A program made the position numbers and the translations under genes. From the NCBI GenBank assembly GCA_035716005.1, contig DASTKG010000052.1, forward strand, positions 6,360-70,359: a stretch of DNA of 64,000 nt. The letters run 5' to 3'. Positions 1 to 64,000 of this stretch are shown piece by piece. The notes under the pieces are model-generated. The model saw nothing but the letters and a program-made list of their open reading frames with translations. It made no database searches and was not told where the DNA came from. The number at the start of each line of letters is the position of its first letter. Positions within the stretch are counted from its first letter, which is position 1. The stretch is from Candidatus Eiseniibacteriota bacterium. Lineage in GTDB: Bacteria; Eisenbacteria; RBG-16-71-46; SZUA-252.

Positions 1-1200
1 GCGGTCGTGGCCGCGGCGATCGCGCTCTCGCTCGCGGCGGGTCGCGGCGCGGCGAGCACGGTCTACGGGCCGGGCGGTCTCGGCGAGCCCTCGCTCGAGG
101 AAGGGGCCCGCATTCGCGCCCTGGGCGGGGCCGGCGTCGCCGAGCATGGCCCGATCCAGTTCTCCCTCGTCAATCCGGCGTCGACGACGGAGATCCGGAC
201 CCTCCTCCTCCAGGCGACGATTCTCCCCTCGTACCGGCAGATCGACGGGAAGTACGCCACGTCCGAAACGGCCTCGGAAACGGTCGTGCCGTCGTTCCGC
301 GCGGCGGTGCGCTTCCCGCTCGGGATGGTCCTCGGCGGCGCCTACGCCGTCGGAACGGACGCTCGATTCCGCGCCGACCGGCCCGAGAGCGCGGGAACGG
401 TTTCCGCGCTTCGCATCGAAGGCACGGGCGGTCTTCAGCTCATCCGGCTCTCCCTCGCGAAGGCGATCGGGCGCACCACGCGCGTCGGCTTCGACTACGA
501 GATCGTGGCCGGCTCCTTCCGCGAGGAGTGGAACCGCAATTTCGCCGACACCTCGCTCACGACCATGAGCGACACGGTGGAGGTCCGTTACGATCGCGTC
601 GGCCGCTGGCGGATCGGCGGGCAGCAATCGCTCGGGAGCTGGACCCTCGGCGGCGTCTACGAGACGAAGCGGGAGCTGCCGATGACCATCACGCAGCGGG
701 GCGCCGGCTCCACGATCAAGGAGACCGGGCGATCGCTCACGATTCCGGACGGCTGGGTGGTGGGTCTGAGCGGCATGCTCACGACGCGCCTCCACGTGGC
801 CACGCAGTACCGGCGCGCGAATTGGAAGCGCGAGTCGCTGCAGAGCGACCTCGTCGACTTCCGCCCCATGCAGCGCTACTCGTTCGGCCTCGAGCGCGTC
901 GGGAGCTCTCAGGACGGCGCGTCCTGGGCGAGCCGTCTGCCGATCCGGCTCGGCGTGAGCTATCTCGAGTGGCCCGATCTCATGCCGCTCGACGGAGAGA
1001 CGACGATCGCCGGCGGAAGCGCGGGCGTGAACGAGCTCACCTTCTCGCTCGGCACGGGGATGGCGACCCAGGACAAGGGCGGCGGGATCGACTTCACCAT
1101 CGAGGCGGGGAAGCGCGGCGACAAGGATGCGCTCGGCGTGAGCGAGCGATTCGTCCGCGCGGCGCTGACGCTACAGGTCGGCGACGATACCTGGAAGTGA
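1..1200 (+). CDS. Putative outer-membrane beta-barrel protein, 5'-partial at window edge
   Basis: ORF 7..1200 continues in frame back to base 1. Its N-terminal hydrophobic stretch (AAAIALSLAAG) looks like a signal-peptide core. The rest shows alternating hydrophobic/polar beta-strand patterning and high GC3. No specific family was recognised. Confidence 0.45.
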   Translation, partial: AVVAAAIALSLAAGRGAASTVYGPGGLGEPSLEEGARIRALGGAGVAEHGPIQFSLVNPASTTEIRTLLLQATILPSYRQIDGKYATSETASETVVPSFRAAVRFPLGMVLGGAYAVGTDARFRADRPESAGTVSALRIEGTGGLQLIRLSLAKAIGRTTRVGFDYEIVAGSFREEWNRNFADTSLTTMSDTVEVRYDRVGRWRIGGQQSLGSWTLGGVYETKRELPMTITQRGAGSTIKETGRSLTIPDGWVVGLSGMLTTRLHVATQYRRANWKRESLQSDLVDFRPMQRYSFGLERVGSSQDGASWASRLPIRLGVSYLEWPDLMPLDGETTIAGGSAGVNELTFSLGTGMATQDKGGGIDFTIEAGKRGDKDALGVSERFVRAALTLQVGDDTWK

Positions 1201-3252
1201 CGGGACGCGAGCCGCCTTCCCGGACGCGCCGGCGGCGCCGCGGCGGCGTTCGCGGCGCGCGGGCGCGGGCTCGCCGCAGCGGTCGCAGCGCGTGAGGAGC
1301 CGAGACCGCTCGCAGTAGTCGATGGCGGCCTGCACGAACCACGCGTGCGCCGCCAGCGAGGGCACGGGGCCGGTGGTCCGTCCGCGGTAGGGATGGAGCC
1401 GCTCCGGCAGGAGGCCGATCCCCTCGGCCCGCGCCGCGGCCCAGAAGAGAAGCGTTCGGGCAACCTCCAGATCCTGAACCCGGCGCGCCGCGCGGGCCGC
1501 GTGGAGCGCGAGCCAGAGCGTCGCCGCGACGTTCGGGCTTCCCGGAACGTCGCCGCCCTCCGAGACGCCGCCCCCGACGCTTCCGACGAGATCCCCTTCG
1601 TAGCGCGCGACTCCGCCCGTGCCGGTCCGCACCCAGAGGCGCTCGCGCGCGTCCGCCACCGTCGCGCGGACGCGCGGATCCTCGGGCTCGAAGTCGTCGA
1701 GCAGGCCGACGAGGAGGAGCGACGCGTCGGCGGTCTCGTCCGTCCGCCACGCGTCGGCGCCCGGCGACTCCGGGGAGAGGGGCTGGAGGCCGCGACGGAA
1801 GGCGCCCGAAGCGCCCTTCGCCAGCGAGAGGGACATGGCGCGGGCGACGCGGTCGGCCGCGGCCGACCAGGCGCGAGCCCGCGCGGCCTCTCCGAGGAGC
1901 GCCGCCACGCGCGCCGCGCCGCGGAGTCCGCCGCGCACCGCGGCCGCCGCCGCCGCGTGGATTCCGGGCCGCTCGTTCCACCAGTCGAGAGAGCGGGGAA
2001 GCCCGTGCGTTTCCGCGTCGAGCGACCCGGCCAGCCGCTCGGCCGACGGCACGAGGAGCGGCTCCCACATCGTGGCCAGGAATTCGACGTCGCGATCGCG
2101 CTCGAGATGCCGGGCCGCGGCCCAGAGGTGGAGCGCGGCGCCGAAGACGCCCGCCTCGGGCTCGCCCGGCAGAGTGACCGCCTCGCCCGAGGGTTCGTAC
2201 GCCGCGGCGAGACGCCCCGCGCGACGCGCCGCGTCCGCGACGAAGGAGAAGTAGCGCCGGGCGGCGCCGTGATAGCCCGCGCGCCCGAGCGAGTCGGCCG
2301 CGATCGCGGCGTCGGCGATCCGGCACCAGCGGGTCTCGCCGTCGCCCGAGACGATCGCCCCCTCCGGCGTCTGATGAAGCCTCAGCGCGAGGAGGCTCGA
2401 CGCGTAGATCGATCCGATCAGCTCGGGCAGATCGGCGAAGTCGCGCGCCCCCTCGCTCGACCAGAGGGTCCAGTGACCTCTCGTCCGCGCGAGGGAGGCG
2501 GCGAGCCCGTCGCGGCGGAACGCCGCGTCGAGGGCGCGGACCTCCTCCGGGGTCGAGCCGCAGGCGAGCCACCCCGTCACCATGGCCGAATCTCCGGCGC
2601 CGAGCGGGAACGACACGCCGCCCACCGAATCGGCGAAGCCCGTCGCCTCGGCGCGCGGCCTCGATCCCGCGTCGAGCGCTTCCGCGTCCGCGCCGGGGCT
2701 CTCTTCCGCGGCGCGCGACACGGCGCGGACGAGCGGGACGCCGGTTCCGCCCGGGCCCTCGAGATTGAAGAGGATCGCGCGCCGGCCCGACGAGTGAAGC
2801 AGTCCGCCCGTTTCGGCGTCGCGCCGGACGCTCTCGTGCGGGCGTCCCGCGGCGAGGCGGAAGTCGTGATGGAAGTAGAGCGAGACCGCGCGATCGACCG
2901 AGCCCCGATTCGTGACCTGCACGCGCCGCACCACGACCGGAAGGCGCGCGTCGACGTAGCTCTCGATCCAGATTTCCATCTCGAGCTCGTGGCCGTCGTC
3001 GTCGCCCGGCGCCGAGAGCGAGACGTCCGCGATCGGCGCGTCGCCCGGCTCGCCGGGCCTCGCGGCGTATCGATCGGGGAGCCAGTGGAGAATGCCGTCG
3101 ACGGAGAGCCCGAGCCGCGCGGGACGTCGAAGCGACTGCGTCTCGGAGGAGAGGGAGGGAACGTAGAGCTCGAGGAGCGCGCCGCCGCGATCGCCCGTCG
3201 CGGTCAGCGATCCGTTTCCGATGAGAAACGCGCGCGCCAGTTTGGCCTCCAT
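1171..3252 (-). CDS. Glycoside hydrolase family 15-like (glucoamylase/glucodextranase-type) protein
   Basis: 693-aa ORF. The N-terminal region resembles a glucoamylase N-domain (FLIGNGSLTA...). The remainder is compatible with a large (alpha/alpha)6-type catalytic region (GHWTLWSSEG...). It sits divergent from the GT2 gene. Confidence 0.55.
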   Translation of the reverse strand: MEAKLARAFLIGNGSLTATGDRGGALLELYVPSLSSETQSLRRPARLGLSVDGILHWLPDRYAARPGEPGDAPIADVSLSAPGDDDGHELEMEIWIESYVDARLPVVVRRVQVTNRGSVDRAVSLYFHHDFRLAAGRPHESVRRDAETGGLLHSSGRRAILFNLEGPGGTGVPLVRAVSRAAEESPGADAEALDAGSRPRAEATGFADSVGGVSFPLGAGDSAMVTGWLACGSTPEEVRALDAAFRRDGLAASLARTRGHWTLWSSEGARDFADLPELIGSIYASSLLALRLHQTPEGAIVSGDGETRWCRIADAAIAADSLGRAGYHGAARRYFSFVADAARRAGRLAAAYEPSGEAVTLPGEPEAGVFGAALHLWAAARHLERDRDVEFLATMWEPLLVPSAERLAGSLDAETHGLPRSLDWWNERPGIHAAAAAAVRGGLRGAARVAALLGEAARARAWSAAADRVARAMSLSLAKGASGAFRRGLQPLSPESPGADAWRTDETADASLLLVGLLDDFEPEDPRVRATVADARERLWVRTGTGGVARYEGDLVGSVGGGVSEGGDVPGSPNVAATLWLALHAARAARRVQDLEVARTLLFWAAARAEGIGLLPERLHPYRGRTTGPVPSLAAHAWFVQAAIDYCERSRLLTRCDRCGEPAPARRERRRGAAGASGKAARVPSLPGIVADL

Positions 3253-3295
3253 GCCGTGTTGAGGTTCAACTCCTTGTCTCCCGGCACGTTAGCAG

Positions 3296-4867
3296 ATGAC
3301 GCCGGAGACGGTCAATTCCTCCCCGCCCGCGGCGGGGGGAGAGCCGATTGACAGGAGCGGGAGGAGGGCTACGATCATCGCCCCCATGCTCCTGCCCATC
3401 GTATTTCGCTCGCCGCTCGCCGGCGATCTTCTCCTCGCGCTCTATCTTCTGGTGTGGCTCGTGCTGGCGGCGTACGGCGCGCATCGTCTCCATCTCGTGA
3501 AGCTCTACCGCCGGCGCGATCCGCTCGTGACGCCCCCGACGCAGACGGGCGACTGGCCGCGCGTCACGGTGCAGCTCCCCGTCTTCAACGAGGCGTACGT
3601 CGTGGAGCGTCTCCTCGACGCCGCGGCCCGGCTCGACTACCCGCGCGACCGGCTCGAGATCCAGCTCCTCGACGATTCCGTCGACGACACGACCGCCATC
3701 GCCGCGGCCCGCATCGCCGCGTGGCGCGCGCGCGGCGTCGACGTGGTCCATCTCCGCCGCGGCGACCGGCACGGCTTCAAGGCGGGGGCGCTCCAGCACG
3801 GGCTGGAGCGCGCCTCGGGGGAGCTCCTCGCGATCTTCGACGCCGACTTCGTCCCGCCGCCGGGATTCCTCCGCGCGCTCGTCCCCTATTTCCAGGACGA
3901 GCGGGTCGGGATGGTGCAGTCCCGCTGGGAGCACCTGAACGAAGGCTACTCGCTCCTCGCCCGGGCGCAGGCGATCTCCCTCGACGGGCACTTCGTCGTG
4001 GAGCACACGGCGCGGATGGTGGGGGGGTCGTACTTCAATTTCAACGGCACGGCGGGAATCCTGCGCAAGGCGTGCATCCGCGACGCGGGGGGATGGCAAT
4101 CGGACACCCTGACGGAGGACCTCGATCTTTCCTACCGCGCGCAGATGAAGGGATGGCGCTTCGTCTTCGCGTCGCACGTGGCGTGCCCCTCCGAGCTTCC
4201 GGTCGAGATGAACGCCTTCAAGGCGCAGCAGCATCGCTGGGTGAAGGGCTCGGTGCAGGTCGCCCGAAAGCTCCTGCCGGTCCTCTGGCGCTCCGCCGCG
4301 CCCCTGGCGGTGAAGGTGGAGGCGACGTTCCATCTCACCTACAACGTCGGCTACGTCGCGCTTCTCCTCCTGTCGCTCATCGTCTATCCCGTGGTGCTCG
4401 AGCGCTACGAGAGCCGGAGCCTCTTCTTCACGGTCGCCGACGCGCTCCTCTTCCTCGTGGCGACGATCTCGACGCTCCTCTACTTCGGCGTCGCGCAGAA
4501 CGACCTGCGGGGCGGATGGAAGCGGAAGCTCCACGTCCTGCCGTTCGTGATGTCGCTCGGGATCGGACTGGCGGTGAACAACTCGCGCGCGGTGCTCGGC
4601 GCGCTCTTCGGCTCGCGGGGGTCGTTCGTGCGGACGCCGAAGTTCAGGATCGCCTCGCCCGGCGACACGTGGCGGCGGAAGCGCTATCGCGCGCCCGTGA
4701 GCGGATGGGCCCTGCTCGAGATCGGGCTCGGCGTCTACTTCGCGTGGGCGATGGTGTCGCTCGCCCACGCCGAACGCTTCGCGTCGATTCCGTTCTTCCT
4801 TCTCTACTTCTGCGGCTTCCTCTACGTCGGCGTCCTCTCCCTGCTTCACGCCTCCGCGCGCCGGTAG
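3296..4867 (+). CDS. Family-2 processive beta-glycosyltransferase (cellulose/glucomannan-synthase-like)
   Basis: N-terminal TM helix, then a DxD-type region (LDDSVDD, FDADF). The QxxRW motif (QQHRWVKG) is followed by multiple C-terminal TM helices. An alternative start is ATG 3386. Confidence 0.8.
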   Translation: MTPETVNSSPPAAGGEPIDRSGRRATIIAPMLLPIVFRSPLAGDLLLALYLLVWLVLAAYGAHRLHLVKLYRRRDPLVTPPTQTGDWPRVTVQLPVFNEAYVVERLLDAAARLDYPRDRLEIQLLDDSVDDTTAIAAARIAAWRARGVDVVHLRRGDRHGFKAGALQHGLERASGELLAIFDADFVPPPGFLRALVPYFQDERVGMVQSRWEHLNEGYSLLARAQAISLDGHFVVEHTARMVGGSYFNFNGTAGILRKACIRDAGGWQSDTLTEDLDLSYRAQMKGWRFVFASHVACPSELPVEMNAFKAQQHRWVKGSVQVARKLLPVLWRSAAPLAVKVEATFHLTYNVGYVALLLLSLIVYPVVLERYESRSLFFTVADALLFLVATISTLLYFGVAQNDLRGGWKRKLHVLPFVMSLGIGLAVNNSRAVLGALFGSRGSFVRTPKFRIASPGDTWRRKRYRAPVSGWALLEIGLGVYFAWAMVSLAHAERFASIPFFLLYFCGFLYVGVLSLLHASARR

Positions 4868-6090
4868 CGGCGCCGCCACGCGGCCCGCGCCGTCCACGCC
4901 GCGGCCAGCGCCCATCCTCCGTACTCGATCCACGGAATCGCCGCCGGAAGCGCCCACGCGCCGGTCGTCCGATAGGCGCCGAGCGCCGCGTAGGAGAGGG
5001 CGACCAGGCCGCTGAAGAGGAGGAGCCCGAGGTCGGCGTGGAGCGGCAGGAGCGCCACGAGCATCACCAGGTACCAGGGATAGACCGTCGGGCTCGCCGC
5101 GATCCAGGCCGCGAGAAGCGCGAGGGCGGCGCCGGTGAGCGTCCGCGCCTTCCATCCGACGACCAGCGAGGCCGCGCCCACCGCCGCGGCGAGGAGAAGG
5201 CGAGGCGGCTCGCCCGTCGCGAAGAAGGGGCGGATCGCGGCGTAGATCGATCCGTTGAACTCCCAGTGACGGAGGTAGGTCGTGAGTCCGGTCCAGAGCG
5301 CGCCCCCCGCCGCGACGAAGGGGAGGAAGAGAAGCGCGCCGGCGACGGCGGCCGCGGCGAGCGTGGCGAAGGCGCGGCGGCGAAGGAGCGCCGGCAGGAG
5401 GAGAAGAGGCATATACTTCACGAGGACGGCGGCCGCCAGCGCGCCGCCCGCGAGACGCGAACGCTTCACCTCGACGAACGCGAGCGCGAGGAGGAGGAAC
5501 GCGGCGGCGGCCAGATCGACGTGTCCGTTGCCGAACGATTCCACGACGACGAGCGGATTCCAGAAGTAGAGAAGGAGCCGCTCGCTCGGCTGCCCGCGCG
5601 CCCTCAGGAGCGCGGCGAGCGCGAGGAGGAGCATCGCCTCGAGCGCGAGGAGGGTCGCTTTCCACGCCCACGGCTCGACGGCGAGGCGCGCCGTCGCCCC
5701 GAAGAGGAGCTGCGCCATCGGCGGGTAGATCGTGGGGACGTCGGCGTGGTTGAGGTGGTGGAGGAGCGGACCGTGGTAGCGTTCGAGCGCCGGATCGTTC
5801 GGCGCGTGGGTGAAGGGGTTCACGCCGTCCGCCACGAGCCGGCCGTCCCAGAGGTAGCGATAGAGATCCTCGGAGAGCCGCGGCTCCGCCGGCAGGAGCA
5901 GGAGTCTGGGGAGCAGGCCCACCGCGACGAGGAGCCCGAGGCGCAGGCGGGCTCCGCGGGAGACGACGAGCCAGACGGCGAGAAGGTAGAGGGCATGGGC
6001 GATGAGCCACGGAACCAGGAGATGGTCCGCCCTTGATCCGTCGGCGAAACCGGCGGCGGCCGTGAGGGCCGCCGAGGCGACACCGACCAA
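4846..6090 (-). CDS. Polytopic GT-C/DUF2029-like (GT87-type) membrane glycosyltransferase
   Basis: This is the C-terminal ~415 aa of the 814-aa minus ORF. It is strongly hydrophobic and carries a D-x-Y-x-Y...G..P motif (EDLYRYLWDGRLVADGVNPF). The upstream part of that ORF is antisense to the sigma54 activator and is rejected. The start is uncertain (TTG 6090 or TTG 6117). The gene converges on the GT2 gene with an overlap at 4846..4867. Confidence 0.55.
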   Translation of the reverse strand: MVGVASAALTAAAGFADGSRADHLLVPWLIAHALYLLAVWLVVSRGARLRLGLLVAVGLLPRLLLLPAEPRLSEDLYRYLWDGRLVADGVNPFTHAPNDPALERYHGPLLHHLNHADVPTIYPPMAQLLFGATARLAVEPWAWKATLLALEAMLLLALAALLRARGQPSERLLLYFWNPLVVVESFGNGHVDLAAAAFLLLALAFVEVKRSRLAGGALAAAVLVKYMPLLLLPALLRRRAFATLAAAAVAGALLFLPFVAAGGALWTGLTTYLRHWEFNGSIYAAIRPFFATGEPPRLLLAAAVGAASLVVGWKARTLTGAALALLAAWIAASPTVYPWYLVMLVALLPLHADLGLLLFSGLVALSYAALGAYRTTGAWALPAAIPWIEYGGWALAAAWTARAAWRRRYRRAEA

Positions 6091-6108
6091 GAGGAGCGCC
6101 CGTTCGGA

Positions 6109-7281
6109 ATGAGTCAATCGAGCCGCGATTCTAGGAAGCGCCCGTCCGCGGGTCAACGCGCGCGGGAGGGAGACGCCGGGCCGGCCGGAGAAGCCACGCC
6201 GCGTCCTTCCGCCGAGCTCGCCTCGAGCGACCCGCTGGCGCGCGGACTCTGGGAGGCGTCGGCGGTGGAGGCCGGGCCGAGGCAACACGAGCGGGATCGC
6301 GAACGTCGTCGCGGGTCGGGCCGCGAACGACGACCCTTCGTCCAGAACCTGATCGGCGTGAGCGCGCGGATGCAGCGCGTCTTCCGCCTCGTCGAGAAGG
6401 TGGCCCCCACCGACAGCCCCGTCCTCATCACCGGCGAGAGCGGAACCGGGAAGGAGATGGTGGCGACCGCGATCCATCTCCTGAGCCGCCGCGCCCACGA
6501 ACCGTTCGTGACCGTGAACTGCGCCGCGATCACCGAGTCGCTCTTCGAGAGCGAGCTCTTCGGGCACGTGAAGGGATCGTTCACCGGGGCGTCCTCCGAC
6601 CGGAGGGGGCTCATGCAGCAGGCCGACGGAGGGACGCTCTTCCTCGACGAAGTGGCGGAGATGGTCCCCGGCGCCCAGGTGAAGCTCCTGCGCGCGCTCC
6701 AGGGCGGGGAGGTGCGCCGCGTCGGAGGGAACGAATCGACCCGCGTCGACGTGAGGGTCATCGCCGCCACGAACATCGACGTTCGAAAGGCGCTGGCGGA
6801 CGGCCGGCTTCGCGAGGATCTCTACTACCGCCTGAGCGTCTTCCACATCGAGTTGCCGCCGCTCCGCGAACGACGGGACGACATTCCGGTGTTGGCGAAC
6901 TTCTTCCGCGAGAGCGCGGCCGCCAAGCTCGGGAAGCGGGTCGAGCGCTTCAGCGAGCGGGCCCAGTACTACCTCATGCACTACGACTATCCCGGGAACG
7001 TGCGGGAGCTCCTGAACGCCGTGGAGCGGGCCGCCGTCCTCGCCGACGGGGCCGAGATATCCCACCTCGATCTCCCCCCGACCTTCCGGGAGGTGCCGAT
7101 CCCGCTCCTTCGAGAAGGGGACGCCTTCCCCTACTCCGAAACGATGCCGCTCTCCGCGCTCGAGAAGGAGCACATCCGCCGGGTCCTCGTTCATCACGCC
7201 GGAAATACGACGAAGGCCGCGAAGAGCCTCGGAATTTCCCGTTCCACGCTCTGGCGAAAGATGAGAGAGTATCGGTTGTAG
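6109..7281 (+). CDS. Sigma54-dependent transcriptional activator (bEBP) lacking an N-terminal regulatory domain (PspF-like architecture)
   Basis: AAA+ sigma54-interaction domain with Walker A (GESGTGKE) and a GSFTGA motif (GAFTGA variant). A C-terminal HTH is present (STLWRKMREY). The first ~75 aa are low-complexity, so the true start may be internal. Confidence 0.85.
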   Translation: MSQSSRDSRKRPSAGQRAREGDAGPAGEATPRPSAELASSDPLARGLWEASAVEAGPRQHERDRERRRGSGRERRPFVQNLIGVSARMQRVFRLVEKVAPTDSPVLITGESGTGKEMVATAIHLLSRRAHEPFVTVNCAAITESLFESELFGHVKGSFTGASSDRRGLMQQADGGTLFLDEVAEMVPGAQVKLLRALQGGEVRRVGGNESTRVDVRVIAATNIDVRKALADGRLREDLYYRLSVFHIELPPLRERRDDIPVLANFFRESAAAKLGKRVERFSERAQYYLMHYDYPGNVRELLNAVERAAVLADGAEISHLDLPPTFREVPIPLLREGDAFPYSETMPLSALEKEHIRRVLVHHAGNTTKAAKSLGISRSTLWRKMREYRL

Positions 7282-7283
7282 TT

Positions 7284-7320
7284 GTTTCATCGTGAAACGG
7301 TAGTCGTTTCATACTGAAAC
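7284..7320. promoter_or_regulatory. Tandem perfect palindromes GTTTCA-N3-TGAAAC x2 (candidate bEBP upstream activating sites)
   Basis: GTTTCAtcgTGAAAC at 7284..7298 and GTTTCAtacTGAAAC at 7306..7320. Their centres are 22 bp apart (two helical turns). They lie ~100 bp upstream of the sigma54 promoter at 7409 and directly after the activator stop codon. Confidence 0.6.
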
Positions 7321-7408
7321 AGTTGACACAGTTGGGTACACACCCCCAAGTCGCCCAGCGGCTCGCTATCTGGCTGTAAAATAATCAGTAATGGTACTTG
7401 TCAACACC

Positions 7409-7423
7409 TGGCACGGACTCTGC
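7409..7423 (+). promoter_or_regulatory. Sigma54 (-24/-12) promoter TGGCACggactcTGC
   Basis: GG and GC elements have the exact consensus spacing (TGGCAC-N7-TGC versus consensus TGGCACG-N4-TTGC). It lies 108 bp upstream of the hsp20 start. Confidence 0.6.
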
Positions 7424-7530
7424 GTTAGGGAATCTGCGAGTGTGCGGCGCGGCCGGGATGGTCGCGCCCGAGTCGGGAGGCAGAAACCCTAACCCAAGGG
7501 CGGCAGGGCCGCCCGCCAGGAGGAAGCACC

Positions 7531-7989
7531 ATGAACCTCGTACGTTGGAGCCCGATGCGACCGATGCAGGACATCCTCTCGTTCGAGAACGAGATCAGCC
7601 GTCTCTTCCAGGATCTGGCCACCCGCGGCAGCCAGCAGGAGGGCGAGGCCCCCTCGGTCTGGGCCCCGCGCGTCGACATCGAAGAGGACAAGGAGAACTA
7701 CTTCGTGAAGGCCGAGCTCCCCGGGATGAAGCTCGAGGACATCAAGATCTCGATCTCGGACAACCAGCTCGTCATCCGCGGCGAGAAGCGGCGCGAAGTG
7801 GAGTCGAAGGACAAGACCTATCATCGGGTGGAGCGCGTCTACGGATCGTTCGAGCGCGCCTTCACGCTGACCAAGGCGGTCGCCGCCGACAAGGTCGAGG
7901 CGATCTACCGCGACGGCGTCCTCTCGGTTCGCGTTCCGAAGGCCGAGGAGGCCAAGGCCCGCGAGATCCAGATCAAGATCGAGAAGTAG
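7531..7989 (+). CDS. Small heat-shock protein, Hsp20/alpha-crystallin family
   Basis: 152 aa. Alpha-crystallin domain is present (VDIEEDKENYFVKAELPGMKLEDIKISISDNQLVIRGEK...GVLSVRVPK). RBS is AGGAGGAA. Confidence 0.9.
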   Translation: MNLVRWSPMRPMQDILSFENEISRLFQDLATRGSQQEGEAPSVWAPRVDIEEDKENYFVKAELPGMKLEDIKISISDNQLVIRGEKRREVESKDKTYHRVERVYGSFERAFTLTKAVAADKVEAIYRDGVLSVRVPKAEEAKAREIQIKIEK

Positions 7990-8097
7990 TCCAGGCTGTA
8001 ACGCAACGGTGGAACGGGGCCCGGCACACGGCCGGCCCCGACAGGAGTCGGATGCGCGGAGGGGCCTCGAGCCCCTCGTCGCGCAACGGAGGGAGTT

Positions 8098-10047
8098 ATG
8101 GGAAAGATCATCGGCATTGACCTTGGCACCACGAACTCGTGCGTGGCCGTCATGGAGGGCGGCGAGCCGGTCGTGATCGCGAACGCCGAGGGAAATCGCA
8201 CGACTCCCTCGATCGTGGCCTTCACGAAGACCGGCGAGCGTCTGGTCGGGCAGGTGGCGAAGCGCCAGTCCGTCACCAACCCCAAGAACACCGTCTACTC
8301 GGTGAAGCGCTTCATGGGCCGGAAGTTCGCGGAAGTCGCCGCCAGCGAAGTGAAGAACGTCCCCTACGTCGTGCGTGACGCGAGCGGGGGAGGCGTGGAG
8401 ATCGTCCTGAGCGACAAGGCGTACAGCCCGCCCGAGATCTCCGCCATGGTGCTCCAGAAGATGAAGCAGACGGCGGAGGACTATCTCGGCGAGAAGGTGA
8501 CCGAGGCGGTCATCACCGTTCCGGCCTACTTCAACGACGCGCAGCGGCAGGCCACGAAGGACGCCGGCCGGATCGCGGGTCTGGAAGTGAAGCGGATCAT
8601 CAACGAGCCGACGGCGGCCGCGCTGGCCTACGGGCTCGACAAGAAGAAGGACGAGAAGATCGCCGTCTACGACCTGGGAGGCGGCACGTACGACATCTCC
8701 GTCCTCGAGCTGGGCGACGGCGTCTTCGAGGTGAAGTCGACCAACGGCGACACGCACCTCGGCGGCGACGACTTCGACAAGCGGATCATCGACTGGCTGG
8801 CCGAGGAGTTCCAGAAGTCGGAGGGGATCGATCTGCGCAAGGACGCCATGGCGCTCCAGCGGCTGAAGGAAGCGGCGGAGAAGGCCAAGATCGAGCTCTC
8901 GACGGTCATGCAGACCGACGTGAACCTCCCCTTCATCACCGCCGACGCGACCGGGCCGAAGCACCTGAACGTCACCCTCTCGCGGGCGAACTACGAGAAG
9001 CTGGTCGACGATCTCGTGCAGCGGACGATCGAGCCGATGAAGAAGGCGCTCGCGGACGCCGGCCTGAAGCCCTCCGAGATCGACGAGGTGATCCTGGTCG
9101 GCGGCGCCACGCGGATGCCGAAGGTCCAGGAGGTGGTGAAGAACTTCTTCGGGAAGGAGCCGCATCGCGGCGTGAATCCCGACGAGGTCGTGGCGATCGG
9201 CGCGGCCATCCAGGGCGGTGTCCTGGGCGGCAGCGTGAAGGACGTGCTCCTGCTCGACGTGACGCCTCTTTCGCTCGGCATCGAGACGCTGGGCGGCGTG
9301 ATGACGAAGCTCATCGAGCGGAACACCACGATCCCGACGAAGAAGAGCGAGACTTTCTCGACGGCGTCGGACAACCAGCCGCAGGTGGAGATCCACGTGC
9401 TGCAGGGCGAGCGTCCGATGGCCATCGACAACAAGACGATCGGCAAGTTCCATCTCGACGGCATTCCGCCGGCCCCGCGCGGCATTCCGCAGATCGAGGT
9501 GTCGTTCGACATCGACGCGAACGGCATCCTCCACGTGCTGGCGCGCGACAAGGCGACCGGAAAGGAGCAGAAGATCCGGATCGAGGCCTCGAGCGGACTT
9601 TCCGAGCAGGAAATCCAGAAGATGGTGAAGGACGCGGAGGCTCACGCCGACGCCGACAAGTCGCGCCGCGAGGAAGTCGAGACGAAGAATCGCGGCGACG
9701 CCCTCGCCTGGGAGACCGAGAAGCAGATGAAGGACCTGGGCGACAAGGTGGATCCCGAGTCGAAGGCCAAGGTCGAGAACGCGCTCCAGACGCTGAAGAA
9801 GGCGCTGGAGAGCGGCGAGACCTCCGGCATCAAGTCGGCGAGCGAGGAGTTGACGAAGACCTGGAGCGAGGTCTCGAGCAAGCTCTACGCGGACGCGGCC
9901 AAGGCCGGCGGCCCGGGTGGTCCGGGTGCCGCGGGCGGTCCCGACATGGGTGGCCCGGGCGCTCCCGGCGCGACCGGTGACGCGGGTCAGCAGGGGAAGA
10001 AGGGCGACGACGGCGCCGTGGACGCGGATTACGAGGTGGTGAAGTAG
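8098..10047 (+). CDS. dnaK: Molecular chaperone DnaK (Hsp70)
   Basis: 649 aa. Canonical Hsp70 signatures are present ([35 protein letters not shown]). RBS is GGAGGGAG. Confidence 0.97.
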
Positions 10048-10187
10048 GGAGCCGTTTCGCGACGGTCTAGACTAGAGGCGCCCTGGCGGGGAAACCTTCC
10101 GGGGCGCCGTCGCATCCGGGTCCCAAATCGCGGCCCGGCTCGTACTCGACGTGAGACGCCATGGACCCGCGAAAGGAGCCCCATATC

Positions 10188-10673
10188 ATGAACGCAGCGA
10201 CCCTACAGAAAGCGACCTTCGCCGCCGGATGCTTCTGGGGCGTGGAGGAGACGTTTCGCAGCACTCCGGGCGTCGTCGACACGGCGGTGGGCTACACCGG
10301 CGGCGCGTCGAGCCGGCCGACCTACGAGCAGGTCTGCTCCGGGCGCACCGGGCACGCGGAGGCGGTCGAGGTGACCTTCGATCCGGCCCTCGTCACCTAC
10401 GAATCGCTGCTTCAGGTCTTCTGGGAGAACCACGACCCGACGACGCTGAATCGCCAGGGGCCGGACGTCGGCGAGCAGTATCGCTCCGCCATCTTCGTCC
10501 ATTCGCCCGAGCAGGAAGCGTCGGCGATCGCCTCGAAGGAAGCGGTCGCGGCGTCGGGGCGATTCGCGCGGCCGATCGTCACGCAGATCGCGCCGGCCGT
10601 CGAGTTCTGGCGCGCCGAGGAGTACCACCAGCGGTATCTCGCCAAGCGCGGCATCCGCTCCTGCCACATCTGA
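10188..10673 (+). CDS. msrA: Peptide methionine sulfoxide reductase MsrA
   Basis: GCFWGVE active-site motif. A MsrA-like fold signature extends throughout. Start is taken at MNAATLQK with RBS AAGGAG; the ORF itself extends to 10161. Confidence 0.9.
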
Positions 10674-10707
10674 CGCCGCCGAACTCCCCGAGTCCTCGGC
10701 CTCCGCC

Positions 10708-13179
10708 CTACTGCGACTCCTCGCGGGACGCGCCGATCAGGTGGCGGCGTCCCGCGAACGGCATCTGCACCAGCGCCGCCATCAGCACGACGCCGACGTG
10801 GGCGATCACGTAGCGCGTGAGGAGGTCCGCCCCCGACGAGTAGTGATTCCGGTCGGTGCTGAAGAGGAACTGCATCGCCGAGAAACTGGCGCCGTACTTG
10901 TCGATCTGGTTGGCGCTCCCCAGCGTGAGCGCCATCCATCCGAAGGCGACGCCCCCGGCCGCGAGAACGACGGCCGCCACGAGATTGGCCCGCCGCCGCA
11001 TGACCGCCGCCACGATGGAGGCGCTCGCCCCGAGATTCAGGATCCAGATCGCGAGCCAGAAGCAGGCGAGGAGCGAGCCGCCGCCCGCCATCAGCTCCGT
11101 GAGATTGTCGGTCGACGCGGCCTTCACCACGATGAGATAGGAGAGGCCCAGGATCGGCGCCGCCATGAAGATCCAGCGCGAGAGGGCGCGCCGGTCCCAG
11201 TCCGGATGCGGGCCGACGAGCGCGGCGGCCAGATGCGCGCCGCCCGTGTAGAGCGTGGAGACCGCGGCGAAGAGGCCGAGGAAGCGGAGCATGATCTCGA
11301 GGTCGCCCCACCATCCGAGGACCGGCGAGCCCACGATGTCGTGGATCGCCTCGACCGGCGCGCCGACGCGAATGCCGGTCCAGACGACGACGCCGTGGAC
11401 GAGCACGAAGAGCGGCAGGAAGATCGACCGCCGCCACTCGCCGCGAGCGCACCAGCGCGAGAAGATCATCGGCGGCGCGAAGGCGGCCAGGAGAACGAGA
11501 GGGAAACCGAGCAGCGCCACGTGGCCGCCCCGCATGAAAAGCTCCCGCACGTTGTAGGGGACGGCGGACGACTCGACGGCGAAGAAACCGAAGGCGATCA
11601 GGAGGAAGTAGGCGATGCCGGTGCGCTGGATCGCGAGCTCGGCCCGCCGGGCGCGCTTCGAGCGAAGCCGGAGATCGTCGGCCGTGAGGGGCGCCGGCCC
11701 GATCCACGTGGCCGCCGGCGGGCGCGGCTCGGGGCTCGGTGGGGCCTCCGCGCGGTCCGCGTCCGCGCCGTCGGACCGCGGCTCTCCGGCCGGGGAGGCC
11801 GCCTCGACCCGACGCGCCGCGCGGGCCAGAGCGCGGGCGGCGAGGTAGCCGCCCAGGCCGCCGATCGCGGCCACCACGATATCGGTCGAGTCGGGGACCT
11901 TTCCGGGAAGGAAGACTTGGAGCGCCTCGATACCCGCCGCCACGCCGCCCGCCACGAAGAAGGAAGCCGCGCCCGCGGCCCTCGCCGCCCACGGGGCGCG
12001 ATGCCGCGACGCGCCGAACGCGGCGACGGCGCCGAAGGGCGCGAAGAGGACGAGCTGGAGGAGGAGGTCCGAGACGGCGCGCGCCTCGGTCGCGAGCCAG
12101 TAGGTGCGAAACGGAACCGCGGTCAGGGCGTCGATGCGCGCGCGGAGGGTCGAGACGTCGTAGTGGAAGTGGAACGGATAGCAGAATCCGAAGACCAGGA
12201 CCACGGACCACGCGATGGCGGCGAGCGCCACGCCGACGTAGCGGCGCCGCGGCTCGAGCGGGGTCGCCGTCACGCCGCCCGGCCTCGCCGCCCGAAATCG
12301 AGCCCCGAGCCAAACGCCGGCCGCGGCGCCCGCGGCGGCGCAGAGGATGTCGGTCGAATCGCTCACTCGGCTCTGCACCAGGAGCTGCATCGTCTCGATG
12401 GCCACCGCGAAGAGAACCGTCACGCCCCACGCGGAGAAGCGGCGCCATCCGCGTCCGAGGACCAGGAGCGCGGCGAGAGGGAGCCAGAGAAGGGCCTCGG
12501 AGCCGATCCCGAAGACGGCCGTGACCGGATCGTCGCCGAGCGAGGTGAAGGGGATCGGGCGGATGAGGCCGCGATCCCATTTCCGGTAGAGCGCCGACGC
12601 GCTCAGGGTGAGGTCGGCGGGAAGGATGTTGTAGAAGAAGAGAACGACCGCGTACGGGGTCACCAGCCATCCCGCCACCCCCTGGCGTCCCTCCACGGCG
12701 TCCCAGCGATGGAAGGCGCGCCGCACGACGCCTCCGGCCAGATACCACGCGATCACGCCGGCCCCCGCGCCCCACGCGGCGGCGATGACGTCCCAGAGCT
12801 GAACGTTTCGAGGCGGCGTATAGATCTGCGCGAACTCGATCGCGGCCTGGAAGAGCACGGCCGCCGCCCAGGCCACGACCCCCAGGAGGATGTTCGAGAG
12901 GCGCTTCCATCCCGCGCCGATGGAGCCGGCCCAGAGGAAGGCGAGCGGCATGAAGAGGAGGACGTTCGCCGTGAAGTCGGTTCGGGAGAAGTGGCCCGGC
13001 TTGAACTCGGGGATGTGGCGGTAGACGGCCCAGGCCCGATCCCAGGGAATGGGCGTGAAATCGAGAGGGATCAGGCAGCCGTAGAGGACGAAAAGCGTGT
13101 AGAGCGCCGCCGCGATGCGCAGCGGCGCCGGAATCCACGGTACTTCGTCGGTCGTCCCGGACCTAGATTCAGCGGCCAC
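10708..13179 (-). CDS. Large polytopic membrane protein with three tandem VanZ-like domains plus a C-terminal uncharacterised membrane domain
   Basis: Three repeats of the VanZ signature are present (AIEFAQIYTPPRNVQLWDVIAAAWGAGAG; AIETMQLLVQSRVSDSTDILCAAAGAAAG; IEALQVFLPGKVPDSTDIVVAAIGGLGG). TM helices occur throughout. The 5' part of the ORF (to 13422) is Arg/Gly-rich and not coding-like, so the start is placed at GTG 13179 and remains uncertain. Confidence 0.65.
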   Translation of the reverse strand: MAAESRSGTTDEVPWIPAPLRIAAALYTLFVLYGCLIPLDFTPIPWDRAWAVYRHIPEFKPGHFSRTDFTANVLLFMPLAFLWAGSIGAGWKRLSNILLGVVAWAAAVLFQAAIEFAQIYTPPRNVQLWDVIAAAWGAGAGVIAWYLAGGVVRRAFHRWDAVEGRQGVAGWLVTPYAVVLFFYNILPADLTLSASALYRKWDRGLIRPIPFTSLGDDPVTAVFGIGSEALLWLPLAALLVLGRGWRRFSAWGVTVLFAVAIETMQLLVQSRVSDSTDILCAAAGAAAGVWLGARFRAARPGGVTATPLEPRRRYVGVALAAIAWSVVLVFGFCYPFHFHYDVSTLRARIDALTAVPFRTYWLATEARAVSDLLLQLVLFAPFGAVAAFGASRHRAPWAARAAGAASFFVAGGVAAGIEALQVFLPGKVPDSTDIVVAAIGGLGGYLAARALARAARRVEAASPAGEPRSDGADADRAEAPPSPEPRPPAATWIGPAPLTADDLRLRSKRARRAELAIQRTGIAYFLLIAFGFFAVESSAVPYNVRELFMRGGHVALLGFPLVLLAAFAPPMIFSRWCARGEWRRSIFLPLFVLVHGVVVWTGIRVGAPVEAIHDIVGSPVLGWWGDLEIMLRFLGLFAAVSTLYTGGAHLAAALVGPHPDWDRRALSRWIFMAAPILGLSYLIVVKAASTDNLTELMAGGGSLLACFWLAIWILNLGASASIVAAVMRRRANLVAAVVLAAGGVAFGWMALTLGSANQIDKYGASFSAMQFLFSTDRNHYSSGADLLTRYVIAHVGVVLMAALVQMPFAGRRHLIGASREESQ

Positions 13180-13396
13180 GGGCGGATAGAAGCACGACCG
13201 GCCCCCTTCGCGCCAGCGCGGGGTTTGCCGCCACGGGCCGCTTCCGGAGACCCGATTCGCGCCGTTCCGAGCCCCTCCGCGGCAAACTTTTCCGCTAAGC
13301 AAGCCCGAGAATCGCGCCGATATCCCCATCGTCACGGCAGGCCGCGCTCCGCGGCCGGGAGCCACGGGGGCGTCGCCGTCGGGGGAAGCCAACTCC

Positions 13397-14869
13397 TTGA
13401 ATCTCAACGTCGCTGTCATCATGCCGGCCGGACCGGAGCGGGATGCTCTGGTCGATCACGTCGCCACGCAGAAGTGCGCGGTGCAGGTCGCGGATCGTGT
13501 GGAGGATTTCCTCTCCCGCGGGGGTGAGGAAATGTGCTCGCTGGCGATTCTCGATTTCGGGGATGGATCCCTGGGGTCCGGTCGTTCTTCTTCCTTCGCG
13601 CCCCCCTCCTTCGCGGAGCGGCGCGACGCGGTCCGCCGACTGAAAGAGCGGTGGCCGCGCATGCAGCTCGCCGCGTTCCTCGATCGCTCCAACGCGGCCG
13701 AGGCGGCGGAAATGAACGAGCTGGGGATCCGCAATCTCTTCCTGAAGCCGATCCGCTTCGACGCCGTCGACGGGCTTCTCAAGGCCGCCGGCAAGAGCGC
13801 CGTGCAGCAGGCGCGCGAGCAGCGCGAGTCGTCGCGCGTCCGCGAGGAGTTCCGCTTCGATCGGATCCTCGGCCAGAGTCCGGCCCTCCGCCACGCCATC
13901 GAGCTGGCCCAGAGCGTCTCGCTCTCGAGCGCGACGTCGGTACTCATTCTGGGCGAGAGCGGCGTGGGGAAGGAACTCTTCGCCCGGGCCATTCACGGCG
14001 AGAGCCCGCGGGCCAAGGGGCCGTTCCTCGAGATCAACTGCGCCGCGATTCCGCGCGAGCTCCTGGAATCGGAGCTCTTCGGCCACGAAAGGGGAGCCTT
14101 CACGGACGCCTCGAGCCAGCGGATCGGGCTCTTCGAGGCGGGCGAGGGGGGATCGGTCTTCCTGGACGAAGTCGGCGAGCTGCCGCTCACGCTCCAAGCC
14201 AAGCTTCTCAAGTTCCTCGACATGAAGATCGTGCGGCGCGTCGGAGGCACGCGGGACATCGCGGTCGACGTCCGCATTCTCGCGGCCACGAACCGCGATC
14301 TCTCCGGGGAGGTCCGCCAGGGCCGGTTCCGTGAGGATCTCTTCTACCGTCTGAGCGTCGTGCCGATCACGGTGCCGCCTCTACGCGACCGCGGCGCCGA
14401 CGTCACGCTCCTCGCCGAGTCGTTCTGCGAGCGCGTGGCTCGGAAGCTGGGACGCACGGCGCGACTCTCTCCGGCCGCGGAGCGCGAGCTGATGCGCTAT
14501 CCGTGGCCCGGCAACGTCCGCGAGCTCGGCAACGCCATCGAGCGCGCGGTCCTCCTCGCGAAGAGCGAGGAGATCGGTCCCTCCGAGCTGGCGCTGCCGC
14601 GCGTCGGCGGCGCGGCGGGATCCGAAGCGCCGAACCTGAACGATCTCGGCCTCCGCTTCCCGGCGGACGGCCTCTCGCTCGTGGCGCTCGAGAAGGCGGC
14701 CATCGAGGGCGCGCTCGCCCGGACGGGCGGGAACGTCGTGGAGGCGGCCAAGCTCCTCCACGTCGGCCGCGGAAGCCTCCGCTGCAAAATGCGGCGCCAC
14801 AAGATCGACCGCACCGAGCCTCGTCCCGCGCCGGTTTCCCAGGGCTCGCCGGCCCTCGCCCGCATCTAA
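13397..14869 (+). CDS. Sigma54-dependent Fis-family response-regulator-like activator
   Basis: N-terminal degenerate receiver-like domain (AILDF...FLKP). AAA+ sigma54 domain with GESGVGKE and a GAFTDA motif. C-terminal Fis-type HTH. Start is TTG 13397, with an alternative ATG at 13421. Confidence 0.85.
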   Translation: MNLNVAVIMPAGPERDALVDHVATQKCAVQVADRVEDFLSRGGEEMCSLAILDFGDGSLGSGRSSSFAPPSFAERRDAVRRLKERWPRMQLAAFLDRSNAAEAAEMNELGIRNLFLKPIRFDAVDGLLKAAGKSAVQQAREQRESSRVREEFRFDRILGQSPALRHAIELAQSVSLSSATSVLILGESGVGKELFARAIHGESPRAKGPFLEINCAAIPRELLESELFGHERGAFTDASSQRIGLFEAGEGGSVFLDEVGELPLTLQAKLLKFLDMKIVRRVGGTRDIAVDVRILAATNRDLSGEVRQGRFREDLFYRLSVVPITVPPLRDRGADVTLLAESFCERVARKLGRTARLSPAAERELMRYPWPGNVRELGNAIERAVLLAKSEEIGPSELALPRVGGAAGSEAPNLNDLGLRFPADGLSLVALEKAAIEGALARTGGNVVEAAKLLHVGRGSLRCKMRRHKIDRTEPRPAPVSQGSPALARI

Positions 14870-14961
14870 GTAGTTTGGAGTAGCAACCCTCGGGCGCCCG
14901 GCGCCCCTTGACACCCGCACGACCGCCCCCGTAGCCTCATCGGACCACCTACGAAGGTTTT

Positions 14962-14989
14962 CCGAACCCAACGTCTCTCCGCCGCGTCT
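14962..14989 (+). promoter_or_regulatory. Candidate ECF-type promoter CCGAAC-N17-CGTCT upstream of the ECF sigma gene
   Basis: It matches the GGAAC-N16/17-CGTCT class that ECF sigmas recognise, and it sits 16 bp before the GTG start. An alternative sigma70-like TTGACA-N18-TAGCCT lies at 14908..14937. Confidence 0.35.
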
Positions 14990-15004
14990 CTAATCGAGGA
15001 TCGA

Positions 15005-15616
15005 GTGGCCCAGGACCTGAAGGCCCTACCAGACGAAACGCTCGTGCTCCGAGCCCAGGAGGACGACGACCGGGCGTTCGGCGAGCTGATCGGGCGCTAC
15101 GAGACGAAGGTCTACAGCCTGGCCATGAAGATGCTTCGCAATCCGGAAGACGCGGAAGACGTCCTCCAGGAGACCTTCCTCCGCGCGTATCGCGGCCTGA
15201 AGTCATTCCGGGGGAATTCGACCTTCTCGACCTGGATCTACCGGATCACGGCCAACTCGGCCCTGATGAAGCTGCGGAAGAAGCAGTTGCCGACCGTCTC
15301 CATCGAGGACGCGGACGAGCGCGAAGTGCCGCTCAACATCGCCGATTGGGCGCCGGGTCCCGTGGAGCAGCTCTTGACGCTGGAGACCCAGCAGGCGATG
15401 TCCGACGCGATCGAAGCGCTTCCCGCGGAGTTCAGGCAGGTCTTCGTGCTGCGCGATCTGGAGGGGCACTCGAACGCCGACGTCGCCGAGATCCTCGATC
15501 TCTCGGTGGCCGCCGTGAAGTCGCGCCTTCACAGGGCGCGCCTCAAGGTGCGGAATCATCTCACCCGCTTCTTCAACGACACGCGCGGTCAAAAGGCGAT
15601 GGGAGCCAGGTCATGA
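15005..15616 (+). CDS. ECF (sigma-70 family group IV) RNA polymerase sigma factor
   Basis: Region 2 (DVLQETFLRAYRGL) and region 4 (DLEGHSNADVAEILDLSVAAVKSRLHRAR) motifs are present. Start is GTG 15005 with RBS GAGGA. Confidence 0.9.
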   Translation: MAQDLKALPDETLVLRAQEDDDRAFGELIGRYETKVYSLAMKMLRNPEDAEDVLQETFLRAYRGLKSFRGNSTFSTWIYRITANSALMKLRKKQLPTVSIEDADEREVPLNIADWAPGPVEQLLTLETQQAMSDAIEALPAEFRQVFVLRDLEGHSNADVAEILDLSVAAVKSRLHRARLKVRNHLTRFFNDTRGQKAMGARS

Positions 15617-15891
15617 TGTCCTGCAAGGAAGTCCTCGAGTCGATCTCCTCGTACCTCGACGAAGAGCTGAAAGAGGAAATCGCGGTGGAGATGCACAAGC
15701 ACATCGGGAAGTGCTCCGACTGCCGCGCCGAGTTCGACACGCTCACCATGACCATCAAGCTCTACAAGCATAGCGAAACCCCCCAGATGCCCGCCGAATG
15801 CCACGACCGCCTCGTCAAGACCCTCGAAATCGAGAAGATGCGGGCGAAGCAGGGCGGCGGCGAACCCGACACCAATCCCACCGGGGTCTAA
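15613..15891 (+). CDS. Zinc-binding anti-sigma factor (ZAS-type, HxxxCxxC)
   Basis: 92 aa. Its ATG overlaps the sigma stop (ATGA). Motif H-x3-C-x2-C is present (HKHIGKCSDC). This is the typical partner position for an ECF anti-sigma. Confidence 0.75.
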   Translation: MMSCKEVLESISSYLDEELKEEIAVEMHKHIGKCSDCRAEFDTLTMTIKLYKHSETPQMPAECHDRLVKTLEIEKMRAKQGGGEPDTNPTGV

Positions 15892-15903
15892 GACCGCGCC
15901 GAC

Positions 15904-16893
15904 GTGGACGCCGCCCCGCGCCGCATCCACCTCTACCGCCCCCACAACCAGCTCGGCGATCTCCTCCTCAACGTCCCGGCCATCCGCGCCGTTCGGGACC
16001 GGTTCCGCGACGCCCGCGTCACGCTGATCGTCGGCCGCCAGAACGCCGCCGCGGTCCTGGGGCAGCCGTGGGCCGACGAGGTTCGGATCGTGGAGACGAA
16101 GAACTTCTCCGGCGTGCTGAGCGCCGCGCTCCGGCGCGGACGGCGGCCCGATCTGGCGATCTACTTCACCACCGTTTCCTATTCGCGAAGCGGCGCGCTC
16201 CTCGCCGCCTGGTCGGGAGCGCGGGAGCGCGTCGGCTTCGATCCCTCCCGCTGGGGCGCGCGCGACGCCGCCCGCCTCACGCGCGTCGTGCCCTATCCGG
16301 AAGGCGCGCCTCATCAGTCCGAGATCTCGATGGCCCTCTCCCGCGCGGTGGGCGCCGTCGATCGGCCCGCTCCGCCTTACTTCATCCCCGACCCGGCCCT
16401 CGTCGCGCTCGCGCCCGAGGGGGTCGTCTATCTTCATCCCGGCGCCGGCAAGCTCAAGAATCGGTGGCCGGCCGAGCGGTTCGCCGCCGTGGCGCGCGAG
16501 CTGACGTCGAGGGGGCGCGACGTTCGTCTCCTGGAAGGGCCGCAGGATTCCGGAACGTCCGAGGCCGTCGTCGGCGCGCTGGGGCGCCCGCTTCCCGTCG
16601 TGCGCGGCGAGACGATTCCCCAGCTCGCCGCACGGTTCGCGCGCGCCGCGCTCTACGTCGGAAACGACACGGGGCCGCTCCACCTGGCCGGCGCGGTGGG
16701 CGCCCCCACGGTCGGCATCTACGGCTGGACCGATCCCCGCGAGTGGTCGCCCGTCGGGCGAATCGTTCGCGCGGTTCGAGCCGCCGACGCGCGACTCGAA
16801 TCGATCGATCCCGGGGCGGTGCTCGACGTCGCGCTGCCGCTTCTCGCCACGACCCCGACATCGATCGGGGCCGCGGCCACGGCCAAGGACTAA
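15904..16893 (+). CDS. Glycosyltransferase family 9 (LPS heptosyltransferase-like)
   Basis: GT9 C-terminal signature is present (YVGNDTGPLHLAGAVGAPTVGIYG). Overall length is heptosyltransferase-like. Confidence 0.8.
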   Translation: MDAAPRRIHLYRPHNQLGDLLLNVPAIRAVRDRFRDARVTLIVGRQNAAAVLGQPWADEVRIVETKNFSGVLSAALRRGRRPDLAIYFTTVSYSRSGALLAAWSGARERVGFDPSRWGARDAARLTRVVPYPEGAPHQSEISMALSRAVGAVDRPAPPYFIPDPALVALAPEGVVYLHPGAGKLKNRWPAERFAAVARELTSRGRDVRLLEGPQDSGTSEAVVGALGRPLPVVRGETIPQLAARFARAALYVGNDTGPLHLAGAVGAPTVGIYGWTDPREWSPVGRIVRAVRAADARLESIDPGAVLDVALPLLATTPTSIGAAATAKD

Positions 16894-16904
16894 CCGGAGG
16901 AACG

Positions 16905-18872
16905 ATGTCGCACCCCATGAGCCGGACGCCCGCCGTTCTCGCGCTGCTCGCCGGACTTCTCGCGGCGGCCCCCGCCTCGTCGCAGCCGAGCCCCAAATCG
17001 CCCGAGGAGACGATCCTCCTCCAGGAGGGCGCCCGCGACACGACCGGCCTCGCCCTCCTCGCGCGGGCGCACACGAAGCCGGCCGTGCGCGCGCGCGCGG
17101 CCCGGGCGCTCGGGCACATCGGGAATCGCGGGAGCGTGCCCGTGCTCGACGCGGCGCTCCGCGACCCGGTCGCCGCGGTCCGGCGGGAAGCGGCCTTCGG
17201 GCTCGGCTTGATCGGCGATTCGGCCGCGGTGGGCCCTCTCCTCGGCCGGCTGGCGCACGAGACCGACGCGGGCACGCGCGTCGCCATCGTGACCTCGCTC
17301 GGGAACGTGGCGGCGGGCTCGGCGGGCGCGGGGCGACCGAACGAATCGGTCGGCCGCGCGCTCGCGAACTCGCTGAAGGGGCCGCGCGTCTCGGAGCGAT
17401 GGGCCGCCGCGTTCGCCGCCGCCCGTCTTCGCGACTCCTCGCTCGTCGAGCCGCTTCGGCGCGCCGCGCGCGACCCCCGCCCCGACCTCCGGTGGAGAGC
17501 CGCCTACGCGCTCGGGAAGATCGGGGAGCGGAACGCGGCTCCGACGCTTCGAACCCTTTCCTTCGACAAGGACGCGATGGTTCGCGCCGCGGCGGCGCGC
17601 GCGCTCGGCGAGGTGGGCGATTCGAGCGCCACCGCGCGGCTCGGCGCGCTCCTTCACGACCCGGCGTGGCGCGTTCGCGTGAACGCCGCCGCGTCCCTCG
17701 GCACGCTCCGGATCGCCCGGGAGTCGCGGACGCTCATGCCGTTCCTGAGCGATCCGCACGCCCACGTCCGCTGGCAGTCCGCGATCTCCCTCGGGCAGAT
17801 GCGCGATACGCTGGCCGTTCCGCCGCTCATGAAGGCGCTCGCCGATTCCTCGACGGGCGTCGTTCAGGCCGCGGCGATCGCCCTCCTCAAGATCGAGGGG
17901 GACCGCGCCGTGCCGGCCGTCGCGCCGTCGCTCGATCTCCTTCCCGCCTTCCTCCGTTCGGGCCTGGCCGACGCGCTCGGCGACGTCGAGGGCCCGACGG
18001 CCCGCGAGCTGATGCTGGCTCGCGCCCGGCAGACGTCCGATCCCGCGCAGGCGGCGGGCGCGGCCTCCGCGCTCGGGCGACGGCCCGAGGCGCGCGGCGC
18101 CTCGCTCCCGATCCTTCGAGAGCTTCTCGCCGACAAGGACTTCACCGTCGTCTGCTCCGCGGCCGAGGCGCTGGGGACGCTCGGCGACTCGGCGGCCGTA
18201 CCGGCCCTCGGCGCTCTCCTCGCGCGAAAGGGCACCAATCAGGACGACGACGTGCGCACCTCCGCCGCCACGGCGCTCGCGGCGCTCAAGTCGCCCGAGG
18301 CGCTGGCGGCCCTTCGCGCCGCGCGCGGCGACGCCGACCGTCGCGTGCGCGAGATCGCGACCCGGGCGCTCGGCCTTCCCGCCGATTCGATCGGCGACTC
18401 GCCACGCGCGGCGCTGAAGACGCGGGCCACGCCCGCGAGCGAGGCCCGGCGCATGACCGCCCTCGTCACCACCGAGCGCGGCCTCGTCACGATCGCGCTC
18501 GATCCCTCGACCGCCCCGGAAAACGTCGAGAACTTCGCCTCGCTCGCGAGGGCGGGCTACTTCGACGGCCTCCTCTTCCACCGCGTCGTGCCGAACTTCG
18601 TCGTCCAGACCGGCTGCCCGCGCGGCGACGGTTGGGGAAGCCCCGGTTACGCCATCCCCTGCGAGTACAGCGATCGCCCGTACGAGACCGGCACGGTGGG
18701 AATGGCGCTCTCCGGCAAGGACACCGGGGGGAGCCAGTGGTTCATCACGCTCTCGCCGCAGCCGCGTCTCGAAGGGCGCTACACGGTGCTCGGGAAGGTG
18801 ACCGCGGGGATGGACGTCGTGGAGCGGATCATGCCGGGAGATCGGATCGTGAAAGTCACGGTCCGGTACTGA
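16905..18872 (+). CDS. Secreted HEAT/PBS-lyase-repeat protein fused to a cyclophilin-type peptidyl-prolyl isomerase
   Basis: Signal peptide (MSRTPAVLALLAGLLAAAPASS). Multiple HEAT-like repeats follow (VRARAARALGHIG..., VRREAAFGLGLIGD...). A C-terminal cyclophilin domain is present (FHRVVPNFVVQTGCPRGDGWGSPGY...GKDTGGSQWFITL). RBS is GGAGG. Confidence 0.8.
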   Translation: MSHPMSRTPAVLALLAGLLAAAPASSQPSPKSPEETILLQEGARDTTGLALLARAHTKPAVRARAARALGHIGNRGSVPVLDAALRDPVAAVRREAAFGLGLIGDSAAVGPLLGRLAHETDAGTRVAIVTSLGNVAAGSAGAGRPNESVGRALANSLKGPRVSERWAAAFAAARLRDSSLVEPLRRAARDPRPDLRWRAAYALGKIGERNAAPTLRTLSFDKDAMVRAAAARALGEVGDSSATARLGALLHDPAWRVRVNAAASLGTLRIARESRTLMPFLSDPHAHVRWQSAISLGQMRDTLAVPPLMKALADSSTGVVQAAAIALLKIEGDRAVPAVAPSLDLLPAFLRSGLADALGDVEGPTARELMLARARQTSDPAQAAGAASALGRRPEARGASLPILRELLADKDFTVVCSAAEALGTLGDSAAVPALGALLARKGTNQDDDVRTSAATALAALKSPEALAALRAARGDADRRVREIATRALGLPADSIGDSPRAALKTRATPASEARRMTALVTTERGLVTIALDPSTAPENVENFASLARAGYFDGLLFHRVVPNFVVQTGCPRGDGWGSPGYAIPCEYSDRPYETGTVGMALSGKDTGGSQWFITLSPQPRLEGRYTVLGKVTAGMDVVERIMPGDRIVKVTVRY

Positions 18873-18892
18873 GCGGGCCGGAGTCTCGATCG

Positions 18893-20950
18893 ATGGCGCG
18901 GCGGGAGAGAAGGGCGACACGAAAGGGCGCCGGGCGCGCGCCCGGCGCGTCGACCGGCGGCGCCGTCGCGTCGACCGGCGGCCCCGCCGCTCTCTGGCTC
19001 TTCGCGATTCCCATCCTCGTCGGCGTCGTCCTGAATCTTCCGGCCCTTCGTCTCGGCTATTTCTGGGACGACTTCTATTTCCTGACGTTTCGGGGAGGGC
19101 AGGGGAACCTCTTCGCCTTCCTTCTCCCGGACGCGCACGCGGACTTCTACCGGCCCATCCCGCTCGGCGTCTACTTCAAGCTCCTCCGATTCCTCGATCC
19201 CGTCCACGGCGTCCTGGCGCACGCTCTCAACCTGGCCGCCCTCGCCGCGTCGATCGCGCTCCTCGTGGCGCTCGTGTCGCGACTGGCCGGCCCCCGCGCG
19301 GGCTTCCTCTCCGGGCTCATCTTCGCCGGTTACGGGCACGTGCCGGGACTCGTCGCCTGGATCAGCTGCAGCCAGGATCTCCTCGCCCTGCTCTTCCTCC
19401 TCGCGGCGTTCCTGCTTCGGCATCGGGGGAACGACGCTCCGGCCTTCGCCTGCGCCGTCGCCGCGCTTCTCTGCAAGGAACCCGCCATCACGGCGTTCCC
19501 CGTCCTCGCGGCGTGGGACTCGATCGTGGGCCGCCCGGCACGGAATCCCCGCCTTCAGATCGCCGGCTACGCGGCGGCGGCTCTCGGTTGGGCGCTCGTT
19601 CATCCCGGCATCCATCAGCTGGTCGAGCGCGGGTTCAGGAGCGGAACGTCGGGCTACGTGGGAATCGGCCGATCGGAGCGAACGATCGAGTACGTCTGGC
19701 GGTACGTGCTGGCGCTCGCGAACGTGCCGCCGCCCGGGCTCGCGGTCGCCTGGTGGTGGGACCGGGCCTGGTTCGGGCTCGCGGCGCTGCTCTCGGCGCT
19801 GGCGGGTTTCTGGCTGCTCGATCGTCGCCGCGGCGCGCTTCGGGCGCAGCCGCGGGAGCGGACGATCCCGCTCGCGCGGATCGCGATCCTCAGCGCTTCC
19901 TTCGCGATTCCCGCGCTCGCCATGCCGGCGCTCCTCGTCCGGCACTGGTCCCCCTATTTCGTCTCCATCGCCTCGGTCGGCGCGGCGATCCTCGCCGGCG
20001 CGGCGCTCTCCCGGCGGCCGCGCGCGGTCGTCGCGACCGTGCTGGCGCTCTTCTTCGTCCTCGGAATCTGGAGCCGCGGACTTCGGGGAGAGCGCGAATG
20101 GATCCTGAGCGAGCCGCTCATGGCCGAGTCCGCGGCGAGCGTTCGCGCGCTTCACCGGAACGTCGAGTCGCTCTTCCCGGCGTTTCCGAAGGGAAGCGAG
20201 GTCGTCGTCTCCGTCGAGGCGAGAGGCATCCGGGGCATCCGGAGCGCGCTCATCGACGGCCAGGCGCTGAGCCTCTGGTACTCGGATCCGTCGCTCCGGA
20301 CCGTCACGCCGATGCAGCGCCGTCCCGGCGCGCCCGCGGAGTTCCTGATTCGTGTCACGGGCGGATCCGACGTGATCGCCGTCGATCCGGGGACGGGGGA
20401 GATCCGCACGACCCAGCCGGGCCAGCCGGCCCTGGAGGAGTTCGAGCCTCTCCTCGTGGCCTACGCGCGAGCGGTGGCGGCCGGCGGCTCCCTCGATCGC
20501 GCCGTCGGGATCATGGAGAGGCTTCGCCCCTGGGAGACGGGCGACCTCGTCTTCTATCATCGCCGTCTGATCGCGAGCATGCTCCTCGCCGGCGGACGCC
20601 GGGAGGCGGCCGATTCGCTCCTCGCGACGCTGCCGCCCTATCCTCCCGACGTGGCCCGCACGCTCGTCTTCAACCTCCTCGCGAACGCGAGCCCGAGCGA
20701 GCCGCTCGACCTTGCCGCGTTCGAGGCGTTCGGACTCTCGGCGGGCGACCCCGCGGCGATTCGCTGGACGATGCGCGAATTCACGAGGGTGGGCGCGCTC
20801 GGCCAGGCCGCGTGGTACGCGCGGACGCTCGAACGGCTGGCGCCGGGCGACGGCGAGAGCGCGGAGCTGCTTCGGAGGGCGGAGCGGCTCGGGATCGAGC
20901 CCCGGCGGGAGCCTTCGCCCCGCCTCGCGAGGCCCGGCGAGAAGGCGTAG
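18893..20950 (+). CDS. Polytopic membrane protein, GT-C-like (PMT/ArnT-type) putative glycosyltransferase
   Basis: 685 aa. About 10 N-terminal TM helices with a YFWDDFYF periplasmic-loop motif, followed by a C-terminal soluble domain. The upstream part of ORF 17399..20950 overlaps the PPIase gene in another frame and is rejected. Confidence 0.6.
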   Translation: MARRERRATRKGAGRAPGASTGGAVASTGGPAALWLFAIPILVGVVLNLPALRLGYFWDDFYFLTFRGGQGNLFAFLLPDAHADFYRPIPLGVYFKLLRFLDPVHGVLAHALNLAALAASIALLVALVSRLAGPRAGFLSGLIFAGYGHVPGLVAWISCSQDLLALLFLLAAFLLRHRGNDAPAFACAVAALLCKEPAITAFPVLAAWDSIVGRPARNPRLQIAGYAAAALGWALVHPGIHQLVERGFRSGTSGYVGIGRSERTIEYVWRYVLALANVPPPGLAVAWWWDRAWFGLAALLSALAGFWLLDRRRGALRAQPRERTIPLARIAILSASFAIPALAMPALLVRHWSPYFVSIASVGAAILAGAALSRRPRAVVATVLALFFVLGIWSRGLRGEREWILSEPLMAESAASVRALHRNVESLFPAFPKGSEVVVSVEARGIRGIRSALIDGQALSLWYSDPSLRTVTPMQRRPGAPAEFLIRVTGGSDVIAVDPGTGEIRTTQPGQPALEEFEPLLVAYARAVAAGGSLDRAVGIMERLRPWETGDLVFYHRRLIASMLLAGGRREAADSLLATLPPYPPDVARTLVFNLLANASPSEPLDLAAFEAFGLSAGDPAAIRWTMREFTRVGALGQAAWYARTLERLAPGDGESAELLRRAERLGIEPRREPSPRLARPGEKA

Positions 20951-20977
20951 CCCGGGCGGGGAGCGCGCGTCCGCGCG

Positions 20978-21859
20978 CTAGACGATTCCGACGACGAGCC
21001 GCTCGAGCATCGACTTGAGCGGAGGCGCCACGCGGGCGACGGCGTTGGTCACGTCGTCGTGCGCGAGCCGGGCGGGGGATCGGCCCGCGGCCCAATTCGT
21101 CACGCAGGAGATCGCCACGCAAGGCAGCCCGAGCGAGGCCGCCATGGCCGTCTCGGCGCCCGTCGACATGCAGACGACGTCGGCCCCGAGCCTCTCCAGC
21201 ATTTCGATCTCGGCCGGCGTCTCGTACGACGGGCCGAGCATCACGCCGAGCACGCCGCGCTCGAGCGTCACGCCCGCGACGGCCGCCGCGCGCGCCGCCT
21301 TCCCCATCAGCTCGGCGTCGTAGACGGGCCGGCGGGTGAGCCCCCGGGCGCCGAGCTCGCCGGCGCCGAGCTCGCCGCTTCCGCGAAGGGGCGAGCGCCA
21401 CTGCAGATTCACCTGGTCCTCGATCAGGACGAGCGTTCCCGGCGCCATGCGCGCCGCGATCCCGCCCGAGGCGTTCGTGAGGATGAGAGCCTTCGATCCG
21501 AGCCCCGCCAGGAGCCGAACCATCCGCGTCGCCACGTCCGCCGAGAATCCCTCGTAGAGGTGCGACCGCCCCTGGGCGATGGCCACCGGGCGGCCGCCCC
21601 ACTTGCCGAGAAGGAGACGCCCCGCGTGGCCCGCCACCGAGGAGTGCGGGATTCCCGGGAGATCGCGGTAGGGAATTTCCGCCTCCCACGCCGTCCCCTC
21701 GGCCAGCACGCCGAGACCGCTCCCGAGGACGAGGGCCGACCGGGGAACGAGCGGCGTGCGGCGCCGGACCACGGCCAGCGCCTCCTCCAGCGAGAAGGGA
21801 ATGCTCGCCGCGTCCGCGTGGGCCGGTGCGTGTCGGCGGGCGGAGATCGACGGCTTCAC
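20978..21859 (-). CDS. Purine nucleoside phosphorylase (PNP/MTAP family)
   Basis: PNP-family motifs are present (VLGSGLG, GHAGRLLLG, MLGPSYETPAE, VCMSTG). Confidence 0.85.
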   Translation of the reverse strand: MKPSISARRHAPAHADAASIPFSLEEALAVVRRRTPLVPRSALVLGSGLGVLAEGTAWEAEIPYRDLPGIPHSSVAGHAGRLLLGKWGGRPVAIAQGRSHLYEGFSADVATRMVRLLAGLGSKALILTNASGGIAARMAPGTLVLIEDQVNLQWRSPLRGSGELGAGELGARGLTRRPVYDAELMGKAARAAAVAGVTLERGVLGVMLGPSYETPAEIEMLERLGADVVCMSTGAETAMAASLGLPCVAISCVTNWAAGRSPARLAHDDVTNAVARVAPPLKSMLERLVVGIV

Positions 21860-21866
21860 AGGCGGC

Positions 21867-22751
21867 TCAGAGGGTGTCGGGATCGAGGCGAGCTTGCCGC
21901 GTCGCGGCGATGCGGAGCGAGCGGCGCGAGAAGAGCACGAGATAGGCGAGAGCCAGGACGAAGGGCGCGGCTTCGAGTCCGACGGCCGCCGGACCCGAGG
22001 CGCCGGCGTAGGGACGAAGCGTGCGGAGGATCGCCGGACCCGACGCGAGGAGGATCGCCGGCGCGAAGCTCCAGCGTCCCGCGATGGCGCAGGCGAGCGC
22101 CAGCATCCCGAGGGCGACCGGAGGCGAAGCGCCCGAGACGCGCAGCAGGAGCGCCGCGCCGGGGACGACGAAGAGCGCTCCGGCCGCGAGGCCGATGAGC
22201 CTCGTCCGCGTCGCGTTCGCGTGCGGAACGCGGAGCGAGGGCGTCTCGCCGAACGCGCGGAGCCTGAGGCCGAAGGGAGTCCTCCAGTAGATCCAGGAGG
22301 CGAGAGCCACCAGGAGCGGCGACGCGAGGAGCCAGGGATTCGCCAGGAGATCCTCGGCGTAGGTTCCGGCCAGGGGCGTTCCGCCCACGAGGCCCGGCGG
22401 CGGCGTCTCGGTGAGAAGGAGGTGCGTGCCGGCCCGCGTCAGGAGTCCGAGGCCGCACGCCGCCACGAGGCTCGCGGCGAAGGTGCCGATGGCGCGGTCG
22501 GTCCCGAGGAGGTGGAGGATCGTTCCGGTGGCGAGGGCGAAGACGAGGGCCGAGCCCGCCGCGATCGCCGCGGCGCCCCAGTAGGAGGCCGTGGCGTCGT
22601 AGCCCGCGATGAATCCGATCATGGCCGCGGCGACGCACCCTTCGACGCCGAGCCCCGAGTAGCCGGCGCGCTCCCAGTAGAGGCAGGCAACGACGAAGAG
22701 CGCGAGCGCGCTCCACTCGATCGGGAAGCGGAGGAGCGGGATCCAGTCCAT
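21867..22751 (-). CDS. ABC-type transporter permease-like membrane protein (BPD_transp_2/nucleoside-permease-like)
   Basis: 294 aa with ~8 TM helices, sitting inside the nucleoside salvage operon. The family assignment is tentative. Confidence 0.45.
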   Translation of the reverse strand: MDWIPLLRFPIEWSALALFVVACLYWERAGYSGLGVEGCVAAAMIGFIAGYDATASYWGAAAIAAGSALVFALATGTILHLLGTDRAIGTFAASLVAACGLGLLTRAGTHLLLTETPPPGLVGGTPLAGTYAEDLLANPWLLASPLLVALASWIYWRTPFGLRLRAFGETPSLRVPHANATRTRLIGLAAGALFVVPGAALLLRVSGASPPVALGMLALACAIAGRWSFAPAILLASGPAILRTLRPYAGASGPAAVGLEAAPFVLALAYLVLFSRRSLRIAATRQARLDPDTL

Positions 22752-22773
22752 GGCCGGTGGTTCCGCCGCGCTC

Positions 22774-23409
22774 TCAGCGCTTCTCGGCCAGGAGCGCCCG
22801 GATCTTCGTCTTCAGCAAGTCGATCGCCACGACGTTGTAGCCCCCCTCGGGGATGACGAGGTCAGCGTAGCGCTTGGAGGGCTCCACGAACTGGAGGTGC
22901 ATGGGGCGGACGCTCGATTCGTACTGGCGAATGATCGAGTCGAGGGTCCGGCCGCGCTCGGTGAGGTCCCGCTTCAGGCGCCGGATGAATCGGATGTCGG
23001 GATCGGCGTCGACGTAGATCTTGATGTCCATCAGCTGCCGGAGCGACGGGTCCTCGAGGATCAGGAGGCCGTCGAGGATGATGATCGGCCGCGCCTGCAC
23101 CTTCAGCGGCTCGGCGAGGCGCGTGTGCGTCCGCATGTCGTAGACCGGCATCTCGATGGCGCCCCCCGAGAGGATCGTCTCGAGATGCTGGCGAAGGAGA
23201 TCGCGGTCGAAGGCGTCGGGGTGATCGAAGTTCCGGTTCTCCCGCTCGCCGAGCGGAATCTTCTGAAGATCGCGGTAGTAGGAGTCCTGTTCGAGCAGGA
23301 GAACCTTGTCGTGTCCCAGGTCCTCCGCGATCGACTGGGCGACGAGCGTCTTGCCGGCGCCGGTTCCTCCCGCGATGCCGATGAGAATGCCGCGGCCCCG
23401 TCCCGGCAT
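22774..23409 (-). CDS. udk: Uridine kinase
   Basis: P-loop GIAGGTGAGKT. Uridine/cytidine kinase signature runs throughout (YYRDL, DHPDAFD, IILDGLL). Confidence 0.9.
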   Translation of the reverse strand: MPGRGRGILIGIAGGTGAGKTLVAQSIAEDLGHDKVLLLEQDSYYRDLQKIPLGERENRNFDHPDAFDRDLLRQHLETILSGGAIEMPVYDMRTHTRLAEPLKVQARPIIILDGLLILEDPSLRQLMDIKIYVDADPDIRFIRRLKRDLTERGRTLDSIIRQYESSVRPMHLQFVEPSKRYADLVIPEGGYNVVAIDLLKTKIRALLAEKR

Positions 23410-23412
23410 CGG

Positions 23413-23964
23413 CTAGGCGACTTCCTCGCGCGGCCGGGGTTCCGCGTCGATCTCGGCGGCGCTCAACGCGGCGATATAGGGGAGATGGCGGAAACGCTCC
23501 GCGAAGTCGAGGCCGTAGCCGACCAGGAAGCGGTCGGGGACGGAGAAGCCGACGTAGTCGAGCGGAACGGCGCGCTCGCGGCGCTCGGCCTTGTCGAGCA
23601 GGGTCACGATCCGGAGCGAGCGAGGCCCGCGGGCGAGGAGCGATTCGCGAAGGAAGTGGAGCGTATGCCCGCTGTCGACGATGTCCTCGACGAGGATCAC
23701 GTCGCGGCCCGCGATCTTCTTTTCCAGATCCTTCACGAGGCGGGGATTCCGGCTCGATTCGGAGGCCGAGCCGTACGAGGTGACGCTCACGAAATCGAGT
23801 TCGTGCGGAATGGGGATCGCCTGCATCAAATCGGATACGAAACAGATGCACCCGTTCAGCACGCCGACCAGAAGAGGGGTGCTGTCGGGATAGTCGCGGG
23901 CGATCTGACTTCCCAACTCGCAAACCCGGCGCCGGATATCCGCCGATGCGATCAGGACTTCCAT
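23413..23964 (-). CDS. hpt: Hypoxanthine-guanine phosphoribosyltransferase
   Basis: PRTase motif VILVEDIVDSGHTL. HGPRT-family N-terminus is present. Start is at the internal ATG (MEVLIAS), because the upstream part of ORF 23413..24120 is not coding-like. Confidence 0.88.
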   Translation of the reverse strand: MEVLIASADIRRRVCELGSQIARDYPDSTPLLVGVLNGCICFVSDLMQAIPIPHELDFVSVTSYGSASESSRNPRLVKDLEKKIAGRDVILVEDIVDSGHTLHFLRESLLARGPRSLRIVTLLDKAERRERAVPLDYVGFSVPDRFLVGYGLDFAERFRHLPYIAALSAAEIDAEPRPREEVA

Positions 23965-24005
23965 GGGGTGCGCCACCTCCTGACGGGTCGTTTTCACGAC
24001 TTTAG

Positions 24006-24023
24006 CACCCCCCTCGGGGGGTG
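24006..24023. promoter_or_regulatory. Perfect palindrome CACCCCCC-tc-GGGGGGTG in the divergent hpt/DUF5658 intergenic region
   Basis: 18-bp inverted repeat located between the two divergent gene starts (23964 and 24201). Confidence 0.35.
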
Positions 24024-24200
24024 TCAAATCAGGCGCAAGTTCGCCCCCAGGCTGCCGATATAAGCCGAAACGAAGCACGAGCCAGGCGGGGGCGGCCGGG
24101 AGGGACCGACGTGGCGGCAACGACAGCGAGTGTGGCGGAGCGCCGGCAGGGTCAGCGGCGGCGAAGCGATCGGCGCTCGGCCGGACGGCTGGAGCGGCGG

Positions 24201-24506
24201 ATGTTCTTCATGCTCTGGGGCGTCGGCATTCTCAACTACACCGACGCCGCCCAGACGATCTACCTCCTGAACGTGAAGCTGATGGTGGAGGCGAACCGCT
24301 TCATGGCGTTCCTCCTCGACCATTCCCCCTACGTCTTCTGGATGTACAAGACGCTGGTGCCGACGCTCGGCTGCGTTCTCCTCTGGCGTTTCCGGACGAA
24401 GGTGAAGTGGCTTCCCGGGGCCGTCATCACCGTCTTCGCCGTCTACCTCACGGTGGTGATCCGCAGCTTCCTCTACATGCTCCTGCCGAACACGCCGACG
24501 GTCTGA
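24201..24506 (+). CDS. Small membrane protein, DUF5658-like
   Basis: About 100 aa with the motif LNYTDAAQTIYLL...EANRFMAFLL...LLWR, typical of this family. The N-terminal 60 aa of ORF 24021..24506 are Arg-rich junk and are excluded. Confidence 0.55.
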   Translation: MFFMLWGVGILNYTDAAQTIYLLNVKLMVEANRFMAFLLDHSPYVFWMYKTLVPTLGCVLLWRFRTKVKWLPGAVITVFAVYLTVVIRSFLYMLLPNTPTV

Positions 24507-24513
24507 GATCGCC

Positions 24514-25338
24514 ATGTCCGAGCACTATCTCAGGCTGACGCCGTTCGTTCGCGAGGCCGGCCCCGCCGGGCCGGACGGTCCTCCCGCGCGGGAGGACGTC
24601 GGCTATTTCTTCATCAACTCCTTCCTCCTCTCGCGCATCGACTCGGACATGCCGTCCGACCTGAAGGAGTACGACGAGGACGTGAACGTCTACACGGCGT
24701 CCCTCCTGGCCGGCATCGTGTCGGGCCGCGAGGATCTTCTCCGGGCCGATCTCGTCTCGCCGCGCGACACCGACGTCTTCGCCCGCGTGCAGGAGAGCAA
24801 GGACCAGCGCCATCGCTACCGCGTCTACAAGGCCAACGCCGACTTCATCTACGTCTCGCTCGGCATCTTCAGCGGGGGCGCCGCGCCGCGAAGCCCCATC
24901 GCCGAGGACCTGGAGGAGCGCGAGCAGCTCCTGACGGGGCGCGGAAAATCGTACTACCACTTCGCGGCGGCCTACGCGGAGCGCCTCTACCGGAGCCGCG
25001 CCGGCGTGGCCGAAGTGATGGACAAGCTCTCCCGCAACTTCGAGTCGTACACGAAGGTCATGGCGTGGATGAGCGGCGAGTACCTCCATCTCCTGCGAAA
25101 GATCAGCGAGGGGGAGGAGTTCCACCTGAGCCGCGACGCGCAGAGCCGGTTCGAATCGGCGCACAAGACGCACGTCTGGGACGAGCTCCTGGAATCGTAC
25201 GTGGCCTGGCAGAAGACCCACGCGCTCGAATCCCGCCGGCGGCTCCATCGCGCGGCGCGCGAACTTCGGAAGATCGACCCCGATTTCTCGTTTCGCGCCT
25301 TCCGCGACCGCTGGGACGACGCCTCCGGCACCGTTTGA
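24514..25338 (+). CDS. Hypothetical soluble protein (274 aa), co-transcribed with the DUF5658 gene
   Basis: High GC3 and balanced composition. It starts 7 bp after the upstream stop. No family was recognised. Confidence 0.55.
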   Translation: MSEHYLRLTPFVREAGPAGPDGPPAREDVGYFFINSFLLSRIDSDMPSDLKEYDEDVNVYTASLLAGIVSGREDLLRADLVSPRDTDVFARVQESKDQRHRYRVYKANADFIYVSLGIFSGGAAPRSPIAEDLEEREQLLTGRGKSYYHFAAAYAERLYRSRAGVAEVMDKLSRNFESYTKVMAWMSGEYLHLLRKISEGEEFHLSRDAQSRFESAHKTHVWDELLESYVAWQKTHALESRRRLHRAARELRKIDPDFSFRAFRDRWDDASGTV

Positions 25339-25372
25339 CGGCCCGGCGGCCGCTACCGTAGGCTCCCGCGGC

Positions 25373-26677
25373 ATGCCTCCCACTCCTCTTCGCGTCGGCA
25401 TCCTCGGCTGCGGCGTCGTCGGCACGGGGCTTCTCAGGCTCCTGGCCGAGCGTGAGCGCGCGGTCGCCGAGGCGGCGGGCGGGCCGCTCCGCGTCACGCG
25501 CATCGCCGTGCGCGACCTCGGGAAGCGGCGCGAGGCCGATCCCGGCAAGGCCGCGGTCGGCATCGATCCGATGGCCGTCGCGGAGGCCGACGACGTCGAC
25601 ATCGTCGTCGAGCTGATGGGGGGAATCGACGCGGCCTACCCGGCCGTCCGGAGGGCCCTGGAGCGGGGCCTCCCCGTCATCACGGCGAACAAGCACCTCA
25701 TCTCGCTCCACGGGCCCGAGCTCGAGGCGACGGCGGCCCGAACGGGCGCGGCGCTCCGCCACGAGGCCTCCGTCGGCGGCGTGATCCCCATCCTCCAGTC
25801 GCTCGACCAGGGGCTTCGCACCGAACGCTTCACGCTCCTCGTCGGCATTCTCAACGGAACGACGAACTTCATCCTCTCGACGATGGAGCGGGAGGGGCGC
25901 GACTTCTCGGAGGCGCTCGACGCCGCCCGCTCGCTCGGATTCGCCGAGGCCGATCCGTCGCTCGACCTCTCGGGGGCCGACACCGCGCAGAAACTGACGC
26001 TCCTCGCCCGGAAGGCCTTCCGGACCGACGTGCCGCACGGATCGATCCCCACCGAGGGAATCGTCGGCATGGAGCTCGAGGACCTCCGCCAGGCCGACCG
26101 CTTCGGCTACGTGGTGAAGCTCCTCGGCATCGGACAGCGGACGCCCGAAGGGCTCGACCTGCGCGTCCATCCCGCCTTCATCCCGAAGCGCTACCTCCTC
26201 GCGGCCGTCCGCGACGAATTCAACGGCGTCTATCTCCGCGGCGAGGCGGCGGGCTCCATGCTCCTCTACGGCAAGGGCGCCGGCGCGCTTCCGACCGCGC
26301 AGGCGGTCCTCGGCGACCTGATCGCCGTGGCGCGCGAGCGGAGGCTCCGCGGCGCGGGCGCTCCCGTGAAGCCCGGCGCGCCCCCCGCGCTCGAGCCGGA
26401 GGCGAAGCTCTCGATCGACGACGTGCGGACGAAGTTCTACGTCCGGCTCCTCGTCGACGACCAGCCGGGCGTCCTCGCGCAGATCGCGCAGCGCCTCGGG
26501 GGCTCGCGCGTCAGCGTGGCGCAGATGTTCCAGGAACCGGGCGTTCGCGGGGAGGCGTCGATCACGCTCCTCACGCACGAGGCGCGCGATCGGGACGTCC
26601 GCGACGCGGTGGGCGCGATCGGCGCGCTTCCCACGGTCCGGCGCTCGCCTCGCGCCATCCGGATCTTCGACCGATGA
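25373..26677 (+). CDS. hom: Homoserine dehydrogenase
   Basis: N-terminal NAD(P)-binding motif (GILGCGVVG), catalytic domain and a C-terminal ACT domain. Confidence 0.92.
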
Positions 26678-27801
26678 CGGCCTGGCGCGGAATCTGCCGC
26701 GAATTCCGCGACATCCTGCCGCCGATCCCCGACGCCTCGGTGGTGACGCTCCTCGAGGGGAACACGCCGCTCGTCGCGGCGCCCCGCCTCGCCGAGCGCA
26801 TCGCGCCGGGGCTCTCGCTCCACCTCAAGGTGGAGGGGCAGAATCCCACCGGCTCGTTCAAGGACCGCGGCATGACCGTGGCGGTCTCGAGAGCCGTGGC
26901 GGCCGGGGCGCGCGCGGTCATCTGCGCCTCGACGGGGAACACGTCGGCCTCCGCGGCCGCCTACGCCGGACGCGCCGGGCTACGCTGCGCGGTGGTCATT
27001 CCCGACGGGCAGATCGCGCTCGGAAAGCTGGCCCAGGCGATGGTGCACGGCGCGCGCGTCGTGGCGGTGCGCGGGAATTTCGACCGGGCCCTGGAGCTCG
27101 TCCGCCTCCTCGCCGAGGAGGGCGCCGCGGTCGTCGTGAACTCCGTCAATCCCGACCGGATCGAAGGGCAGAAGACGATCGCCTGGGAGATCGCGGCGGC
27201 GCTCGGCCGCGTGCCCGACCTTCACGCGCTCCCCGTCGGGAACGCCGGCAACATCACGGCGGCCTGGAAGGGATGGACCGAGCGGGCGCGGCTCGTCGGC
27301 GGCGAGCGGCCGCGCATGCTCGGCTTTCAGGCCGAAGGGGCGGCCCCCATCGTCCGCGGCGAGAGGGTGAGCGACCCGAAGACGATCGCCACCGCGATCA
27401 AGATCGGAAATCCCGCCTCGTGGCAGGGCGCGCTCGACGCCCGCGAGCAGTCGGGGGGCCTCATCGAGGCCGTGAGCGACGAGGAGATCCTCGCGGCCTA
27501 CCGGCTCCTCGCCGCGCTCGAAGGTGTCTTCGTGGAGCCGGCGTCGGCCGCGGGGATCGCGGGGCTCCTGAAGCTCGGCGCCCGGGGCGCGATCGCGAAG
27601 GGCGCCGTCGCCGTCTGCACGGTGACCGGGCATGGCCTCAAGGATCCGGAGCGCGCGGTGGCGGTGTCGGGGCGATTCGAGACGGTGGACGCCGAGCTCG
27701 AGGCGCTTCGCCGCGCGATTTTGGCGCCGGGGGCGCCGGGGGAACCTCTGGAGCCGGAGGGGCCATCGGCTCCGTCGGAGCGGAAGGCGCCCCGCGCGTG
27801 A
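26674..27801 (+). CDS. thrC: Threonine synthase
   Basis: PLP-lysine motif GSFKDRG. It overlaps the hom stop by 4 bp. Confidence 0.92.
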
Positions 27802-28745
27802 AACGGGCGAAGACGCTCGAGCGATGGAGCGCGACCGCGCCCGCCTCGACGTCGAATCTCGGTCCCGGCTTCGACTGTCTCGGCATGGCGATGGCCCTGA
27901 ATCTCACCGTGACGGCGACCCGGATCCCCGAAGGGTTCCGCATCGAGCGGAGGGGCGAAGGGAGCGATCTCGCGCTCGACCCGCATCGCGATCCGGTGCT
28001 CCAGGCCTTCCGCCACCTCTGCCGCCTCGCCCACGAACCCGTCCCCACGGTGGCGCTCCGCATCCGCTCGGCGATTCCCGTGGCTCGCGGCCTCGGGAGC
28101 AGCGCGGCGGCCATCGTGGCGGGGCTCACGCTGGCGAATCACTGGCTCGGCGGGCGATTCGGCGGCGACGCGCTTCTCGAGGAGGCCGTTCGGCTCGAAG
28201 GACACCCCGACAACGTGGCGCCGTCGCTCCGCGGAGGCCTCATCCTCTCTCTGCCGCGATCGGGCGGCCGGATCGAGGCGCTCCGGCTTCCGACTCCGCG
28301 CGGCCTCGGCATCACGCTCCTCGTTCCCGAGATCCGCGTCGGCACGAAGGAGGCGAGAGCGCTCCTTCCGAAAGCGGTTCCGCTGCGCGACGCGGCGGCG
28401 AACACCGCTCGCGCGCTCGCGCTTCTCACCGTCTTCTCGCAACGGCGCTTCGATCTCTTGGCCGACGCGCTCGAGGACGTGTACCATGTGCCCTATCGCG
28501 CGCGTCTCATTCCCGCGTACGGGGCCGTCGCCTCGGCCGGCCGTCGCGCGGGCGCCCACGGCGTGACCATCAGCGGGAGCGGTCCGACGCTCCTCGCGTT
28601 CCACGCCCCCGGCGCGGGCGCGCGCGTCGGCGCCGCCATGATTCGGGCCTTCGCGCGCGCGGGCGTTCGCGCCCGGGCGATCCCCGGCCGGATCGCGCCG
28701 CGAGGGGCTTCCGCCCGCACCCTTCGAGAAAGCCGGAACCGCTGA
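27798..28745 (+). CDS. thrB: Homoserine kinase
   Basis: GHMP-kinase motif [16 protein letters not shown]. The GTG start overlaps the thrC stop (GTGA). Confidence 0.88.
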
Positions 28746-28746
28746 C

Positions 28747-29964
28747 ATGGGTCTCTTGGTTCAAAAGTACGGTGGAACGTCGGTCGGCTCGCCGGAGCGC
28801 ATCCAGCGGGTGGCCGATCGCATCGCGCGGACGCGCCGGACCGGGACCGGCCTGGTGGTGGTCGTCTCGGCCATGGGCGACACGACCGACGATCTGATCG
28901 ACCTCGCGAAGAAGGTCTCGCCCGAGGAGCATCCGCGCGAGATGGACATGCTTCTCACGGCCGGCGAACGGATTTCGATGGCGCTCGTCGCCATGGCGGT
29001 GCGGGATCGCGGCCAGGAGGCCGTCTCGTTCACGGGCTCGCAGAGCGGGATCGTGACCGACACGTCGCACACGCGGGCGAAGATCGTGGAGATCCGCGCC
29101 GAGCGGATCCGCGAGGAGCTGGCGAAGGGGCGCGTCGTGATCGTGGCGGGGTTCCAGGGCGTGAGCCGGGAGCGCGAAGTCACCACGCTCGGGCGCGGCG
29201 GTTCCGACACCACCGCCGTGGCCCTCGCGGCCGCGCTCGAAGCCGAGGAGTGCGAGATCTACACCGACGTGGACGGCGTCTACACGGCCGACCCGAGGAT
29301 CGTGCCGGGCGCGCGGAAGCTCGCCGCCCTTTCGTACGACGAGATGCTGGAGCTGGCGTCCCTCGGAGCGAAGGTGCTCCACAACCGCTCGGTGGAGATC
29401 GCGCGCCGCTACGGCGTGCCGGTCCACGTGCGCTCCAGCTTCAACTGGAACGAAGGAACCCGAATTCGAAAGGGTGGTTCGATGGAACAGGTCGTCATAC
29501 GCGGCATCGCGCACGACGCGGACGTCGCGAAGATCGCTCTCCTCGGCGTCCCCGACCGGCCGGGCGTGGCGTCGGAGATCTTCCGCGCCGTGGGGAGCCA
29601 GGGAGTGAACGTCCGCATGATCGTGCAGGCGAGCGGCGAAGGGGGGAAGAACGACGTGACGTTCGCCGTCGGCACGCACGACGTGAAGGCGGTGCTCCCC
29701 GTCGTGGAATCCATGCGGAAGGATCTCGGCGCGCGGGCGTTCGTCTACGACCCCGACGTGGCGATCATCTCCGTGGTCGGCGAGGGGCTCGCCACCTCCG
29801 CGGGGACGGCCGGCGCCGTCTTCGAGGCGCTCGCCCAGGCGAAGGTGAACATCGAGCTCATCAGCACCTCGTCCATCACCATCACGTGCATGGTGCGCCA
29901 GGAGGACGTGGAGCGGGCCGTGCGGTCGCTCCACGAGGCGCTCCAACTGGAGCAAGGGCCCTAG
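28747..29964 (+). CDS. lysC: Aspartate kinase
   Basis: KYGGTSV N-terminal motif, kinase domain and two C-terminal ACT domains. Confidence 0.93.
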
Positions 29965-29990
29965 CGGGGGCTCTTCCGGACGCTTCCGCC

Positions 29991-30737
29991 ATGGAATGGC
30001 GCGAGAAGCCATCGGTTCTGCGCCGCGGAGCGGCCCCACCGGATGAACGGACTTCGGCGATCGTCCTCGCGATCGCGTGCGCCCTCCATCTCCTCATCGT
30101 TCCCCTCTTCCTCATCCGGATCAAGCCGCCGACGGAGATCTCGCTTCCGAGCGGCGCCGGGACGCCGACGCGCACGCAGCTCGTGAAGCTCGCGCCGCTC
30201 CGCACGCTTCCCGCGCCGGAGGCCGAGGCCGCTTCGGCGAAGGCGAAGCCGAAGCCCGCGCTCCTGAAGAAGTACACGAAGGGCGCGAAGATCGCCATTC
30301 GCGAGGAGCGCGGGCCGGTCAAGAAGGGGAAGGCCGAGGAGACGAAGGCGGCGCCCGAGAAGAAGGAGACGGCCTCGGCGGCCGATCTCATGCCGAGGTG
30401 GTTCTCGAACGACTCGACGCGCGCGACCAGCGCCCTGACGGACGGCGATTTCCGGTTCGCGTATTATCTCGCGGCCATCCGGAACAAGATCGGCTCGCGG
30501 TGGGTTCCTCCCACGGAGGTGGACGGCCGCGACCGCCCGGTGAAGACGGTGCTCTATTTCCGGGTGCAGCGCGACGGCAAGATCTCGCAGGCGTCGGTCG
30601 AGAAGTCGTCCGGATACGCGTTCTTCGATCAGACCGCGATGCGGGCGCTGCTGGCGGCGGCGCCGCTTCCGCCCCTTCCGGCGGGCTACACGGACAACTA
30701 CTTGGGGGTTCATTTTGGCTTCGAATTCCAGCAGTAG
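29991..30737 (+). CDS. TonB/TolA-like energy-transducer protein (TonB C-terminal domain)
   Basis: N-terminal TM anchor, Pro/Lys/Ala-rich linker and a TonB_C domain (YYLAAIRNKIGSRWVPP...VLYFRVQRDGKI...GYAFFDQTAMRAL). It sits immediately upstream of tolB. Confidence 0.8.
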   Translation: MEWREKPSVLRRGAAPPDERTSAIVLAIACALHLLIVPLFLIRIKPPTEISLPSGAGTPTRTQLVKLAPLRTLPAPEAEAASAKAKPKPALLKKYTKGAKIAIREERGPVKKGKAEETKAAPEKKETASAADLMPRWFSNDSTRATSALTDGDFRFAYYLAAIRNKIGSRWVPPTEVDGRDRPVKTVLYFRVQRDGKISQASVEKSSGYAFFDQTAMRALLAAAPLPPLPAGYTDNYLGVHFGFEFQQ

Positions 30738-32019
30738 GGCGCGGGCCGCCGCGGCGGGCCTCGCGCTCCTCCTCCTAGCGCTCGCCGGCGCTCCGCGCGA
30801 GGCGGGAGCCCAGTCCGACGTGCGGATCGGCGTTCAGGCCTCGGGATCGAACAAGTCGCCGCTCCTCCTCGGCACGTTCGTCGCCGGAAGCGGAGCGGGG
30901 CGCGCGGCGACCCAGGCGCACGACGTGGTGCGAAGCGACTTCGATCTCTCCGGAATCTTCACCGTGCGGGAGGTGCCGGAGCTCGACGGAACGCTCACCC
31001 CGAATCCGGGCCTCTCCGGCTCGGTGCGGGTCGAAGGAAGGGTCGATGCCGACGGGGGCGGCTTCAAGCTGACCGGCGAAGCCTTCGATCTCGGCACGGC
31101 CGAATCGGTCTTCCGGCGCACCTACACGTTCGTCCCCGCGGCGGGCCGCGCCACGGCCCACCGCTTCGTGGACGACGTCATCGAGGCGCTCACCGGCGAG
31201 CGGGGCATCTGCGAGACGCAGATCGCCTTCGTCCGCCAGTCCGGGAAGATGAAGGAGATCTGGGTGATGGACTACGACGGCGAGAATCAGCGGCAGCTGA
31301 CGCACGATCGGAGCATCGCCATCTCCCCCACGTGGGCTCCGTGGGGCACCGAGATCGCCTTCACCACGTTCAAGCGCGGCAATCCCGATCTCTACCTCTT
31401 CGATCTCCGGCGCGGGGCGTCGTATCCCTTCTCGACCAGGCCGGGACTCAACACGGCGCCCTCCTATTCGCCGGACGGGAAGTGGATCGCCTGCACGCTC
31501 TCGCGGGACGGGAACGCGGAGGTCTACCTCGTCAGCCGGGACGCGCAGACGGCGAAGCGCCTCACCCGGAACCCGCGCATCGACTCCTCGCCCTGTTTCA
31601 GCCCGACGGGACGCGACATCGTCTTCACGTCCGACCGCTCCGGCTCCCCGCAGCTCTACGTGATGGACACCGAGGGCGTGAACCAGCGCCTCCTCACGAT
31701 GGAAGGGAAGTACAACGATTCGCCGCAGTGGTCGCCCAAAGGGGACAAGATCGTCTACGCGGCGCGGCACGACGGGATCTTCGACATCGTGGTCATCGAG
31801 TCGAACGGCCAGAATCCGATCCAGGTCACGTCGGACGCCGGGCACAACGAGAACCCGCGCTGGTCGGCGGACGGCCGGAAGATCATCTTCTCGAGCAGCC
31901 GGAGCGGCCGCCGGCAGATCTACATGATGAATCTCGACGGAAGCGACGTCGTTCAGCTGACGCGAACGGACGAAAGCTACAATCCGGCCGCGGGGCCGAG
32001 ACCCCGCCGGAAGGGATGA
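30715..32019 (+). CDS. tolB: Tol-Pal system beta-propeller protein TolB
   Basis: Signal peptide, TolB N-domain and repeated PD40 motifs (SPDGKWIA, SPTGRDIVFTSDRSG, SPKGDKIVYAA, SADGRKIIFSS). TTG start overlaps the upstream gene. Confidence 0.9.
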   Translation: MASNSSSRARAAAAGLALLLLALAGAPREAGAQSDVRIGVQASGSNKSPLLLGTFVAGSGAGRAATQAHDVVRSDFDLSGIFTVREVPELDGTLTPNPGLSGSVRVEGRVDADGGGFKLTGEAFDLGTAESVFRRTYTFVPAAGRATAHRFVDDVIEALTGERGICETQIAFVRQSGKMKEIWVMDYDGENQRQLTHDRSIAISPTWAPWGTEIAFTTFKRGNPDLYLFDLRRGASYPFSTRPGLNTAPSYSPDGKWIACTLSRDGNAEVYLVSRDAQTAKRLTRNPRIDSSPCFSPTGRDIVFTSDRSGSPQLYVMDTEGVNQRLLTMEGKYNDSPQWSPKGDKIVYAARHDGIFDIVVIESNGQNPIQVTSDAGHNENPRWSADGRKIIFSSSRSGRRQIYMMNLDGSDVVQLTRTDESYNPAAGPRPRRKG

Positions 32020-32023
32020 TCCC

Positions 32024-32052
32024 TTCGGGCGGGTTGACGCTCTCGCGGGCCT
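32024..32052 (+). promoter_or_regulatory. Candidate sigma70 promoter TTGACG-N17-(TGa)TAGGGT upstream of pal
   Basis: Near-consensus -35 with an extended -10 TG, in the 102-bp tolB-pal gap. Confidence 0.3.
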
Positions 32053-32121
32053 GTGATAGGGTGCCTAGGTAGCCCGAAGTCATTGTAGGACAACACTCTG
32101 ACCCAGATGGGGGATTGCAGA

Positions 32122-32652
32122 ATGCGCAGCGCGCCACGGATGGTTAGCCTGGCCACAGCGGGGTTGCTCGCCGCCCTCCTGGTGGCCGTCGGATGTGCCT
32201 CACGCAAGCAGGTCAGCACCGCCCAGGTCGAGCCGCCTCCTCCGGCCACGACGACGCCGCAGGAAACGACTCCGCCGCCTCCGCCCCCGCCGGCCCAGAC
32301 GGAAGACGATTCGGCCACGCGGATGGCGATGACGGACGCCTTCTTCGACTTCGACGAGGCGGCCCTTCGCGACGACGCGAAGGCCGCGCTCACGAACAAC
32401 GCGAAGTGGATGGAGAAGAACGCCTCCGCGAACGTGATCATCGAGGGCCACTGCGACGAGCGGGGCTCGGTCGAGTACAACCTGGCGCTCGGCGAGCGGC
32501 GCGCGAAGGCGGCGAAGGAATATCTCGTCTCCTACGGCATCGCCGCGGGCCGCATGACGACGATTTCGTACGGCAAGGAGCGGCCGTTCGACCCGGGGCA
32601 CGACGAGAACGCCTGGGCGCAGAATCGCCGCGCGCACTTCATCTCGAAATGA
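32122..32652 (+). CDS. pal: Peptidoglycan-associated lipoprotein Pal (OmpA-family)
   Basis: Lipobox LLVAVGC. Pro/Thr-rich linker. OmpA-like domain ([23 protein letters not shown]). Start is chosen at ATG 32122; the ORF extends to 32107. Confidence 0.88.
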
Positions 32653-33455
32653 TCGACGTGGGCCGCGCGACTTCGGGGCGCTCACGCAGCGGTAGCACCC
32701 TTCGGGGGCCGGTCGCGGCCGTCGCGTTCGCCGTCCTCGTGACGGCGGGTGCGTTCGGCTGCGCCCCGAGCGGCTACTACAACGCCTCGCAGTCCTCCCT
32801 CGACAGCCTCATGACGACGCAGGCCGAAATCCTGAAACGCGTGGACGCCCTCGACAAGAAGGTCGAGGCGACGCGCGAATCGGTCCAGACCACGCGCGCG
32901 AACACCGACACGCGGCTCACGGAGGTTTCGCAGCGGCTCGACGTCATGGAAGGGAAGATGGACGAATCGGGCGAGCGCTTCAGCAGCGTGGCCCAGAAGA
33001 TCGACACGGTGAGGGAGCGGCTCTCGCGCGCCGACAGCACGCGGGCGGCGTCGGGCATCGTCCGCGCCGACACCAGCGCGATCCTCGATCCGGAGGCGGC
33101 CTACAACGCCGCCTACGCCGACCTCTCGGCGGGGCGCTACGATCTCGCGCGGCAGGCGTTCGGCGAGTACCTGAAGCACTACCCCGACACCGAGCGGTCG
33201 GACAACGCGCAGTACTGGGTGGGCGAGTGTCTCTACGCCACGGGCGATTTCGACGGCGCCATCGCCGAGTACGCGAAGGTGGTGGAGCGCTATCCCAAAG
33301 GGGACAAGGTCGCCGCGGCGCTCTTGAAGACGGGATACGCGCACGCCCGGATGAACCGCGCCGACCAGGCCAAGAAGTTCTTCCAGCAGGTCGTGAATCG
33401 TTACCCGAAGAGCGACGAAGCCCGCCTCGCCAAGGAACGTTTGGCATCTAAATAG
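32649..33455 (+). CDS. cpoB: Tol-Pal system protein CpoB/YbgF (coiled-coil + TPR)
   Basis: Signal peptide, coiled-coil region and C-terminal TPR repeats ([30 protein letters not shown]...). The ATG overlaps the pal stop (ATGA). Confidence 0.8.
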
Positions 33456-33508
33456 CGCCCAGTTCGGGCCGCTTCGCGGATCCCCCGCCGGACGGCCCGG
33501 GTGAAGCC

Positions 33509-36154
33509 ATGCGATTCGAGAAGCTGACGACGAAGAGCCAGGAGGCCCTGGCCCAGGCCGAATCGGGCGCGTCCCGCGCCGGCCACCCCGAAGTGCGCCC
33601 CGAGCACCTGCTCGTCGCCCTCCTCCGCCAGAAGGACGGAGCCGTCCGCCCCGTTCTGGAGGGGGCCCGCGTCGACGCCGCCGCGCTCGAGAACGCCGTC
33701 GAAGCGAAGCTCGACCGGCTGCCCAAAGTGGGCGGCTCGCGGCAGATCGTCCTCGCGCCCGCGTTGAGCCGGATCCTCGAGCAGTCGTTCGTGGAGGCGG
33801 AGCGCCTTCAGGACGAGTACGTCAGCACCGAGCATCTCCTCCTCGCCATGCTCGATCCCGGATCCTCCTCCGAAGCGGGGGAGATCCTCAACGCCCACGG
33901 CGCGACGCGCGAGGCGGTCTACCACGCTCTCCTCGAAATCCGGGGGGGCGAGCAGGTCACCTCGCCCGATCCCGAGGAGAAGTACCAGGCCCTCGCGAAG
34001 TACGCGCGCGATCTCACGGAGATGGCGCGCAAGGGGTCGCTCGATCCGGTCATCGGCCGCGACGAGGAGATCCGCCGGGTCATCCAGGTCCTTTCCCGGC
34101 GCACGAAGAACAACCCGGTCCTCATCGGCGAACCGGGCGTGGGGAAGACCGCCATCGCGGAGGGGCTCGCGCAGCGCATCGTGAGCGGCGACGTTCCCGA
34201 AGGTCTCAAGTCGCGCCGCATCCTGGCCCTCGATCTCGGATCCCTCCTCGCGGGCGCCCAGTTCCGCGGCCAGTTCGAGGAGCGCCTCAAGTCGGTGCTC
34301 AAGGAAGTGACGCGCTCGGCGGGCCAGGTCATCCTCTTCATCGACGAGCTCCACACGCTCGTCGGGGCCGGCGCGGCCGAGGGCGCGCTCGACGCCTCGA
34401 ACCTCCTGAAGCCGGCCCTCGCCCGCGGCGAGCTCCACTGCGTCGGCGCCACGACGCTCGACGAGTACCGGAAGCGGATCGAGAAGGACGCCGCGCTCGA
34501 GCGGCGCTTCCAGCCCGTCTTCGTCGGAGAGCCGACGGTGGAGCAGACGATCGCGATCCTCCGCGGCCTGCGCGAGCGCTACGAAACCTTCCACAAGGTG
34601 AAGATCCAGGACAGCGCGCTCGTGGCCGCGGCCGTCCTCTCGCACCGCTATCTCCCCGACCGCCAGCTCCCCGACAAGGCGATCGACCTCGTGGACGAGG
34701 CCGCGTCGCGGCTTCGCATCGAGATCGACAGCCTTCCGTCCGAAATCGACACGCTCGAGAGGAAGAAGCGCCGGCTGGAGGTGGAGCGCCTCGCGCTGAA
34801 GCGCGAGAAGGACGACGCCTCGAAGGCGCGCCGCCGCGACATCGAGGCGGAGATCGAGGCGACGGAGAAGGAGCTTTCCCGGCTGCGCGCCCACTGGGAG
34901 AAGGAGCGCGCACGCATCCAGGTGATCCACGAGATCCGCGAGCGGATGGAGGCCATGAAGACCGAGCAGCAGCGCGCGGAGCGCGACTCCGATCTCGAGC
35001 GCGTGGCGCGCATCCGGCACGGCGACATCCCGAAACTCGAAAAGCAGCTCGCCGCCGAGACGGCGGCCCTCGCCGATTTGCAGAAGGACTTGAAGATCCT
35101 GAAGGAGGAGGTGGACGAAGAGGACATCGCCGAGGTGGTGGCGCGCTGGAGCGGCATCCCGGTGCAGCGGCTCCTCGAAGGGGAAGTCGAGAAGCTCCTC
35201 CGCATGGAGGAGCGGTTGGGCGAGCGCGTCGTGGGGCAGGATCGGGCGGTCCGCGCCGTCTCCGACGCGGTGCGCCGGGGCCGGGCCGGGCTCCAGGATC
35301 CGAACCGCCCGCTCGGATCGTTCCTCTTCCTCGGGCCGACCGGCGTCGGGAAGACCGAGCTGGCGCGGGCCCTGGCGCAATTCCTCTTCGACGACGAGCG
35401 CGCCATGGTGCGGATCGACATGTCGGAGTACATGGAGAAGCACGCCGTGGCCCGCCTCATCGGATCGCCCCCGGGCTACGTCGGCTACGAGGAGGGGGGC
35501 CAACTGACCGAGGCGGTGCGGCGCCGGCCCTACTCCGTCATCCTCCTCGACGAGATCGAGAAGGCGCACCCCGACGTGGCGCAGGTTCTCCTGCAGATCC
35601 TGGAGGACGGGCGGCTCACCGACGGGCAGGGGCGCACCGTCGAATTCAAGAACGTCATCGTCATCATGACGAGCAACATCGGAAGCGATCTGATTCTCGA
35701 GTCGGGCGGAGAAGGGAGCGAGCGGATGCGCGCGCGGCTTCTCGAGGCTCTGCGCGGCCACTTCCGCCCCGAGCTCCTGAACCGGATCGACGAGATCCTC
35801 GTCTTCGAGCCGCTCACGATGGACGCGCTCGAGCGGATCGTCACCCTCGAGCTCCGGAAGGTGGAGCGGCGTCTCCGCGACCGGGAGCTGACGCTGCGCC
35901 CCGATCCGGAGGTCCTGGCCTATCTCGCGCGGGAAGGGTACGACCCGGCCTACGGAGCCCGCCCCCTCAGGCGGCTCATCGAACGGCTGGTCCAGAATCC
36001 GCTCGCCCGACGAATCCTCACGGGCGAGTTCCAGCCGGGCGACGCCATCCGAGTACGGCTCGGCGACACGCGGGCCGGCGCCGACGCCGGGGAATTCCGC
36101 TTCGAGCGCGAGGAAAAGCCCGAAACCGCAAGCGCCGGGGCGTTTTCCGCTTGA
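33509..36154 (+). CDS. clpB: ATP-dependent chaperone ClpB
   Basis: 881 aa. Two AAA+ modules (GEPGVGKT and GPTGVGKT) with a long middle coiled-coil. Confidence 0.96.
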
Positions 36155-36234
36155 CGCCCCCTCGCGGGCGCCGCTAGCGTGGCGGTTCGCGTCACGGGGA
36201 ACCGATCGAATCCCACTTCATCCCGCCGAGGTCC

Positions 36235-36717
36235 ATGACGGTCGGTCTATTCATGCGCCTTTCCGAACTGCTGAACGAGCAATCGATCAGTCTCTCCTTG
36301 TCTGCCCGAGACAAGGAGTCGTGCATCAAGGAGCTCGTTCAGCTCCTGGAGAGCGCGCACGGCGTGAACACCAAGGGCGAGATCCTCAGCAAGGTCCTCC
36401 AGCGCGAATCGATGATGTCGACGGGCATCGGGAACGGCGTGGCGATTCCACACGGCAAGACCCGACTCCTCGACCATCTCGTCGCCGCCTGCGCGGTGGC
36501 CCCCGCCGGGGTCGAATTCGACACCATGGACGGGGAGCCGGCGACTCTATTCATCCTCCTCGTCTCGCCGGAAAGCCTTCGGGGACCGCACGTAAAGGCG
36601 CTGGCGAACGTGTCGAGGCTCCTGAAGGAGGAGTCGGTCCGCGCGGCTCTCCGCGAGTGCGATTCCCCCCGCCGCTTTCTAGAGGTCCTTCGCGAGGCCG
36701 AGAGCCGGTATCTTTAA
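36235..36717 (+). CDS. PTS EIIA (fructose/nitrogen-regulatory, PtsN-like) protein
   Basis: EIIA-Ntr fold signature with the phosphorylatable His in GNGVAIPHGK. Confidence 0.75.
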   Translation: MTVGLFMRLSELLNEQSISLSLSARDKESCIKELVQLLESAHGVNTKGEILSKVLQRESMMSTGIGNGVAIPHGKTRLLDHLVAACAVAPAGVEFDTMDGEPATLFILLVSPESLRGPHVKALANVSRLLKEESVRAALRECDSPRRFLEVLREAESRYL

Positions 36718-36816
36718 GCCGGACCGCTCCCCCACGGCCGGGTTGACGCCGGGGCCGCCCCCCTGATACCGTTTCGCCGTCTACTGCCGTCCCCCAGAAA
36801 GGAGTAAATCCCTTCC

Positions 36817-38157
36817 ATGAAGTCGCTGCATGGCCTTTTGGCGGGCGCCCTCCTGCTTGTGGCGGTCGCCGGCTGTTCCGAGGATTCGAAAACCGTCAAG
36901 GGCACGGGGTCGTACGCCCCGATCATCACCGGCCTCAAGAACGCGACCGGCGAGCCCGCGATTCGCGGCATTCCGAACGATCTCCAAGTCATCGTCACGA
37001 ACGTCAACGCCCTTCCGCTGACGGTCCACTGGGCCGCCACGGCGGGAGTCTTCTCCGACTCCACCACGCTCGACGCCGTCTGGACGCCCCCCGACACGGT
37101 CGGCACGTACAGCATCACCGTCTCCGTGGAGGCGAGCGACGCGACGCAGTACTTCTTCAAGACGACGACCTTCAGCGTCTACGTCGACAATCTCTACGAG
37201 CGCTGGACCAAGACCGACGCCATTCAGTTCGATCCGGCTCCCACCACGAGCGGCGCTCTCGTCTACGCGGAAATCCGCAACAACGTGACGGGCGAAGGCG
37301 ACGTCTATCGAGTCAGCTCGCCGATGGGCGGGGCCGAACAGATCTCCACCAGCTTCTACCGGGTGTCGTCGCCGACGCCCCGCGGGGACGAGCAGCAGAT
37401 CGCCTTCGCCGGCCGGCGCCGCTCCAGCGATTCCACGTCGATCTGGCTCGTTCCGTGGTCGGGCGCCGACACGCTCGGCGCGACGAAGCTGAGCCAGGCG
37501 AACACGCAGTTCCAGCGATTCCTCGCGCATCCGAGATTCGCCTGGAACGGCGGCTTCCTCATGTACGCCAGCGATTCGAATCTCGTCGGCTTCCCGAAGC
37601 TCTGGTACCGCGACGTCATCAACCCGGCCGCGCCGGTTCCCTTCATGAGCGTCGCCAACAACTCGAATCTCGTCCTCGACTCGTACCTGCCGGCGAATTG
37701 GGGCCCGGGCGGGTCGAACGTGGCGGCGCCCGAGTCGGTCGTCACGCAATCGTTCGAACTGTTCAACAACGTGGGGCAGACCGCGCGGGGCGCGTTCAAG
37801 TTCAAGACGCTCCTCTTCGGGCAGACGCCGCCGACCAGCGATCAGGCCTGGATCGCGGACACGACGTTCGCGGAGCCCGACTGGTCCTCCGACGGCAAGT
37901 ACATCGTCTTCTCGAGACGCGACCCGGCGGCGAGCGATCGCGACATCTGGATCGTCGCGACCAACGCCACGAGTCTCGCCGAAGCCAAACAGGTCACTCG
38001 GGGCCCCGCGGACGATTTCCACCCGCGGTTCTCGAAGGACGGAAACACCATCTACTTCGTCTCGAATCGCCAGGATCGCTACGGGCTGAACGGCCTCTTC
38101 CTCACGGAGAGGCGCGGCACCAACCTCTGGAGCGTCCGCCGATTCGATTTACCGTAG
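36817..38157 (+). CDS. Lipoprotein with Ig-like and PD40/TolB-like beta-propeller repeats
   Basis: Lipobox LVAVAGC. PD40-like motifs (WSSDGKYIVFSRRD, FSKDGNTIYFVSNRQD). RBS is AAAGGAG. Confidence 0.7.
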   Translation: MKSLHGLLAGALLLVAVAGCSEDSKTVKGTGSYAPIITGLKNATGEPAIRGIPNDLQVIVTNVNALPLTVHWAATAGVFSDSTTLDAVWTPPDTVGTYSITVSVEASDATQYFFKTTTFSVYVDNLYERWTKTDAIQFDPAPTTSGALVYAEIRNNVTGEGDVYRVSSPMGGAEQISTSFYRVSSPTPRGDEQQIAFAGRRRSSDSTSIWLVPWSGADTLGATKLSQANTQFQRFLAHPRFAWNGGFLMYASDSNLVGFPKLWYRDVINPAAPVPFMSVANNSNLVLDSYLPANWGPGGSNVAAPESVVTQSFELFNNVGQTARGAFKFKTLLFGQTPPTSDQAWIADTTFAEPDWSSDGKYIVFSRRDPAASDRDIWIVATNATSLAEAKQVTRGPADDFHPRFSKDGNTIYFVSNRQDRYGLNGLFLTERRGTNLWSVRRFDLP

Positions 38158-38168
38158 GGAAATCGATC

Positions 38169-38196
38169 GGGGGACCGGACGGCCCGCCGGTCCCCC
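38169..38196 (+). promoter_or_regulatory. Perfect 10-bp GC stem-loop GGGGGACCGG-N8-CCGGTCCCCC
   Basis: Located between the lipoprotein stop (38157) and the RBS/start of the PLP enzyme (38209). No U-tract follows. It may act as a terminator/attenuator or occlude the RBS. Confidence 0.4.
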
Positions 38197-38208
38197 GATG
38201 AGGTCCCC

Positions 38209-39408
38209 ATGAAGCAACGCGATCCGTCGCGCCTCACCTTCAACACCCTCTGCGTGCACGGCTCCGGCGGCGCCGACCCGCTGACCGGCGCGGTCTCCAC
38301 GCCGATCTACCAAAGCAGCACCTTCGCCTTCAAGAGCGCCGAACAGGGCGCCGCCATCTTCGCCGGCGAGCAGGAAGGCTACTTCTACACGCGCCTCGGG
38401 AACCCGACGACGGCGGCCTTCGAGCGCGAGATGGCGTTCTTGGAGTGCGGCGAGGCCGCCCTCGGGACGGGGAGCGGCATGGCGGCCACCTCCACGGCCG
38501 TGCTCACCCTCGCGCAAAAGGGCGACAACATCATCGCCGCCCACACGCTCTACGGCGGCACGCACAAGCTCTTCCAGGAGCTCCTTCCGCGGCTCGGCAT
38601 CGAGGCGCGCACCGTCGACGCGAACGACCCCGACGCCATCGCGCGCGCGGCGGACGCCAAGACGCGGCTCCTCTTCGTCGAGACCCCCGCGAATCCGACG
38701 CTTTCCATCGTCGATCTCCGCCTCTGCGTGCGCGAATGCCGCCGGCACGGGTTTCCGCTCTTCGTCGACAACACGTTCGCCACGCCCTACTACCAGCGCC
38801 CCCTCGAGCTCGGCGCCGACGTCGTGATCCACAGCGCCACGAAGTACATCGGCGGGCACGGCGACACGGTGGCGGGCGTCATGATCGGGACGAAGGAGTT
38901 CATCACGCGCGCGCGGTTCGAGATGATCCGCGACCTCGGCGGGATCCTGAGCCCCTTCAACGCGTGGCTCCTGCTGCGCGGCCTGAAGACGCTCCCGGTG
39001 CGCATGGAGCGCCACTCCGAGAACGCCATGCAGATCGCCCAGTTCCTCAACTTCCACCCCAAGGTGTCGCGCGTCTGGTACCCGGGGCTCCGGACCCACC
39101 CGCAGCACGAGGTCGCGGCGCGGCAGATGAGCGGCTTCGGAGGGATGCTCGCGTTCGAGTTGAAGGGCGGGCACGACGCGGGCGTCACGCTCCTCGATTC
39201 GGTGGAGCTGATGACGCTGGCGGTGAGCCTCGGCGATTGCGACACCCTCATCGAGCATCCGGCGTCGATGACTCATTCGACCTATTCGGCCGAGGAGCTG
39301 GCGGCCGTGGGAATCACCGGCGGTCTCGTGCGCCTCTCGGTCGGCATCGAGGGAGTCGAGGATCTGATCGCCGATCTGGACCAGGCCCTGGCCAGGATTC
39401 CCGCGTGA
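38209..39408 (+). CDS. Cys/Met-metabolism PLP-dependent enzyme (methionine gamma-lyase / cystathionine gamma-synthase family)
   Basis: PLP-lysine region SATKYIGGHGD. Family-wide conservation is present (STPIYQSSTF, GNPT). Confidence 0.88.
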   Translation: MKQRDPSRLTFNTLCVHGSGGADPLTGAVSTPIYQSSTFAFKSAEQGAAIFAGEQEGYFYTRLGNPTTAAFEREMAFLECGEAALGTGSGMAATSTAVLTLAQKGDNIIAAHTLYGGTHKLFQELLPRLGIEARTVDANDPDAIARAADAKTRLLFVETPANPTLSIVDLRLCVRECRRHGFPLFVDNTFATPYYQRPLELGADVVIHSATKYIGGHGDTVAGVMIGTKEFITRARFEMIRDLGGILSPFNAWLLLRGLKTLPVRMERHSENAMQIAQFLNFHPKVSRVWYPGLRTHPQHEVAARQMSGFGGMLAFELKGGHDAGVTLLDSVELMTLAVSLGDCDTLIEHPASMTHSTYSAEELAAVGITGGLVRLSVGIEGVEDLIADLDQALARIPA

Positions 39409-39860
39409 CCGCGGCCCCGGGCCGCGCGGCCGGGGCGGGCGAACGACCGAGCGCCTCGACCCTCCTCGGCTACTGGCTTCCCGCCGTCGCCTACGTCGGG
39501 CTGATCTTTTCGCTCTCGTCCATCCGGGGAACGGACATTCCGTCCGGCTTCCCCAACATGGACAAACTCGCCCATCTCCTGGAGTATTCGCTGCTCGGCC
39601 TCCTGCTCGGCCGCGCCATCCGCTTCACGATGGCCGGGCGGGGGAGAGTCGCCGCCTCGTTCGCCACCGTCCTGGCCGGCGCTCTGGTCGGCATGGCCGA
39701 CGAGCTCTATCAGCGGGGCGTTCCGGGGCGAAGCAGCGACATCCGGGATTGGATGGTGGACGTCCTGGCCGTGTCGGCCTCGGTCGTCTTCACGCAGTGG
39801 GTCAGCACGCGCTCCCTTCGCGGGCGCGGCGTCGCTTCGACGGGAGAAGAGCCGCGATGA
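39405..39860 (+). CDS. VanZ-family small membrane protein
   Basis: 151 aa with VanZ-like motif (DKLAHLLEYSLLGLLLG ... DELYQRGVPGRSSDIRDWMVDVLAVSAS). GTG overlaps the upstream stop (GTGA) and the hisS start (ATGA). Confidence 0.65.
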   Translation: MTAAPGRAAGAGERPSASTLLGYWLPAVAYVGLIFSLSSIRGTDIPSGFPNMDKLAHLLEYSLLGLLLGRAIRFTMAGRGRVAASFATVLAGALVGMADELYQRGVPGRSSDIRDWMVDVLAVSASVVFTQWVSTRSLRGRGVASTGEEPR

Positions 39861-41167
39861 AATTCCAGGTGCCGCGCGGGACGCGCGACATCCTACCGCC
39901 CGACTCGGACCGGTGGGCGGAGATCGAGGCGCAGGCGCGCCGGGTCCTGGGGAGCTACGGCTACCGCGAGGTCCGCACGCCGATCTTCGAATCGACCGAC
40001 CTCTTCGTTCGAAGCGTCGGCGAGTCGACCGACATCGTCCGGAAGGAGCTCTACACCTTCACCGATCGCGGCGATCGCTCGCTCACGCTCAGGCCCGAGG
40101 GAACGGCGCCGCTCGTGCGCGCCTACCTCGAGAGCCCCGTGCTCCGCCAGGAGACGCCGGCGCGCCTCTCCTATCTGGGACCGATGTTCCGCTACGAGCG
40201 GCCCCAGAAGGGGCGCTACCGCCAGTTCTGGCAGATCGGCGCCGAGCTTCTCGGCTCGAAGGAGCCGGCGGCGGACGTCGAGATGATCGACCTCTTCGTC
40301 GCGATCATGCGCGAGGTCGGGCTCCCGCACGCGCGGGTTCTCCTGAACTCGCTGGGCGACGCGGCCTGCCGGCCGCTCTACCGCCAGCGCGTTCGCGACT
40401 ATTTCGGCGCGCATCTCGACGAGCTTTGCGAGGACGATCGCGAGCGGTGGAAGACGAATCCGCTCCGCATCCTCGACTGCAAGAATCCGAAATGCCAGCC
40501 GATCCTGGCGGGCGCGCCGAAGGGTCTCGACTCGCTTTGCGAGCCGTGCCGGACGCATTTCGATTCCGTCCTCGCCGGCCTGGAGGCGATGGAGATCGAG
40601 GTGGAAGTGGCGCCCCGGCTCGTGCGCGGGCTCGACTACTACACGCGCACCGTCTTCGAGGTGCACGACACGGGCCTCGGCGCGCAGAACGCGGTGGGGG
40701 GCGGCGGACGTTACGATCAGCTCGTCGAGGAGCTGGGGGGCGCGGAGACGCCGTCGCTCGGCTTCTCGATCGGCATGGACCGGCTCTTCCTCACGACCTC
40801 GGAGGAGCACCCCGAAGGGGCCCCCGCCGAGCCCGACGCGTTCGTCGTCGCGCGCCGGCCCGAAGCGGTCACCGAGGCCCTGCGCGCCGCGCGGCTCCTC
40901 CGGCGCGCGGCCGGGAGCCGCGAGGAACGGCCCCTCCGCGTCATGGCCGACGTCCAGGGGCGGAGCGCCTCGTCCCAAATGAAGGTGGCGTCCCGCGCGG
41001 GCGCGAAATACGTCGTGTTCGTCCCGGCGGAGGCCGATGGATACGCGGTCCGCGACATGACCGCCGGCAAGGACGAGACCAAGCAGGCCGATCTGGACAA
41101 ACTTCGCGACTGGCTGCGCGAGCGCCGCCGGGAGCGTGACGCGTCGAACTCTCGGGAGACCGCATGA
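39857..41167 (+). CDS. hisS: Histidine--tRNA ligase
   Basis: Class II aaRS motifs and a HisRS N-terminus (MKFQVPRGTRDILP). Confidence 0.95.
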   Translation: MKFQVPRGTRDILPPDSDRWAEIEAQARRVLGSYGYREVRTPIFESTDLFVRSVGESTDIVRKELYTFTDRGDRSLTLRPEGTAPLVRAYLESPVLRQETPARLSYLGPMFRYERPQKGRYRQFWQIGAELLGSKEPAADVEMIDLFVAIMREVGLPHARVLLNSLGDAACRPLYRQRVRDYFGAHLDELCEDDRERWKTNPLRILDCKNPKCQPILAGAPKGLDSLCEPCRTHFDSVLAGLEAMEIEVEVAPRLVRGLDYYTRTVFEVHDTGLGAQNAVGGGGRYDQLVEELGGAETPSLGFSIGMDRLFLTTSEEHPEGAPAEPDAFVVARRPEAVTEALRAARLLRRAAGSREERPLRVMADVQGRSASSQMKVASRAGAKYVVFVPAEADGYAVRDMTAGKDETKQADLDKLRDWLRERRRERDASNSRETA

Positions 41168-42960
41168 CGTCGATCGATCCACTTCTTCAACGGAAGCGAA
41201 CCCACCGCTGCGGCGACCTTCGCCCCGAGCACGCCGGCACGCGCACCCGCCTCATGGGCTGGGCGCATCGCGTCCGCGACCACGGAGGCGTCCTCTTCCT
41301 CGACCTCCGCGACCGATATGGCATCACGCAGGTCGTCTTCCGGCCTCAGAAGCTGAACGTGAAGACCATGGAGCGGGCGCGGGAGATCGGGAGCGAGTTC
41401 GTCGTGCTGGTCGAGGGAACCGTCTTGCAGCGGCCGCCGGGGAGCGAGAATCCCGATCTCCCGACGGGCGGCATCGAGGTGGAGGCCGACGCCCTCGCGA
41501 TCCTCAACACGAGCAAGACGCCCCCCTTTCCGCTCGACGAGACGGGCACGGCGTCCGAGGACGTGCGGCTTCGCTACCGCTATCTCGACCTGCGGCGGGA
41601 GCCGCTCAAGCGGAACATCGTCTTCCGCCACAATCTCGTGCGAAGCGTCCGCGACTACCTCTCGGATCAGGGCTTCCTGGAAATCGAGACGCCGCTCCTC
41701 GTCAAGCCGACGCCCGAGGGAGCGCGCGATTACGTCGTCCCCTCCCGTATCCATCCGGGGAAGTTCTTCGCGCTGCCGCAGTCGCCGCAGCTCTACAAGC
41801 AGATCCTCATGGTCTCGGGCTTCGACCGCTATTTCCAGATCGCGAAGTGCCTGCGCGACGAGGATCTCCGGGCCGACCGGCAGCCCGAGTTCACGCAGAT
41901 CGACCTCGAGATGAGCTTCGTCTCCGAGGACGACGTCTTCGGGGTGGTGGAGGGAATGCTGGAATCGGCCTTCCGCCGCGATCTCGGCCGGGAGCTGAAG
42001 ATCCCGTTCCCGCGCATCACCTATCGCGAGTCGATGCATCGGTACGGGAGCGACAAGCCCGATCTGCGGATTCCGTTCGAGATCCGCGACGTGACGGCCG
42101 CCGCCGCCGCCGGAACGATGGAGAAGTTCAAGGAGGCCGCGGCGAGCGTGGAGGGTCGGATGACCGGCGTCCTCGCGGTGCCGGGCCAGGGGGGCGCGTC
42201 CCGCCGCGAGATCGAGGCGTGGGAAGCGTCCGCCAAGGTGATGGGCGCCTCGGGTCTCGCGTGGTCTCGCGTGAAGGGGAACGCGCTCGACGGCGGCGTC
42301 GCGAAGTTCTTCGCCGAGGGCGACACGGCCGCGAAGCTGATCGCCGCCTCCGGCGCGAAGGAGGGGGATCTCCTGCTTCTGGCATCCGGTCCCCGTTCCG
42401 TCGTGCTTCGCGCGCTGGGCAGCGTTCGCACGCAGGTCGGAAATCAAAAGTTCACGCTCGACCCCAAGGACTTCCGATTCGTCTGGGTCCATCAGTTCCC
42501 GCTCTTCGAGTGGGACGAGCCCCGGAAGGCCTGGGCTCCGGCGCATCACATCTTCACGATGCCGCTCGACGAGCATCTGGCGCATCTCGAGAGCGACCCC
42601 GGAAAGGTCCACGCGCAGCTCTACGATCTCGCCGCGAACGGCAACGAGCTCGCGTCGGGGAGCATCCGGATCCACCGGAAGGACATCCAGGAAACCGTCC
42701 TCCGCGTCATCGGGATGAAGTCGGAGGAGGCGCACCACAAGTTCGGCTTCCTGCTCGAGTCGTTCGAGTACGGCGCGCCGCCGCACGGCGGCATCGCGCT
42801 CGGACTCGACCGGCTCGTCGTCCTCTTCAACGGAGGCGACTCCATTCGCGACGCCATCGCGTTCCCGAAGACCGCGAGCGCCACGTCGCTCATGGACGGA
42901 GCTCCGGCGGCGGTCGATCCGGCCGATCTGCGCGACCTGAAGCTCAAGGTGGACCTCTAG
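41164..42960 (+). CDS. aspS: Aspartate--tRNA ligase
   Basis: OB-fold anticodon-binding N-domain and class II catalytic core (FQIAKCLRDEDLRADRQPEFTQIDLEMSF; GAPPHGGIALGLDRL). Confidence 0.95.
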   Translation: MTSIDPLLQRKRTHRCGDLRPEHAGTRTRLMGWAHRVRDHGGVLFLDLRDRYGITQVVFRPQKLNVKTMERAREIGSEFVVLVEGTVLQRPPGSENPDLPTGGIEVEADALAILNTSKTPPFPLDETGTASEDVRLRYRYLDLRREPLKRNIVFRHNLVRSVRDYLSDQGFLEIETPLLVKPTPEGARDYVVPSRIHPGKFFALPQSPQLYKQILMVSGFDRYFQIAKCLRDEDLRADRQPEFTQIDLEMSFVSEDDVFGVVEGMLESAFRRDLGRELKIPFPRITYRESMHRYGSDKPDLRIPFEIRDVTAAAAAGTMEKFKEAAASVEGRMTGVLAVPGQGGASRREIEAWEASAKVMGASGLAWSRVKGNALDGGVAKFFAEGDTAAKLIAASGAKEGDLLLLASGPRSVVLRALGSVRTQVGNQKFTLDPKDFRFVWVHQFPLFEWDEPRKAWAPAHHIFTMPLDEHLAHLESDPGKVHAQLYDLAANGNELASGSIRIHRKDIQETVLRVIGMKSEEAHHKFGFLLESFEYGAPPHGGIALGLDRLVVLFNGGDSIRDAIAFPKTASATSLMDGAPAAVDPADLRDLKLKVDL

Positions 42961-42971
42961 CCCGCCCGGTC

Positions 42972-42986
42972 TGGCACCCTTCCTGC
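42972..42986 (+). promoter_or_regulatory. Second sigma54-type promoter candidate TGGCACccttccTGC
   Basis: It has the same GG-N10-GC geometry and the same CTGCGTT -12 region as the hsp20 promoter. It lies 12 bp after the aspS stop, at the head of the 540-bp gap preceding the LysM-phoH-ybeY operon. Confidence 0.4.
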
Positions 42987-43502
42987 GTTCGCATCGCCCG
43001 ACGGGCGGGGTCTTGACTTCCGTCCCGGCGGGCCCTACCGTCGATTCCGTGGCGAGGGTGCCGGGAGGGGCTCTCGCCGATCATTTAAATTGAATAATAT
43101 CAATCACTTAGAAATCGATCGCCGCGCCTCGTCCCACGGGGTGCGCCTCCATCGCCGCACGGCGCCGGCCAGCGTCCGTCCGGACGGATTCTGGTCACGC
43201 CTTCGAATCATCCCCCCTCGAGCGGCGGCTATCGAGCTCCTAAGTATATTGACAATAGTGACTTGCGGTTGTGGAGGAGCCACGGCGCCGTGCCCGACGC
43301 CGACCACCGACCTCGACCGCCATCGGGAAGAATCGGCCCAGGCGCAGCGGGCGGCCTCGAAAGCGGCATCGGAGGCGAGAGCGGCGGAGGCGAAGCGGGC
43401 CGACCTGGAACGCCGCGTGGCGGCCTCCAGCGCGGCCTACGACTCGCTTTCGCTCGCCCGCCCCACGTCCTCCCCCCGGACCTCGAAACCGTGAGGCGGG
43501 GG

Positions 43503-44014
43503 ATGGCCGTGACGCTCTCCATGGCGGCGGGGCTCGGGTTCCTGGCCTGCGGATGCGGGAAACCCGTGCTGCGCGTGGCCGACGCGTCGCTGGGCGACTA
43601 CTACACCGAGAAGGAGTTCAGGAAACTGAGCGAGGAGCAGCGCCAGGATTACTGCCAGGAGCTGGCCGAGCAGGATTCCATTTACCGGGAGGAGATCGCC
43701 GACGCGCGGACGGCCGGCGACCGATTCGCCGGCCGCGCCCAGGCCGCCCGCGCCGCCGCCGATTCGCTGGCGCGGCTCGCCGATTCGCTCGACACGCGCG
43801 TCGCGGAACTGCGCCGGACGCCGCCGGCCGAAACGCCGGCCGCGGCGGGGAGAGCCACCGTCACGGTCGGACCGGGCGATTCGCTCTGGCGGATCAGCGC
43901 GCGCGAGGCCGTCTACGGCGACGGACACCGCTGGAACGAGCTCTACGAGGCCAACCGGGACCGGATCCGGGACGCCGATCGGATCTATCCGGGACAGGAG
44001 CTGGTGGTGCCACG

Positions 44015-44018
<4 letters not shown>
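43503..44018 (+). CDS. LysM-domain lipoprotein
   Basis: Lipobox-like FLACGCG. C-terminal LysM is present (VTVGPGDSLWRISAREAVYGDGHRWNELYEANRDRIRDADRIYPGQELVVP). Confidence 0.75.
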
Positions 44019-45014
<996 letters not shown>

Positions 45015-45025
<11 letters not shown>

Positions 45026-47306
45026 GAACCTCCGAATCCTCGAGTCGCGCCGGCGCGAGCGGGCGCCCTGGAAGGCGGCCCTCGCCGCCGTCTTCGGGCC
45101 GCGCTTCCGGAGGATCACGCTCTTCGTCGGATTCCTGGCGTACGCCTGCCTTCTCTTCCCGCGAGATTCCTCCTTCGAGGTCATGACGCTGCGCGAGGGG
45201 TATCCCGCGAAGCGCGACCTCATCGCTCCGGTCCAGTTCTACCTTCTCAAGGACAGGAACCAGTACCGGGCCGAGCAGGGGATCGCGGCGAGGCGCGTGG
45301 CGCCGGTCTATTCCGTCGACGCGAGCGTCACCGCCGCGAGCGCGGCGCTCCTCGATTCGCTCCGCGCGGCCGCCTCCCAAGGGAGCGGCCTCGCGGCGCG
45401 AGTGAGGACGCTCGGGCTCGGCCCGGACGCCTCGCGGATCCTCGCCGGCCCCGACGCGAGACGGATCCTTCCGATCGCGGCGCGGCTCTCCGAGCGGGCG
45501 CACGCGGCCGGACTCCTCGCCGAGCTCGACGGGGCGCGCATCGACACCGAATCGCCGGTCGCCATGGTCGAGCGGGACGGCGTGCGCATGCGCACGCCGT
45601 GGGACGAGCTCCTCGACGTGAAGGAACTCCGCGATCTGGCGTGGGAGGACGGCGTGCGCGCCTTCCCGGGCCGGCCGGAGGCGGCGCAGGCGCTCCAGGA
45701 CCTCGTCCTGGCCGCCACGCTCCCGAATCTCCACTACGAGGCCTCGACCACCGAGCGGCTCCGGAGCGAAGCGCGGAACGCCGTGAATCCCTACGACGGC
45801 CTCGTTCGGAAGGACGAGAAGATCATCGGCAGCCACGAAATCGCGACGGCCGAGCACATTCGAAAGCTGGAGTCGCTCCGGGCGTGGCGGGCCCACGACA
45901 AGCCCGCGCCCGATTGGCGGACCGATCTTCAGCCGGTGCTGGGGCGGCTGATCCTCATCGCGTTCCTCATCCTCGGCTTTTCGGCCTATCTGAAGCTCCA
46001 TCATCCGAGCGTCTACGCCGAGACGCCGCCGCTCCTCCTCCTCGCGATTCTCTCGGCGCTCGTGATGGGGGTGGGCTGGCTCGTGGTGAATCAGTTCCGC
46101 GGCTACGAGATGCTCATTCCGATCACCGTCCTGTCGCTCTCGGCGGCGCTCCTCTTCGGGAACGCTCTGGCCTTCGCGGCGACGCTGGTGGCGTCGCTCC
46201 TCACGGGCGTCGTCTTCGGGCTCGGGCTCCCGTTCCTCACGGGGAGCGCCCTCGCCGGCATCGCCGCCATCGGCACGGCGACCGGCGTGCGCCGCCGCCG
46301 CGACTTCTACCGTCCGATGCTGGTGGTGGCCCTGACCTACGCGGTGGCGATCGCCGCGATGGGCCTCGTCGACGGCGCGCGCATCGACATCCTGGTCCGC
46401 CGCATGGCGTGGGGCATGGGCGCCGGGCTCGCCTCGGTCCTCGCGGTCACGATGCTCCTGCCGCTCCTCGAGAGCGTCTTCACCGTGACGACCGACATCA
46501 CGCTCCTCGAGCTGGCCGATCTGAACCGCCCGATTCTCCGCCGCCTCATGCTCGAGGCGCCGGGGACCTATCACCACAGCATCGTGGTCGGCACGCTCGC
46601 CGAGTCGGCCGCCGCGGCCATCGGCGGGAATCCGCTCCTCGCGCGGGTCGGGGCCTACTATCACGACATCGGAAAGATCGACAAAGCCGAGTACTACGTG
46701 GAGAATCAGTCGAGCGCGCGGAACCGGCACGAGAAGCTCTCCCCCACGATGAGCAGCCTCATCATCCAGGCGCACGTGCGCGAAGGGGCCGAGATCGCGC
46801 GGAAGGAGAAGTTGCCGAAGGCGATCGTGAACGCCATCCTGGAGCACCACGGGACGACGATTCTCAGCTTCTTCTACGCGAAGGAGCAGGGCCGCCGGAA
46901 GCAGGAGGAGAAGCAGAAGAAGCTGAACGCGTCCGAACTCGAGGTGCCGGAGGCCGAGTTCCGCTATCCGGGCCCCAAGCCGAGGTCGAAGGAGACCGCG
47001 GTGCTGATGCTCGCCGACGCCGTGGAAGCGGCGGCGCGCTCCCTGAACGAACCGACGCCGGGCCGGATCCGCGGCGTCGTCAACCGGATCCTCGACGCGC
47101 GCGTGAAGGACGGCCAGCTCGATGAAAGCCCGATCACCTTCGAAGAACTCGCGAAGATCCGGGATTCCTTCATCCCGATCCTCACGGCGCTCTTCCACGC
47201 TCGCGTCCACTACCCGGGCGTCTTCGCCGAAGAGCCCCGCGTTCGTCCCGCGGACGACCGTGGCCAGCCCCGCGAAGGATCCCGGCTTAAGATCGACAAC
47301 TCTTAG
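45015..47306 (+). CDS. 7TM-receptor-associated HD-superfamily phosphohydrolase (YqfF-like, 7TMR-HDED)
   Basis: Central 7-TM block. The C-terminal HD domain carries HHSIVVG...YHDIGK. It occupies the conserved phoH-yqfF-ybeY gene order. Confidence 0.85.
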
Positions 47307-47316
47307 GGCGCTCGTC

Positions 47317-47712
47317 GTGGAGGCGCTCCGTCTCCTGGGCCGCCCGAACGCCACGCTCTCCGTCGTGCTGGCCGACGACCGGCTGGTCCGGGAGCTGAAC
47401 CGCGACTACCGGGAGGCGGACAAGGCCACCGACGTCCTCTCCTTCGCGTTCGCCGACCCCGCCGCGCTCGCCGACCCCGCCGCGCGGCTCTTCCTGGGCG
47501 AGATCTACGTCTCCGTCGAAACGGCCCGCCGCCAGGCTCGCGCCGCGCGCCGTCCGTACGCCCGCGAGGTCGCGCACCTCGTGGTGCACGGGCTCCTTCA
47601 TCTCCTGGGGCACGACCACGCGATGGCGGGCGAGCGGAGCCGCATGAGGGCGGAGGAACGCCGGCTCCTGAGGGCCCTCTCGCCGCGCATTCGGGCTCTC
47701 CAAGTGCTATAA
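47317..47712 (+). CDS. ybeY: Endoribonuclease YbeY (rRNA maturation factor)
   Basis: HGLLHLLGHDH zinc-binding motif. The start is placed at the first GTG after the upstream stop and is approximate. Confidence 0.85.
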   Translation: MEALRLLGRPNATLSVVLADDRLVRELNRDYREADKATDVLSFAFADPAALADPAARLFLGEIYVSVETARRQARAARRPYAREVAHLVVHGLLHLLGHDHAMAGERSRMRAEERRLLRALSPRIRALQVL

Positions 47713-47719
47713 TCAAACG

Positions 47720-48313
47720 ATGTTGCGTCTGCTCCGCTCCAATTTCATCACGGGCCTCCTCGTCCTCGCGCCGCTCGCCATCACGGGCTACATCGTCTAT
47801 CGCCTCTTCGTCTGGGTCGATCACCTGCTCGGCGCCACGCTTCGCGGCGGCTACATCCGCCCGGGCGGCGTGCCGGGGCTCGGATTCCTGACCGTGATCG
47901 TCATCATCGTGGTCACGGGAGCGATCGCGAACAATTTCCTCGGCCGGCAGGTCGGGGCGGCCATCGAGTCGATGCTCTTGAAGGTGCCCGTCCTGCGAGG
48001 CGTCTACGTCACGCTCAAGGAGATCGGCGAGGCGGTTCTGAGCGACCGGAAGACCGCCTTCCAGAAAGTCGTCCTCGTGGAGTATCCGAGGCCCGGGATC
48101 TACAGCATCGGGCTCGTGACGGGGGACGCGCCCCGCACCTTCGACGAAGCGTCGGGACAGGAATTGCGCGGCGTCTTCATCCCCACGACTCCCAATCCGA
48201 CCACCGGCCCTCTCATCTATCTCACCGATGCGCAGATGATTCCCACGTCGCTCCGCGTGGAGCAGGCGGTGAAGATGGTCGTCTCGGGCGGCGTCGTCGT
48301 TCCACCGGAATAG
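47720..48313 (+). CDS. DUF502-family membrane protein
   Basis: N-terminal TM helices and the conserved DUF502 core ([19 protein letters not shown]). Confidence 0.7.
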
Positions 48314-48316
48314 CGC

Positions 48317-49092
48317 GTGGCCATCGAACAGACCGACGCGCTCGTCATCCGTTCCTACCGGCTCGGGGAAACGAGTCTCATCGTCAGCCTCTTCACGACC
48401 GAGTTCGGGCTCATGCGCTGCGTCGCCAAGGGCGCGCGCGGTCCGAAGAGCCGCTTCGGCGGCGCCCTGGAACCGGGAGTCCGGCTCCGCGCCGTCGTCT
48501 ACCGGAAGCCGAACCGCGATCTCCAGCTCCTCTCCAAGGCCGACGTCGTCGCCTACTGGCCCGCCCTCTGGGAGGACCCGGATCGATTCGCGCGGGCCGG
48601 CTCCGTGCTCGAGTTCCTGGAGCGGGCCGCGTACGGGGAAGGGGAGGACTCGGAGCTGATGGAGCTGGCCGCGTCGACCCTGGCGGCGATGGCCGAGGCG
48701 CCGCTCGACGTGCTCGAGGCGATGCTCCGCGCATTCGAGGTGCAGGCATGCCGGCGTCTCGGGTACGCTCCGGAGCTCACCGTCTGTCTGGAATGCAGGC
48801 GGACGCTCGAGGGGGGAGGACTCTTCCATCCCGTGCGCGGCGGTCTTCTCTGCGGGGACCCCTGCGGGGACGACGGGGGCGCCTTCCGGCTCTCGGAGAA
48901 GGCGCGCCGCACGCTGGTCGCCCTGGCCGATCGGCCGGTCGCCGCCGTCGCGTCCTGGGTCATGGAGCGTTATCCGGGCCCCGAAGTGGCCCGGGCCATC
49001 GAACGATTCCTCGCGGCGCATCTCGAGCGCTTCGAAGGTCTGCGCGCGCAGCGCGTGGGAGAACAACTTGCTCGTTACGCGGGAGGCCTGAA

Positions 49093-49096
<4 letters not shown>
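48317..49096 (+). CDS. recO: DNA repair protein RecO
   Basis: OB-fold N-domain ([20 protein letters not shown]) and a Cys4 zinc motif (C-x2-C...C-x3-C). Confidence 0.85.
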
Positions 49097-50032
<936 letters not shown>

Positions 50033-50040
<8 letters not shown>

Positions 50041-52156
50041 GCGCCTCCTGCTCGAGATCGGCTGCGAGGAGCTGCCGGCGTCGTTCGTCGGGCCGGCCCT
50101 CGAGGAGCTGGAAGCGCTGGCGCGGGCGGGGCTCGCGGAAGCCCGTCTCTCGTTCGGAGCCGTTCGCGTCCTCGGCACGCCGCGCCGTCTGGCGCTTCTC
50201 GTCGAGGGGCTCGCCGAGCGCCAGGAGGACCGGACGCGGGAAGTGCTCGGCCCGGCCGTCCGCGTGGCCTACGACGCGAAGGGCGCTCCCACGAACGCCG
50301 CGGCGGGCTTCGCGAAGGGGGCCGGGGTTCCGGTGGAGTCGCTCGAGCGGGCCACGACGCCGAAGGGGGAGTACCTCATGGCGCGCGTGCACGACGTGGG
50401 GGAACCGTCGGCCAAGGTCCTGCCCGCGCTCCTCGTCTCCTGGATCACGGGAATTCACTTTCCGAAGACGATGCACTGGAACGCCACCGGGCGCTTCGCG
50501 CGTCCTGTCCGCTGGCTCGTCTCGCTCCTCGACGGGGATCTCCTCCCGCTGGAGTGTTTCGGAGTCGCCGCCGGCACCCGGTCGAGAGGGCACCGGACGC
50601 TCGCCCCGGGATGGGTCGAGATCGGGCGCCCCGAGCGCTACGTCGACGCTCTCCGCGACGCGGGGGTCGTCGTCGATCCCGCCGAGCGGCGACGCCGGAT
50701 CGAGGAGGAGCTGGCGAGCGCCGTGGTGCCGATCGGCGGGCGCGCGGTGGAGGACGCCGAGCTCCTCGACGAGGTGACGCAGCTCGTCGAGTGGCCCGAA
50801 GCGGTGGTCGGCTCGTTCGACTCGAAATACCTCCAGCTCCCGCGGCCGGTCGTCGTGACCGCCATGCGCGCCCATCAGCGCTACTTCGCCGTGGAGCGCC
50901 CCGACGGCTCGCTCCTCGGGAATTTCGTCATGATCCGGAGCGGCCGCGGCGACGGGGCCGACCAGGTGCGCCGCGGAACGCAGGCCGTCCTTCGAGCGCG
51001 GCTCGAGGACGCCCGGTTCTACTGGGAGAACGATCTGAAGGGCGGGCTCGAATCGAAGCTGGAGACACTCAAGGGAATCGTCTGGCACGAGAAGCTCGGG
51101 TCGATCTACGACCGCACGCAGCGTCTCGGATTTCTCGTCGACGACCTGGCCCGATCGCTCGCGCCGAACGCCCGCGCCGCCGCCTCCCGCGCCGCGCGGC
51201 TCTGCAAGGCCGATCTCGCGACCGAGATGGTCCGCTCGGGCAAGGAGTTCGCCACGCTCCAGGGGATCGTGGGCGCCGAGTACGCGGCGGCGACCGGCGA
51301 GCCCGAGGGCGTGGTCCGGGCGATTCGCGAGCACTACCTCCCGCAGGGGCCTTCCGACCCGCTTCCCGCGACCGTGGAGGGGACGCTCCTGAGTCTGGCC
51401 GATCGGATCGAGGCGATCGTCGGCGGGCTCAGGGCCGGCCTCGAGGTGACGGGCTCGCAGGACCCGTACGGGCTTCGCCGCGCGGGGAACGGGGTCGTGC
51501 GGATTCTCCTCGAGAAGCAGCTCCGTCTCGACGTGCTGGAAGTCGCGTCCCGACTCTCGGCGTACTTTGAGAAGTCGGGCGTCCCGGTCGACCCCAAGGC
51601 GGGCGACCTGGTCGCCTTCTGGGCCCAGCGGCTCGAGAGCGCGCTGGAGGAGCAGGGGGTGACCCACGACACGGCGGCGGCGGTTCTGGCCGTCCGTCCC
51701 GGGGATCCGCTCGACGTCCTGGCGCGGGCCCGCGCGATCGACGAGATCCGCCGGAGCGAGGACTTCGAGGGCCTCATGGTCGGCTACCGGCGGGCCGCGA
51801 ATCTCCTCCGCACGGCCAAACCGGGCGACATTTCCGGCTCGGGGTCGCCGCTGGCCGAGCGCGCCGAGAATTTCGGGGAGAAAGTGGAGGCCGATCTCCA
51901 CCTCGAGACGAAGATGGCGAGGCAAGCGGTGGAGACGCTCCTCCAGGGCGACGCGCCCGATTATCCCAAGGCGCTTCGGATCCTCCTCGGCCTCCGACCG
52001 CCGATTGACGGATTCTTCGACGGGGTGATGGTTATGGTAGACGACACCGTCGCTCGTCGGCGTCGCCTCGGACTCCTCGAAGAGGTCCGGCAGACGTTTC
52101 TACGAATAGCGGACTTCTCCGCCCTCCCGGCGGGCGCAGGTCAAAAAGCTACTTGA
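50033..52156 (+). CDS. glyS: Glycine--tRNA ligase beta subunit
   Basis: GlyS N-terminus ([12 protein letters not shown]). 707 aa. GTG overlaps the glyQ stop. Confidence 0.93.
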
Positions 52157-52181
52157 CACTAGCCGGTTTCTGACCTATACT
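52153..52181 (+). promoter_or_regulatory. Perfect-consensus sigma70 promoter TTGACA-N17-TATACT with upstream A5 tract
   Basis: -35 is at 52153..52158 and overlaps the glyS stop codon. -10 is at 52176..52181. An AAAAA tract lies 5 nt upstream of the -35. GC content drops sharply downstream. Confidence 0.65.
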
Positions 52182-52187
52182 GGGCGG

Positions 52188-52627
52188 GTAAAGGAGATAG
52201 AATAATCTGTCTCCAGACAGCCGCAACCGCTAGAACCGATTGATATTACAGCGAATGCACGACACCCGATGGGCTGACGGTGCGGCTCGCTTTGTCTTTG
52301 GGGTTACTCGCGTTCGGCGCGTTTTCGCTTATTCGAGAGATTGATGGTAAGGGGGTGAGAGGACAGAGCGCTCTCTGGCTACCACTCGATTTTTGAAGAA
52401 GTTATGGAATGTGGATCGATTCGACGAAATTCAAAAGAGAGAAAGGAGGTCGGTAGGATTTCTCGTGAAGGGTAAGTCCATCAGCGCTCGAACTGTCCCG
52501 AACGAGCGGACGAACCCGACGCAGCACTCCAGACTCAACTAGAATTACCGAATCCCGTGTCGTGAAGTTCCAGTTAGTCCTCCCGATCTAGGGCTCCGAG
52601 TCAGGAAACACTAAGGAGGATGTGACA
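52188..52627 (+). other. Long (~440 nt) low-GC 5' leader / possible small RNA upstream of the 1248-aa gene
   Basis: Lies between the consensus promoter and the AAGGAGGA RBS. It begins with an 8-bp stem-loop at 52194..52215 (GGAGAUAG-aauaau-CUGUCUCC). A short CGCG-uucgg-CGCG hairpin followed by UUUU sits at 52311..52327. There is no convincing ORF. Confidence 0.4.
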
Positions 52628-55600
52628 ATGCGGAAAACCTTGTTCGCCTTGCTGGGTCTCGTGGCGATCGGATCGTGGGCCGTCCCGGCCCTCGCCGGTG
52701 TCGCTTTCAACGACCCGCCCAAGGCGTTCGCGCCGATTCCGCTCGAGAATCGTGCGGGCGCTATCGGAGCAATGGCAAAGAGCGGCACCAATTACCAGGC
52801 CACGCTGAGCGGCACGCTCATCAAGCAGGCGTCGGCCACCACCTCGTGGTTCCTCTATCCGGGCGCTTGCACCGACCGTGCGAACAACACGTGGGTGCCT
52901 CGTACCGCGGTCCAGGCCGACTCGCTCAACTCGTACCTCGTCGGTTCGCAGGGCGGATACGGGCGTGCGGATCAGTCGCTTTCCGAGAAGCTGTTCCATA
53001 TCGTTAGCTCGGGCCTGCCGGTCGGCCAGAAGCCGAACGGCATCAACGGCACGAACGCGATCTGGGCCGGAAAGTACGACGCGAACTGGGTGAACCCGGT
53101 CGGCTATCCGAACCTCACGAACCAGATCCTTTACATCGATCTCGAGTCGAACCGGGCGCCGATCGCGGCGAACACCGGTACGTACACGATCACGATGAAG
53201 CTGAACAGCTCCACCGAGCAGAATTACGACTTCCTGTACTTCATCGGTGGCGGCGATGCCGACGCGAACAACTTCGGCGACGAAGATCCGCTCGGCAACG
53301 ACCGCGGCGGCTTCGACCAGGTTCGCTCGACCGGATCGTTCGACGCTGCCACGCTTCAGGCCACGCTCACCGGCTCCATCATCGCCACGACCTCGGGTCT
53401 CCTGCCGTTCATCAATGGCTCGGCGGGTCCGACGATCGTGGGCGAGGGCGGTTCGCAGCCGGCGACGGTCAACCTGAACTTCCACATGACGACGGACAAC
53501 CGTGCGTTCTACATCCTCTTCACCGCCGACTGTCTCTTCTCGAGCGAAGACGGCCTCTGGCCCTTCGGCACGGGCGTGACGATCGACGACCTCACGGTGT
53601 TCGACGGCAGCGTGACCCGTAACCTCTACGTCGACCAGACGGCTGCCGGCGGCTCGGACACGGTGGGTGGCGACATCCTCGTGGCCGATCCGATCACGGC
53701 GACCGAGACGGACGGCGTGCGCATCTCGGCCCGCGTGTTCCCCGGCAAGGGCGAGCTCTGGGCCATCCAGCAGGGCAGCAGCTACACCACGTCCGACATC
53801 TGCCAGACGCAGAAGAACGCCACCACGGACCGCTTCTTCCTGGGCGTCGACCCCGTGACCAAGAACGCGCTTCCCGGCCAGTTCAACTCGGTCGTGACGT
53901 GCACGTTCGCGGTGCCGGCCGGCACGGCCGACATCACGGCGCTCTGGGGCGAGTACCTGAACCTGCCGCGTACCACGGGCTACGTTCAGTACTCGGAGTA
54001 CCGCTACTTCAAGGACGGCTCCTGGTCCAACTGGGAGAATACGGCTGCCGGCGGCGGTGTCCGCACGTCGGTGATCGACCAGTGGGTGGTTGACGGCGAT
54101 CCGCTCGCCTCGGCCGTCCAGGCCGATTCGTTCCAGGTCCGCTACAACATTCAGTGCATCACGGCGTTCGCCGCTGACCGCACGAATTGCGACAACAACA
54201 CGCAGTACGCCGTGCTCTACGACGACCTGTTCCTGCAGGTCACGACGGGCGTTCCGGCGCCGGTGTTCGGTATCTTCCCGGGTTCGGTGGCGCAGTCGAC
54301 CTTCGTCGACGGCAACATGACCGGCTTGAACTGCACCGTCACGCCGTGCTGGCCTGGCATCCGTGGTTCGGACCTCCAGACCAACCCGAACGTCGACATC
54401 GCTCGTAGCGCGGTGAAGGACAATCTCAACTCGCCGCTCGGCGACTCGCTCACGATGTCCTTCGTGACCGGTCTCCGCAAGAACGGCATGGGCATCAACT
54501 GGCACTACGGTTACGACAAGTCTGTGAACGGCGGTCTCACCGTCGCGATCACGAACGGCGCGTACAACCCGGCGTTCGATACGCCTCGGGTGATCTACCG
54601 CCTGTTCGACCCGGCCTCGAAGACCTGGAGCCCGTGGGACTCGACGTCCCTCAACGGCAACAACGTCTCCGTCGCGGGCGACACGGTCGTCATCGACTCC
54701 GAGTACCGCTTGAACTGGCCGCCGGCCGACAAGGTTGGTCTCAACCTGCCGGGCGGATTCACGATCAACGGTCAGGGCGCCTACAACAACCTGGCGTTCC
54801 TCCCGCGCGGTACGCGGATGCAGTACTACTTCAAGGCGGTCGACATCAACGGCGGCGTCAGCTACCAGTTCACGACCGATGCGCTCTCGCGCGAGGTCGA
54901 GGACCTGCCGACGCTTCCGGGCAGCGCGAACATCGCTGCTGACATCGTCGAGTTCGACGTTCTCCCGCGCGTTTATCCGGCGGGCACGGCGGGGACGCTT
55001 GCGGCGGGTCGCACCGACACGCCGGTCCTGAATCTCGACGGCGCCTACTGTGGTTGGGGCTTCGGCCAGGATCCCGTCACCGCGGCTCTCCGCGGCATGG
55101 GCGTCCGCGCCGACCGGTACCGTCCTCTCGCGGCGATCGACGAGGGTCATCTCCTCGGCGGGCACGAACTCGCCCCCGATCGTCCGTCGCGTCAGAGCAA
55201 TTACTTCCCGAATAAGGATGAGTACGGGATCAAGGATTCGCTCGCGACGTGGTACCGCATCATGATCCAGAATTCGCACACCAGCACGGTCCCGTCGATC
55301 GACGAGTCCGCGGCTCAGCTCGTTTCCGACTGGGCGGCCACGGATACCGGCGCTAACGGCGGCGATCGCTGCATCTTCTTCTCGGGCGATGACGCCTTCA
55401 ACTCGCTGACCAACTCTCCGGTCGGCGTCCCCGGCGCCCGCAAGCTCGCGCTCTCGACGGCCGTCTTCGGCGTCGCGAACGTGGTGACGCTGGCTCCGAG
55501 CGCGGCGAAGGGCTCCTGGGCGGGTACGACCGGCAATGCGTATCCGACCATCGATGACCGCTTCGCGGCTCAGGCTTCCGGTCCTGGTCTCGCGGCCCCC

Positions 55601-56374
55601 GGTTCGTTCACCTACGAAGTCGACGGTGGATGCCCCGGTCCGAACCGCTTCGATCCTCTCACCCCGACGGGCGGTGCGGTTGCTGCGGCGACCTTCCCGG
55701 TCGCGGCGGGCGTGACGGACGTCGCGGGTGTGGCCAAGGCGAGCGAGCTCGACAACACGCCCGACCTCGACCAGACCAAGGCCCTCAGCTACGGTTACTC
55801 GATCCAGTTCGTGCGTGGCACCGCGGGCGTGATTCCGCGCAACGCGGCCAACTACGTGCGTTCGGGCGTCCAGAACCGCATGCAGATTCTCTACAAGTTC
55901 CTGACGGGTTGCCGCGGCGCTCGTGGTGCTGGCTCGCTCTGCTGGCCGTGCCCGACGGATGCCAACCTGATCAGCAACTGGCTCACGGCGCCGGGCTTCA
56001 ACACGGCGACCTACGGCCCGCTCTATCCGATTCAGGACTTCACGAAGGCGACGGGTGTCGAGGTCGAGGAAGCGTCCGCGGCTCCGCGGGTCAACCGCAT
56101 CTTCGGCAACAGCCCGAACCCCTTCAACCCGATGACCAAGATCTCGTTCAGTGCCGCGCAGGCGGGCAAGGTCACGATCCGTATCTTCAACGTGGCCGGC
56201 CAGCTCGTTCGCACCCTCGAGACCAAGGTTGAGACGCCCGGAACCGCGAGCGTCTACTGGGATGGCATGTCGGATCGCAACGTCAAGTCGGGCAGCGGCG
56301 TGTACTTCTACAAGGCCACGTTCGCCAACGGCACCACGTTGACGGCCGATCGCAGCATGGTGCTCGTGAAGTAA
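52628..56374 (+). CDS. Large secreted protein of unknown function with a T9SS-type (Por_Secre_tail-like) C-terminal sorting domain
   Basis: Signal peptide (LFALLGLVAIGSWAVPALAG). About 1150 aa with no recognised catalytic motif. The final ~85 aa match the T9SS C-terminal-domain pattern (NSPNPFNPMTKISFS..GKVTIRIFNVAGQLVRTL.....SGVYFYKA....MVLVK). The strong RBS AAGGAGGA lies 7 nt before the ATG. Confidence 0.8.
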   Translation: MRKTLFALLGLVAIGSWAVPALAGVAFNDPPKAFAPIPLENRAGAIGAMAKSGTNYQATLSGTLIKQASATTSWFLYPGACTDRANNTWVPRTAVQADSLNSYLVGSQGGYGRADQSLSEKLFHIVSSGLPVGQKPNGINGTNAIWAGKYDANWVNPVGYPNLTNQILYIDLESNRAPIAANTGTYTITMKLNSSTEQNYDFLYFIGGGDADANNFGDEDPLGNDRGGFDQVRSTGSFDAATLQATLTGSIIATTSGLLPFINGSAGPTIVGEGGSQPATVNLNFHMTTDNRAFYILFTADCLFSSEDGLWPFGTGVTIDDLTVFDGSVTRNLYVDQTAAGGSDTVGGDILVADPITATETDGVRISARVFPGKGELWAIQQGSSYTTSDICQTQKNATTDRFFLGVDPVTKNALPGQFNSVVTCTFAVPAGTADITALWGEYLNLPRTTGYVQYSEYRYFKDGSWSNWENTAAGGGVRTSVIDQWVVDGDPLASAVQADSFQVRYNIQCITAFAADRTNCDNNTQYAVLYDDLFLQVTTGVPAPVFGIFPGSVAQSTFVDGNMTGLNCTVTPCWPGIRGSDLQTNPNVDIARSAVKDNLNSPLGDSLTMSFVTGLRKNGMGINWHYGYDKSVNGGLTVAITNGAYNPAFDTPRVIYRLFDPASKTWSPWDSTSLNGNNVSVAGDTVVIDSEYRLNWPPADKVGLNLPGGFTINGQGAYNNLAFLPRGTRMQYYFKAVDINGGVSYQFTTDALSREVEDLPTLPGSANIAADIVEFDVLPRVYPAGTAGTLAAGRTDTPVLNLDGAYCGWGFGQDPVTAALRGMGVRADRYRPLAAIDEGHLLGGHELAPDRPSRQSNYFPNKDEYGIKDSLATWYRIMIQNSHTSTVPSIDESAAQLVSDWAATDTGANGGDRCIFFSGDDAFNSLTNSPVGVPGARKLALSTAVFGVANVVTLAPSAAKGSWAGTTGNAYPTIDDRFAAQASGPGLAAPGSFTYEVDGGCPGPNRFDPLTPTGGAVAAATFPVAAGVTDVAGVAKASELDNTPDLDQTKALSYGYSIQFVRGTAGVIPRNAANYVRSGVQNRMQILYKFLTGCRGARGAGSLCWPCPTDANLISNWLTAPGFNTATYGPLYPIQDFTKATGVEVEEASAAPRVNRIFGNSPNPFNPMTKISFSAAQAGKVTIRIFNVAGQLVRTLETKVETPGTASVYWDGMSDRNVKSGSGVYFYKATFANGTTLTADRSMVLVK

Positions 56375-56396
56375 GCGAGTTCCAGCAGCAGCGGAA

Positions 56397-56431
56397 GGGC
56401 CGCCAGGTTCGCCTGGCGGCCCTTTTCGTTT
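56397..56431 (+). terminator. Rho-independent terminator
   Basis: GGGCCGCCAGG-uucg-CCUGGCGGCCC followed by UUUUCGUUU, 23 nt after the stop codon. Confidence 0.8.
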
Positions 56432-56557
56432 GCCCCCGGTGGGCCTGAATGGCACACTTGGCGGCGCCGGGGCCGCGCCGCCTGGATCGCCCCATGCCCC
56501 GCCCCTCGAACCGGCCCGATCGGCTGAACTGGGCCTTCCGGACCAGGTAAAATCGGT

Positions 56558-56586
56558 TTGACTCGTCCGGAGAGGATTGGTAGCTT
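56558..56586 (+). promoter_or_regulatory. Candidate sigma70 promoter TTGACT-N17-TAGCTT with upstream A-tract
   Basis: AAAATcggtTTGACT...TAGCTT lies 70 bp before the lipoprotein start. Its architecture matches the other island promoters. Confidence 0.45.
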
Positions 56587-56655
56587 AGGGGAGTCCCCCA
56601 AGACGATCACTCGAATGACCTGCCGGTGAACAACCCAGTCTCCTCGGAGAGCTAA

Positions 56656-58212
56656 ATGCCCCAGCGCGTTGCGTGGCGCACCGCCGCCCGTCCCGTTGTG
56701 ATCCTTGTCGGGCTCGCCGCATTGCTGGCGGCCTGCGCCAAAGAACCAGTCGCCGTCGATCGGAATCGCCCTCCGCGCACCTATCTCGTGTCGGCGCCGC
56801 CGGAGAGCGGTTCGTTCTCCTATCGCATTCATCTCTACTGGCGCGGCGAGGATCCGGACGGCTACGTGGTCGGATACCAGTGGGCGTGGGACGATTCGAG
56901 CATCAACGCGTTCCACTTCACCACGAAGACGGACACGATCTTCGAGCTCGCCGTGAACGACTCGGCCACCATCACCGGCGGCAACACCAACCAGCCGCCA
57001 GGGACGTCGAAGGGCCATACGTTCTTCATCCGCGCGGTGGACAATCTCGGCAAGCCCGATCCGAACCTGGCCGTATTCAACAGGCGCATCATCATCTCCA
57101 CGACGGTGAAGCCCACGGTGGCGTTCAAGCCCCCGCTCCCGGGCCCGGGGCCCGGCGTCGACTCGCTCTGCGACGGGCAGCCCTTCGAAGTATGCTGGGG
57201 CGGTAGCGATCCGGACGGGAGCATTCTCGGATACAAGTTCGACGTCGGCTCCTACAGCAGCCCGATCGTCCGGGATTCCTGCGTCAGCTTCAACGACGCG
57301 AACAATCCGAACTCCATCGCGCTGGCGAGCGGCCTCTACACGCTGACGGTCCAGTCGGTCGACAACGCCTACGCGCTGAGCGATCCCGGCGCGAGCAAGT
57401 TCCTCTTCGTCGTCAACCGCGATCCCGTCACCTGGTTCAAGGACGCGTCGGGCGGACGGGGCATCCCGGTCGGCTACTACATCGCGCCGTATCTCCGCGG
57501 GCAGCTCGTGCCGCCGACGATCAGGCAGTTCGCCCCCGGCGACACGGTTCCGTATCGGTCCACCGTCTGGTGGCAGTGGGACGGGGAGGACAATGCGTGC
57601 GACAGCCCGAGCGGCATCAACGCGTTTTCGCTCTCCGGGCAGGTCTATCACAACGGCAACGTGCCCTACATCATCGGCTTCCTGCCCGAAATCGCGCCCG
57701 GGATTCCGTTCAAGACGAACGATCCGGTCGTGCTGGGGCAGAACAATTTCTCCAACCTGATCCTCGACTCCCTCGACGCGGGGAACGGCATTCTCATGCG
57801 AGTCCGCGCGCGGGACCTCTCGAACCGCATCTCGGGGCTCCAGTACTCCGGGGAGTTCACGTTCAACTGCAACTTCCCGCCCAAGCTGAAGAACTTCCGA
57901 GTCTGCGACGCCTGCTCGCTCGGACAGAAGTGGAAGCGCTTCGAGTGGGACGCCGAGGATGAGGAGGACGGATTCCCGGCCGAGGCCACGCTCTACCTGG
58001 AGAACGGCCTCGACACGAGGACGGTTCTCGGCCCGAATTTCTTCTACATCCCCGAACGAGTGTTCCGGGACTTCTCCCCGACGAATCCGCACGTCGCCGA
58101 GGTGCGGGTCAAGGATCGCGCCGGCTATGCGTCCGCGGAACGCCTGAAAGTGACGTTCAACGTCGATTACGTAGACACATTGTGCAATTTCCCCAACGCA
58201 CCTTGTCCCTAG
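56656..58212 (+). CDS. Lipoprotein with repeated W-x-G-x-D-P-D-G Ig-like modules (paralog A)
   Basis: Lipobox LLAACA. At least four repeats are present (HLYWRGEDPDGYVVGYQW; EVCWGGSDPDGSILGYKF; VWWQWDGEDNACDSPSG; FEWDAEDEEDGF). Y_Y_Y-like motifs appear as well (LYTLTVQSVDN, LFVVNRDPVTWF). Confidence 0.75.
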   Translation: MPQRVAWRTAARPVVILVGLAALLAACAKEPVAVDRNRPPRTYLVSAPPESGSFSYRIHLYWRGEDPDGYVVGYQWAWDDSSINAFHFTTKTDTIFELAVNDSATITGGNTNQPPGTSKGHTFFIRAVDNLGKPDPNLAVFNRRIIISTTVKPTVAFKPPLPGPGPGVDSLCDGQPFEVCWGGSDPDGSILGYKFDVGSYSSPIVRDSCVSFNDANNPNSIALASGLYTLTVQSVDNAYALSDPGASKFLFVVNRDPVTWFKDASGGRGIPVGYYIAPYLRGQLVPPTIRQFAPGDTVPYRSTVWWQWDGEDNACDSPSGINAFSLSGQVYHNGNVPYIIGFLPEIAPGIPFKTNDPVVLGQNNFSNLILDSLDAGNGILMRVRARDLSNRISGLQYSGEFTFNCNFPPKLKNFRVCDACSLGQKWKRFEWDAEDEEDGFPAEATLYLENGLDTRTVLGPNFFYIPERVFRDFSPTNPHVAEVRVKDRAGYASAERLKVTFNVDYVDTLCNFPNAPCP

Positions 58213-58248
58213 TGCGACCACGCCGAGGATAGAGGAGTAAACGATTCG

Positions 58249-60528
58249 ATGATCCGGAACATCCTGAAGCTGGTCCCAGTCCTGCTCTTCGCGGCCGTCG
58301 CGGCTCTCTTCGCGGGTTGCTCGAAGGACAATACCGCGGGCCCGACTCCGGTGAAGCAGAACCCGGAGACCGAGCTGACGTACGCGCCGCTGCAGGGAGA
58401 CACCGCGGGGTATCGCGTCCGCCTCTATTGGAACGGCTACGATCGCGACGGAGAGGTGGTTCGGTTCCGCTACGCGATCGACTCCGACACGCTGGAGCCC
58501 GATCCCACGAAGTGGAAATCGACCACCGCCAAGGACACGACGCTGCTCCTTCTCGTCGACCCGGTGAAGGAGATCCGTGGGCACGTCTTCTGGGTCTCCG
58601 CGGAGGACAACGAGGGCCGGATCGATCCGACGCCCGCGAAGCGGTTCTTCTCCACGAAGACGATTCCGCCGACCTCGGAGATCCTCCGGGGACCGTCGGC
58701 GTTCAACGCGATCATCGGCCCGAACTTCACGTATGAATGGGAGGGGATCGATCCCGACGGCGGCGAGACGGGCGGCCGCGCTCCCTGCGATTCGTTCGAA
58801 TACCTGTTGCTTCTGATCGGGGCCGTGAACGATCCGAACACGCCGCCGACGCATCCGCCTCTCCCCCAGTTCAATCAGACGTTCTACGTCAATCTGATCA
58901 ACGCGAGCGTGAACGACACGCTCGTGGCGCCTCACGGAGACTGGCGCTGGACCGGAATCCGGGGAACCCGCCTGCGGGTCCGGAACGCGAGCCCCGGCGA
59001 GTACGTCTTCGCCCTGCGCGCGGTCGACCTGGCCGGCGCGCGTGAGAAGAACATCGCCTTCGTGCGGAACATCCGGCACTTCACGGTCACGAACCGGAAC
59101 CCCGGGCCGACGCTGACCATCGAGGCAAGCGTGCTGACGACGCCTCTGCCGACGGCGACGGGACCGGAGGATTTCCCGCGGCGCGAGATCCAGATCTTCG
59201 AAGGCGAGATCATCTCCTTCTCCTGGTCGGCGTCGGCCGACGCCTATGGCGGCAGCATCGTCGGGTTCACGTACGCTCTCGACGACACGGCGTCGTTCCC
59301 CGGCCTCGACGTCAGGAATATCGGCGTGACCTACCGGCCCCAGGATCTGGGCGTGGGCCTCCACTACCTTTTCGTGCGGGTCTTCGACGACGGCGGTCTG
59401 AGAACGAACGCCATCATCCCGTTCCGGATCGTTCATCCCACGTTCAAGGACCCGCCGGGTCCGTTGAACCCGCCGTCGTACCTCTACGTGGATGACGCCC
59501 TTTCTCCGGGCGTGAACAACAGGAATCGCTTCTTCAACTACCCGTCCGACGCCGAAGAGGACGAGTGGATGCGGATCAACGTCCTGACACCCATTTCTCT
59601 GGCCACCGGCGTCGGCAAGTCCGACTGGGACACGTTCGGCAAAGGCGACGAGGGCGGGGGAGGATCCCGAATTCAGCCCCTCCCGGCCGATCTGGCGCCC
59701 TACCGCGTCGTGATCTGGAGCGTCGACCACAACAACCAGGTCGGGAATCCGACGGCGCTCTGGCTGACCCTGGTCGGCGGGGCCTACAGCGATCTGGGCG
59801 GATACCTGCGCGCGGGCGGAACCCTGGTTCTCTACGGCTTCTCGGTCGCCAGCAGCATCGTACAGCCGACCACGGCTCTGACGGCGAACTTCTCACGAGG
59901 AATCTGCTTCGCGTTCCCGGCGAACACCCTCGGCTACAACCAGACGTTCTTCCCCCGGTCGATGATGGGGATCGACGGCGCCAGAGCCGCCGACGAAGGG
60001 TTGCGGAGGCAGGGCGCGAAGGACTTCCTGGAGGCGCGGGTGACCCCGCAGGGCGCCGCCCTCGGATATCAGACGGCGGTCGTCGACACGGGCGCGGGCA
60101 ACAAGTGGGACGGCAAGCTCGTGGCCGGAGATCCCGAGTCGTCCTGGGCTCCGGGCCTCCCGCGTATCGAAGGCTGGAAGATGGCCTCGCTCTTCAACTG
60201 CGAGCCGAGCCAAGGGCTCCTTCGCAAGGAGGACGCGAGCAGGCCGATCTCGACGCCTCTCTACACGTACCACGGGGCCCCGATCGGGATCTACATGACG
60301 GGGGCTCAGTCGCCGCGCGAGAACCTGATCGTCGGCGTCCAGGTGCAGGCGCACGACGTCGGCGGCTTCGGTGGCGGGACGGTCACACAGGGTTCCCTGG
60401 GCGTCATCGGACGCGTCGTGGTGCTCGGGTTCCCGATGTACTTCCTGAAGGATGCCCAGGCGACGTCGATCATGCTGACCGCCTTCAACTACGTGAACGG
60501 GTCGCCGACGCTGCCCCTGATGCCATAG
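58249..60528 (+). CDS. Lipoprotein with W-x-G-x-D-x-D-G modules (paralog B, 759 aa)
   Basis: Lipobox LFAGCS. The N-terminal repeats are homologous to the upstream gene (YRVRLYWNGYDRDGEVVRFRY; FTYEWEGIDPDGG). The C-terminal half is unique. The RBS GAGGAG 36 bp after the upstream stop suggests co-transcription. Confidence 0.75.
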   Translation: MIRNILKLVPVLLFAAVAALFAGCSKDNTAGPTPVKQNPETELTYAPLQGDTAGYRVRLYWNGYDRDGEVVRFRYAIDSDTLEPDPTKWKSTTAKDTTLLLLVDPVKEIRGHVFWVSAEDNEGRIDPTPAKRFFSTKTIPPTSEILRGPSAFNAIIGPNFTYEWEGIDPDGGETGGRAPCDSFEYLLLLIGAVNDPNTPPTHPPLPQFNQTFYVNLINASVNDTLVAPHGDWRWTGIRGTRLRVRNASPGEYVFALRAVDLAGAREKNIAFVRNIRHFTVTNRNPGPTLTIEASVLTTPLPTATGPEDFPRREIQIFEGEIISFSWSASADAYGGSIVGFTYALDDTASFPGLDVRNIGVTYRPQDLGVGLHYLFVRVFDDGGLRTNAIIPFRIVHPTFKDPPGPLNPPSYLYVDDALSPGVNNRNRFFNYPSDAEEDEWMRINVLTPISLATGVGKSDWDTFGKGDEGGGGSRIQPLPADLAPYRVVIWSVDHNNQVGNPTALWLTLVGGAYSDLGGYLRAGGTLVLYGFSVASSIVQPTTALTANFSRGICFAFPANTLGYNQTFFPRSMMGIDGARAADEGLRRQGAKDFLEARVTPQGAALGYQTAVVDTGAGNKWDGKLVAGDPESSWAPGLPRIEGWKMASLFNCEPSQGLLRKEDASRPISTPLYTYHGAPIGIYMTGAQSPRENLIVGVQVQAHDVGGFGGGTVTQGSLGVIGRVVVLGFPMYFLKDAQATSIMLTAFNYVNGSPTLPLMP

Positions 60529-60561
60529 GCCGCTCGGCCGCCTTCCCGCGGCACGCGACGG

Positions 60562-60602
60562 GGCCGCGTTCACCTCACCGGTGGACGCGGCCTCTCGCTT
60601 TT
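60562..60602 (+). terminator. Rho-independent terminator candidate
   Basis: GGCCGCG...CGCGGCC stem with an inner CACCGGTG palindrome, followed by UCUCGCUUUUCGG. Confidence 0.5.
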
Positions 60603-60739
60603 CGGACACGACGGCTCGGACTCGGGCGATCGACGGCAACTCCTGTTCCCGAGGCGCGACGAGCATCTCTCCCGTCGGTTGAATTTCAGTTCGCGGTTTC
60701 TCCGCCCGTCCTTGATTCTTCCGGCCAGTCGCTCTTCGG

Positions 60740-61115
60740 ATGCACGTCTGGGCGACGGACTCTCAGGACGCGAAGCGGACGCACGAGGGCGTGGTCCGGG
60801 CGTTCGAGCACTTCGGCGGCGTGGTGCGCGAAGTGCCGGTGGACAACCAGAAGTGCGCGCCGCTCGATGATCGTCCCGGGAACGGCCGCGGTTCAACGAG
60901 CGGTTCCTCGACCTCGGCCACCACTACGCTACGTGATGCGGAACTTCTTCGTTCGCTACCGCGAGTTCGAGAGCTACGCCCACCTGAATCAGCTCCTCGA
61001 GCGGTGGTTGAGAGAGGAGGCCGATCCCCGGATCCACGGCACCGTGCGGGAAGTGGTGGCGGCGCGGTTTCTCCGGGAGGCGCCGACGCTCACGCCGCCC
61101 CCTGGAGACCTATGA
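60740..61115 (+). pseudogene. istA: istA (IS21 transposase) C-terminal fragment, multiple frameshifts and internal deletion
   Basis: See the mobile-element entry. The segments are in frames 1, 0 and 2 in turn, with an in-frame stop after HHYAT. Confidence 0.7.
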
Positions 61116-61127
61116 GGAGGTGGCGAC

Positions 61128-61632
61128 GTGGAATTGACCACCTTCCTCGAACGGATGAAGCGGGAGCATCCGGCCGCGCGGATCGACAGCGTCTGCGAGC
61201 AGGCCGCGGGACAGGACCTCGACTACAAGAGGTTCCTCGCCCAGGCCCTGGTGACGGAATGCCAGGGCCGATTCCGTCGGGGGATCGAGGCCCGCGGGAA
61301 GCTGGCGCGGTTCCCCTGGATCAAGGCCCCTCGACCAGTTCGACTTCGACTTCCAGCCGAGCCTCGATCGGAAGATCGTGCGCGAGCTCGCCTGGCTCTC
61401 CGTCGTCGAGCGGGCGCACAACGTGGTGCTCCTCGGCCCGCCGGGCGTCGGCAAGACGGACCTGGCCATCTCGCTGGGGATGAACGCGGTCGAGGCAGGC
61501 TACTCTGTCCTGTTCCTCACCCTGGAGCAATTGATGACCCGGCTCACGCGGGCTCGGCAGGAGAACCGGCTCGAGCGCGCGCTTCAGCAGCATGTGTATC
61601 CCAGAGTGCCGATCCTCGACGAGCTCGGCTAG
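61128..61632 (+). pseudogene. istB: istB (IS21 helper ATPase) fragment, frameshift near 61325 and truncation after ILDELG
   Basis: Walker A GPPGVGKT is in a different frame from the N-terminal MELTTFLERMK segment. The C-terminal ~80 aa are missing. Confidence 0.7.
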
Positions 61633-61779
61633 GGCTAGAGCTGCCGGCTGAAGGAGAAACGCCGGGCCGGCCTTCTCGGCCAAATCCCCCAGCGCCAGCC
61701 CGAGGAGGTTGCCACGGCGGGACGATCGCATCGGCGATCAGGGGACAAAATCGTCGGCGATCGGGGGTGTGACGCGGTG

Positions 61780-61821
61780 GCCGACAAGGAAACGGCCGCG
61801 GAGCCGAGGCCCCGCGGCCGT
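61780..61821 (-). terminator. Rho-independent terminator for the minus-strand PD40/T9SS-CTD gene
   Basis: On the minus strand: ACGGCCGCGG-loop-CCGCGGCCGU followed by UUUCCUUGUCGG, 29 nt after the stop. Confidence 0.55.
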
Positions 61822-61849
61822 TCGTGCTTCTGTTACGAGTGGCTCTGGC

Positions 61850-63706
61850 TTACTTCGCCATCACCATCTTGACGACGTCGGACGTGATCTCGCTGCCCTT
61901 GCCGTCGCCGACCGAAGCCTTCGCGAAGTAGATACCCGAAGCAGCCTTCGCGCCGGTGCTGGTCGAACCATCCCACGCAGCCTCGTGCGAACCGGTCCCG
62001 TAGTTGCCGCTGGCGACGGTCTTCACGAGCTCGCCGCGCACGTTGTAGACGCGGACGTTCACGAAGCCGGGCTTGGCGACCGAGAAGCGGATCTTGGTCA
62101 CGGGGTTGAAGGGATTCGGCGAGTTCTGCTCGAGACGAACCACCTGGCCGGCCGCGTTGTTGGACGAGAGCTTGAGGTAGCCGTAGCCCTGGAACTGGCG
62201 GCCGCGGGTGCTCGAGTAAGCGGTAACCGGGCAGATGACGGTCTGATTGACGAGACCGAGAGCGACAAGGCGAGCCTCGACCGTCTTACGGTTGAGCTGC
62301 ATGATCGTCTCGTATTCCCCGCCGTTGACCTGGTTCGTCATCGCGGCGAACGGCGCACCGTTCACGGCCGAGGTCGGTCCAGGCTGGCCGAGGAAGGTCG
62401 GGCTGATGATGATCGAGTTGCGGTTCTTGATGCCCTCGTGTCCGGCCGGAATGCCGATGAAGCCCTTGTCGTCGACGTCGGCGACGGCCACGAATCCGGC
62501 GGCCTGCGTCTCGGCGGGCATGCTGATCGTCACGTTGAGATTCCCGCCATTGCTGCCCAAGTTGAGGGTCGTCGGGCTGATCGCGACGCCGAGCGGGAGA
62601 GCCGGGAAGCAGTTGTTCGCGCTGGCACGCCAGATGCCGAGACCGAAGTTGGCGCCCTGGCTGGAGCAGAGGAACAGGTTGTACGGGTTGCCGTCGAGGT
62701 TGAAGTTCGTCAGGGACGAGACATCCGGATCGGCGTCGCCGCGATTGTCGAAGAAGATGTCGCACTTCGACTGCGTCGCGAGGTCGAGCTTGAAGATGTC
62801 GGTGTTGTTGTTGATGTCCTCGCCCTGCGGAGCGTCATAGAAGATCGACGCGCCGTCGGACGACCACGACGGGTTGTTGTGCGAAATCGAGGCGAAATTC
62901 GTCTCGGCGAGGTAGAACGTGCCCGGAGCGTTGAGGTCGGCGATCTCGATCACGTTGCGGCCGAACTTGTTGGTCGCGTACGCGATCAGATTGTTGGGAC
63001 CCCACGTCGGGTTGATTTCCGACCGGGCGTCGTTCGTGGTGGCGCGCGCCGGGACGCCGACCGTGGCGGTCGGAACGTCGACCGAGACGTACCAGATGTC
63101 GGTCGAAGGACCCGCCGCGTTCGACGCGTAGCAGAGCGCCGTGCCGTCCGGCTTCCAATCGGGGGTGCGATTGATGACGCCGGGGGCGGCCGGGACGACG
63201 AGCAGGGGCGAACCGACCGGGGTCGTCGCGGCGAGCGTGGTCGTTCCGGTCATGTACTCCTGGACGTAGATCGCCGACTGCGTGATCTGGCCGTCCGTCT
63301 GCACGTACGCGAGGTACTTGCCGTTCGGGCTCCACGCCGGATCCGTGTAGGAGACCATGGCGGCGGGATCAAGGAGCATCGGACGACGAGCGTCCATAAT
63401 GTCGGCCACCGAGAAGCCGATCTGAGCGGCATTCTGGCCGAGCCAGATCGAACGAACGGTTTCGCTGCCGACCACGGTGCTGCGGGTGGAGAACGAGTAC
63501 CAGCGCTCGGTCTGCGCATGGCCGCCGTTCGCCCGGATATTGGCGTTGCGGAGCGACGGCTGCTCGCAGCCGTTCGCGAGGCCTGTGTTGAACGGTGCAC
63601 CATTCGTGAGGGGATCCCAGACCCCACGAAGGGCCGCACTCGCATGTACCGGCACGAGCGCGAAGAAGAGCGCCAGCAGCACGGTCACACCTAGCAGTTT
63701 CTTCAT
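61850..63706 (-). CDS. Secreted PD40/TolB-like beta-propeller protein with T9SS-type C-terminal sorting domain
   Basis: Signal peptide (MKKLLGVTVLLALFFALVPVHASA). PD40-like repeats (YTDPAWSPNGKYLAYV; NRTPDWKPDGTALCYASN; EINPTWGPNNLIAYATN; HNNPSWSSDGASIFYDA). The C-terminal ~90 aa match the T9SS C-terminal-domain pattern (NSPNPFNPVTKIRFSV..PGFVNVRVYNVRGELVKTV....SGIYFAKA....MVMAK). Confidence 0.85.
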   Translation of the reverse strand: MKKLLGVTVLLALFFALVPVHASAALRGVWDPLTNGAPFNTGLANGCEQPSLRNANIRANGGHAQTERWYSFSTRSTVVGSETVRSIWLGQNAAQIGFSVADIMDARRPMLLDPAAMVSYTDPAWSPNGKYLAYVQTDGQITQSAIYVQEYMTGTTTLAATTPVGSPLLVVPAAPGVINRTPDWKPDGTALCYASNAAGPSTDIWYVSVDVPTATVGVPARATTNDARSEINPTWGPNNLIAYATNKFGRNVIEIADLNAPGTFYLAETNFASISHNNPSWSSDGASIFYDAPQGEDINNNTDIFKLDLATQSKCDIFFDNRGDADPDVSSLTNFNLDGNPYNLFLCSSQGANFGLGIWRASANNCFPALPLGVAISPTTLNLGSNGGNLNVTISMPAETQAAGFVAVADVDDKGFIGIPAGHEGIKNRNSIIISPTFLGQPGPTSAVNGAPFAAMTNQVNGGEYETIMQLNRKTVEARLVALGLVNQTVICPVTAYSSTRGRQFQGYGYLKLSSNNAAGQVVRLEQNSPNPFNPVTKIRFSVAKPGFVNVRVYNVRGELVKTVASGNYGTGSHEAAWDGSTSTGAKAASGIYFAKASVGDGKGSEITSDVVKMVMAK

Positions 63707-63844
63707 TCCTTCATCTCCTCTCTAACGCGGGTAAAATCGAGAAGACACCTCAAGAGGATAAGGTAGACGACAGTCTGAGCCCGATCACCTCCTTATTAAC
63801 TCAGCTTTCAGAGTGACTCTAAAGTGATGTAATTACAAGCAATC

Positions 63845-63860
63845 GGGAACACGTGTTCCC
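63845..63860. promoter_or_regulatory. Perfect 16-bp palindrome GGGAACACGTGTTCCC (candidate operator)
   Basis: Positioned at about +11..+26 relative to the predicted minus-strand transcription start, inside the 5' leader of the 61850..63706 gene. Confidence 0.5.
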
Positions 63861-63877
63861 GCTTTCACACTCCAAGT

Positions 63878-63907
63878 AGTATACGCGTCCGATCGATGAA
63901 GTGTCAA
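63878..63907 (-). promoter_or_regulatory. Consensus sigma70 promoter (minus strand) TTGACA-N18-TATACT with upstream A5 tract
   Basis: Reverse complement of 63902..63907 is TTGACA. Reverse complement of 63878..63883 is TATACT. TTTTT at 63912..63916 supplies the A-tract. The promoter sits ~170 nt upstream of the CDS start. Confidence 0.6.
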
Positions 63908-63951
63908 GCAGTTTTTGGAAATCGTGACCGCCCCTCCCACCCAAAAACGTC

Positions 63952-63980
63952 TTGACACTCCACCACTTGGAGCCTAGTCT
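63952..63980 (+). promoter_or_regulatory. Divergent sigma70-like promoter AAAAAcgtcTTGACA-N17-TAGTCT reading out of the window
   Basis: Back-to-back with the minus-strand promoter. It has the same A-tract/TTGACACT architecture as the promoters at 52153 and 63907. Confidence 0.45.
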
Positions 63981-64000
63981 GCGGCCAGGGTCAGGCTCCG

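Follow-up and report, generated by a model that had tools for sequence, protein, structure and literature searches.

Heat-shock gene control is a textbook case of regulatory diversity (sigma-32, HrcA, HspR, and CtsR), and chaperone-titration loops are established for sigma-32 with DnaK/DnaJ/FtsH, for HspR with DnaK, and for HrcA with GroEL. Ueki and Inouye reportedly described, in 2002, HsfA/HsfB and the heat-shock gene lonD in Myxococcus xanthus. For the sigma-54 promoter of Escherichia coli ibpB, we know of no dedicated activator. HsfA has been named as a sigma-54 activator (PMC7910581), and the ibpB promoter (Kuczynska-Wisnik 2001, as cited) is confirmed by ChIP in PMC2831329. The gene conventionally cited as independent of sigma-54 has been dnaK; the same study explicitly describes E. 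coli dnaK as such and used it as the negative control (PMC2831329). Besides, a survey from 2025 predicted sigma-54 promoters before groEL, groES, grpE, dnaJ, dnaK, and ibpA in Bacteroidota and Planctomycetota (PMC12316311). The original prediction that a dedicated sigma-54 enhancer system before hsp20-dnaK is uncommon was fair, although sigma-54 promoters at chaperone genes have precedents in ibpB and in this survey.

We analyzed a locus of an uncultured soil bacterium of the candidate phylum Eisenbacteria, in which the window denotes the whole 64-kb stretch of DNA (GCA_035716005.1, contig DASTKG010000052.1). The main comparison set consisted of 20 nonidentical orthologous loci of Candidatus Eisenbacteria with activators 66 to 90% identical; activator proteins were aligned over 22 and 91 orthologs, and four long contigs (66 to 81% activator identity) were used for synteny. 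The activator gene is neighbored in the window by GH15, GT2, GT87, hsp20, dnaK, and msrA genes, a gene for a VanZ-like membrane protein, and a second sigma-54 activator gene (about 13400-14869), which is retained in the orthologous loci. The order GT2, GT87, activator, hsp20, dnaK, msrA was kept in the four long contigs, and hsp20-dnaK lay downstream of the activator in each ortholog whose contig reaches far enough. Every relative examined had the same layout (activator, two dyads, -24/-12 element, hsp20, hairpin, dnaK, and msrA), which departs from the textbook heat-shock controls, whereas some 140 more distant activators (≤55 to 57% identical) showed no linkage to chaperone genes. Sequence conservation across loci was restricted to islands, i.e., dyads and promoter elements, and the stretches between them had diverged. 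On re-examination of the window, all features of the original prediction were in place, and the arrangement that it proposed, with hsp20-dnaK behind a -24/-12 promoter and with an activator gene and tandem sites ahead of that promoter, was supported by phylogenetic footprinting over the 20 loci. As judged from sequence, comparison with the relatives rules out a chance match and supports a functional module. The coordinates are listed in Table 1.

Table 1. Features of the hsp20-dnaK locus in the window
Feature	Position	Strand	Details
Sigma-54 activator (bEBP) gene	6109..7281	+	390 aa; Pfam, AlphaFold model, ortholog alignments
Tail motif AELASSDPLARGLWE	6211..6255	+	Codons 35-49, within disordered tail; 91-ortholog alignment
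Site 1 GTTTCATCGTGAAAC	7284-7298	.	Dyad GTTTCA-TCG-TGAAAC; center ~-144 from predicted start
Site 2 GTTTCATACTGAAAC	7306-7320	.	Dyad GTTTCA-TAC-TGAAAC; center ~-122 from predicted start
Possible weak third site GACACAGTTGGGTAC	7325..7339	.	19 bp after site 2
AT-rich spacer between sites and promoter	7340..7408	.	Presumed looping or bending region
Sigma-54 promoter TGGCACGGACTCTGC	7409..7423	+	TGGCAC-GGACTC-TGC; -24 GG 7410-7411, -12 GC 7422-7423
hsp20-leader hairpin GGCGCGGCC-GGGAT-GGTCGCGCC	7446..7468	+	Near leader 5' end; predicted fold
hsp20, small heat-shock protein	7531..7989	+	152 aa; Pfam HSP20, E 2e-25
Intercistronic RNA hairpin, core GCGGAGGGGCC...GGCCCCTCCGC	8053..8085	+	13 pairs; conserved
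dnaK, Hsp70	8098..10047	+	649 aa; Pfam HSP70, E 4e-273
msrA, peptide methionine sulfoxide reductase	10161..10673	+	Pfam PMSR, E 2e-65

Pfam assigned residues 81 to 248 of the activator to Sigma54_activat (PF00158; E 3e-70, 235.6 bits versus a cut-off of 20.2), followed by AAA_lid_14 and a Fis-type HTH_8 at residues 349 to 388 (54 bits). These AAA+, lid, and HTH parts were confidently predicted by AlphaFold and look ordinary, and their closest solved structure is ZraR (1ojl). Among 91 orthologs, the Walker A sequence GESGTGKE and the D180/E181 pair showed little or no variation. In the alignments of both 22 and 91 orthologs, the GAFTGA-loop residues and the HTH were conserved, and the recognition helix region GISRSTLWRKM was essentially invariant, which matches the conservation of the dyad motif. 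Together, the AAA+ domain, the GAFTGA-type loop, the HTH with cognate dyads, and the -24/-12 target identify the protein as a sigma-54 activator on sequence criteria. The variant loop GSFTGA, to which the original prediction had drawn attention, is indeed present in the window protein (residues 156 to 161, within HVKGSFTGA); it is, however, no fixed trait of the group but a mere polymorphism, since the majority of orthologs carry GAFTGA. The same variant is found in the Desulfovibrio vulgaris activator DVU3220, whose gene targets have been mapped (PMC4641369).

The activator scored below every NCBIfam equivalog cut-off. Membership in the PspF family was rejected (TIGR02974, 279.1 versus a cut-off of 443.55; NF008622, 228.5 versus 529), and no pspA operon adjoining the activator was found among its neighbors in the window or the orthologs; hence, the description "PspF-like" holds for the architecture of AAA+ and HTH only and fails for the family. 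An NtrC/HsfA-type two-component activator was likewise rejected because neither a receiver domain nor a partner histidine kinase was present in the window or the orthologs. A receiver domain and a histidine kinase occur in the mosaic contig L088 alone.

Residues 1 to 80 had no Pfam match, and in the AlphaFold model, residues 1 to 79 had a pLDDT of <50 and were disordered at all positions. The protein had been called domain-less, and it does lack a folded N-terminal domain according to both methods, but its tail carries a conserved short motif. The consensus of this motif across orthologs is ELASxDPxxRGLWE, in which E36, P42, G46, and W48 were invariant in 91 orthologs, with flanks variable in length and composition. 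Its codons vary synonymously at the third position across loci, which points to translation of this stretch and selection on it. The most divergent subclade retains just a four-residue core, xLWD/PWEAP. No docking of the motif onto the AAA+ domain or elsewhere was seen in the AlphaFold model. We regard the motif as a candidate docking or control element.

As predicted, two perfect 15-bp palindromes directly follow the activator gene, whose stop codon is TAG (7279-7281), with a start-to-start distance of 22 bp. Site 1 began 1 to 5 nt past the stop codon in all 20 loci (2 nt in the window), and site 2 came 22 to 23 bp after site 1 in all of them, the consensus of both being GTTYCA-N3-TGRAAC. Motif-matrix scores in the window were 19.9 bits for site 1 and 24.9 bits for site 2. 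Half-sites varied independently across loci, indicating a protein-binding DNA site rather than an RNA hairpin. A search of the 64 kb that tolerated 2 mismatches gave no further dyad match (0.30 expected), and related loci totaling about 150 kb had none elsewhere, which implies a dedicated local regulator; 80 generic activator loci and about 60 more distant ones also lacked the motif. From this strict co-occurrence, the encoded activator, rather than another protein, is predicted to bind the dyads. Besides, a third dyad at +19 matched 9 to 11 of 12 consensus positions in 9 of the 20 loci (L081-L084, L086, L089/L090, and L091), and also occurred in the mosaic L088. The window copy, with 7 of 12 matches by hand count and the shared right half-site GGTAC, is likely a degenerate third dyad, albeit a weak one.

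In the window promoter, GG and GC lie 12 nt apart, matching the sigma-54 consensus, and the predicted transcription start is near position 7435. The consensus over loci was TGGCAY-N5-xTGC; GG-N10-GC was retained in 19 of 20 loci, with the 5 bases between varying, and information in the 20-locus alignment peaked solely on TGGCAC and TGC. The exception, L094, has TTGA in place of TGC at -12. The pattern alone was not significant in the window (10 matches with ≤1 mismatch versus 8.8 expected), and we take the promoter as real because it is conserved in relatives, not because of pattern frequency. An RpoN box was not found in the 64-kb window. The retained second activator gene may be an indirect sign that the genome encodes rpoN. 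Site 2 and the -24 element were 101 to 103 bp apart in 18 loci and 91 to 92 bp apart in 2 loci; the latter distance is one helical turn less, and helical phase is thus preserved. The well-spaced element does follow the dyads, although the gap of "about 100 bp" originally given measures 89 bp from the second dyad in the window. The spacer has a GC content of 45 to 55% (69% for the window), and its length is conserved across loci, whereas its sequence is not; in the wider interval 7250-7400, GC drops to 45%.

Both downstream genes and the 108-nt gap between them were found as predicted. The dnaK product is of the canonical type (NCBIfam DnaK equivalog, 1,052 bits versus a cut-off of 648) and is 77 to 93% identical across orthologous loci. 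The likely start of msrA is the ATG at 10188, after AAAGGAG. Because msrA came next after dnaK in all four long loci, with an intergenic gap of just 20 nt in L083, it is probably the last gene of the transcription unit. A leader hairpin of differing sequence was predicted at the same place in about 11 loci with longer leaders, and the short-leader subclade (L099-L103) and L093 had no clear equivalent. The dnaK ribosome site GGAGGGA (8088-8094) follows the intercistronic hairpin by 3 nt; this hairpin was found in all 18 aligned loci, with at least one compensatory change in 7 of 10 pairs and no T-run after it. The 7-bp GC hairpin noticed originally (GAGGGGC/GCCCCTC, 8059-8077) exists but represents part of this longer structure. 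The longer hairpin probably sets the hsp20:dnaK ratio or stabilizes processed mRNAs. A second intercistronic hairpin, common to closer relatives, lies at 8015-8040.

We also looked for other heat-shock controls. CIRCE (TTAGCACTC-N9-GAGTGCTAA) had no match in the window at ≤3 mismatches, which argues against HrcA/CIRCE control there. The plus strand contained no sigma-70-type promoter match in the two intergenic regions and no intrinsic terminator between the genes. An RNA thermometer was not evident in the hsp20 leader, where no Rfam family matched near its threshold and the ribosome site AGGAGGA (7518-7524) lay outside the main stem; in 19 predicted leader folds, this site was unpaired in about half and had short, weak pairings in the rest. 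A clpB gene in the same window has neither the dyad site nor the promoter, arguing against a global heat-shock regulon, at least for clpB.

With a probability of about 0.7, we consider that the locus is best explained as a sigma-54 enhancer module that is complete in itself and serves a single operon for protein quality control, hsp20-dnaK(-msrA). The comparative data support binding of the Fis-type C-terminal HTH to the tandem dyads, of which there are two or possibly three; their centers lie ~122 and ~144 bp ahead of the predicted start, separated by some two turns of the helix. The -24/-12 promoter TGGCAC-N5-CTGC would be the target. By analogy with the protein family, dyad-bound dimers would form a hexamer, the AT-rich spacer would form a loop, and ATP hydrolysis and the GSFTGA loop would remodel sigma-54 RNA polymerase to the open complex, after which transcription would pass hsp20, the conserved hairpin, and then dnaK and msrA. 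Since the activator has no sensor domain, its activity would have to be set from outside, and activators without an N domain are taken to imply a partner protein, as for PspA-PspF (PMC4641369). More tentatively, the tail motif, with its invariant Trp-acidic character, may be the best candidate handle for such control. Our leading guess is negative feedback by titration, in which free DnaK/DnaJ, Hsp20, or a protease would hold or remove the activator until unfolded proteins draw the chaperone or protease off and the operon is switched on; such feedback would also supply the steady basal dnaK expression otherwise impossible at a strictly activator-dependent promoter. That the module represents a new heat-shock regulator class for the main Hsp70 system of Eisenbacteria, a sensor-less AAA+ sigma-54 activator whose tail motif is read by these proteins and relieved by unfolded-protein titration, is a speculation that we consider doubtful.

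The same architecture could instead house an unregulated activator that drives strong, steady hsp20-dnaK expression constitutively, with stress control exerted via activator amount or the mRNA hairpins. Activators truncated of their N-terminal domains are frequently constitutive, as is established for NtrC1/DctD-type proteins. The lack of a sensor domain (Pfam, AlphaFold) and the basal expression required of a canonical, probably essential dnaK would fit such an activator, as would the conserved leader and intercistronic hairpins, which could act post-transcriptionally. However, the persistence of an invariant motif across 91 orthologs, in a disordered and otherwise hypervariable tail, speaks for a regulatory contact, sigma-54 systems normally serve tight on/off control, and the predicted folds do not sequester the ribosome sites; we therefore consider constitutive expression unlikely. 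Alternatively, the activator itself might be the thermometer, heat or unfolding of the tail, linker, or HTH dimer altering its oligomerization without any partner. Direct temperature sensing is known for the heat-shock regulators HrcA, CtsR, RheA, and TlpA, and the four long contigs hold no adjacent partner gene except the chaperones themselves. The protein nevertheless has no sequence sign of a coiled coil or labile fold, its ZraR-like folded parts are ordinary and confidently predicted, and its tail is predicted to be disordered throughout, making a built-in thermometer highly unlikely.

The signal is a separate matter, as the "heat-shock" label and induction by heat or proteotoxic stress are deduced from gene identity. 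It is possible, though we would not favor it, that the operon answers oxidative or other protein damage and that the label is wrong, given that msrA, encoding a repair enzyme for oxidized methionine, is the conserved last gene and that clpB stands outside the unit. Against this, heat induces hsp20 and dnaK in practically every bacterium studied; both signals yield unfolded protein, however, and so need not exclude each other. Finally, the dyads might be the operator of an unrelated repressor or a terminator of the activator gene, with a fortuitous -24/-12 match, as the chance frequency of the promoter pattern in the window would allow. We find this hardly credible: a repressor would not be expected to bind ~90 to 140 bp ahead of the promoter; a terminator would not fit weak stems, half-sites that do not covary, and the lack of a T-run after them; the promoter combines retained GG-N10-GC with varying spacer bases at a phase-preserving distance; and the dyad motif co-occurs only with this activator.

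The dedicated sigma-54 module that we favor shares with E. coli PspF/pspA an activator composed of an AAA+ sigma-54 domain and a C-terminal HTH only, tandem upstream sites, one adjacent stress operon, and, presumably, control by a trans-acting product of that operon (the anti-activator PspA in E. coli). It differs in that the activator is nearer to ZraR and NtrC1 in sequence, has no pspA nearby, and begins with a disordered tail of 80 residues, the conserved motif of which is missing in PspF; moreover, its gene lies co-oriented upstream of cytoplasmic chaperone genes, whereas pspF is divergent from its target, a membrane-stress system. The geometry resembles that of NtrC/glnAp2, with dyad half-sites 3 bp apart, two strong sites that lie between roughly -110 and -140 with some two helical turns separating them, a -24/-12 promoter, and, by family analogy, a hexamer from DNA-bound dimers, although the site sequence is different and the receiver domain, kinase, and nitrogen genes are absent. 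M. xanthus HsfA is also a sigma-54 activator that switches on a heat-shock gene; it is, however, part of a two-component system, a receiver-domain response regulator paired with a cognate kinase, and it targets a Lon protease, while the Eisenbacteria activator has no receiver domain save in the mosaic locus. In E. coli, too, a small heat-shock protein gene, ibpB, is transcribed from a sigma-54 promoter, but as a secondary promoter beside sigma-32. The 2025 survey, which used promoter matrices only, placed sigma-54 signatures ahead of core chaperone genes outside Proteobacteria; Eisenbacteria were not among the groups covered, and neither activators nor enhancer sites were identified (PMC12316311). 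Here, an activator, its predicted sites, and their geometry are defined for a sigma-54 chaperone promoter, giving a concrete activator to a purely promoter-based prediction.

In a whole candidate phylum, a sigma-54 enhancer system thus appears to be dedicated to canonical dnaK together with hsp20 and msrA, and its activator, site motif, spacing, and promoter are all defined. The locus forms a compact cassette testable in a heterologous host and lends itself well to the question of how a AAA+ activator without a sensor is controlled, the conserved tail motif being a specific target for mutation. The likeness to the chaperone-titration loops is limited to the proposed logic, i.e., that a regulator of dnaK would be restrained by free chaperone or protease; the known regulators are a sigma-70-family factor or repressors, and none is an AAA+ sigma-54 activator. 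If true, this would place a sigma-54 equivalent beside the sigma-32-DnaK and Hsf1-Hsp70 feedback loops, and it would be the first case of a sigma-54 activator governed by the chaperone that it induces.

Every feature listed in the original prediction was found in the sequence where it had been placed, including the two tandem palindromes 22 bp apart behind the activator stop codon (7284 to 7320) and the hairpin between hsp20 and dnaK (8059 to 8077). With two mismatches tolerated, sites 1 and 2, which are dyads of the form GTTYCA-N3-TGRAAC, were the sole dyad matches in 64 kb (0.3 expected), and GC content falls from 69% to 45% across 7250 to 7400. The promoter pattern alone occurred in the window at no more than chance frequency, and we therefore built the case on comparison with relatives.

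Features of the hsp20-dnaK module and of other loci in the window
Feature	Position	Strand	Remarks
Activator ORF	6109-7281	+	390 aa; sigma-54 interaction AAA+ domain 81-248, lid, Fis-type HTH 349-388 (Pfam)
Activator stop codon	7279-7281	+	site 1 begins two bases later
Dyad site 1, GTTTCATCGTGAAAC	7284-7298		two bases past activator stop codon
Dyad site 2, GTTTCATACTGAAAC	7306-7320		22 bp from start of site 1
-24/-12 element, TGGCACGGACTCTGC	7409-7423	+	GG and GC at canonical 12-nt offset
hsp20	7531-7989	+
dnaK	8098-10047	+
Second sigma-54 activator	13190-14869	+	likely start near 13400; ~150 N-terminal residues without Pfam family match
ECF-type sigma factor gene	14912-15616		after second activator
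Near -24/-12 match, TGGCGCGGAATCTGC	26683-26697	+	directly past homoserine dehydrogenase ORF (end 26677)
clpB	33510-36154	+	ATG at 33510; 55 nt after Tol-Pal-like gene run
Exact TGGCAC-N6-TGC match, TGGCACCCTTCCTGC	42972-42986	+

The same layout was observed in 20 non-identical loci, in which site 1 starts 1 to 5 nt past the stop codon and site 2 starts 22 to 23 bp after site 1. A third dyad follows 19 bp further on in 9 of these loci and also in the mosaic locus L088, and a degenerate copy of it lies at 7325 to 7339 in the window. The distance from site 2 to the start of the -24 element is 101 to 103 bp in 18 loci and 91 to 92 bp in the remaining two, shorter by one helical turn, so that the helix face is kept. 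The consensus is yGTTyCA-WWW-TGrAACr for the dyad and TGGCAY-N5-sTGC for the promoter; GG-N10-GC is retained in 19 of the 20 loci with the five bases between free to vary, and peaks of information content are confined to the dyad and promoter islands. This conservation and the fixed spacing bear out the -24/-12 promoter proposed upstream of hsp20, as a predicted promoter. Comparison among loci thus shows the layout of a classical sigma-54 enhancer.

The dyad half-sites vary independently: perfect palindromes make up 13 of 40 sites, and position 4 is unequal between the halves in half of the sites. This indicates a protein-binding DNA site, unlike an RNA stem, and on this ground, together with the lack of an intrinsic terminator match, we rejected a role for the dyads as an RNA hairpin or terminator. 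On the plus strand, neither intergenic region contains a sigma-70-type match or an intrinsic terminator, and CIRCE is absent from the window. Additional dyad pairs, which the original prediction had suggested seeking, did not turn up convincingly in the window or in related loci: a matrix built from the 40 sites detected no further dyad above 13 bits in ~150 kb of related loci, and its single extra match in the window, a weak one of 15.5 bits at 47702, is probably due to chance.

The closest relatives of the activator, more than 100 among the matches listed, are 64 to 90% identical, all 300 to 400 aa long and of the same domain composition, and those with names come from Candidatus Eisenbacteria/Eiseniibacteriota metagenome bins. 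Four long contigs (activator 66 to 81% identical) have in common the gene order GH15, GT2, GT87 (divergent), activator, hsp20, dnaK, and msrA, with a second activator gene a few kilobases further on. Scanning metagenomes with the 141 C-terminal residues of the activator yielded 19 additional orthologous loci, and hsp20 followed by dnaK lies downstream of every ortholog on a sufficiently long contig. The scan with the full activator was dominated by generic AAA+ patterns and was used as a negative control: its 80 loci (≤53% identity, many phyla) had no hsp20, dnaK, or dyad nearby, nor had ~60 more distant loci of the C-terminal-segment scan (≤57% over the queried segment and ≤55% over the whole protein). 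Thus, the chaperone linkage is specific to this orthologous group. The nearest activators of the outgroup, among them the short ones of loci L104 and L116, had no chaperone genes beside them; the downstream genes examined were unrelated, and most of these activators carry N-terminal domains of ~140 residues. An exact look-up of the window Hsp20 returned no record.

Two loci are irregular. In L088 (metagenome contig Ga0137422_1002145, 931 to 4277), the same dyads are followed by a sigma-54 promoter and the beginning of hsp20, and are preceded by a PilS-like histidine kinase gene and then a receiver-domain activator gene. The first ~60 AAA+ residues of this activator are 54% identical to the window protein, a paralog level, and the remainder, at 67 to 82%, nears or reaches the ortholog level. 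L088 is either an assembly chimera with its junction inside the conserved AAA+ core or the product of a natural domain swap, which would make it a two-component (HsfA-like) version of the module. In L150 (ERZ1370068.4180-contig-3266), activator, hsp20, and dnaK occur in the same order with fragmented, low-identity, frameshift-like matches; it is probably an error-rich long-read assembly.

Across 91 orthologs, there is little or no variation in the Walker A, Walker B, GAFTGA-loop, sensor, and arginine-finger residues or in the HTH recognition region. The GSFTGA variant pointed out in the original prediction is present in the window, although it is not a group-wide trait but a polymorphism, most orthologs having GAFTGA. 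A Desulfovibrio activator whose gene targets have been mapped has the same variant (PMC4641369). The description as PspF-like holds for architecture only and not for family membership, since the protein reaches none of the curated NCBIfam equivalog cut-offs, those of the two PspF models among them, and its closest solved structure by sequence is ZraR, with PspF ranking lower.

The activator had also been described as consisting of AAA+ and HTH domains only. Indeed, it has no folded N-terminal domain: residues 1 to 80 have no Pfam match, and in the AlphaFold model the AAA+ domain, lid, and HTH are confident and residues 1 to 79 have a pLDDT below 50. The tail, hypervariable in length and composition, nevertheless contains a conserved motif, AELASxDPxxRGLWE (residues 35 to 49), in which all of 91 sequences have E36, P42, G46, and W48. 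Its codons show synonymous third-position variation between loci, which indicates that the motif is translated and under selection. In the most divergent subclade the tail is shorter and an xLWD/PWEAP core is the sole remnant, and the motif was not found elsewhere in the window. In the model, the motif does not dock onto the AAA+ domain, and the tail is simply disordered.

The predicted hsp20 leader is 56 to 101 nt long, and in the loci where it is longer, a hairpin whose sequence varies among loci lies close to its 5' end. An RNA thermometer was rejected because the ribosome site is not sequestered: the strong AGGAGG lies outside the leader stem and is at most weakly paired. Rfam gave only noise over 7200 to 8200, and single-sequence folding energies were not unusual (z of -0.26 for the leader and -1.16 for the intergenic region). 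All 18 aligned loci have a GC-rich hairpin, with GCGGAGGGGCC/GGCCCCTCCGC as its core, between hsp20 and dnaK, genes that are 58 to 117 nt apart in relatives. It lies at 8053 to 8085 in the window and precedes the dnaK ribosome site, at a distance of 3 nt there and of as much as ~20 nt in relatives. At least one compensatory change was found in 7 of its 10 pairs, and no T-run follows. The 5' arm of the hairpin, GGAGGGG, is similar to the dnaK ribosome site, to which the 3' arm, CCCCTCC, is complementary; a second hairpin, immediately past hsp20 (8015 to 8040), is common to closer relatives only. The conserved hairpin may set the hsp20:dnaK ratio as an element for processing, stabilization, or partial termination. 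DnaK is of the canonical type (1052 bits versus a cut-off of 648), and msrA, which follows dnaK in all long loci with a gap of only 20 nt in the related locus L083, is probably part of the unit.

Elsewhere in the window, a six-frame search found no RpoN box. As a second target, clpB was rejected, since it lacks a dyad, a -24/-12 match, and CIRCE; its transcript seems to be shared with envelope genes, not with the hsp20-dnaK unit. The Tol-Pal-like run before it (region 30544 to 36154, plus strand) comprises a PD40/TolB-like gene, two more ORFs, and a gene whose end is at 33455. The exact match TGGCACCCTTCCTGC, 12 nt past the aspartyl-tRNA synthetase stop codon and ~110 nt ahead of a LysM-domain ORF (43098 to 44018), is possibly a second sigma-54 promoter, and TGGCGCGGAATCTGC may be a chance match. 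The second activator occupies the same relative position in orthologous loci. At 6090 to 6160, the divergent minus-strand GT87 glycosyltransferase gene probably starts in overlap with the beginning of the activator ORF (ATG at 6109), and a good sigma-70-like promoter for the glycosyltransferase gene, TTGACC-17-TAGAAT (6156 to 6128, minus strand), lies within the first codons of the activator. A GC3-based coding screen of 16500 to 20950 gave no clear reading frame; the stretch contains several long ORFs, overlapping and on both strands, whose third-position GC is intermediate.

In the mechanism we propose, activator dimers would occupy the tandem dyads, which lie near -122 and -144 and some two helical turns from each other, and the DNA would loop across the AT-rich spacer of conserved length to the -24/-12 promoter. 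Hexamer assembly and ATP-driven open-complex formation, both established for the activator family, would follow. As for control of the activator, free DnaK/DnaJ, Hsp20, or a protease might act on the conserved tail motif, with unfolded protein titrating that factor.

We favor this homeostatic loop because the activator has no sensor domain, a sigma-54 promoter is otherwise silent without an active activator, and canonical dnaK is always needed. In competing readings, the activator might be constitutive, it might itself be an intrinsic thermosensor, or the operon might answer oxidative rather than thermal damage. Besides the homeostatic loop, some basal expression might also come from low-level read-through of transcripts begun at the promoter of the activator gene, there being no terminator between the genes. 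For this uncultured lineage, the functional assignments are predictions.

Sigma-54 has been tied to heat-shock genes before, in the psp system and in HsfA/HsfB-lonD of Myxococcus. A further such tie is the E. coli ibpB promoter, in a study where dnaK was the sigma-54-negative control (PMC2831329), and a 2025 promoter-matrix survey reported sigma-54 promoters enriched before groEL, groES, grpE, dnaJ, dnaK, and ibpA in Bacteroidota and Planctomycetota (PMC12316311). The searchable literature on sigma-54 chaperone control does not cover Eisenbacteria, and it holds no description of a dedicated activator with defined sites for hsp20-dnaK.

Follow-up and report, generated by a model that had tools for sequence, protein, structure and literature searches.

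The 64,000-nucleotide window analysed here carries a gene for an 823-aa polytopic membrane protein with about 20 predicted TM helices, in which three VanZ units are followed by a previously undescribed 8-TM domain (CT). The original prediction of one polypeptide that joins three VanZ units to a polytopic domain outside known families agrees with our Pfam and NCBIfam searches. The triplicated architecture, which had been regarded as unusual and has no assigned function, is not peculiar to this genome and defines a widespread family. The architecture, the homology of the units, their conservation, the coupling of the modules and the fusion partners of polysaccharide type were observed here. The protein may be a periplasm-facing machine for polyprenyl-diphosphate-linked glycans in surface-polysaccharide metabolism, a proposal to which we give an even chance, with the substrate, chemistry and topology that we infer.

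Gene extent and domain architecture

The features discussed below are as follows (window coordinates).
10708..13179, minus strand: complete gene (VanZ unit 1, unit 2, unit 3, linker, CT and stop), 823 aa, coordinates checked by translation
12706..13131, minus strand: VanZ/Lipocone unit 1, residues 17-158, 4 TM, Pfam VanZ 45.6 bits
12280..12702, minus strand: VanZ/Lipocone unit 2, residues 160-300, 4 TM, Pfam VanZ 46.3 bits
11806..12267, minus strand: VanZ/Lipocone unit 3, residues 305-458, 4 TM, Pfam VanZ 46.8 bits
11668..11805, minus strand: linker, residues 459-504, Pro/Ala/Asp/Arg-rich, predicted to be cytoplasmic and disordered
10744..11667, minus strand: CT domain, residues 505-812, ~310 aa, 8 predicted TM
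11212-11667 and 10744-11211, minus strand: the two 4-TM halves of CT
13180..13422, minus strand: upstream part of the maximal ORF, overlapping both the intergenic region between the divergent genes and the regulator gene's start
13397..14869, plus strand: sigma54-dependent activator (Pfam Sigma54_activat, AAA_lid_14 and HTH_8)
39405..39860, plus strand: single VanZ gene, 151 aa, Pfam VanZ 35.8 bits

The gene had been predicted to span 10708-13422. The ORF list does contain an uninterrupted minus-strand ORF of this extent, with 904 aa at most, but the true gene begins at the annotated GTG start at 13179 and encodes 823 aa. The product is 100% identical to the NCBI entry 'VanZ family protein [Candidatus Eisenbacteria bacterium]' (MAG). 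It aligns end to end with 15 full-length homologs, and the starts chosen by gene callers for homologs all lie near the equivalent of 13179. Coding is not conserved in the 81-codon upstream extension, and in the locus of a 73%-identical homolog (L001) the reading frame is closed by a stop 24 codons upstream of that homolog's start. From sequence comparison, the segment 13180..13422 is probably not translated. Within the protein, residues 1-16 have a mean conservation of 0.15.

On the whole protein, the Pfam VanZ profile (PF04892, 'VanZ-LLP1') scores 117.5 bits (E 7.6e-34) in three stretches. The unit scores listed above were obtained with each third alone and all exceed the gathering cutoff of 30.1 bits, as expected if the repeats had been correctly recognised. 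Hydropathy segments and AF2 helices place four TM helices in each unit (pLDDT of the full-length AF2 model, 69.7), and the units are homologous to one another (hhalign probability 97.7-98.8%, E 1e-12 to 1e-16). In unit 1, residues R66, D68 and N72 (helix 2), E115-x-x-Q118 (helix 3), R124, D130 (helix 4), G137 and G141 are 97-100% conserved among 66 full-length members. Conserved in unit 2 are D189-L-T, K200-W, P210, W232, E262-x-x-Q265, R271 and D274-x-T276-D277, and in unit 3 P335, P356, E365, E418-x-x-Q421, K427 and D430-x-x-D433. A 'DSTDI...AAxGxxxG' signature had been assigned to every unit; it is found in units 2 and 3 (SDSTDILCAAAGAAAG and PDSTDIVVAAIGGLGG), but only its second Asp is present in unit 1 (QLWDVIAAAWGAGAG).

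The linker varies in length among aligned homologs, its mean top-residue frequency is 0.10 versus 0.42-0.53 for the domains, and the pLDDT of residues 462-495 is below 50. CT contains an internal repeat, with its two 4-TM halves in parallel orientation. Its motifs are P541-Y-N-x-R-E-L, E610-x3-D614-x2-G617-x-P, E628-x3-R632, T690-D-N-L-x-E-L-M, K761-Y-x3-F-S-A-x-Q-F-L-x-S-x-D-R777 and R789, which are 80-100% conserved in 162 CT sequences. Searches of Pfam, NCBIfam and PDB with CT gave no match.

Distribution and modularity of the family

The 3xVanZ-CT family is defined here by units U1, U2 and U3, each orthologous to the matching unit elsewhere, and by a CT with the motifs PYN / ExxxD-G-P / ExxxR / TDNLxEL / KY-FSAxQFL-DR. 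According to our own HMMs, built from A1, the window protein is U1-U2-U3-CT and belongs to the family so defined. A CT profile search found 734 representative protein clusters, and relatives in 250 species genomes, including those of Eisenbacteria, Nitrosospira, Methylomonas, Nitrospira and Singulisphaera. The arrangement U1-U2-U3-CT is present in 70 of the 171 collected proteins and at 33 of the 80 genome loci, and another 21 of the 80 loci have U1-(degenerate U2 or Wzy_C)-U3-CT. Unit 2 is degenerate in a Nitrosospira subfamily. The triplication is ancient, and each unit is orthologous to the unit at the same position across the family.

The order of the modules is variable, with U1-U2-U3-CT, CT-U1-U2-U3 and adjacent genes in either order. 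VanZ units lie in the ORF of CT or in a neighbouring ORF at 76 of the 80 genome loci. The VanZ block and CT are coupled in the Rosetta-stone sense, and would act as one unit. No clean split between VanZ units was seen; three loci (L016, L020 and L052) have VanZ units in separate ORFs, possibly owing to frameshift or assembly error.

The existence of split versions also raises the question whether VanZ and CT in the window are in truth separate genes, joined only through an assembly error or a frameshift. One such version, in L010, an Eisenbacteria-like locus of the same synteny, has the two genes overlapping by 4 nt (GTGA). However, the same fusion is found in dozens of independent genomes and metagenomes, among them the complete genomes of Methylomonas sp. 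TEB, Sulfuriferula sp. GW1 and Singulisphaera acidiphila, and the closest homologs (62-73% identity) are colinear across the junction. The probability of an artefact is therefore negligible. The gene in the window is undivided, and natural splits among relatives fall between the VanZ block and CT.

The fusion partners of CT are Wzy_C (with or without VanZ), Acyl_transf_3, and VanZ together with a heparinase II/III-like lyase. Wzy_C occurs in longer relatives only, where it is inserted between the VanZ block and CT, or joined directly to CT (P0021, P0038, P0085); in the window protein, Wzy_C (PF04932) gave no match at E<=10. O-antigen ligase/polymerase-like proteins (Wzy_C, PF04932; WaaL) are polytopic with conserved residues at the periplasmic face, as predicted for the window protein, and act on Und-PP-glycans.

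Comparison with characterised VanZ proteins

E. faecium VanZ and yeast Llp1, both of family PF04892, are Ca2+-dependent lipid-linked oligosaccharide pyrophosphatases. The pyrophosphatase activity of VanZ/Llp1/YfiM is reported as recently shown (2025 J Cell Biol 224:e202501239), and Ca2+-dependent cleavage of polyprenyl-PP-oligosaccharides is the defining activity of the VanZ/Llp1/YfiM LLO pyrophosphatases (Li et al. 2025). Other bacterial 'Type 1/2' VanZ homologs had no activity on the eukaryotic test substrate. It is because of the pyrophosphatase activity that we propose polyprenyl-diphosphate-linked glycans as the target.

The catalytic residues of characterised VanZ are H87, E128, R137, D143 and D147 (bioRxiv 10.64898/2026.09.16.752124). 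Like VanZ and Llp1, each unit of the window protein has a 4-TM core and, according to unit-to-unit alignment, keeps the Glu of helix 3 (in ExxQ), an Arg or Lys ahead of helix 4 and, in helix 4 itself, the first, canonical Asp. Unlike them, it has three units per chain and an extra 310-aa domain, and two residues are replaced: the helix-2 His by N72, E228 and Q375, and the second essential Asp (+4, helix 4) by A134, A281 and A437 in units 1, 2 and 3, respectively. At the helix-2 position, unit 3 varies between Gln, Lys and Asn. The full set of His, Glu, Arg, Asp and Asp+4 is thus present in none of units 1-3. This differs from the second, free-standing VanZ gene correctly predicted at 39405, with a complete His/Glu/Arg/Asp/Asp set (DKLAH, DELYQ, RSSDIRDWMVD). 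Because two residues that characterised VanZ cannot do without are missing from the units, their chemistry may differ, and pyrophosphatase activity is not assured. E. coli YfiM (DUF2279), a Gram-negative lipid-linked oligosaccharide pyrophosphatase of the same superfamily, shares a proposed role in Gram-negative envelope lipid-carrier homeostasis. It is small and single-domain, has 3 TM helices, keeps the His/Glu/Asp/Asp site intact and shows no sequence-level match to the window protein.

The VanZ-1 proteins of the Lipocone superfamily are described as having an Asn in helix 2, ExxQ in helix 3 and DxDDxxxN in helix 4 (PMC12419801). All three units contain ExxQ, and unit 1 alone has the Asn expected in helix 2 of VanZ-1. 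Helix 4 agrees in part with the text description, with DxxDxxxA in units 2 and 3 and QxxDxxxA in unit 1. Units 2 and 3 share with VanZ-1 an Asp three residues before the canonical Asp, and tandem duplication as well as association with WaaL/Wzy-like and exopolysaccharide genes are described for VanZ-1 too (PMC12419801). The duplicated VanZ-1 + VanZ-i proteins of betaproteobacteria have an inactive second copy, found in a ferredoxin/lipase/transpeptidase operon (Burroughs, Nicastro, Aravind; eLife 2025; PMC12419801), whereas the window protein is triplicated and every copy retains a conserved polar pocket. The text of PMC12419801, with its supplements covered by keyword, contains no match for the triplication, the tandem copies or the 8-TM partner.

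VanZ was first discovered in Tn1546, and some source annotations state that the protein is a determinant of glycopeptide (teicoplanin/vancomycin) resistance. JGI names homologs 'glycopeptide antibiotics resistance protein', and there are weak NCBIfam matches to vanZ-F and vanZ-A. Resistance is nonetheless very improbable. The vanZ-F match has 28.6 bits against a cutoff of 375, and the syntenic flanks of roughly ±10 kb (L001 and L004, gene calls with Pfam labels) contain msrA, dnaK, hsp20, the sigma54 activator, an ECF sigma and GT9, and no van-type genes. Moreover, the family occurs in environmental, mostly Gram-negative lineages, in which glycopeptides generally fail to reach lipid II. The annotation is a name transfer from the Pfam family.

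Genomic context and proposed function

A divergent sigma54 activator gene had been predicted at 13397, and the expected domains were found. The label 'response regulator' is not established, because residues 1-155 of the regulator have no Response_reg match at E<=1; the N-terminus has only a weak AmiR_N match (E 0.043). Pairing with the regulator holds as local synteny in the close Eisenbacteria relatives L001-L003 only, and distant homologs are found in unrelated contexts. An ECF sigma and a zf-HC2 anti-sigma are encoded just beyond the activator.

This neighbourhood bears on a model in which the protein is a non-catalytic sensor or scaffold, whose degenerate VanZ pockets would sense the state of the envelope through a bound lipid intermediate and signal it, for example, to the divergent sigma54 activator or to the ECF sigma/anti-sigma pair nearby. 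The lack of a recognisable receiver N-terminus in the activator and the incomplete catalytic set of the units are in line with such a role, and VanZ-1 occupies sensor positions of signalling systems (PMC12419801). However, only close relatives share the synteny with the regulator, and it is broken by a TauE gene in L010 and by msrA and a hybrid kinase in L004, and no -24/-12 sigma54 element was found in 13180-13396, allowing up to 2 mismatches. There is also no cytoplasmic signalling domain, merely the non-conserved linker, and the fusion partners elsewhere are enzymes (Wzy_C, acyltransferase, lyase). We thus consider a sensor quite unlikely; the sigma54 activator and the VanZ gene probably have no functional connection.

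The window gene sits between msrA/dnaK and the regulator, not in a polysaccharide operon. Elsewhere in the family, a CT-acyltransferase gene and a 3xVanZ gene end one XrtA/PEP-CTERM EPS locus, with TIGR03018, TIGR03016, TIGR03015, TIGR03006 and wecB above cutoff. One stand-alone 3xVanZ gene belongs to a cluster that also encodes a beta-helix protein and two glycosyltransferases, one GT2 (Glycos_transf_2) and one of the PMT_2 family (GT-C-type), and the upstream neighbour is a secreted beta-helix protein in 22 loci. No gene partner is universal among the loci, and the EPS-locus evidence comes from a few of them.

Prediction places all conserved polar motifs on the periplasmic side. The K+R density is 0.20 in loops assigned inside versus 0.09 outside, every conserved motif falls outside, and the polar motifs of all four modules are under strong purifying conservation (26-76% identity). 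The conserved polar residues lie at helix ends and in loops of one face, not mid-membrane, which speaks against a translocase for a lipid carrier or lipid-linked glycan. In such a translocase, Und-P, Und-PP-glycan or a related lipid would cross the membrane through the 12+8 TM assembly, whose VanZ cones and two-fold repeat of CT would serve as a conduit instead of a hydrolytic site. The large polytopic protein, the parallel repeat of CT, as in many transporters, the loss of two residues essential for pyrophosphatase activity, and genes for an LPG_synthase_TM-family membrane protein and a Wzx-like Polysacc_synt protein near relatives would fit. No structural similarity to solved transporters was found, though, and an energy-coupling domain is absent, so that this model appears rather unlikely.

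In the proposed glycan-processing role, the protein would sit in the inner membrane and act on its periplasmic side, with glycans linked to polyprenyl-(di)phosphate, or related lipid head groups, as substrates; Lipocone analysis predicts outer-leaflet head groups in exopolysaccharide pathways as VanZ-1 targets (PMC12419801). Each VanZ-1-type Lipocone module would be a cone that holds a lipid tail; its pocket of conserved polar residues, with ExxQ from helix 3, Arg/Lys and the Asp of helix 4, would open towards the outer leaflet. CT is a separate 8-TM module that would present a second, equally conserved acidic/basic/Tyr/Asn cluster on the same face. The phosphate linkage of a lipid-linked oligo- or polysaccharide could then be where the VanZ block cuts the molecule or carries out a transfer, be it to recycle the carrier, to control quality or to release the glycan. 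CT may bind the glycan or lipid partner, bring it into position or process it further.

A more far-reaching version, which we regard as doubtful, is that the triple-Lipocone block and CT form a previously unrecognised envelope-biogenesis enzyme. CT would have a new catalytic fold and serve as glycan-phosphate transferase or ligase through a periplasmic PYN/TDN-ExxxR/KY site, the cones would hold polyprenyl donor, acceptor or product lipids, and the whole would act at a terminal exopolysaccharide step. If true, this would concern, for example, polymer transfer or release from Und-PP, in systems of the XrtA/PEP-CTERM type or in others that depend on Wzy; to our knowledge, the terminal transferases of several such exopolysaccharide pathways have not yet been identified.

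The window protein thus represents a widespread and so far unstudied family, in which VanZ is known and the partner domain is new, and which is tied by its genomic context to bacterial surface polysaccharide production.

Extent and composition of the protein

The original prediction of a single open reading frame of more than 820 codons between 13422 and 10708 holds in that one 823-residue protein is encoded, but its start lies at 13179. The ORF listing gives at most 904 codons for the longest open frame on the minus strand (13422 to 10708). Public annotation places a GTG start at 13179, and a sequence search finds the 823-residue product identical to an NCBI 'VanZ family protein' from a Candidatus Eisenbacteria MAG. 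The start of the 904-codon frame was rejected, as its 81 additional codons show no coding conservation. In the L001 homolog (73% identical, from a close relative) the open frame reaches back only 24 codons from the start, and residues 1-16 of the 823-residue protein are already without conservation across the family. Long spurious overlapping frames arise because the window has a G+C content of about 70%.

The protein has three matches to Pfam VanZ (PF04892, E 7.6e-34). Scanned singly, the thirds score 45.6, 46.3 and 46.8 bits, all above the gathering score of 30.1, which bears out the prediction of three VanZ-like units in one polypeptide.

Parts of the protein, with the VanZ-unit residues that are 88-100% conserved over 66 full-length members (26-76% identical to the window protein)
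Residues 17-158, first VanZ unit (U1): R66, D68, N72, E115, Q118, R124, D130
Residues 160-300, second VanZ unit (U2): D189, W232, E262, Q265, R271, D274, T276, D277
Residues 305-458, third VanZ unit (U3): P335, E365, E418, Q421, K427, D430, D433
Residues 459-504, linker, not conserved and modelled with low confidence
Residues 505-812, C-terminal domain (CT), eight predicted TM helices

The profiles of the three units find one another with hhalign probabilities of 97.7-98.8%. In distant homologs, down to about 26% identity, the HMMs of units 1, 2 and 3 each score best on their own counterpart. The triplication is old, with U1, U2 and U3 differentiated. In Nitrosospira sp. NpAV (L030, 2828-5002) and similar forms of about 690 residues, U1, U3 and CT are kept and the middle unit is degenerate, without motifs, which suggests that some lineages can carry out the core function without unit 2; U1 of this subfamily has a more canonical VanZ-1 helix 4 (SDVLWN).

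By score the protein belongs to Pfam VanZ, yet it does not pass the test for the catalytic residues of characterised VanZ/Llp1/YfiM pyrophosphatases. All three units retain Glu in helix 3 (within ExxQ), the Arg/Lys and the canonical Asp of helix 4, whereas the His position of characterised VanZ is Asn, Glu or Gln and the second Asp is Ala throughout. The DSTDI...AAxGxxxG ending that had been ascribed to every unit is exact in U2 and U3; U1 has only its second Asp. The Asp three residues upstream of the canonical helix-4 Asp, found in U2 and U3, is a trait of VanZ-1/Skillet (PMC12419801). That the protein is a non-catalytic sensor or scaffold we consider improbable.

The free-standing VanZ gene predicted at 39405 was also found (39405-39860, plus strand, 151 aa). 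In contrast to the three units of the large protein, it shares the complete residue set of the VanZ/Llp1 pyrophosphatases (His/Glu/Arg/Asp/Asp, in DKLAH, DELYQ and RSSDIRDWMVD) and passes the catalytic-residue test. The ORF upstream of it (38209-39408), which resembles a putative PLP-dependent enzyme of Cys/Met metabolism, ends in a stop that overlaps the GTG start of this VanZ gene by 4 nt.

The C-terminal domain and its distribution

CT has no match in Pfam, either in the window protein or in 39 family members scanned one by one, and none in NCBIfam. Neither the CT profile nor that of the triple VanZ block found anything among PDB sequences, and stand-alone CT proteins carry the public label 'hypothetical protein'. 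The possibility that CT consists of two further degenerate VanZ units was rejected, since hhalign gave it a probability of less than 1% with every one of the three units. Its halves do resemble each other (hhalign 75.9%, E 2e-5), with PYNVRELF pairing with TDNLTELM. The signature over 162 sequences is PYNxREL … ExxxDxxGxPxLxW … ExxxRxxxL … VxxAxTDNLxELM … KYxxxFSAxQFLLSxDR … R.

Among 1.84 billion representative proteins, the CT profile matched 734 clusters at E<=1e-3, of which 500 reach E<=1e-30. With each species represented by a single genome, relatives of CT turned up in 250 genomes, among them Eisenbacteria, Nitrosospira, Nitrosovibrio, Methylomonas, Sulfuriferula, Nitrotoga, Thiobacillus, Nitrospira, Desulfobacterota and Singulisphaera acidiphila. 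The triplicated architecture, which had been called unusual, thus belongs to a common family.

Architectures among 171 proteins (the best 150 plus hits found earlier)
U1-U2-U3-CT: 70
U1-…-U3-CT: 20, many of about 1280 aa with Wzy_C in between
CT-U1-U2-U3 (order swapped): 5
CT with no VanZ units detected: 57

By Pfam, selected long proteins of the last class are Wzy_C-CT, CT-Acyl_transf_3 and CT-VanZ-heparinase II/III fusions. Among 80 loci analysed in detail, VanZ units and CT are fused in about 64, split into adjoining genes in about 12 (in either order and either orientation), and cut or undetermined in 4. The recurrence of the fusion speaks against an assembly artefact as its source, to which we give a negligible probability. 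In an Eisenbacteria-like locus that shares the synteny of the window (L010), the genes for the triple VanZ block and CT overlap by GTGA, and both of the two stand-alone CT genes whose contigs were looked up lie directly downstream of a triple VanZ gene. The fused, split and adjacent arrangements therefore indicate that CT almost always occurs with VanZ or Wzy_C. The converse does not always hold, as the locus L095 has a stand-alone triple VanZ gene and no CT within 10 kb. A word-indexed homolog search with the triple VanZ profile added only stand-alone forms of about 450 aa and no new architectures.

Genomic neighbourhoods

Features around the VanZ gene in the window
6109-7281, second sigma54 activator ORF, with only a short N-terminal region ahead of the AAA+ domain
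7408-7424, plus strand, CTGGCACGGACTCTGCG, a sigma54 -24/-12-like sequence
7531-7989, hsp20
8098-10047, dnaK
10161-10673, msrA
10708-13179, minus strand, VanZ-CT gene
13397-14869, sigma54 activator

On one side of the VanZ gene lie msrA and dnaK, convergent with it; on the other is the divergent sigma54 activator at 13397, beyond which lie genes for an ECF sigma factor, a zf-HC2 anti-sigma factor and a GT9 glycosyltransferase. The predicted divergent position is correct; the synteny is limited to close relatives. The gene order is kept in L001-L003; in L010 a TauE gene, and in L004 msrA and a hybrid kinase, separate regulator and VanZ gene, and more distant homologs adjoin yajC-secDF or a glycine-cleavage operon. 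No sigma54 -24/-12 element was found in 13180-13396 with up to two mismatches, and the number of matches across the whole window equals chance expectation. Nor does the neighbour qualify as a 'response regulator' by profile, as its N-terminal 155 residues have no Response_reg match even at E<=1. Broken synteny, the missing -24/-12 match and the missing receiver match thus make the sigma54 link one of local synteny and not a conserved functional pairing.

The only match of the N-terminal 150 or so residues of the regulator (13397-13861, plus strand) is a weak one to AmiR_N, a pseudo-receiver (E 0.043). By eye, receiver-like AILDF and FLKP motifs are present, so that the N-terminus may be a divergent or pseudo-receiver. 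Window positions 13222-13479 and L001 9750-9946 are 93% identical in DNA over 201 nt, whereas the VanZ proteins are only 73% identical. The stretch takes in the beginning of the regulator gene together with the distal portion of the intergenic region between the two divergent genes, which indicates that N-terminal coding sequence, promoter sequence or both are probably strongly constrained.

CTGGCACGGACTCTGCG, one mismatch from TGGCAC-N5-TTGC, lies just downstream of the second activator ORF and about 108 nt upstream of hsp20, which dnaK follows. The activator-hsp20-dnaK trio is kept in L001 and L004; L010 has hsp20-dnaK without that activator. The arrangement suggests a sigma54-dependent heat-shock operon in Eisenbacteria. 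As matches across the window occur at chance frequency, only the position of this one is suggestive.

Elsewhere, family genes occur in polysaccharide contexts, an association that rests on a handful of loci. In a 51.6 kb farmland metagenome contig from ENA (L093), positions 1-10531 form an XrtA/PEP-CTERM exopolysaccharide locus, with TIGR03018 (XrtA-associated tyrosine autokinase), TIGR03016, TIGR03015, wecB and TIGR03006 (XrtA system polysaccharide deacetylase) each scoring above cutoff. The locus closes with two genes, one for a CT-Acyl_transf_3 fusion (7001-9133) and a convergent one for a triple VanZ protein (9140-10531). In L094, a CT-VanZ-lyase fusion stands beside a GDSL esterase, with Polysacc_synt (Wzx-like) about 4.5 kb downstream. 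The L095 cluster contains DegT, a hexapeptide acyltransferase, GT2 and PMT_2-family (GT-C-type) glycosyltransferases, LPG_synthase_TM, a methyltransferase and a Pel9A-like beta-helix protein.

A secreted right-handed beta-helix protein of about 450 aa is directly beside the triple VanZ-CT gene in 22 mainly betaproteobacterial loci (including L030, L033, L036, L038-L040, L042-L044 and L057), upstream and on the same strand in nearly all, and downstream on the opposite strand in one gammaproteobacterial MAG. Its Pect-lyase/Beta_helix Pfam matches are weak and below cutoff. The L095 beta-helix gene (12366-13727), two genes downstream of the stand-alone triple VanZ gene, is weakly similar to this group (27% over 141 aa, E 3e-4). 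A DHH/DHHA1-like protein of about 320 aa with weak Pfam matches is a same-strand neighbour in 13 loci (among them L045, L052-L055, L058, L065 and L068 of Methylomonas and relatives, and L029, L056, L079 and L084); it precedes the family gene by 0-16 nt in Methylomonas and follows it in the other lineages. A conserved operon partner was sought by clustering the immediate neighbours in the 80 loci and rejected: only lineage-restricted groups emerged (beta-helix protein, DHH-like protein, GNAT, FkbH and GT2), and the loci read contain no universal gene partner.

Possible function and significance

Hydropathy and AF2 models predict 20 TM helices with the N-terminus inside; K+R density in this model is 0.20 in inside loops versus 0.09 in outside loops. 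All conserved motifs of the VanZ units and CT would then be on the periplasmic side. The twelve plus eight helices of the two blocks would also account for the viability of both domain orders. VanZ is a four-helix member of the Lipocone superfamily, predicted to hold a lipid tail and to work on outer-leaflet head groups that are joined through phosphate, and VanZ-1 is linked to exopolysaccharide and WaaL-type genes (PMC12419801). Work of 2025-2026 established that VanZ, Llp1 and YfiM are pyrophosphatases and remove lipid-linked oligosaccharides.

In view of this literature and of the residues kept and lost in the units, we therefore favour, with evenly balanced confidence, an enzyme or binding assembly that faces the periplasm and handles polyprenyl-(di)phosphate-linked glycans in the metabolism of surface polysaccharides. 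In it, the VanZ block would address the phosphate linkage, with CT as an obligate companion module for binding or processing the glycan or the lipid partner; the chemistry could be hydrolysis or transfer. A translocase is unlikely, if marginally less so than a sensor or scaffold. A glycopeptide resistance determinant is very improbable.

Databases already list the gene as 'VanZ family protein', and its family is a common one. The Lipocone survey describes duplicated VanZ-1 with an inactive copy, and mentions fusions to 'discrete TM modules'; a keyword search of its text and supplements found no mention of a triplicated VanZ or of CT or an 8-TM partner (PMC12419801). Our literature search found no paper linking VanZ to exosortase loci. 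What is new appears to be an undescribed partner domain on a VanZ-family protein. This domain lacks a Pfam or NCBIfam entry or solved relative, yet is highly conserved across hundreds of lineages from the environment, cultured nitrifiers and methanotrophs among them.

For 30 years, until that recent work, VanZ was an orphan 'resistance' protein. The locus indicates a large, as yet unstudied branch of the VanZ superfamily, in which an 8-TM domain is firmly tied to three differentiated VanZ modules, and cautions against the automated label 'glycopeptide antibiotics resistance protein'. Nitrifying and methane-oxidising communities depend on exopolysaccharide production to form biofilms and flocs. 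The pattern of fusion, splitting and swapping, together with the links to Wzy_C, acyltransferase, lyase and the XrtA locus, leads to the testable hypothesis that this branch may handle lipid carriers in exopolysaccharide production.

Follow-up and report, generated by a model that had tools for sequence, protein, structure and literature searches.

A conserved, probably core cell-envelope locus with structured mRNA leaders downstream of glyS in Candidatus Eisenbacteria

The last 12 kb of the 64,000-nt stretch of DNA that we analyzed (the window), downstream of glyS, encode two secreted proteins with Ig-like C-terminal domains (CTDs), two lipoproteins and fragments of an insertion sequence, and raise the question of whether this block was acquired or belongs to the core genome. 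A first-pass annotation had viewed it as a horizontally acquired accessory island with secretion cargo, inserted after glyS. All the features it named there were recovered where it had placed them, and we interpret them differently: taken as a whole, the region from 52.15 to 64.0 kb is best explained as a cell-envelope locus that belongs to the Candidatus Eisenbacteria core genome, is inherited vertically and has three independent transcription units, a reading to which we assign a probability of about 0.65. The source lineage was identified from BIG, lipoB and PD40ctd (listed below), which were 100% identical to proteins of a Candidatus Eisenbacteria MAG at NCBI. The earlier suggestion of an FCB-like or Gemmatimonadota-like lineage was a near miss, as Eisenbacteria is a candidate phylum that is distinct from Gemmatimonadota and has no formal FCB-group placement at NCBI. 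The main features of the region are as follows.

glyS, end at 52156
52153–52181, + strand: BIG promoter TTGACA-17 nt-TATACT, 11/12 consensus positions; the -35 hexamer overlaps the glyS stop codon
52182–52627, + strand: BIG leader (5' UTR), 446 nt, conserved; transcription start inferred near 52188
52628–56374, + strand: BIG, ORF for a 1248-aa secreted protein
56120–56371, + strand: BIG type-A CTD (residues 1165–1248), FlgD_ig and TIGR04183 matches
56397–56432, + strand: BIG intrinsic terminator, GGGCCGCCAGG-UUCG-CCUGGCGGCCC then UUUUCGUUUG
56558–56586, + strand: lipoA-lipoB promoter-like site TTGACT-17 nt-TAGCTT, read from the sequence, with a conserved ~70-nt leader downstream
56656–58212, + strand: lipoA, 518-aa lipoprotein, lipobox LAAC, PKD/Ig-like modules
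58249–60528, + strand: lipoB, 759-aa lipoprotein, lipobox FAGC, with N-terminal Ig/Fn3/PKD-like modules and a C-terminal ThuA/GATase1-like domain
60560–60604, + strand: lipoB intrinsic terminator, 15-bp stem with 11 G-C pairs, -41.8 kcal/mol, z = -5.3
~60740–61640, + strand: decayed IS21-family element, with pieces of IstA (internal and C-terminal) and the N-terminal part of IstB, including Walker A
61785–61823, - strand: PD40ctd intrinsic terminator, inverted repeat I2 with 15-nt arms, 93% complementary, and a U-rich tail
61850–63706, - strand: PD40ctd, 618-aa secreted PD40/Tricorn/TolB-like beta-propeller with a type-A CTD
63707–63877, - strand: PD40ctd leader, ~165 nt, conserved on comparison with relatives
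63907–63878, - strand: PD40ctd promoter TTGACA-18 nt-TATACT, 11/12 consensus positions, invariant in the four genomes compared

Comparison with relatives bears most directly on the origin of the block. The order recO-glyQ-glyS-leader-BIG-lipoA-lipoB was kept in every related locus that extended far enough (~45 loci, with BIG identities of 42–87%), and lipoA was syntenic in relatives at 47–91% identity. In three further genomes (L004, L049 and L050) the full block continued to PD40ctd, convergent to lipoB as in the window, and to the same downstream genes for an aldehyde dehydrogenase (Aldedh) and asparaginase II. Since this synteny was conserved in relatives, which is the observation that the first-pass annotation had itself named as decisive against its proposal, the idea of an accessory island or horizontally shaped module is contradicted and we consider it highly improbable. 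What spoke for an island was a drop in bulk GC after glyS, from ~0.69 to ~0.64, the IS21 fragment within the block and the lack of characterized homologues for its proteins. The change of character noted after glyS holds for bulk GC. However, the GC3 of the four genes (0.87–0.88) lay within that of the rest of the window (0.81–0.94), a native synonymous-site composition the same as the genome background, and the bulk decrease is explained by codon positions 1 and 2, that is, by amino-acid composition, together with the long, AT-richer leaders. In addition, an Rfam search of the window gave no tRNA, and a Pfam scan of 36 window ORFs gave no integrase; about eight GC3-supported ORFs and 16.9–21.0 kb lie outside that scan. 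The block showed neither the variable presence nor the foreign synonymous composition of an island, and its only trace of a mobile element was the internal IS21 relic.

The relic is also the only lineage-specific part of the block. It had been described as a frameshifted remnant, and six-frame reading bore this out, as its fragments were spread over three reading frames with at least two frameshifts and both ends truncated. Between 60942 and 61631 its DNA was ~70% identical to istA/istB of the ISEc62 family, and the IstA- and IstB-like frames were in the right order for this IS21 group. Unlike an intact IS21, istA and istB were broken, the copy was non-functional and the profile scores were far under the NCBIfam cut-offs (NF033546, 27.3 bits against 160, covering model positions 151–190 only; NF038214, 20.4 against 200). 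No matching terminal inverted repeats were found in 60529–61850. The relic was lacking at this position in the three genomes with the full block, and it sits in the gap between two terminators, not at the block boundary. The convergent terminators are separated by the one variable stretch of the locus, and we suggest that the truncated copy inserted there is dead and would have no role in the locus.

Each transcription unit had been credited with a promoter and a terminator of its own, and both kinds of signal were present based on promoter matches, hairpin folding and a comparison of 10 loci. In the first unit, a near-consensus sigma-70-type promoter would direct transcription of the 446-nt structured leader and BIG; in the second, a weaker promoter would serve lipoA and lipoB; and in the third, on the opposite strand, a second near-consensus promoter would be followed by the conserved leader and the PD40ctd beta-propeller, with each unit ending at a terminator. 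The two near-consensus promoters (11/12 positions) were the only ones in 12 kb, against 1.3 expected. TTGAC[A/T]-N17-TATACT preceded BIG in 38/38 loci reaching far enough upstream. The lipoA promoter, with TTGAC[A/T], a 17–18-nt spacer and a -10 of TAnnnT (mostly TAGnTT), was in the same place in 10/10 loci, and its leader had the conserved elements GTCCCC..CCTGCCGG.. and, proximal to the SD, TCTCCTCGGAGA in 8/10 loci. Strong terminator hairpins were found 3' of BIG, lipoB and PD40ctd, three in all. The BIG terminator (-37.5 kcal/mol, z = -3.96) was kept in 10 loci with a covarying stem (CCAGG/CCUGG versus CCGGG/CCCGG versus CUGGG/CCAGC), and that of PD40ctd folded at -36.2 kcal/mol (z = -3.2).

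The leader upstream of BIG was compared across 33 distinct homologous leaders, and the following elements were distinguished within and at the end of it.

52192–52215, + strand: P1, a 9-bp hairpin near the leader 5' end, from covariation and folding
52441–52449, + strand: an SD-like "decoy", GAAAGGAGG, without a start codon, 179 nt upstream of the BIG ATG
52462–52523, + strand: H3, a long stem-loop in three tiers; its GCUCG/CGAGC tip is invariant and its C-rich loop, CUGUCCC, conserved
52576–52586, + strand: anti-SD block AGUCCUCCCGA, with 7-bp pairing potential with the true SD (GGAGGAU)
52612–52630, + strand: true ribosome-binding site UAAGGAGG and BIG ATG, read from the sequence and kept in all loci

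The BIG leader was conserved to the same degree as the glyS coding DNA: mean pairwise identity was 0.711 among 28 leaders, and the corresponding values for 450-nt coding segments were 0.723 at the end of glyS and 0.661 at the start of BIG. It contained no conserved small ORF. Two hairpins within it, P1 and H3, were supported by covariation, and the leader had no match in Rfam. P1 lies within ~10 nt of the inferred 5' end, folds at -15 kcal/mol (z = -4.0) and was paired in 96.7% of cells versus 35–52% with slid partners, with compensatory changes in 6/9 pairs and 0/500 shuffles reaching its score. H3 showed the same architecture on folding alone in 33/33 homologues. Its pairing held in 82% of cells versus 26–44% slid, with two-sided changes in 9/16 pairs and again 0/500 shuffles reaching the score, and its covariance model (R1) gave 40 hits (E-values of 9e-17 to 5.5e-8), one and only one in each locus, with no other hit in the window. 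The decoy, which was outside both search patterns used to gather the leaders, was invariant or varied by G/A wobble in 31/31 aligned leaders, with no conserved start codon or ORF after it. Pairing of the SD and anti-SD block was predicted by RNAalifold in 31/31 sequences, with a folding z-score of just -0.67, and is without covariation support because the block is invariant; the block served in part as a search pattern, and it was intact too in the loci recovered independently via the 5' pattern.

The PD40ctd leader shares this design. It comprises a 5' hairpin (63861–63844), a start-less UAAGGAGGUGAUC (63795–63783), a CCUC-rich block (63760–63748) and the true SD, GAGAGGAG. It was ~95% identical to that of L004 versus 72% for the protein, and its 3' 95 nt were nearly invariant where the proteins were 42–45% identical.

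We speculate that the two leaders act as stabilizers that secure high output, by analogy with known 5' elements. The 5'-terminal hairpin and the strong SD without a start codon could dock ribosomes and protect the mRNA, as in STAB-SD or ompA leaders, and the anti-SD block ~30 nt upstream of the true SD could be a handle for translational control. The BIG decoy, GAAAGGAGG, is presumably the same 9-mer as STAB-SD, and we take the start-less UAAGGAGGUGAUC of PD40ctd to be complementary to the canonical 16S rRNA 3' end. Stabilization by STAB-SD is documented in Firmicutes without RNase E. The likeness to STAB-SD is the strong SD without a start codon far upstream of the real start, and that to the ompA type is the hairpin ~10 nt or less from the inferred 5' end. 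STAB-SD itself was described as a 5' mRNA stabilizer of B. thuringiensis cryIIIA (Agaisse and Lereclus 1996, as cited in PMC3997798). In contrast to both, the BIG leader is far longer, occurs in a phylum unrelated to Firmicutes, and adds the covarying three-tier hairpin with its conserved loop, the anti-SD block and many invariant blocks. A constitutive stabilizer would not need 446 nt with many invariant single-stranded blocks, and the SD/anti-SD complementarity would fit an ON/OFF switch; a terminator-like element with a U-rich tail also lies ~100 nt into the leader (52270–52299). The BIG leader could instead be a riboswitch or attenuator that responds to a ligand or protein, or a separate small RNA; we give this a real but minor chance. 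However, no Rfam family matched, covariation was limited to the two hairpins, the other predicted long-range helices being invariant or disrupted by uncompensated changes, and the U-tract was absent in one clade (L022, L030 and L037). Stabilization is the function that we favor for both leaders.

The proteins raise a similar choice between readings. BIG starts with the Sec signal peptide MRKTLFALLGLVAIGSWAVPALA/G and PD40ctd with MKKLLGVTVLLALFFALVPVHASA/A (both read from the sequence by eye), and we propose that both are exported by Sec, after which the C-terminal Ig-like domain may pass them to a T9SS-like outer-membrane pathway for surface display or release. The first-pass annotation had assigned T9SS-type CTDs to both, and a profile search agreed, as both were above the curated cut-offs of TIGR04183 (Por_Secre_tail; cut-off 23) and PF13860 (FlgD_ig; cut-off 27). 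The last ~85 residues of BIG scored 36.9 bits with FlgD_ig and 26.3 with TIGR04183 (residues 1165–1239 of 1248), and the corresponding scores for PD40ctd were 40.8 and 29.6 (residues 530–603 of 618 for TIGR04183). It could be argued that these domains are no T9SS signal but FlgD-type Ig-like modules of the ordinary kind, serving adhesion, contact with the cell wall or oligomerization, the proteins being periplasmic or leaving by another route, given that FlgD_ig outscored the T9SS models and that PF18962 (Por_Secre_tail) stayed under its Pfam gathering threshold of 27 (22.6 bits for BIG and 19.3 for PD40ctd). Moreover, no core T9SS genes (SprA/Sov, PorV, PorU, PorK/L/M/N) were found among the window ORFs scanned, a 2024 review of FCB phyla possibly having T9SS does not list Eisenbacteria, and the literature we searched yielded no paper linking the phylum to T9SS. 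We nevertheless regard that explanation as improbable, because both proteins surpass the TIGR04183 cut-off, in each the domain forms the very C-terminal end of a protein with a signal peptide, and the top NCBIfam matches were the CTD regions of PorU, PorZ and T9SS-dependent proteases. Both CTDs also have an N-x-P-N-P-F-N-P start, a G-[VI]-Y-F motif and a hydrophobic-basic tail (...MVLVK and ...KMVMAK), which we take to be typical marks of a type-A CTD. Known cargo with type-A CTDs includes P. gingivalis RgpB and the T. forsythia S-layer proteins TfsA and TfsB. BIG and PD40ctd have in common with such cargo a Sec signal peptide, a large passenger and a C-terminal Ig-like domain of ~80 aa above the TIGR04183 cut-off, and BIG resembles TfsA and TfsB in being a ~1200-aa acidic and apparently highly expressed protein. 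Unlike the known cargo, the BIG passenger has no sequence relative outside Eisenbacteria, a phylum for which no T9SS is documented, and the PF18962 scores are sub-threshold.

BIG consists of jelly-roll/MAM/CBM-like beta-sandwiches, a ThuA/GATase1-like alpha/beta domain (~residues 800–1095) and the CTD, and its AlphaFold model had a pLDDT of 83.8 and a pTM of 0.82. At least 158 full-length homologues were 47–88% identical, all of ~1200–1290 aa. No Pfam match was found outside the CTD even at E<=10, and the search for passenger relatives, among 1.84 billion representatives, returned 79 clusters and none outside Eisenbacteria. The ThuA/GATase1-like domains showed fold similarity to solved ThuA-like or class-I glutamine-amidotransferase-like structures (PDB 4jqs, 1t0b, 3rht and 2gk3; also the IFT52 and OST48 N-domains). 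Unlike the known ThuA-like proteins, to which identity was 6–16%, they are fused to secreted jelly-roll or Ig modules, and the domains of BIG and lipoB had no detectable homology to each other. Based on its lectin-like jelly rolls and ThuA/GATase1-like domain, we suggest that BIG is a major glycan-binding or structural surface protein that may act alongside the two membrane-anchored Ig-repeat lipoproteins; the genes are in separate transcription units, and homology between BIG and the lipoproteins was undetectable. The same domains could instead make BIG and lipoB extracellular polymer-processing enzymes acting on glycan or peptide, rather than structural or adhesive proteins. The ThuA/GATase1-like fold is common to amidotransferases, accessory domains of GH42 and GH164 glycosidases, PelA and Agd3, CBM-like jelly rolls usually go with carbohydrate-active enzymes, and the domains contain conserved Cys, His, Asp and Glu. 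We find an enzymatic role doubtful, since no catalytic family was detected by sequence even at E<=10, the Pfam ThuA/GATase families included, and a Cys-His-Glu triad was not assignable. The earlier remark that none of the four proteins carries a recognizable catalytic motif agreed with our Pfam, NCBIfam and homologue searches.

The lipoproteins were indeed tandem paralogues, as their first ~200 aa matched in BLASTP (E = 5e-17, 30% identity). W-x-G-x-D-P-D-G-type motifs numbered three in lipoA and two in lipoB, and presumably resemble the PKD signature WxFGDG. lipoA had no Pfam or NCBIfam matches, and its residues 36–83 matched the ColH PKD domain (PDB 4jgu, E = 1e-4), which served as a reference for PKD/Ig-like/Fn3-like modules together with the Fn3-like module of CbhA (3pe9). 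Unlike PKD modules, those of the lipoproteins are longer and interrupted, and the Pfam PKD models were unmatched.

PD40ctd had at least 181 homologues, 40–85% identical, with PF26549, PF26550, PF07676 and PF13860. Its likeness to TolB and Tricorn lies in PD40 repeats, Tricorn_N and Tricorn_2nd matches and partial matches to TolB models. The TolB of the Tol-Pal system is a different gene, at 30715–32019 and adjoining pal; unlike it, PD40ctd bears a CTD and its own near-consensus promoter.

Codon usage in BIG and PD40ctd was strongly biased: in BIG, CGY made up 88% of Arg codons and GGY 91% of Gly codons, and in PD40ctd these shares were 91% and 86%. In the other window genes the same measures were mostly 0.5–0.7, the window having no ribosomal-protein genes as a reference set; hsp20 reached 0.79 for Arg and dnaK 0.80 for Gly, and lipoA and lipoB were without the bias. 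Together with the promoter matches, the codon bias suggests that BIG and PD40ctd are highly expressed, and their expression may rank among the highest in the cell. BIG has an acidic pI of 4.8, few charged residues and a high content of G, A, T and S. Hints of an S-layer role for BIG are all indirect, consisting of promoter strength, codon bias, acidic pI and the long leader.

The region that follows glyS (52153-64000) had been described in the first-pass annotation as a horizontally shaped accessory island. Because the genome is approximately 69% GC, ORFs were kept where the third codon position was the most GC-rich, and with this filter five features were found after glyS:

52628-56374, + strand: BIG, a secreted protein of 1248 aa with a C-terminal T9SS-type/FlgD-Ig domain (CTD)
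56656-58212, + strand: lipoA, a lipoprotein of 518 aa
58249-60528, + strand: lipoB, a tandem lipoprotein of 759 aa
between lipoB and PD40ctd: IS21 remnant
61850-63706, - strand: PD40ctd, a beta-propeller protein of 618 aa with a CTD

All the components listed in that annotation were present and had been correctly identified. The island itself was refuted by the outcome that the annotation had set as refuting, identical synteny in relatives. Using homologues and DNA patterns taken from the leader (the 5' UTR of BIG), we gathered approximately 45 related loci, and the order recO-glyQ-glyS-leader-BIG-lipoA-lipoB was seen in every locus long enough, with BIG 42-87% and glyS approximately 69-93% identical. 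In three of them (L004, L049, and L050) the block runs on into a convergent PD40ctd (72%, 45%, and 42% identical, respectively), and beyond it, as in the window, lie an ORF of approximately 330 aa and genes for an aldehyde dehydrogenase (Aldedh) and asparaginase II. The locus is also carried, as L014, by the complete Eisenbacteria chromosome OY969801.1. A search of genome contigs with a pattern back-translated from the BIG alignment, in which the CTD motif PNPFNP dominated, returned no relative.

The GC3 of the four locus genes (0.87-0.88) was the same as in the rest of the window, and their GC1 was 0.57-0.61 compared to approximately 0.70 elsewhere. The fall in bulk GC is a consequence of the lower GC1, reflecting amino-acid composition, and of the AT-richer leaders. 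As a lesson of method, a GC fall that is due only to the amino-acid composition of secreted proteins can look like an island if an IS fragment lies beside it. The remaining window genes that were scanned were housekeeping (including dnaK, clpB, tolB-pal, threonine/lysine biosynthesis, hisS, and aspS), regulatory, or had no Pfam match, and no integrase, tRNA or T9SS gene was found among them. We conclude that the locus belongs to the Eisenbacteria core and carries a single dead IS21 insertion. Elsewhere in the window, approximately 4 kb (16900-21000, about 75% GC) held no ORF with the GC3 > GC1 > GC2 pattern that all other window genes show; its long ORFs all had the wrong codon-position profile.

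The IS21 remnant was frameshifted, as first described: internal and C-terminal IstA fragments and an IstB N-terminus with its Walker A motif lay in three reading frames, and their scores were far under the family cut-offs. The remnant had approximately 70% DNA identity to ISEc62-type elements, and no terminal repeats were found for it. The gap between the convergent terminators of lipoB and PD40ctd (60605-61784) was the sole variable spot of the locus. The equivalent gap held an unrelated 273-aa ORF in L004 (17808-18945), two ORFs in L049 (12058-14287) and nothing in L050, and the gap looks like an insertion-tolerant site.

The annotation had also assigned the transcription units their own promoters and terminators, and promoters were found before BIG, lipoA, and PD40ctd and terminators after BIG, lipoB, and PD40ctd. 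Only two promoters in the 12 kb matched the sigma-70 consensus at 11 of 12 positions, and they lay exactly upstream of BIG and PD40ctd:

52153-52181, + strand: BIG promoter, 11/12 consensus positions
56397-56432, + strand: BIG terminator, strong, -37.5 kcal/mol
60560-60604, + strand: lipoB terminator, -41.8 kcal/mol
about 61823-61785, - strand: PD40ctd terminator, -36.2 kcal/mol
63907-63878, - strand: PD40ctd promoter, 11/12 consensus positions

The strong terminator after BIG makes this gene monocistronic. When the BIG-lipoA gap (56397-56655 in the window) was compared in ten loci, the terminator recurred with compensatory changes in its stem, followed before lipoA by a TTGAC[A/T]-N17-18 promoter whose -10 is of the TAnnnT type (mostly TAGnTT) and then by a conserved lipoA leader of approximately 70 nt (GTCCCC..CCTGCCGG..), in which an SD-proximal TCTCCTCGGAGA was present in eight of the ten. 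The covarying terminator and the conserved promoter and leader after it therefore place BIG and lipoA-lipoB in separate transcription units.

Codon usage set BIG and PD40ctd apart. CGY codons made up 88% and 91% of their arginine codons, respectively, GGY codons 91% and 86% of their glycine codons, and A-ending codons just 1-2%. Other window genes mostly scored 0.5-0.7 on these measures (hsp20 reached 0.79 for arginine and dnaK 0.80 for glycine), and none, dnaK and clpB included, equalled the two in bias for both amino acids; the usage of lipoA and lipoB was unremarkable. Measured against window genes, a reference that holds no ribosomal-protein genes, the codon bias together with the promoters suggests very high expression of BIG and PD40ctd.

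Both BIG and PD40ctd are preceded by long leaders, neither of which had been noticed in the first-pass annotation. The elements of the BIG leader are as follows:

52182-52627, + strand: BIG leader, 446 nt
52192-52215, + strand: P1, a hairpin of 9 bp approximately 10 nt from the inferred 5' end
52441-52449, + strand: GAAAGGAGG, an invariant Shine-Dalgarno (SD)-like sequence without a start codon
52462-52523, + strand: H3, a stem-loop of three tiers whose tip is invariant and whose loop is C-rich
52576-52586, + strand: AGUCCUCCCGA, an invariant anti-SD block for which a 7-bp pairing with the true SD is possible

The glyS-BIG spacer was conserved in length, with 423-450 nt between the -10 hexamer and the ATG, and among 28 distinct sequences the mean pairwise identity of the leader was 0.711; for coding DNA the value was 0.723 in the adjacent glyS and 0.661 in BIG. 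P1 was 96.7% paired, with compensatory changes in six of its nine pairs and an observed score that was reached by none of 500 shuffles. All 33 homologues folded individually into the H3 architecture, which was 82% paired (26-44% with slid partners) and had nine pairs with two-sided changes. A covariance model of H3 found a single copy in each locus and no other; neither the window outside this copy nor L003, the paralogue locus, contained a second one. As they are invariant, GAAAGGAGG and AGUCCUCCCGA provide no covariation evidence; the anti-SD and SD belonged to one search pattern, and both were intact in loci obtained with an independent 5' pattern.

Several other candidates in the BIG leader were rejected. 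The P2 stem AGCCGCA/UGCGGCU from full-length RNAalifold was either invariant or, in the clade of L022, L030, and L037, broken without compensation, and the long-range helix UCGGUA/UACCGA from the same prediction was broken by uncompensated changes. A small ORF differed in frame, start and length among homologues, and its recurrent frame was broken by an indel in L001.

The PD40ctd leader, of approximately 165 nt, has the same design as that of BIG: a 5' hairpin, a start-less UAAGGAGGUGAUC, and a CCUC-rich block ahead of the true SD. UAAGGAGGUGAUC is complementary to the canonical 3' end of 16S rRNA, and no start codon follows it. In comparisons with L004:20803-21030, L049:9760-10000, and L050:9760-10000, the promoter and leader (63707-63907, - strand) were nearly invariant where the proteins were 42-72% identical; the leader was approximately 95% identical to that of L004, and its 3' 95 nt were nearly invariant at 42-45% protein identity.

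According to a review of bacterial mRNA decay, long-lived mRNAs such as cryIIIA are stabilised when their 5' end is occluded or when they carry a strong SD that lacks a start codon (PMC3997798). It is on this review that our reading of both leaders as probable high-output, stabilising leaders, in which translational control would also be possible, is based. Alternatively, the leaders may function as a riboswitch or an attenuator. Rfam gave no match to the BIG leader at the gathering threshold, and at E<=10 returned a single chance match to a lncRNA (E=4.6). Beyond the model phyla, both leaders are testable examples of expression control. Separately, a terminator-like hairpin with a U-rich tail was observed approximately 100 nt into the BIG leader (52270-52299, + strand), kept in most genomes, not in the L022/L030/L037 clade, and this hairpin may be an attenuator.

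The T9SS-type C-terminal domains reported for both proteins were borne out: BIG and PD40ctd passed the cut-offs of TIGR04183 (26.3 and 29.6 bits, cut-off 23) and PF13860 FlgD_ig (36.9 and 40.8 bits, cut-off 27), and were under the threshold of PF18962 (22.6 and 19.3 bits against 27). The mature BIG protein has an acidic pI of 4.8, 14 cysteines and a high content of G, A, T, and S; ten cysteines are invariant in its family. A word-indexed protein search found at least 150-250 full-length homologues of each family, and those with names were nearly all from Eisenbacteria, four carrying other MAG labels. When 1.84 billion cluster representatives were scanned exhaustively by phmmer with a single sequence, only 79 BIG relatives were found, each at least 34% identical, and the BIG passenger region is therefore restricted to Eisenbacteria. 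The passenger regions had no match in Pfam, even at E<=10, or in NCBIfam. Proteins 100% identical to BIG, lipoB, and PD40ctd are held at NCBI under "MAG TPA: Candidatus Eisenbacteria bacterium" (91.6-kb contig); an exact-sequence look-up of BIG in its 1250-aa, 1248-aa, and P0001 forms matched no record.

Eisenbacteria are an uncultured soil phylum whose physiology is little known. NCBI taxonomy does not place them in the FCB group, a 2024 review lists other FCB phyla for T9SS and does not include them, and searches of the literature for a link between them and T9SS or secretion systems gave no relevant result. The T9SS-type CTDs suggest, from sequence, that CTD-dependent export may reach a phylum not yet listed for it.

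We consider the most interesting content of this locus, which adjoins glyQS, to be the phylum-restricted secreted proteins with T9SS-type CTDs and the two unusually conserved, partly structured leaders. Phylum-wide conservation, apparent very high expression and the lack of relatives outside the phylum make these proteins the best candidates for its main surface or secreted proteins, usable as targets for metaproteomics, antibodies and cryo-ET. From their folds and composition, their export signals and the abundance inferred for them, we propose a surface-layer or glycan-binding role. In a more speculative joint reading, to which we assign a probability of roughly one in five, BIG, lipoA, lipoB, and PD40ctd would form the main Eisenbacteria surface layer or apparatus, exported by a T9SS that has yet to be reported from the phylum, and the two leaders would be a new phylum-wide class of cis-acting RNA. 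The start-less perfect SD, as a "ribosome dock", would act together with the 5' hairpin, the conserved three-tier hairpin and the anti-SD clamp, and between them these elements would determine how stable the mRNAs of the most abundant secreted proteins of the cell are and how well they are translated. Neither of the long leaders is catalogued in Rfam, and one matches an aminoacyl-tRNA synthetase gene in conservation.

Both lipoproteins have lipoboxes, and their paralogy spans the first ~200 residues (E=5e-17); the W-x-G-x-D-P-D-G modules ascribed to them were confirmed, with WxGxDPDG three times in lipoA and twice in lipoB. In a search of PDB sequences, lipoA matched ColH over 48 PKD-like residues, and no other match was significant. 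A homologous ThuA-like domain common to BIG and lipoB was rejected, as BLASTP found nothing and hhalign gave 3% probability. The source MAG holds on another contig a second lipoB paralogue (P0148, VFS09_03820), 69% identical to lipoB of the window (VFS09_04210), and two tandem lipoB-like genes occur on several other contigs (P0224/P0236, P0223/P0225, and P0176/P0197).

A true tolB-pal pair (30715-32652) and a further PD40-repeat protein (36817-38157) lie upstream in the window; given the former, PD40ctd is an additional CTD-bearing propeller and not the TolB of Tol-Pal. The BIG family is modular: some members swap the first ~350 residues for a different N-terminal region of 400-540 aa and others share just the first jelly-roll (query residues 85-330), examples being P0241, P0243, P0248-P0250, P0253, P0254, P0281, P0284, and P0286. 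BIG paralogues without the leader occur in other contexts, in L003 and as P0077/P0118 on one 457-kb contig. Near the paralogue in L003 is an Eisenbacteria protein with a GSDH domain and a FlgD_ig CTD (16458-18149), which suggests that CTD-tagged proteins are common in Eisenbacteria.

Follow-up and report, generated by a model that had tools for sequence, protein, structure and literature searches.

Among the described systems with which the leader RNA reported here can be compared is the STAB-SD of the cry3A gene of Bacillus thuringiensis, a 5' mRNA stabiliser (Agaisse & Lereclus 1996, as reviewed in PMC4113751). The two are alike in that a sequence resembling a Shine–Dalgarno (SD) motif lies deep in a long 5' untranslated region (UTR), complements the 16S tail and does not direct initiation; cry3A is very highly expressed. 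The leader from Eisenbacteria differs in that it carries two such internal motifs, set within ~440 nt of conserved folded RNA and predicted to be largely base-paired. Moreover, its host is not a Firmicute, there is no sequence homology with the cry3A element beyond the SD core, and stabilisation of the Eisenbacteria transcript is something that we infer. The cry3A motif, which we take to be GAAAGGAGG, is identical to positions 52441–52449 of the window, that is, of the whole 64,000-nt stretch of DNA that was analysed.

Long leaders have also been described for genes of abundant envelope proteins. The leader of Lactobacillus acidophilus slpA forms a stem-loop (PMC6482533), and the Methanosarcina S-layer gene slmA1 has a conserved UTR of 154 nt (PMC3361143). 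These genes and the one studied here have in common a monocistronic organization, a strong promoter and a long, conserved and foldable leader with a 5' stem-loop thought to be protective, in front of an abundant envelope protein. However, the Eisenbacteria leader is 3–4 times longer and is conserved phylum-wide rather than in one genus. It also has helices supported by covariation and a predicted SD-sequestering helix, and the encoded protein is a cargo of the type IX secretion system (T9SS) whose identity as an S-layer protein is a guess.

The 5' UTR stabilisers of the ompA type and the standby sites of the tisB type combine a hairpin near the 5' end with a structured ribosome-binding site (RBS) that needs upstream ribosome loading, a design that the predicted structure of the Eisenbacteria leader resembles. 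They are short (~100–130 nt) and have no repeated extended SD motifs, unlike the Eisenbacteria leader. With riboswitch and T-box leaders it shares a conserved fold, a long-range helix in competition with a U-tailed hairpin, and an SD open to sequestration. It is set apart from them by the lack of an Rfam match, by a gene that is neither metabolic nor an aminoacyl-tRNA synthetase, by a terminator-like hairpin devoid of covariation, and by a length of 440 nt, far above the usual size. Eisenbacteria are common in soils and sediments. To our knowledge, no member has been brought into culture, and the control of their gene expression is undescribed.

A conserved leader downstream of glyS

Positions 52182–52627 have a GC content of 0.520; over the whole window it is 0.687, and the lowest-GC 446-nt stretch of the 64,000 nt begins at 52141. 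Judged by comparison with orthologous loci, this low-GC stretch is a previously undescribed folded RNA leader of ~440 nt, conserved across the uncultured phylum Eisenbacteria. The leader, its promoter, the gene behind it and the terminator of that gene are placed as follows.

52143–52181, + strand: promoter, with an A-tract (52143–52147), the -35 hexamer TTGACA (52153–52158), a 17-nt spacer and the -10 hexamer TATACT (52176–52181)
52188–52627, + strand: whole leader (5' UTR), ~440 nt, beginning at the predicted start of transcription, G52188, and ending just before the ATG
52628–56374, + strand: gene behind the leader, encoding a 1248-aa secreted protein with the signal peptide MRKTLFALLG and a C-terminal T9SS type A sorting domain
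56395–56432, + strand: strong intrinsic terminator, AAGGGCCGCCAGG-UUCG-CCUGGCGGCCCUU followed by UUCGUUUG, 20 nt past the stop codon

The original prediction had singled out a stretch of ~50% GC in ~70% GC DNA, behind a TTGACA-17-TATACT promoter whose -35 hexamer overlaps the glyS stop, with the next start codon ~440 nt away. The composition is as given above, and the ATG lies at 52628, preceded by AAGGAGG at 52613–52619. The promoter, too, is present and kept in orthologs: the glyS stop codon TGA (52154–52156) falls within TTGACA, and the site, an 11/12 match, is the sole promoter-like site in 51500–53200. Across 40 distinct orthologous sequences the -35 hexamer is TTGACA in 34 and TTGACT in 6, the -10 hexamer is TATACT in 39 and TAGACT in 1, and the spacer measures 16–17 nt.

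With an nhmmer profile, the leader was located at over 70 Eisenbacteria loci, where it invariably occupies the + strand directly upstream of the orthologous gene of ~1250 aa. The 46 distinct full-length copies are 422–447 nt long, and nucleotide identity to relatives is 71–91%, equal to or higher than that of the adjoining ends of glyS and of the coding sequence (CDS). Sequence conservation extends to the start codon without interruption, the 3' half being the most conserved. The retention of the hexamers in 40 distinct orthologs, together with that of the leader at more than 70 loci, is more than chance would explain. Neither 18 paralog loci nor the glyS loci of non-Eisenbacteria carry the leader. 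In a lineage where a LytTR-type regulator gene takes the place of glyS upstream, the 3' ~190 nt are kept and the 5' half, which carries the 5' domain, is absent. Among the loci examined, the 5' unit formed by helices P1 and P2 (see below) was never found apart from the downstream gene. The homolog L163 has a perfect promoter followed by a leader of only ~80 nt, unrelated in sequence, and the conserved leader is thus not required for the gene family.

Known RNA families and coding potential

A covariance scan with Rfam 15, whose families include riboswitches, T-boxes, ribosomal-protein leaders, 6S, tmRNA, RNase P, SRP and OLE/GOLLD/ROOL, returned nothing at the gathering score in the whole window, no match at E ≤ 10 inside 52182–52627 and none at E ≤ 5 in six orthologous loci, in agreement with the original prediction, which had recognized no riboswitch class. 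ARAGORN detected no tRNA or tmRNA. A T-box leader was considered and set aside, as RF00230 gave no match and the leader follows glyS and precedes a gene for a secreted T9SS cargo.

Several open reading frames (ORFs) of 40–100 codons can be drawn in the leader, and their place, frame and strand differ between orthologs. In 6 of 15 clade members the best recurrent one has acquired a frameshift or is missing; its substitutions are distributed over the codon positions as 356/286/284, and the ratio of synonymous to non-synonymous codon differences is 92:480. A search of the orthologs for a leader peptide or small ORF found no ORF conserved in frame and no synonymous excess, consistent with the earlier view that the stretch holds no credible ORF. 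A missed small coding gene was rejected on the codon-position and synonymous-change tests of the recurrent ORF.

Helices supported by compensatory changes

Folded as a single sequence, the leader of the window has an ordinary minimum free energy (MFE; z = -0.74 for the + strand and -0.63 for the - strand), which is uninformative. Comparison of the orthologs defined the following elements.

52193–52214, + strand: P1, 5'-proximal hairpin, GGAGAUAG-AAUAAU-CUGUCUCC; 99.5% of cells paired
52219–52287, + strand: P2, long-range helix, AGCCGCA-A-CCGCU (52219–52231) with GACGG-UGCGGCU (52276–52287)
52270–52299 (~+83 to +112), + strand: weak terminator-like hairpin UGGGCUG-ACGGUG-CGGCUCG with the U-rich tail CUUUGUCUUU, overlapping the 3' strand of P2
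52309–52325, + strand: small GC hairpin CGCGUUCGGCGCG followed by UUUU, specific to this window and lying in an alignment block of variable sequence
52470–52517, + strand: P5–P6, long hairpin, found by covariance model, covariation and per-sequence duplexes
52525–52569, + strand: pyrimidine-rich conserved block CACUCCAGACUCAAC ... GUACCGAAUCCCGUG ... GUUCC, found by sequence conservation

Alignment of the orthologous leaders, proposed with the original prediction as a check for covariation, showed compensatory changes well above controls in three helices, P1, P2 and P5–P6. The first of these is the 8-bp stem-loop that had been noticed near +7; formed by the two arms listed above, it is present in the MFE structure and begins at +6 if G52188 is the start. 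The family consensus of P1 is a 6-bp stem with the conserved loop AAAAUAACUU, in which three of the six pairs change on both sides and the G-U pairs are compatible with the + strand only. P2 has additional inner pairs (52236–52237 with 52272–52273) and encloses ~40 nt that include conserved bases; its double-sided changes convert A-U to U-G or C-G and C-G to G-C. The covariation score of P1 and P2 together is 0.303, compared with 0.166 in shuffled alignments (0 of 500 reach it) and 0.05–0.15 in slid controls.

In the 3' half, P5 pairs GGGU..GUCC (52470–52479) with GGAC..ACCC (52508–52517), and P6 pairs GCUCG (52486–52490) with CGAGC (52503–52507) below an apical loop with the conserved CUGUCCC. 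Both sides change in 10 of the 11 pairs of P5, and P5–P6 scores 0.284 for covariation, against 0.162 in shuffles (0/500) and 0.03–0.06 in slid controls. The P5–P6 covariance model, R1, detected 64 loci in the first search and another four subsequently; every hit was on the + strand, and the 18 paralog loci gave none. With raw MAFFT alignments as input, RNAalifold yielded poor or incomplete structures both for the whole leader and for the 3' domain. In these alignments the 5' strand of P5 was shifted by 1–2 columns, which a one-clade covariance model corrected.

Within the pyrimidine-rich block, the candidate helix GACU (52532–52535) : AGUU (52566–52569) is 99% paired, the pair types being UA (29), UG (27) and CG (4); the pairings GACU/AGUU and AGUUC/GGACU are equally compatible and mutually exclusive. 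Other helices were tried and discarded. A closing helix GGAG:CUCC for the P4–P6 domain is always compatible but invariant, and has a probability of 0.04 in the full-length fold. The pairings UCGGU/ACCGA, CGA(A)/U(U)CG and UUCC/GGAA within 52536–52612 keep no single register across clades in the alignment, and the register of the small hairpin GUCG/CGAC after GGAGGU likewise differs among clades.

Terminator-like hairpins

Since the hairpin at 52270–52299 draws on the 3' strand of P2, it cannot coexist with that helix. A hairpin with a U-rich tail occurs at this site in 34 of the 46 leaders, in registers that differ between clades, and the tail is missing in the other 12. Taken as fixed columns, the hairpin is 72% paired and its covariation is no better than that of shuffles; it is also far weaker than the gene's own terminator. 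The short GC hairpin followed by UUUU that had been reported ~140 nt downstream of the promoter is present at 52309–52325, the stem-loop CGCGTTCGGCGCG occupying 52309–52321 and being followed by TTTT. Among the 46 orthologous leaders, however, the hairpin and U run were found in this window only, within the variable block, so the suggestion of a ~140-nt small RNA ending at 52327 finds no support.

Internal SD-like motifs and the ribosome-binding site

Four short elements on the + strand relate to ribosome binding.

52349–52360, + strand: internal extended SD-like motif 1, AAGGGGGUGAGA; family form AAGG(G/A)GGUGAG, invariant or nearly so in 46 leaders
52441–52450, + strand: internal extended SD-like motif 2, GAAAGGAGGU, at the 5' edge of the core 3' domain
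52577–52583, + strand: anti-SD GUCCUCC, invariant in 61 sequences and complementary to GGAGGAU
52613–52630, + strand: true RBS AAGGAGGAU with the SD core at 52615–52621, and the start ATG at 52628–52630

Motif 1 lies at -279 to -268 and motif 2 at -187 to -178 relative to the ATG. The GG[A/G]GG core of motif 2 is present in all 61 distinct 3' domains and also in the lineage that has no 5' half. AAGGRGG has three matches within the 440-nt leader, compared with 19 in total in 128 kb (both strands). Both motifs correspond to the STAB-SD in sequence and position, being SD-like and situated in a 5' UTR far from the start codon, and no conserved start codon or ORF follows either of them; an AUG 7 nt after motif 2 occurs in one clade only, and the ORF behind it is disrupted by a frameshift or missing in 6 of 15 members and has no coding signature. 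The internal motifs are predicted to be mostly paired, with mean unpaired probabilities of 0.26 and 0.32 against 0.41 over all positions. For motif 1, a pairing with UCACCC ~65 nt downstream is predicted in one clade.

The true SD is predicted to be sequestered by the anti-SD. The 7-bp helix GUCCUCC (52577–52583) : GGAGGAU (52615–52621) can pair in 100% of the 61 sequences. In folds of 45 leaders its median predicted probability is 0.76, and the median unpaired probability of the SD core is 0.05, against 0.41 for all positions. As the anti-SD:SD helix, GGAG:CUCC and the SD-like motifs never vary, they are beyond confirmation by covariation, and the evidence for anti-SD:SD pairing is thermodynamic. 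The same design, with an internal AAGGAGGUGA, recurs at another T9SS-cargo gene of the window.

The downstream gene and its transcript

The sorting domain of the 1248-aa protein matches TIGR04183 with 26.3 bits (cutoff 23) and FlgD_ig with E = 3.7e-9. The protein has at least 158 homologs, and its AlphaFold model is mostly beta and multi-domain, with a pLDDT of 85. Besides the C-terminal sorting domain, searches gave no Pfam or NCBIfam family and no sequence match in the PDB, and structure comparison of the AlphaFold model returned only weak beta-sandwich matches (TM ~0.1). Since there is no family, PDB or strong structural match, that it is an S-layer protein stays a guess. Our literature search found no paper linking Eisenbacteria with T9SS or S-layers.

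Seven contigs of ~4.1–4.4 kb begin at profile positions 57–78, that is, 10–30 nt past the predicted +1. Of the 15 short contigs found first, six start within one 32-nt window (post-hoc binomial P ~2e-4); the seventh, L165, was found later. Some contigs start shortly ahead of each SD-like motif (profile positions ~205 and ~400), at what may be processing sites. The three contigs whose 3' ends were inspected stop 21–27 nt past the stop codon, one of them (L161) inside the 5' arm of the terminator. Two similar contigs, L091 and L092, include the promoter. From where they end, the seven contigs of ~4.2 kb probably come from metatranscriptomes and look like full-length transcripts of leader and gene, and the T9SS-sorted protein gene appears to be heavily expressed.

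Discussion

On balance, we favour the view that positions 52188–52627 represent a new family of cis-acting structured leaders that stabilise the mRNA and gate its translation. The sigma70-type promoter on the glyS stop would produce leader and gene as one monocistronic mRNA of ~4.25 kb, ending at 56395–56432. Lying within a few bases of the 5' end, P1 may, with the compact domains P2 and P5–P6, shield this mRNA from decay that depends on that end. AAGGGGGUGAGA and GAAAGGAGGU, which complement the tail of 16S rRNA, could bind 30S subunits without initiation, in the manner of a STAB-SD or standby site, and entry of ribosomes at the true SD, held in the GUCCUCC:GGAGGAU helix, would then be gated by the upstream loading sites or by a further factor. 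The predicted pairing of the internal motifs fits poorly with free binding of 30S. Nor would one expect a highly expressed gene to have its SD sequestered. We know of no STAB-SD established other than where RNase J1 acts. The original prediction of a structured leader controlling the 1248-aa gene has stood as far as the leader itself is concerned, given its conservation to the start codon, its constant position before the ortholog, its helices and the contigs; for the attenuator or riboswitch part, no Rfam class was found. More tentatively, the leader may be a new class of large cis-regulatory RNA whose three domains, each closed by a purine–pyrimidine helix of the SD/anti-SD type, form a switchable ribosome-loading platform, or a riboswitch, that sets the output of the dominant T9SS surface protein throughout the phylum, with the 5' domain as a module that can be gained or lost.

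It is possible, though in our opinion rather doubtful, that the leader is a regulator responding to a signal, in which the 5' domain (P1, P2 and the enclosed bases, ~105 nt) would sense a ligand or factor, the choice between P2 and the hairpin at 52270–52299 would follow, and the 3' domain would toggle the SD. The 5' domain is indeed sized and laid out like an aptamer with an expression platform, the terminator-like hairpin and P2 exclude each other, 34 of the 46 leaders have a hairpin and U-rich tail at this site, many loop bases are invariant, among them AAAAUAACUU in P1 and CUGUCCC in P6, the SD is predicted to be sequestered, and AGUUC has alternative partners. Against this, neither the window nor the six relatives match an Rfam family even at E up to 5–10, and we can name no ligand or factor. 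The hairpin lacks covariation, depends on the clade for its register, has no U-rich tail in 12 of 46 leaders and is far weaker than the terminator of the gene; the transcript-like contigs read through; and the LytTR-linked lineage keeps the 3' domain without the 5' domain. The same separability could be taken as a sign of an independent small RNA of ~100–140 nt ending at 52290–52299 or 52322–52325, the remainder being the gene's own upstream region: the promoter is strong, two hairpin-plus-U sites follow within 140 nt, and P1 with P2 makes a compact fold that shows covariation. We regard this as unlikely, since the hairpin at 52309–52325 is confined to the window, no further promoter was seen from there to the CDS, conservation runs on to the start codon and peaks in the 3' half, the contigs span from ~+10 through the CDS, and the 5' unit always accompanies the gene at the loci examined.

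Control by a protein that represses or activates translation at the sequestered RBS, either a CsrA-type protein bound at GGA motifs or the unsecreted product in a feedback loop, seems to us similarly improbable. Several invariant GGA-containing purine tracts and hairpin loops would offer sites for it, the RBS GGAGGAUGU resembles what we take to be the 3' half of the CsrA consensus, and an S-layer gene of Thermus is reportedly autoregulated through its 5' UTR. The resemblance of the RBS to this consensus follows automatically from an SD adjoining an AUG, however, and the window yielded no candidate protein. A functionless AT-rich spacer, or a small gene missed in annotation, is hardly credible: the unremarkable MFE z-score and the several ORFs of 40–100 codons that can be drawn would agree with it, but the stretch is as conserved as neighbouring coding DNA, compensatory changes occur in three helices, the ORFs vary in place, frame and strand, and the best recurrent one fails the coding tests. 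The coding-level conservation and the compensatory changes contradict the spacer.

The leader is the first well-supported structured regulatory RNA for Eisenbacteria with a defined promoter, start and terminator, and together with its promoter it marks the true 5' end of the gene, which aids the annotation of metagenome-assembled genomes of this phylum. It sits on what looks like one of the most strongly transcribed genes of these bacteria, encoding a 130-kDa T9SS-sorted surface protein of unnamed fold family. Should the leader sense a signal, it would represent a new and unusually large riboswitch-like class. If instead its internal SD copies load or park ribosomes, it would be a natural high-expression cassette, and the STAB-SD or standby principle would reach beyond Firmicutes and enterobacteria to a high-GC member of the FCB group.

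Position and promoter of the leader

The low GC content that made this stretch conspicuous in the original prediction is real: 52182-52627 has 52% GC against ~69% for the window, and the lowest-GC 446 nt of the window begin at 52141. The TTGACA-17-TATACT promoter proposed to overlap the glyS stop was also confirmed, the glyS TGA falling within the -35 hexamer, and no other promoter-like site lies between 51500 and 53200. Transcription starting at G52188 would place ~440 nt ahead of the real start codon, ATG 52628; AAGGAGG stands before this codon, and the signal peptide MRKTLFALLGLVAIGSWAVPALA is encoded behind it.

Features of the leader and its flanking genes
50033-52156, glyS ORF, upstream of the leader and preceded by glyQ
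52153-52158 and 52176-52181, -35 (TTGACA) and -10 (TATACT) of a sigma70-type promoter, 17-nt spacer, at the glyS stop
52349-52360, extended SD-like motif 1, AAGGGGGUGAGA, invariant
52441-52450, extended SD-like motif 2, GAAAGGAGGU, invariant
52612-52621, true RBS, the third extended SD-like sequence, UAAGGAGGAU, invariant
52628-56374, gene behind the leader, 1248 aa
56395-56432, strong terminator, 20 nt past the stop codon of the 1248-aa gene

Both promoter hexamers and their spacing are conserved in 40 distinct sequences. The last glyS codons (..GGTCAAAAAGCTACTTGA, 52140-52156) also form the A-tract and -35 of the promoter; since their nucleotides are conserved in all orthologs, the C-terminus of glyS appears to be promoter-constrained.

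Conservation and distribution

The closest relatives of glyS all come from Candidatus Eisenbacteria MAGs (68-85% amino-acid identity), and in all seven Eisenbacteria genome loci that extend beyond glyS this intergenic sequence and the gene behind it recur. Metagenome contigs were scanned with the protein N-terminus, and a nucleotide profile built from the leader was run against the resulting loci. The leader was found in more than 70 loci, always on the plus strand and directly upstream of the gene. The 46 distinct full-length leaders measure 422-447 nt and share 56-100% pairwise identity; identity to the window leader (71-91%) is at least as high as in the coding DNA on either side (glyS, final 450 nt; CDS, initial 450 nt). 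Wherever upstream DNA of a full-length leader was available, glyS ended at the promoter.

The leader was not found at 18 paralog loci or at non-Eisenbacteria glyS loci. At L012, from a distant Eisenbacteria genome, the profile gave no hit and R1, our covariance model of the P5-P6 hairpin in the 3' domain, scored at chance level (E 0.37). Locus L163 has its own perfect TTGACA-17-TATAAT promoter followed by an unrelated leader of ~80 nt (L163:200-316) and none of the present kind; a strong promoter is thus common to the gene family and this leader is not. The L163 homolog is 66% identical and has a different signal peptide. On an 818-kb contig, homolog P0087 is preceded by about 1.1 kb with neither a called gene nor the leader (L168:412-1500); this reflects a wrongly called gene start or a different long upstream region.

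Seven loci of another lineage (L123, L134, L136, L137, L141, L143, L154) have a LytTR-type regulator gene in place of glyS and, of the leader, retain the 3'-terminal ~190-230 nt alone, beginning at GAAAGGGGGU and reaching the AUG. Since this lineage keeps the 3' part only, the 3' domain is the core of the element and the 5' ~250 nt an added module. The regulator is of the LytTR DNA-binding type. In the upstream region of these loci (about 100-250 nt ahead of the 3' domain), a conserved motif, (GA)TTTGCAATCAT(T/G)TG, lies 30-150 nt before the domain. It often has a C-rich run behind it and may represent another promoter or a site for regulator binding.

RNA structure and coding potential

The 8-bp stem-loop predicted near the 5' end is present at 52193-52214. 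Across 36 aligned 5' domains, helix P1 is 99.5% paired with both-side changes in three of six pairs, and P2, a long-range helix around about 40 nt, shows such changes too. Their joint covariation score is 0.303, compared with 0.166 for shuffles (0/500 reach the observed value) and 0.05-0.15 for slid controls. Per-sequence duplex folding of the 3' domain brought out a roughly 10-bp helix of the P5-P6 hairpin that stays complementary despite wide sequence divergence (for example GAGGUUGCCC/GGGCGAUCUC, GAGAUCGCUC/GAGCGAUCUC and GAGGACACCC/GGGUGUCCUC). Because MAFFT misaligns this helix, R1 was built from one clade; it recovered 64 loci at first and four more later. In the model-based alignment 10 of 11 P5 pairs have both-side changes, and P5-P6 scores 0.284 (shuffles 0.162, 0/500; slid controls 0.03-0.06), a value to be read with the bias of a model-fitted alignment towards the fitted structure. 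G-U pairs are frequent and compatible with the plus strand only. The minimum free energy of the window leader is not unusually stable (z = -0.74, single sequence), so the evidence for structure is comparative rather than thermodynamic. No Rfam family matches the leader, in line with the failure to assign a riboswitch class by eye.

A protein-coding role was ruled out, as the original prediction had supposed. The position, frame and strand of leader ORFs vary among orthologs, and only one recurs, a 47-codon ORF with GGAGG-N7-AUG at its start, seen in one clade. Of the 15 clade members, 6 have lost it or carry a frameshift; its substitutions by codon position are 356/286/284, and its codon differences number 92 synonymous to 480 non-synonymous. 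In this clade, clade 2 (e.g. L006:8382-8540, equivalent to window 52440-52600), the AUG stands 7 nt behind the internal GGAGG, and the ORF might be translated as an upstream ORF, though it is not conserved as coding.

Three of the 19 matches to AAGGRGG (128 kb, both strands) lie inside the 440-nt leader, which also carries the invariant CUCC-type pyrimidine motifs CACUCC, GUCCUCC and GG(A/G)CUCC. GUCCUCC (52577-52583) is complementary to GGAGGAU (52615-52621), with a predicted median helix probability of 0.76 over 45 leaders; in the same set the SD core is predicted to be unpaired with a median probability of 0.05, compared with 0.41 over all positions. These pairs never vary, so covariation neither confirms nor refutes the helix. 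Over 52536-52612 the sequences fit either of two mutually exclusive 4-5-bp helices equally well.

Probable transcript and gene product

Many homologs lie on contigs barely longer than the gene; short length alone may reflect short assemblies, and end positions are more informative. Seven contigs (Ga0180111_1238166, Ga0184645, Ga0308197, Ga0180119, Ga0180114, Ga0184648 and Ga0535707_000100) begin at profile positions 57-78, 10-30 nt past the predicted +1. Two of them read to their 3' ends, L161 and L165, stop 27 and 23 nt past the stop codon, L161 within the 5' arm of the terminator; L162 and L166, which start deeper in the leader, end 21 and 26 nt past it. In six of the first 15 short contigs the start codon lies 402-433 nt from the contig end (post-hoc binomial P about 2e-4); L165, at 417 nt, was found after this test. 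Two similar contigs contain the promoter. We read these ~4.2-kb contigs as putative assembled mRNAs; their ends are consistent with one monocistronic mRNA (52188 to about 56430, about 4.25 kb) and speak against a second promoter close to the CDS. Other contigs start inside the leader (L089 and L095 at about 205-211, L104 at about 278, L116, L108 and L160 at about 395-409), just upstream of an SD-like motif or in the GUACCGAAUCCCGUG block. Truncated assembly could explain such starts, as could 5'-end processing of the kind that yields the cry3A -129 end beside STAB-SD.

In the 1248-aa protein only one domain is recognisable, a FlgD_ig / type IX secretion (T9SS) type A sorting domain at the C-terminus (TIGR04183, 26.3 bits, cutoff 23). 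The protein has at least 158 homologs at E <= 0.001, and among the 120 matches listed most are full-length (about 1200-1290 aa). About 10 cysteines and many W, D and G residues are invariant in the family. The AlphaFold model of the mature part (pLDDT 85, pTM 0.84) is mostly beta with several domains; solved structures match it weakly (TM about 0.1; CBM-like, MAM-like and reelin-repeat beta sandwiches), and a PDB sequence search gave no match. On these grounds the product is a large secreted or surface protein of unassigned function, and the confident multi-domain beta model without a close structural relative may represent a novel surface-protein architecture. Further downstream, unannotated ORFs (56656-60528) and a short ORF weakly matching an IS21-family transposase fragment (60740-61483; 27 bits, cutoff 160) hint at a variable region.

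Possible function

We lean towards a cis-acting leader that would work post-transcriptionally as an mRNA stabiliser and translation gate, a reading in which each step is inferred. The 5'-end hairpin and compact domains would shield the mRNA; the internal SD copies would bind 30S subunits without starting translation, or serve as standby sites; and the anti-SD helix would gate the true SD. The proposed binding resembles that of the cry3A STAB-SD, which binds 30S without initiating translation (PMC4113751). Support comes from the long structured leaders already known upstream of abundant envelope-protein genes (PMC6482533, PMC3361143), and from a second T9SS-cargo gene in the window with the same leader design.

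Features of the second leader and its gene
63707-63907, minus, leader; TTGACA-18-TATACT promoter (63907..63878) with an A-tract before it; 5' UTR low in GC, about 165 nt
63861..63844, minus, 7-bp hairpin near the 5' end
63794..63785, minus, internal extended SD-like AAGGAGGTGA (AAGGAGGUGA), about 80 nt ahead of the real RBS
61850-63706, minus, 618-aa gene, PD40 repeat, C-terminal FlgD_ig / T9SS-type tail

Against the stabilising and gating role, the internal SD motifs are predicted to be mostly paired, and a sequestered SD is not expected in a highly expressed gene. The latter leaves room for an activating signal or factor; a signal-responsive switch is a possible but distinctly less probable alternative, and a protein operator is improbable.

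The ~140-nt small RNA proposed to end at 52327 is about as improbable and lacks comparative support: its GC hairpin and UUUU exist as a sequence feature (52309-52325), but only in the window among 46 leaders and within a sequence-variable block. Attenuation, with P2 as antiterminator, is possible but weak. A weak hairpin over the P2 3' strand followed by a U-rich tail (52270-52299) recurs in 34 of 46 leaders, but clades differ in its register, 12 leaders lack the tail, and with columns held fixed it is 72% paired and covaries no more than shuffles. The structured leader originally offered as the other reading is supported by its covarying helices and by the contig ends that probably join it to the gene in one transcript, but not convincingly as an attenuator.

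A structured 5' leader on a highly expressed envelope-protein gene belongs to a known category. In the literature collection searched, no paper connects Eisenbacteria with T9SS or S-layers. The leader RNA family, matching nothing in Rfam, is new; also new are the size of the RNA, the repetition of SD and anti-SD motifs, the modular 5' domain and the phylum-level spread.
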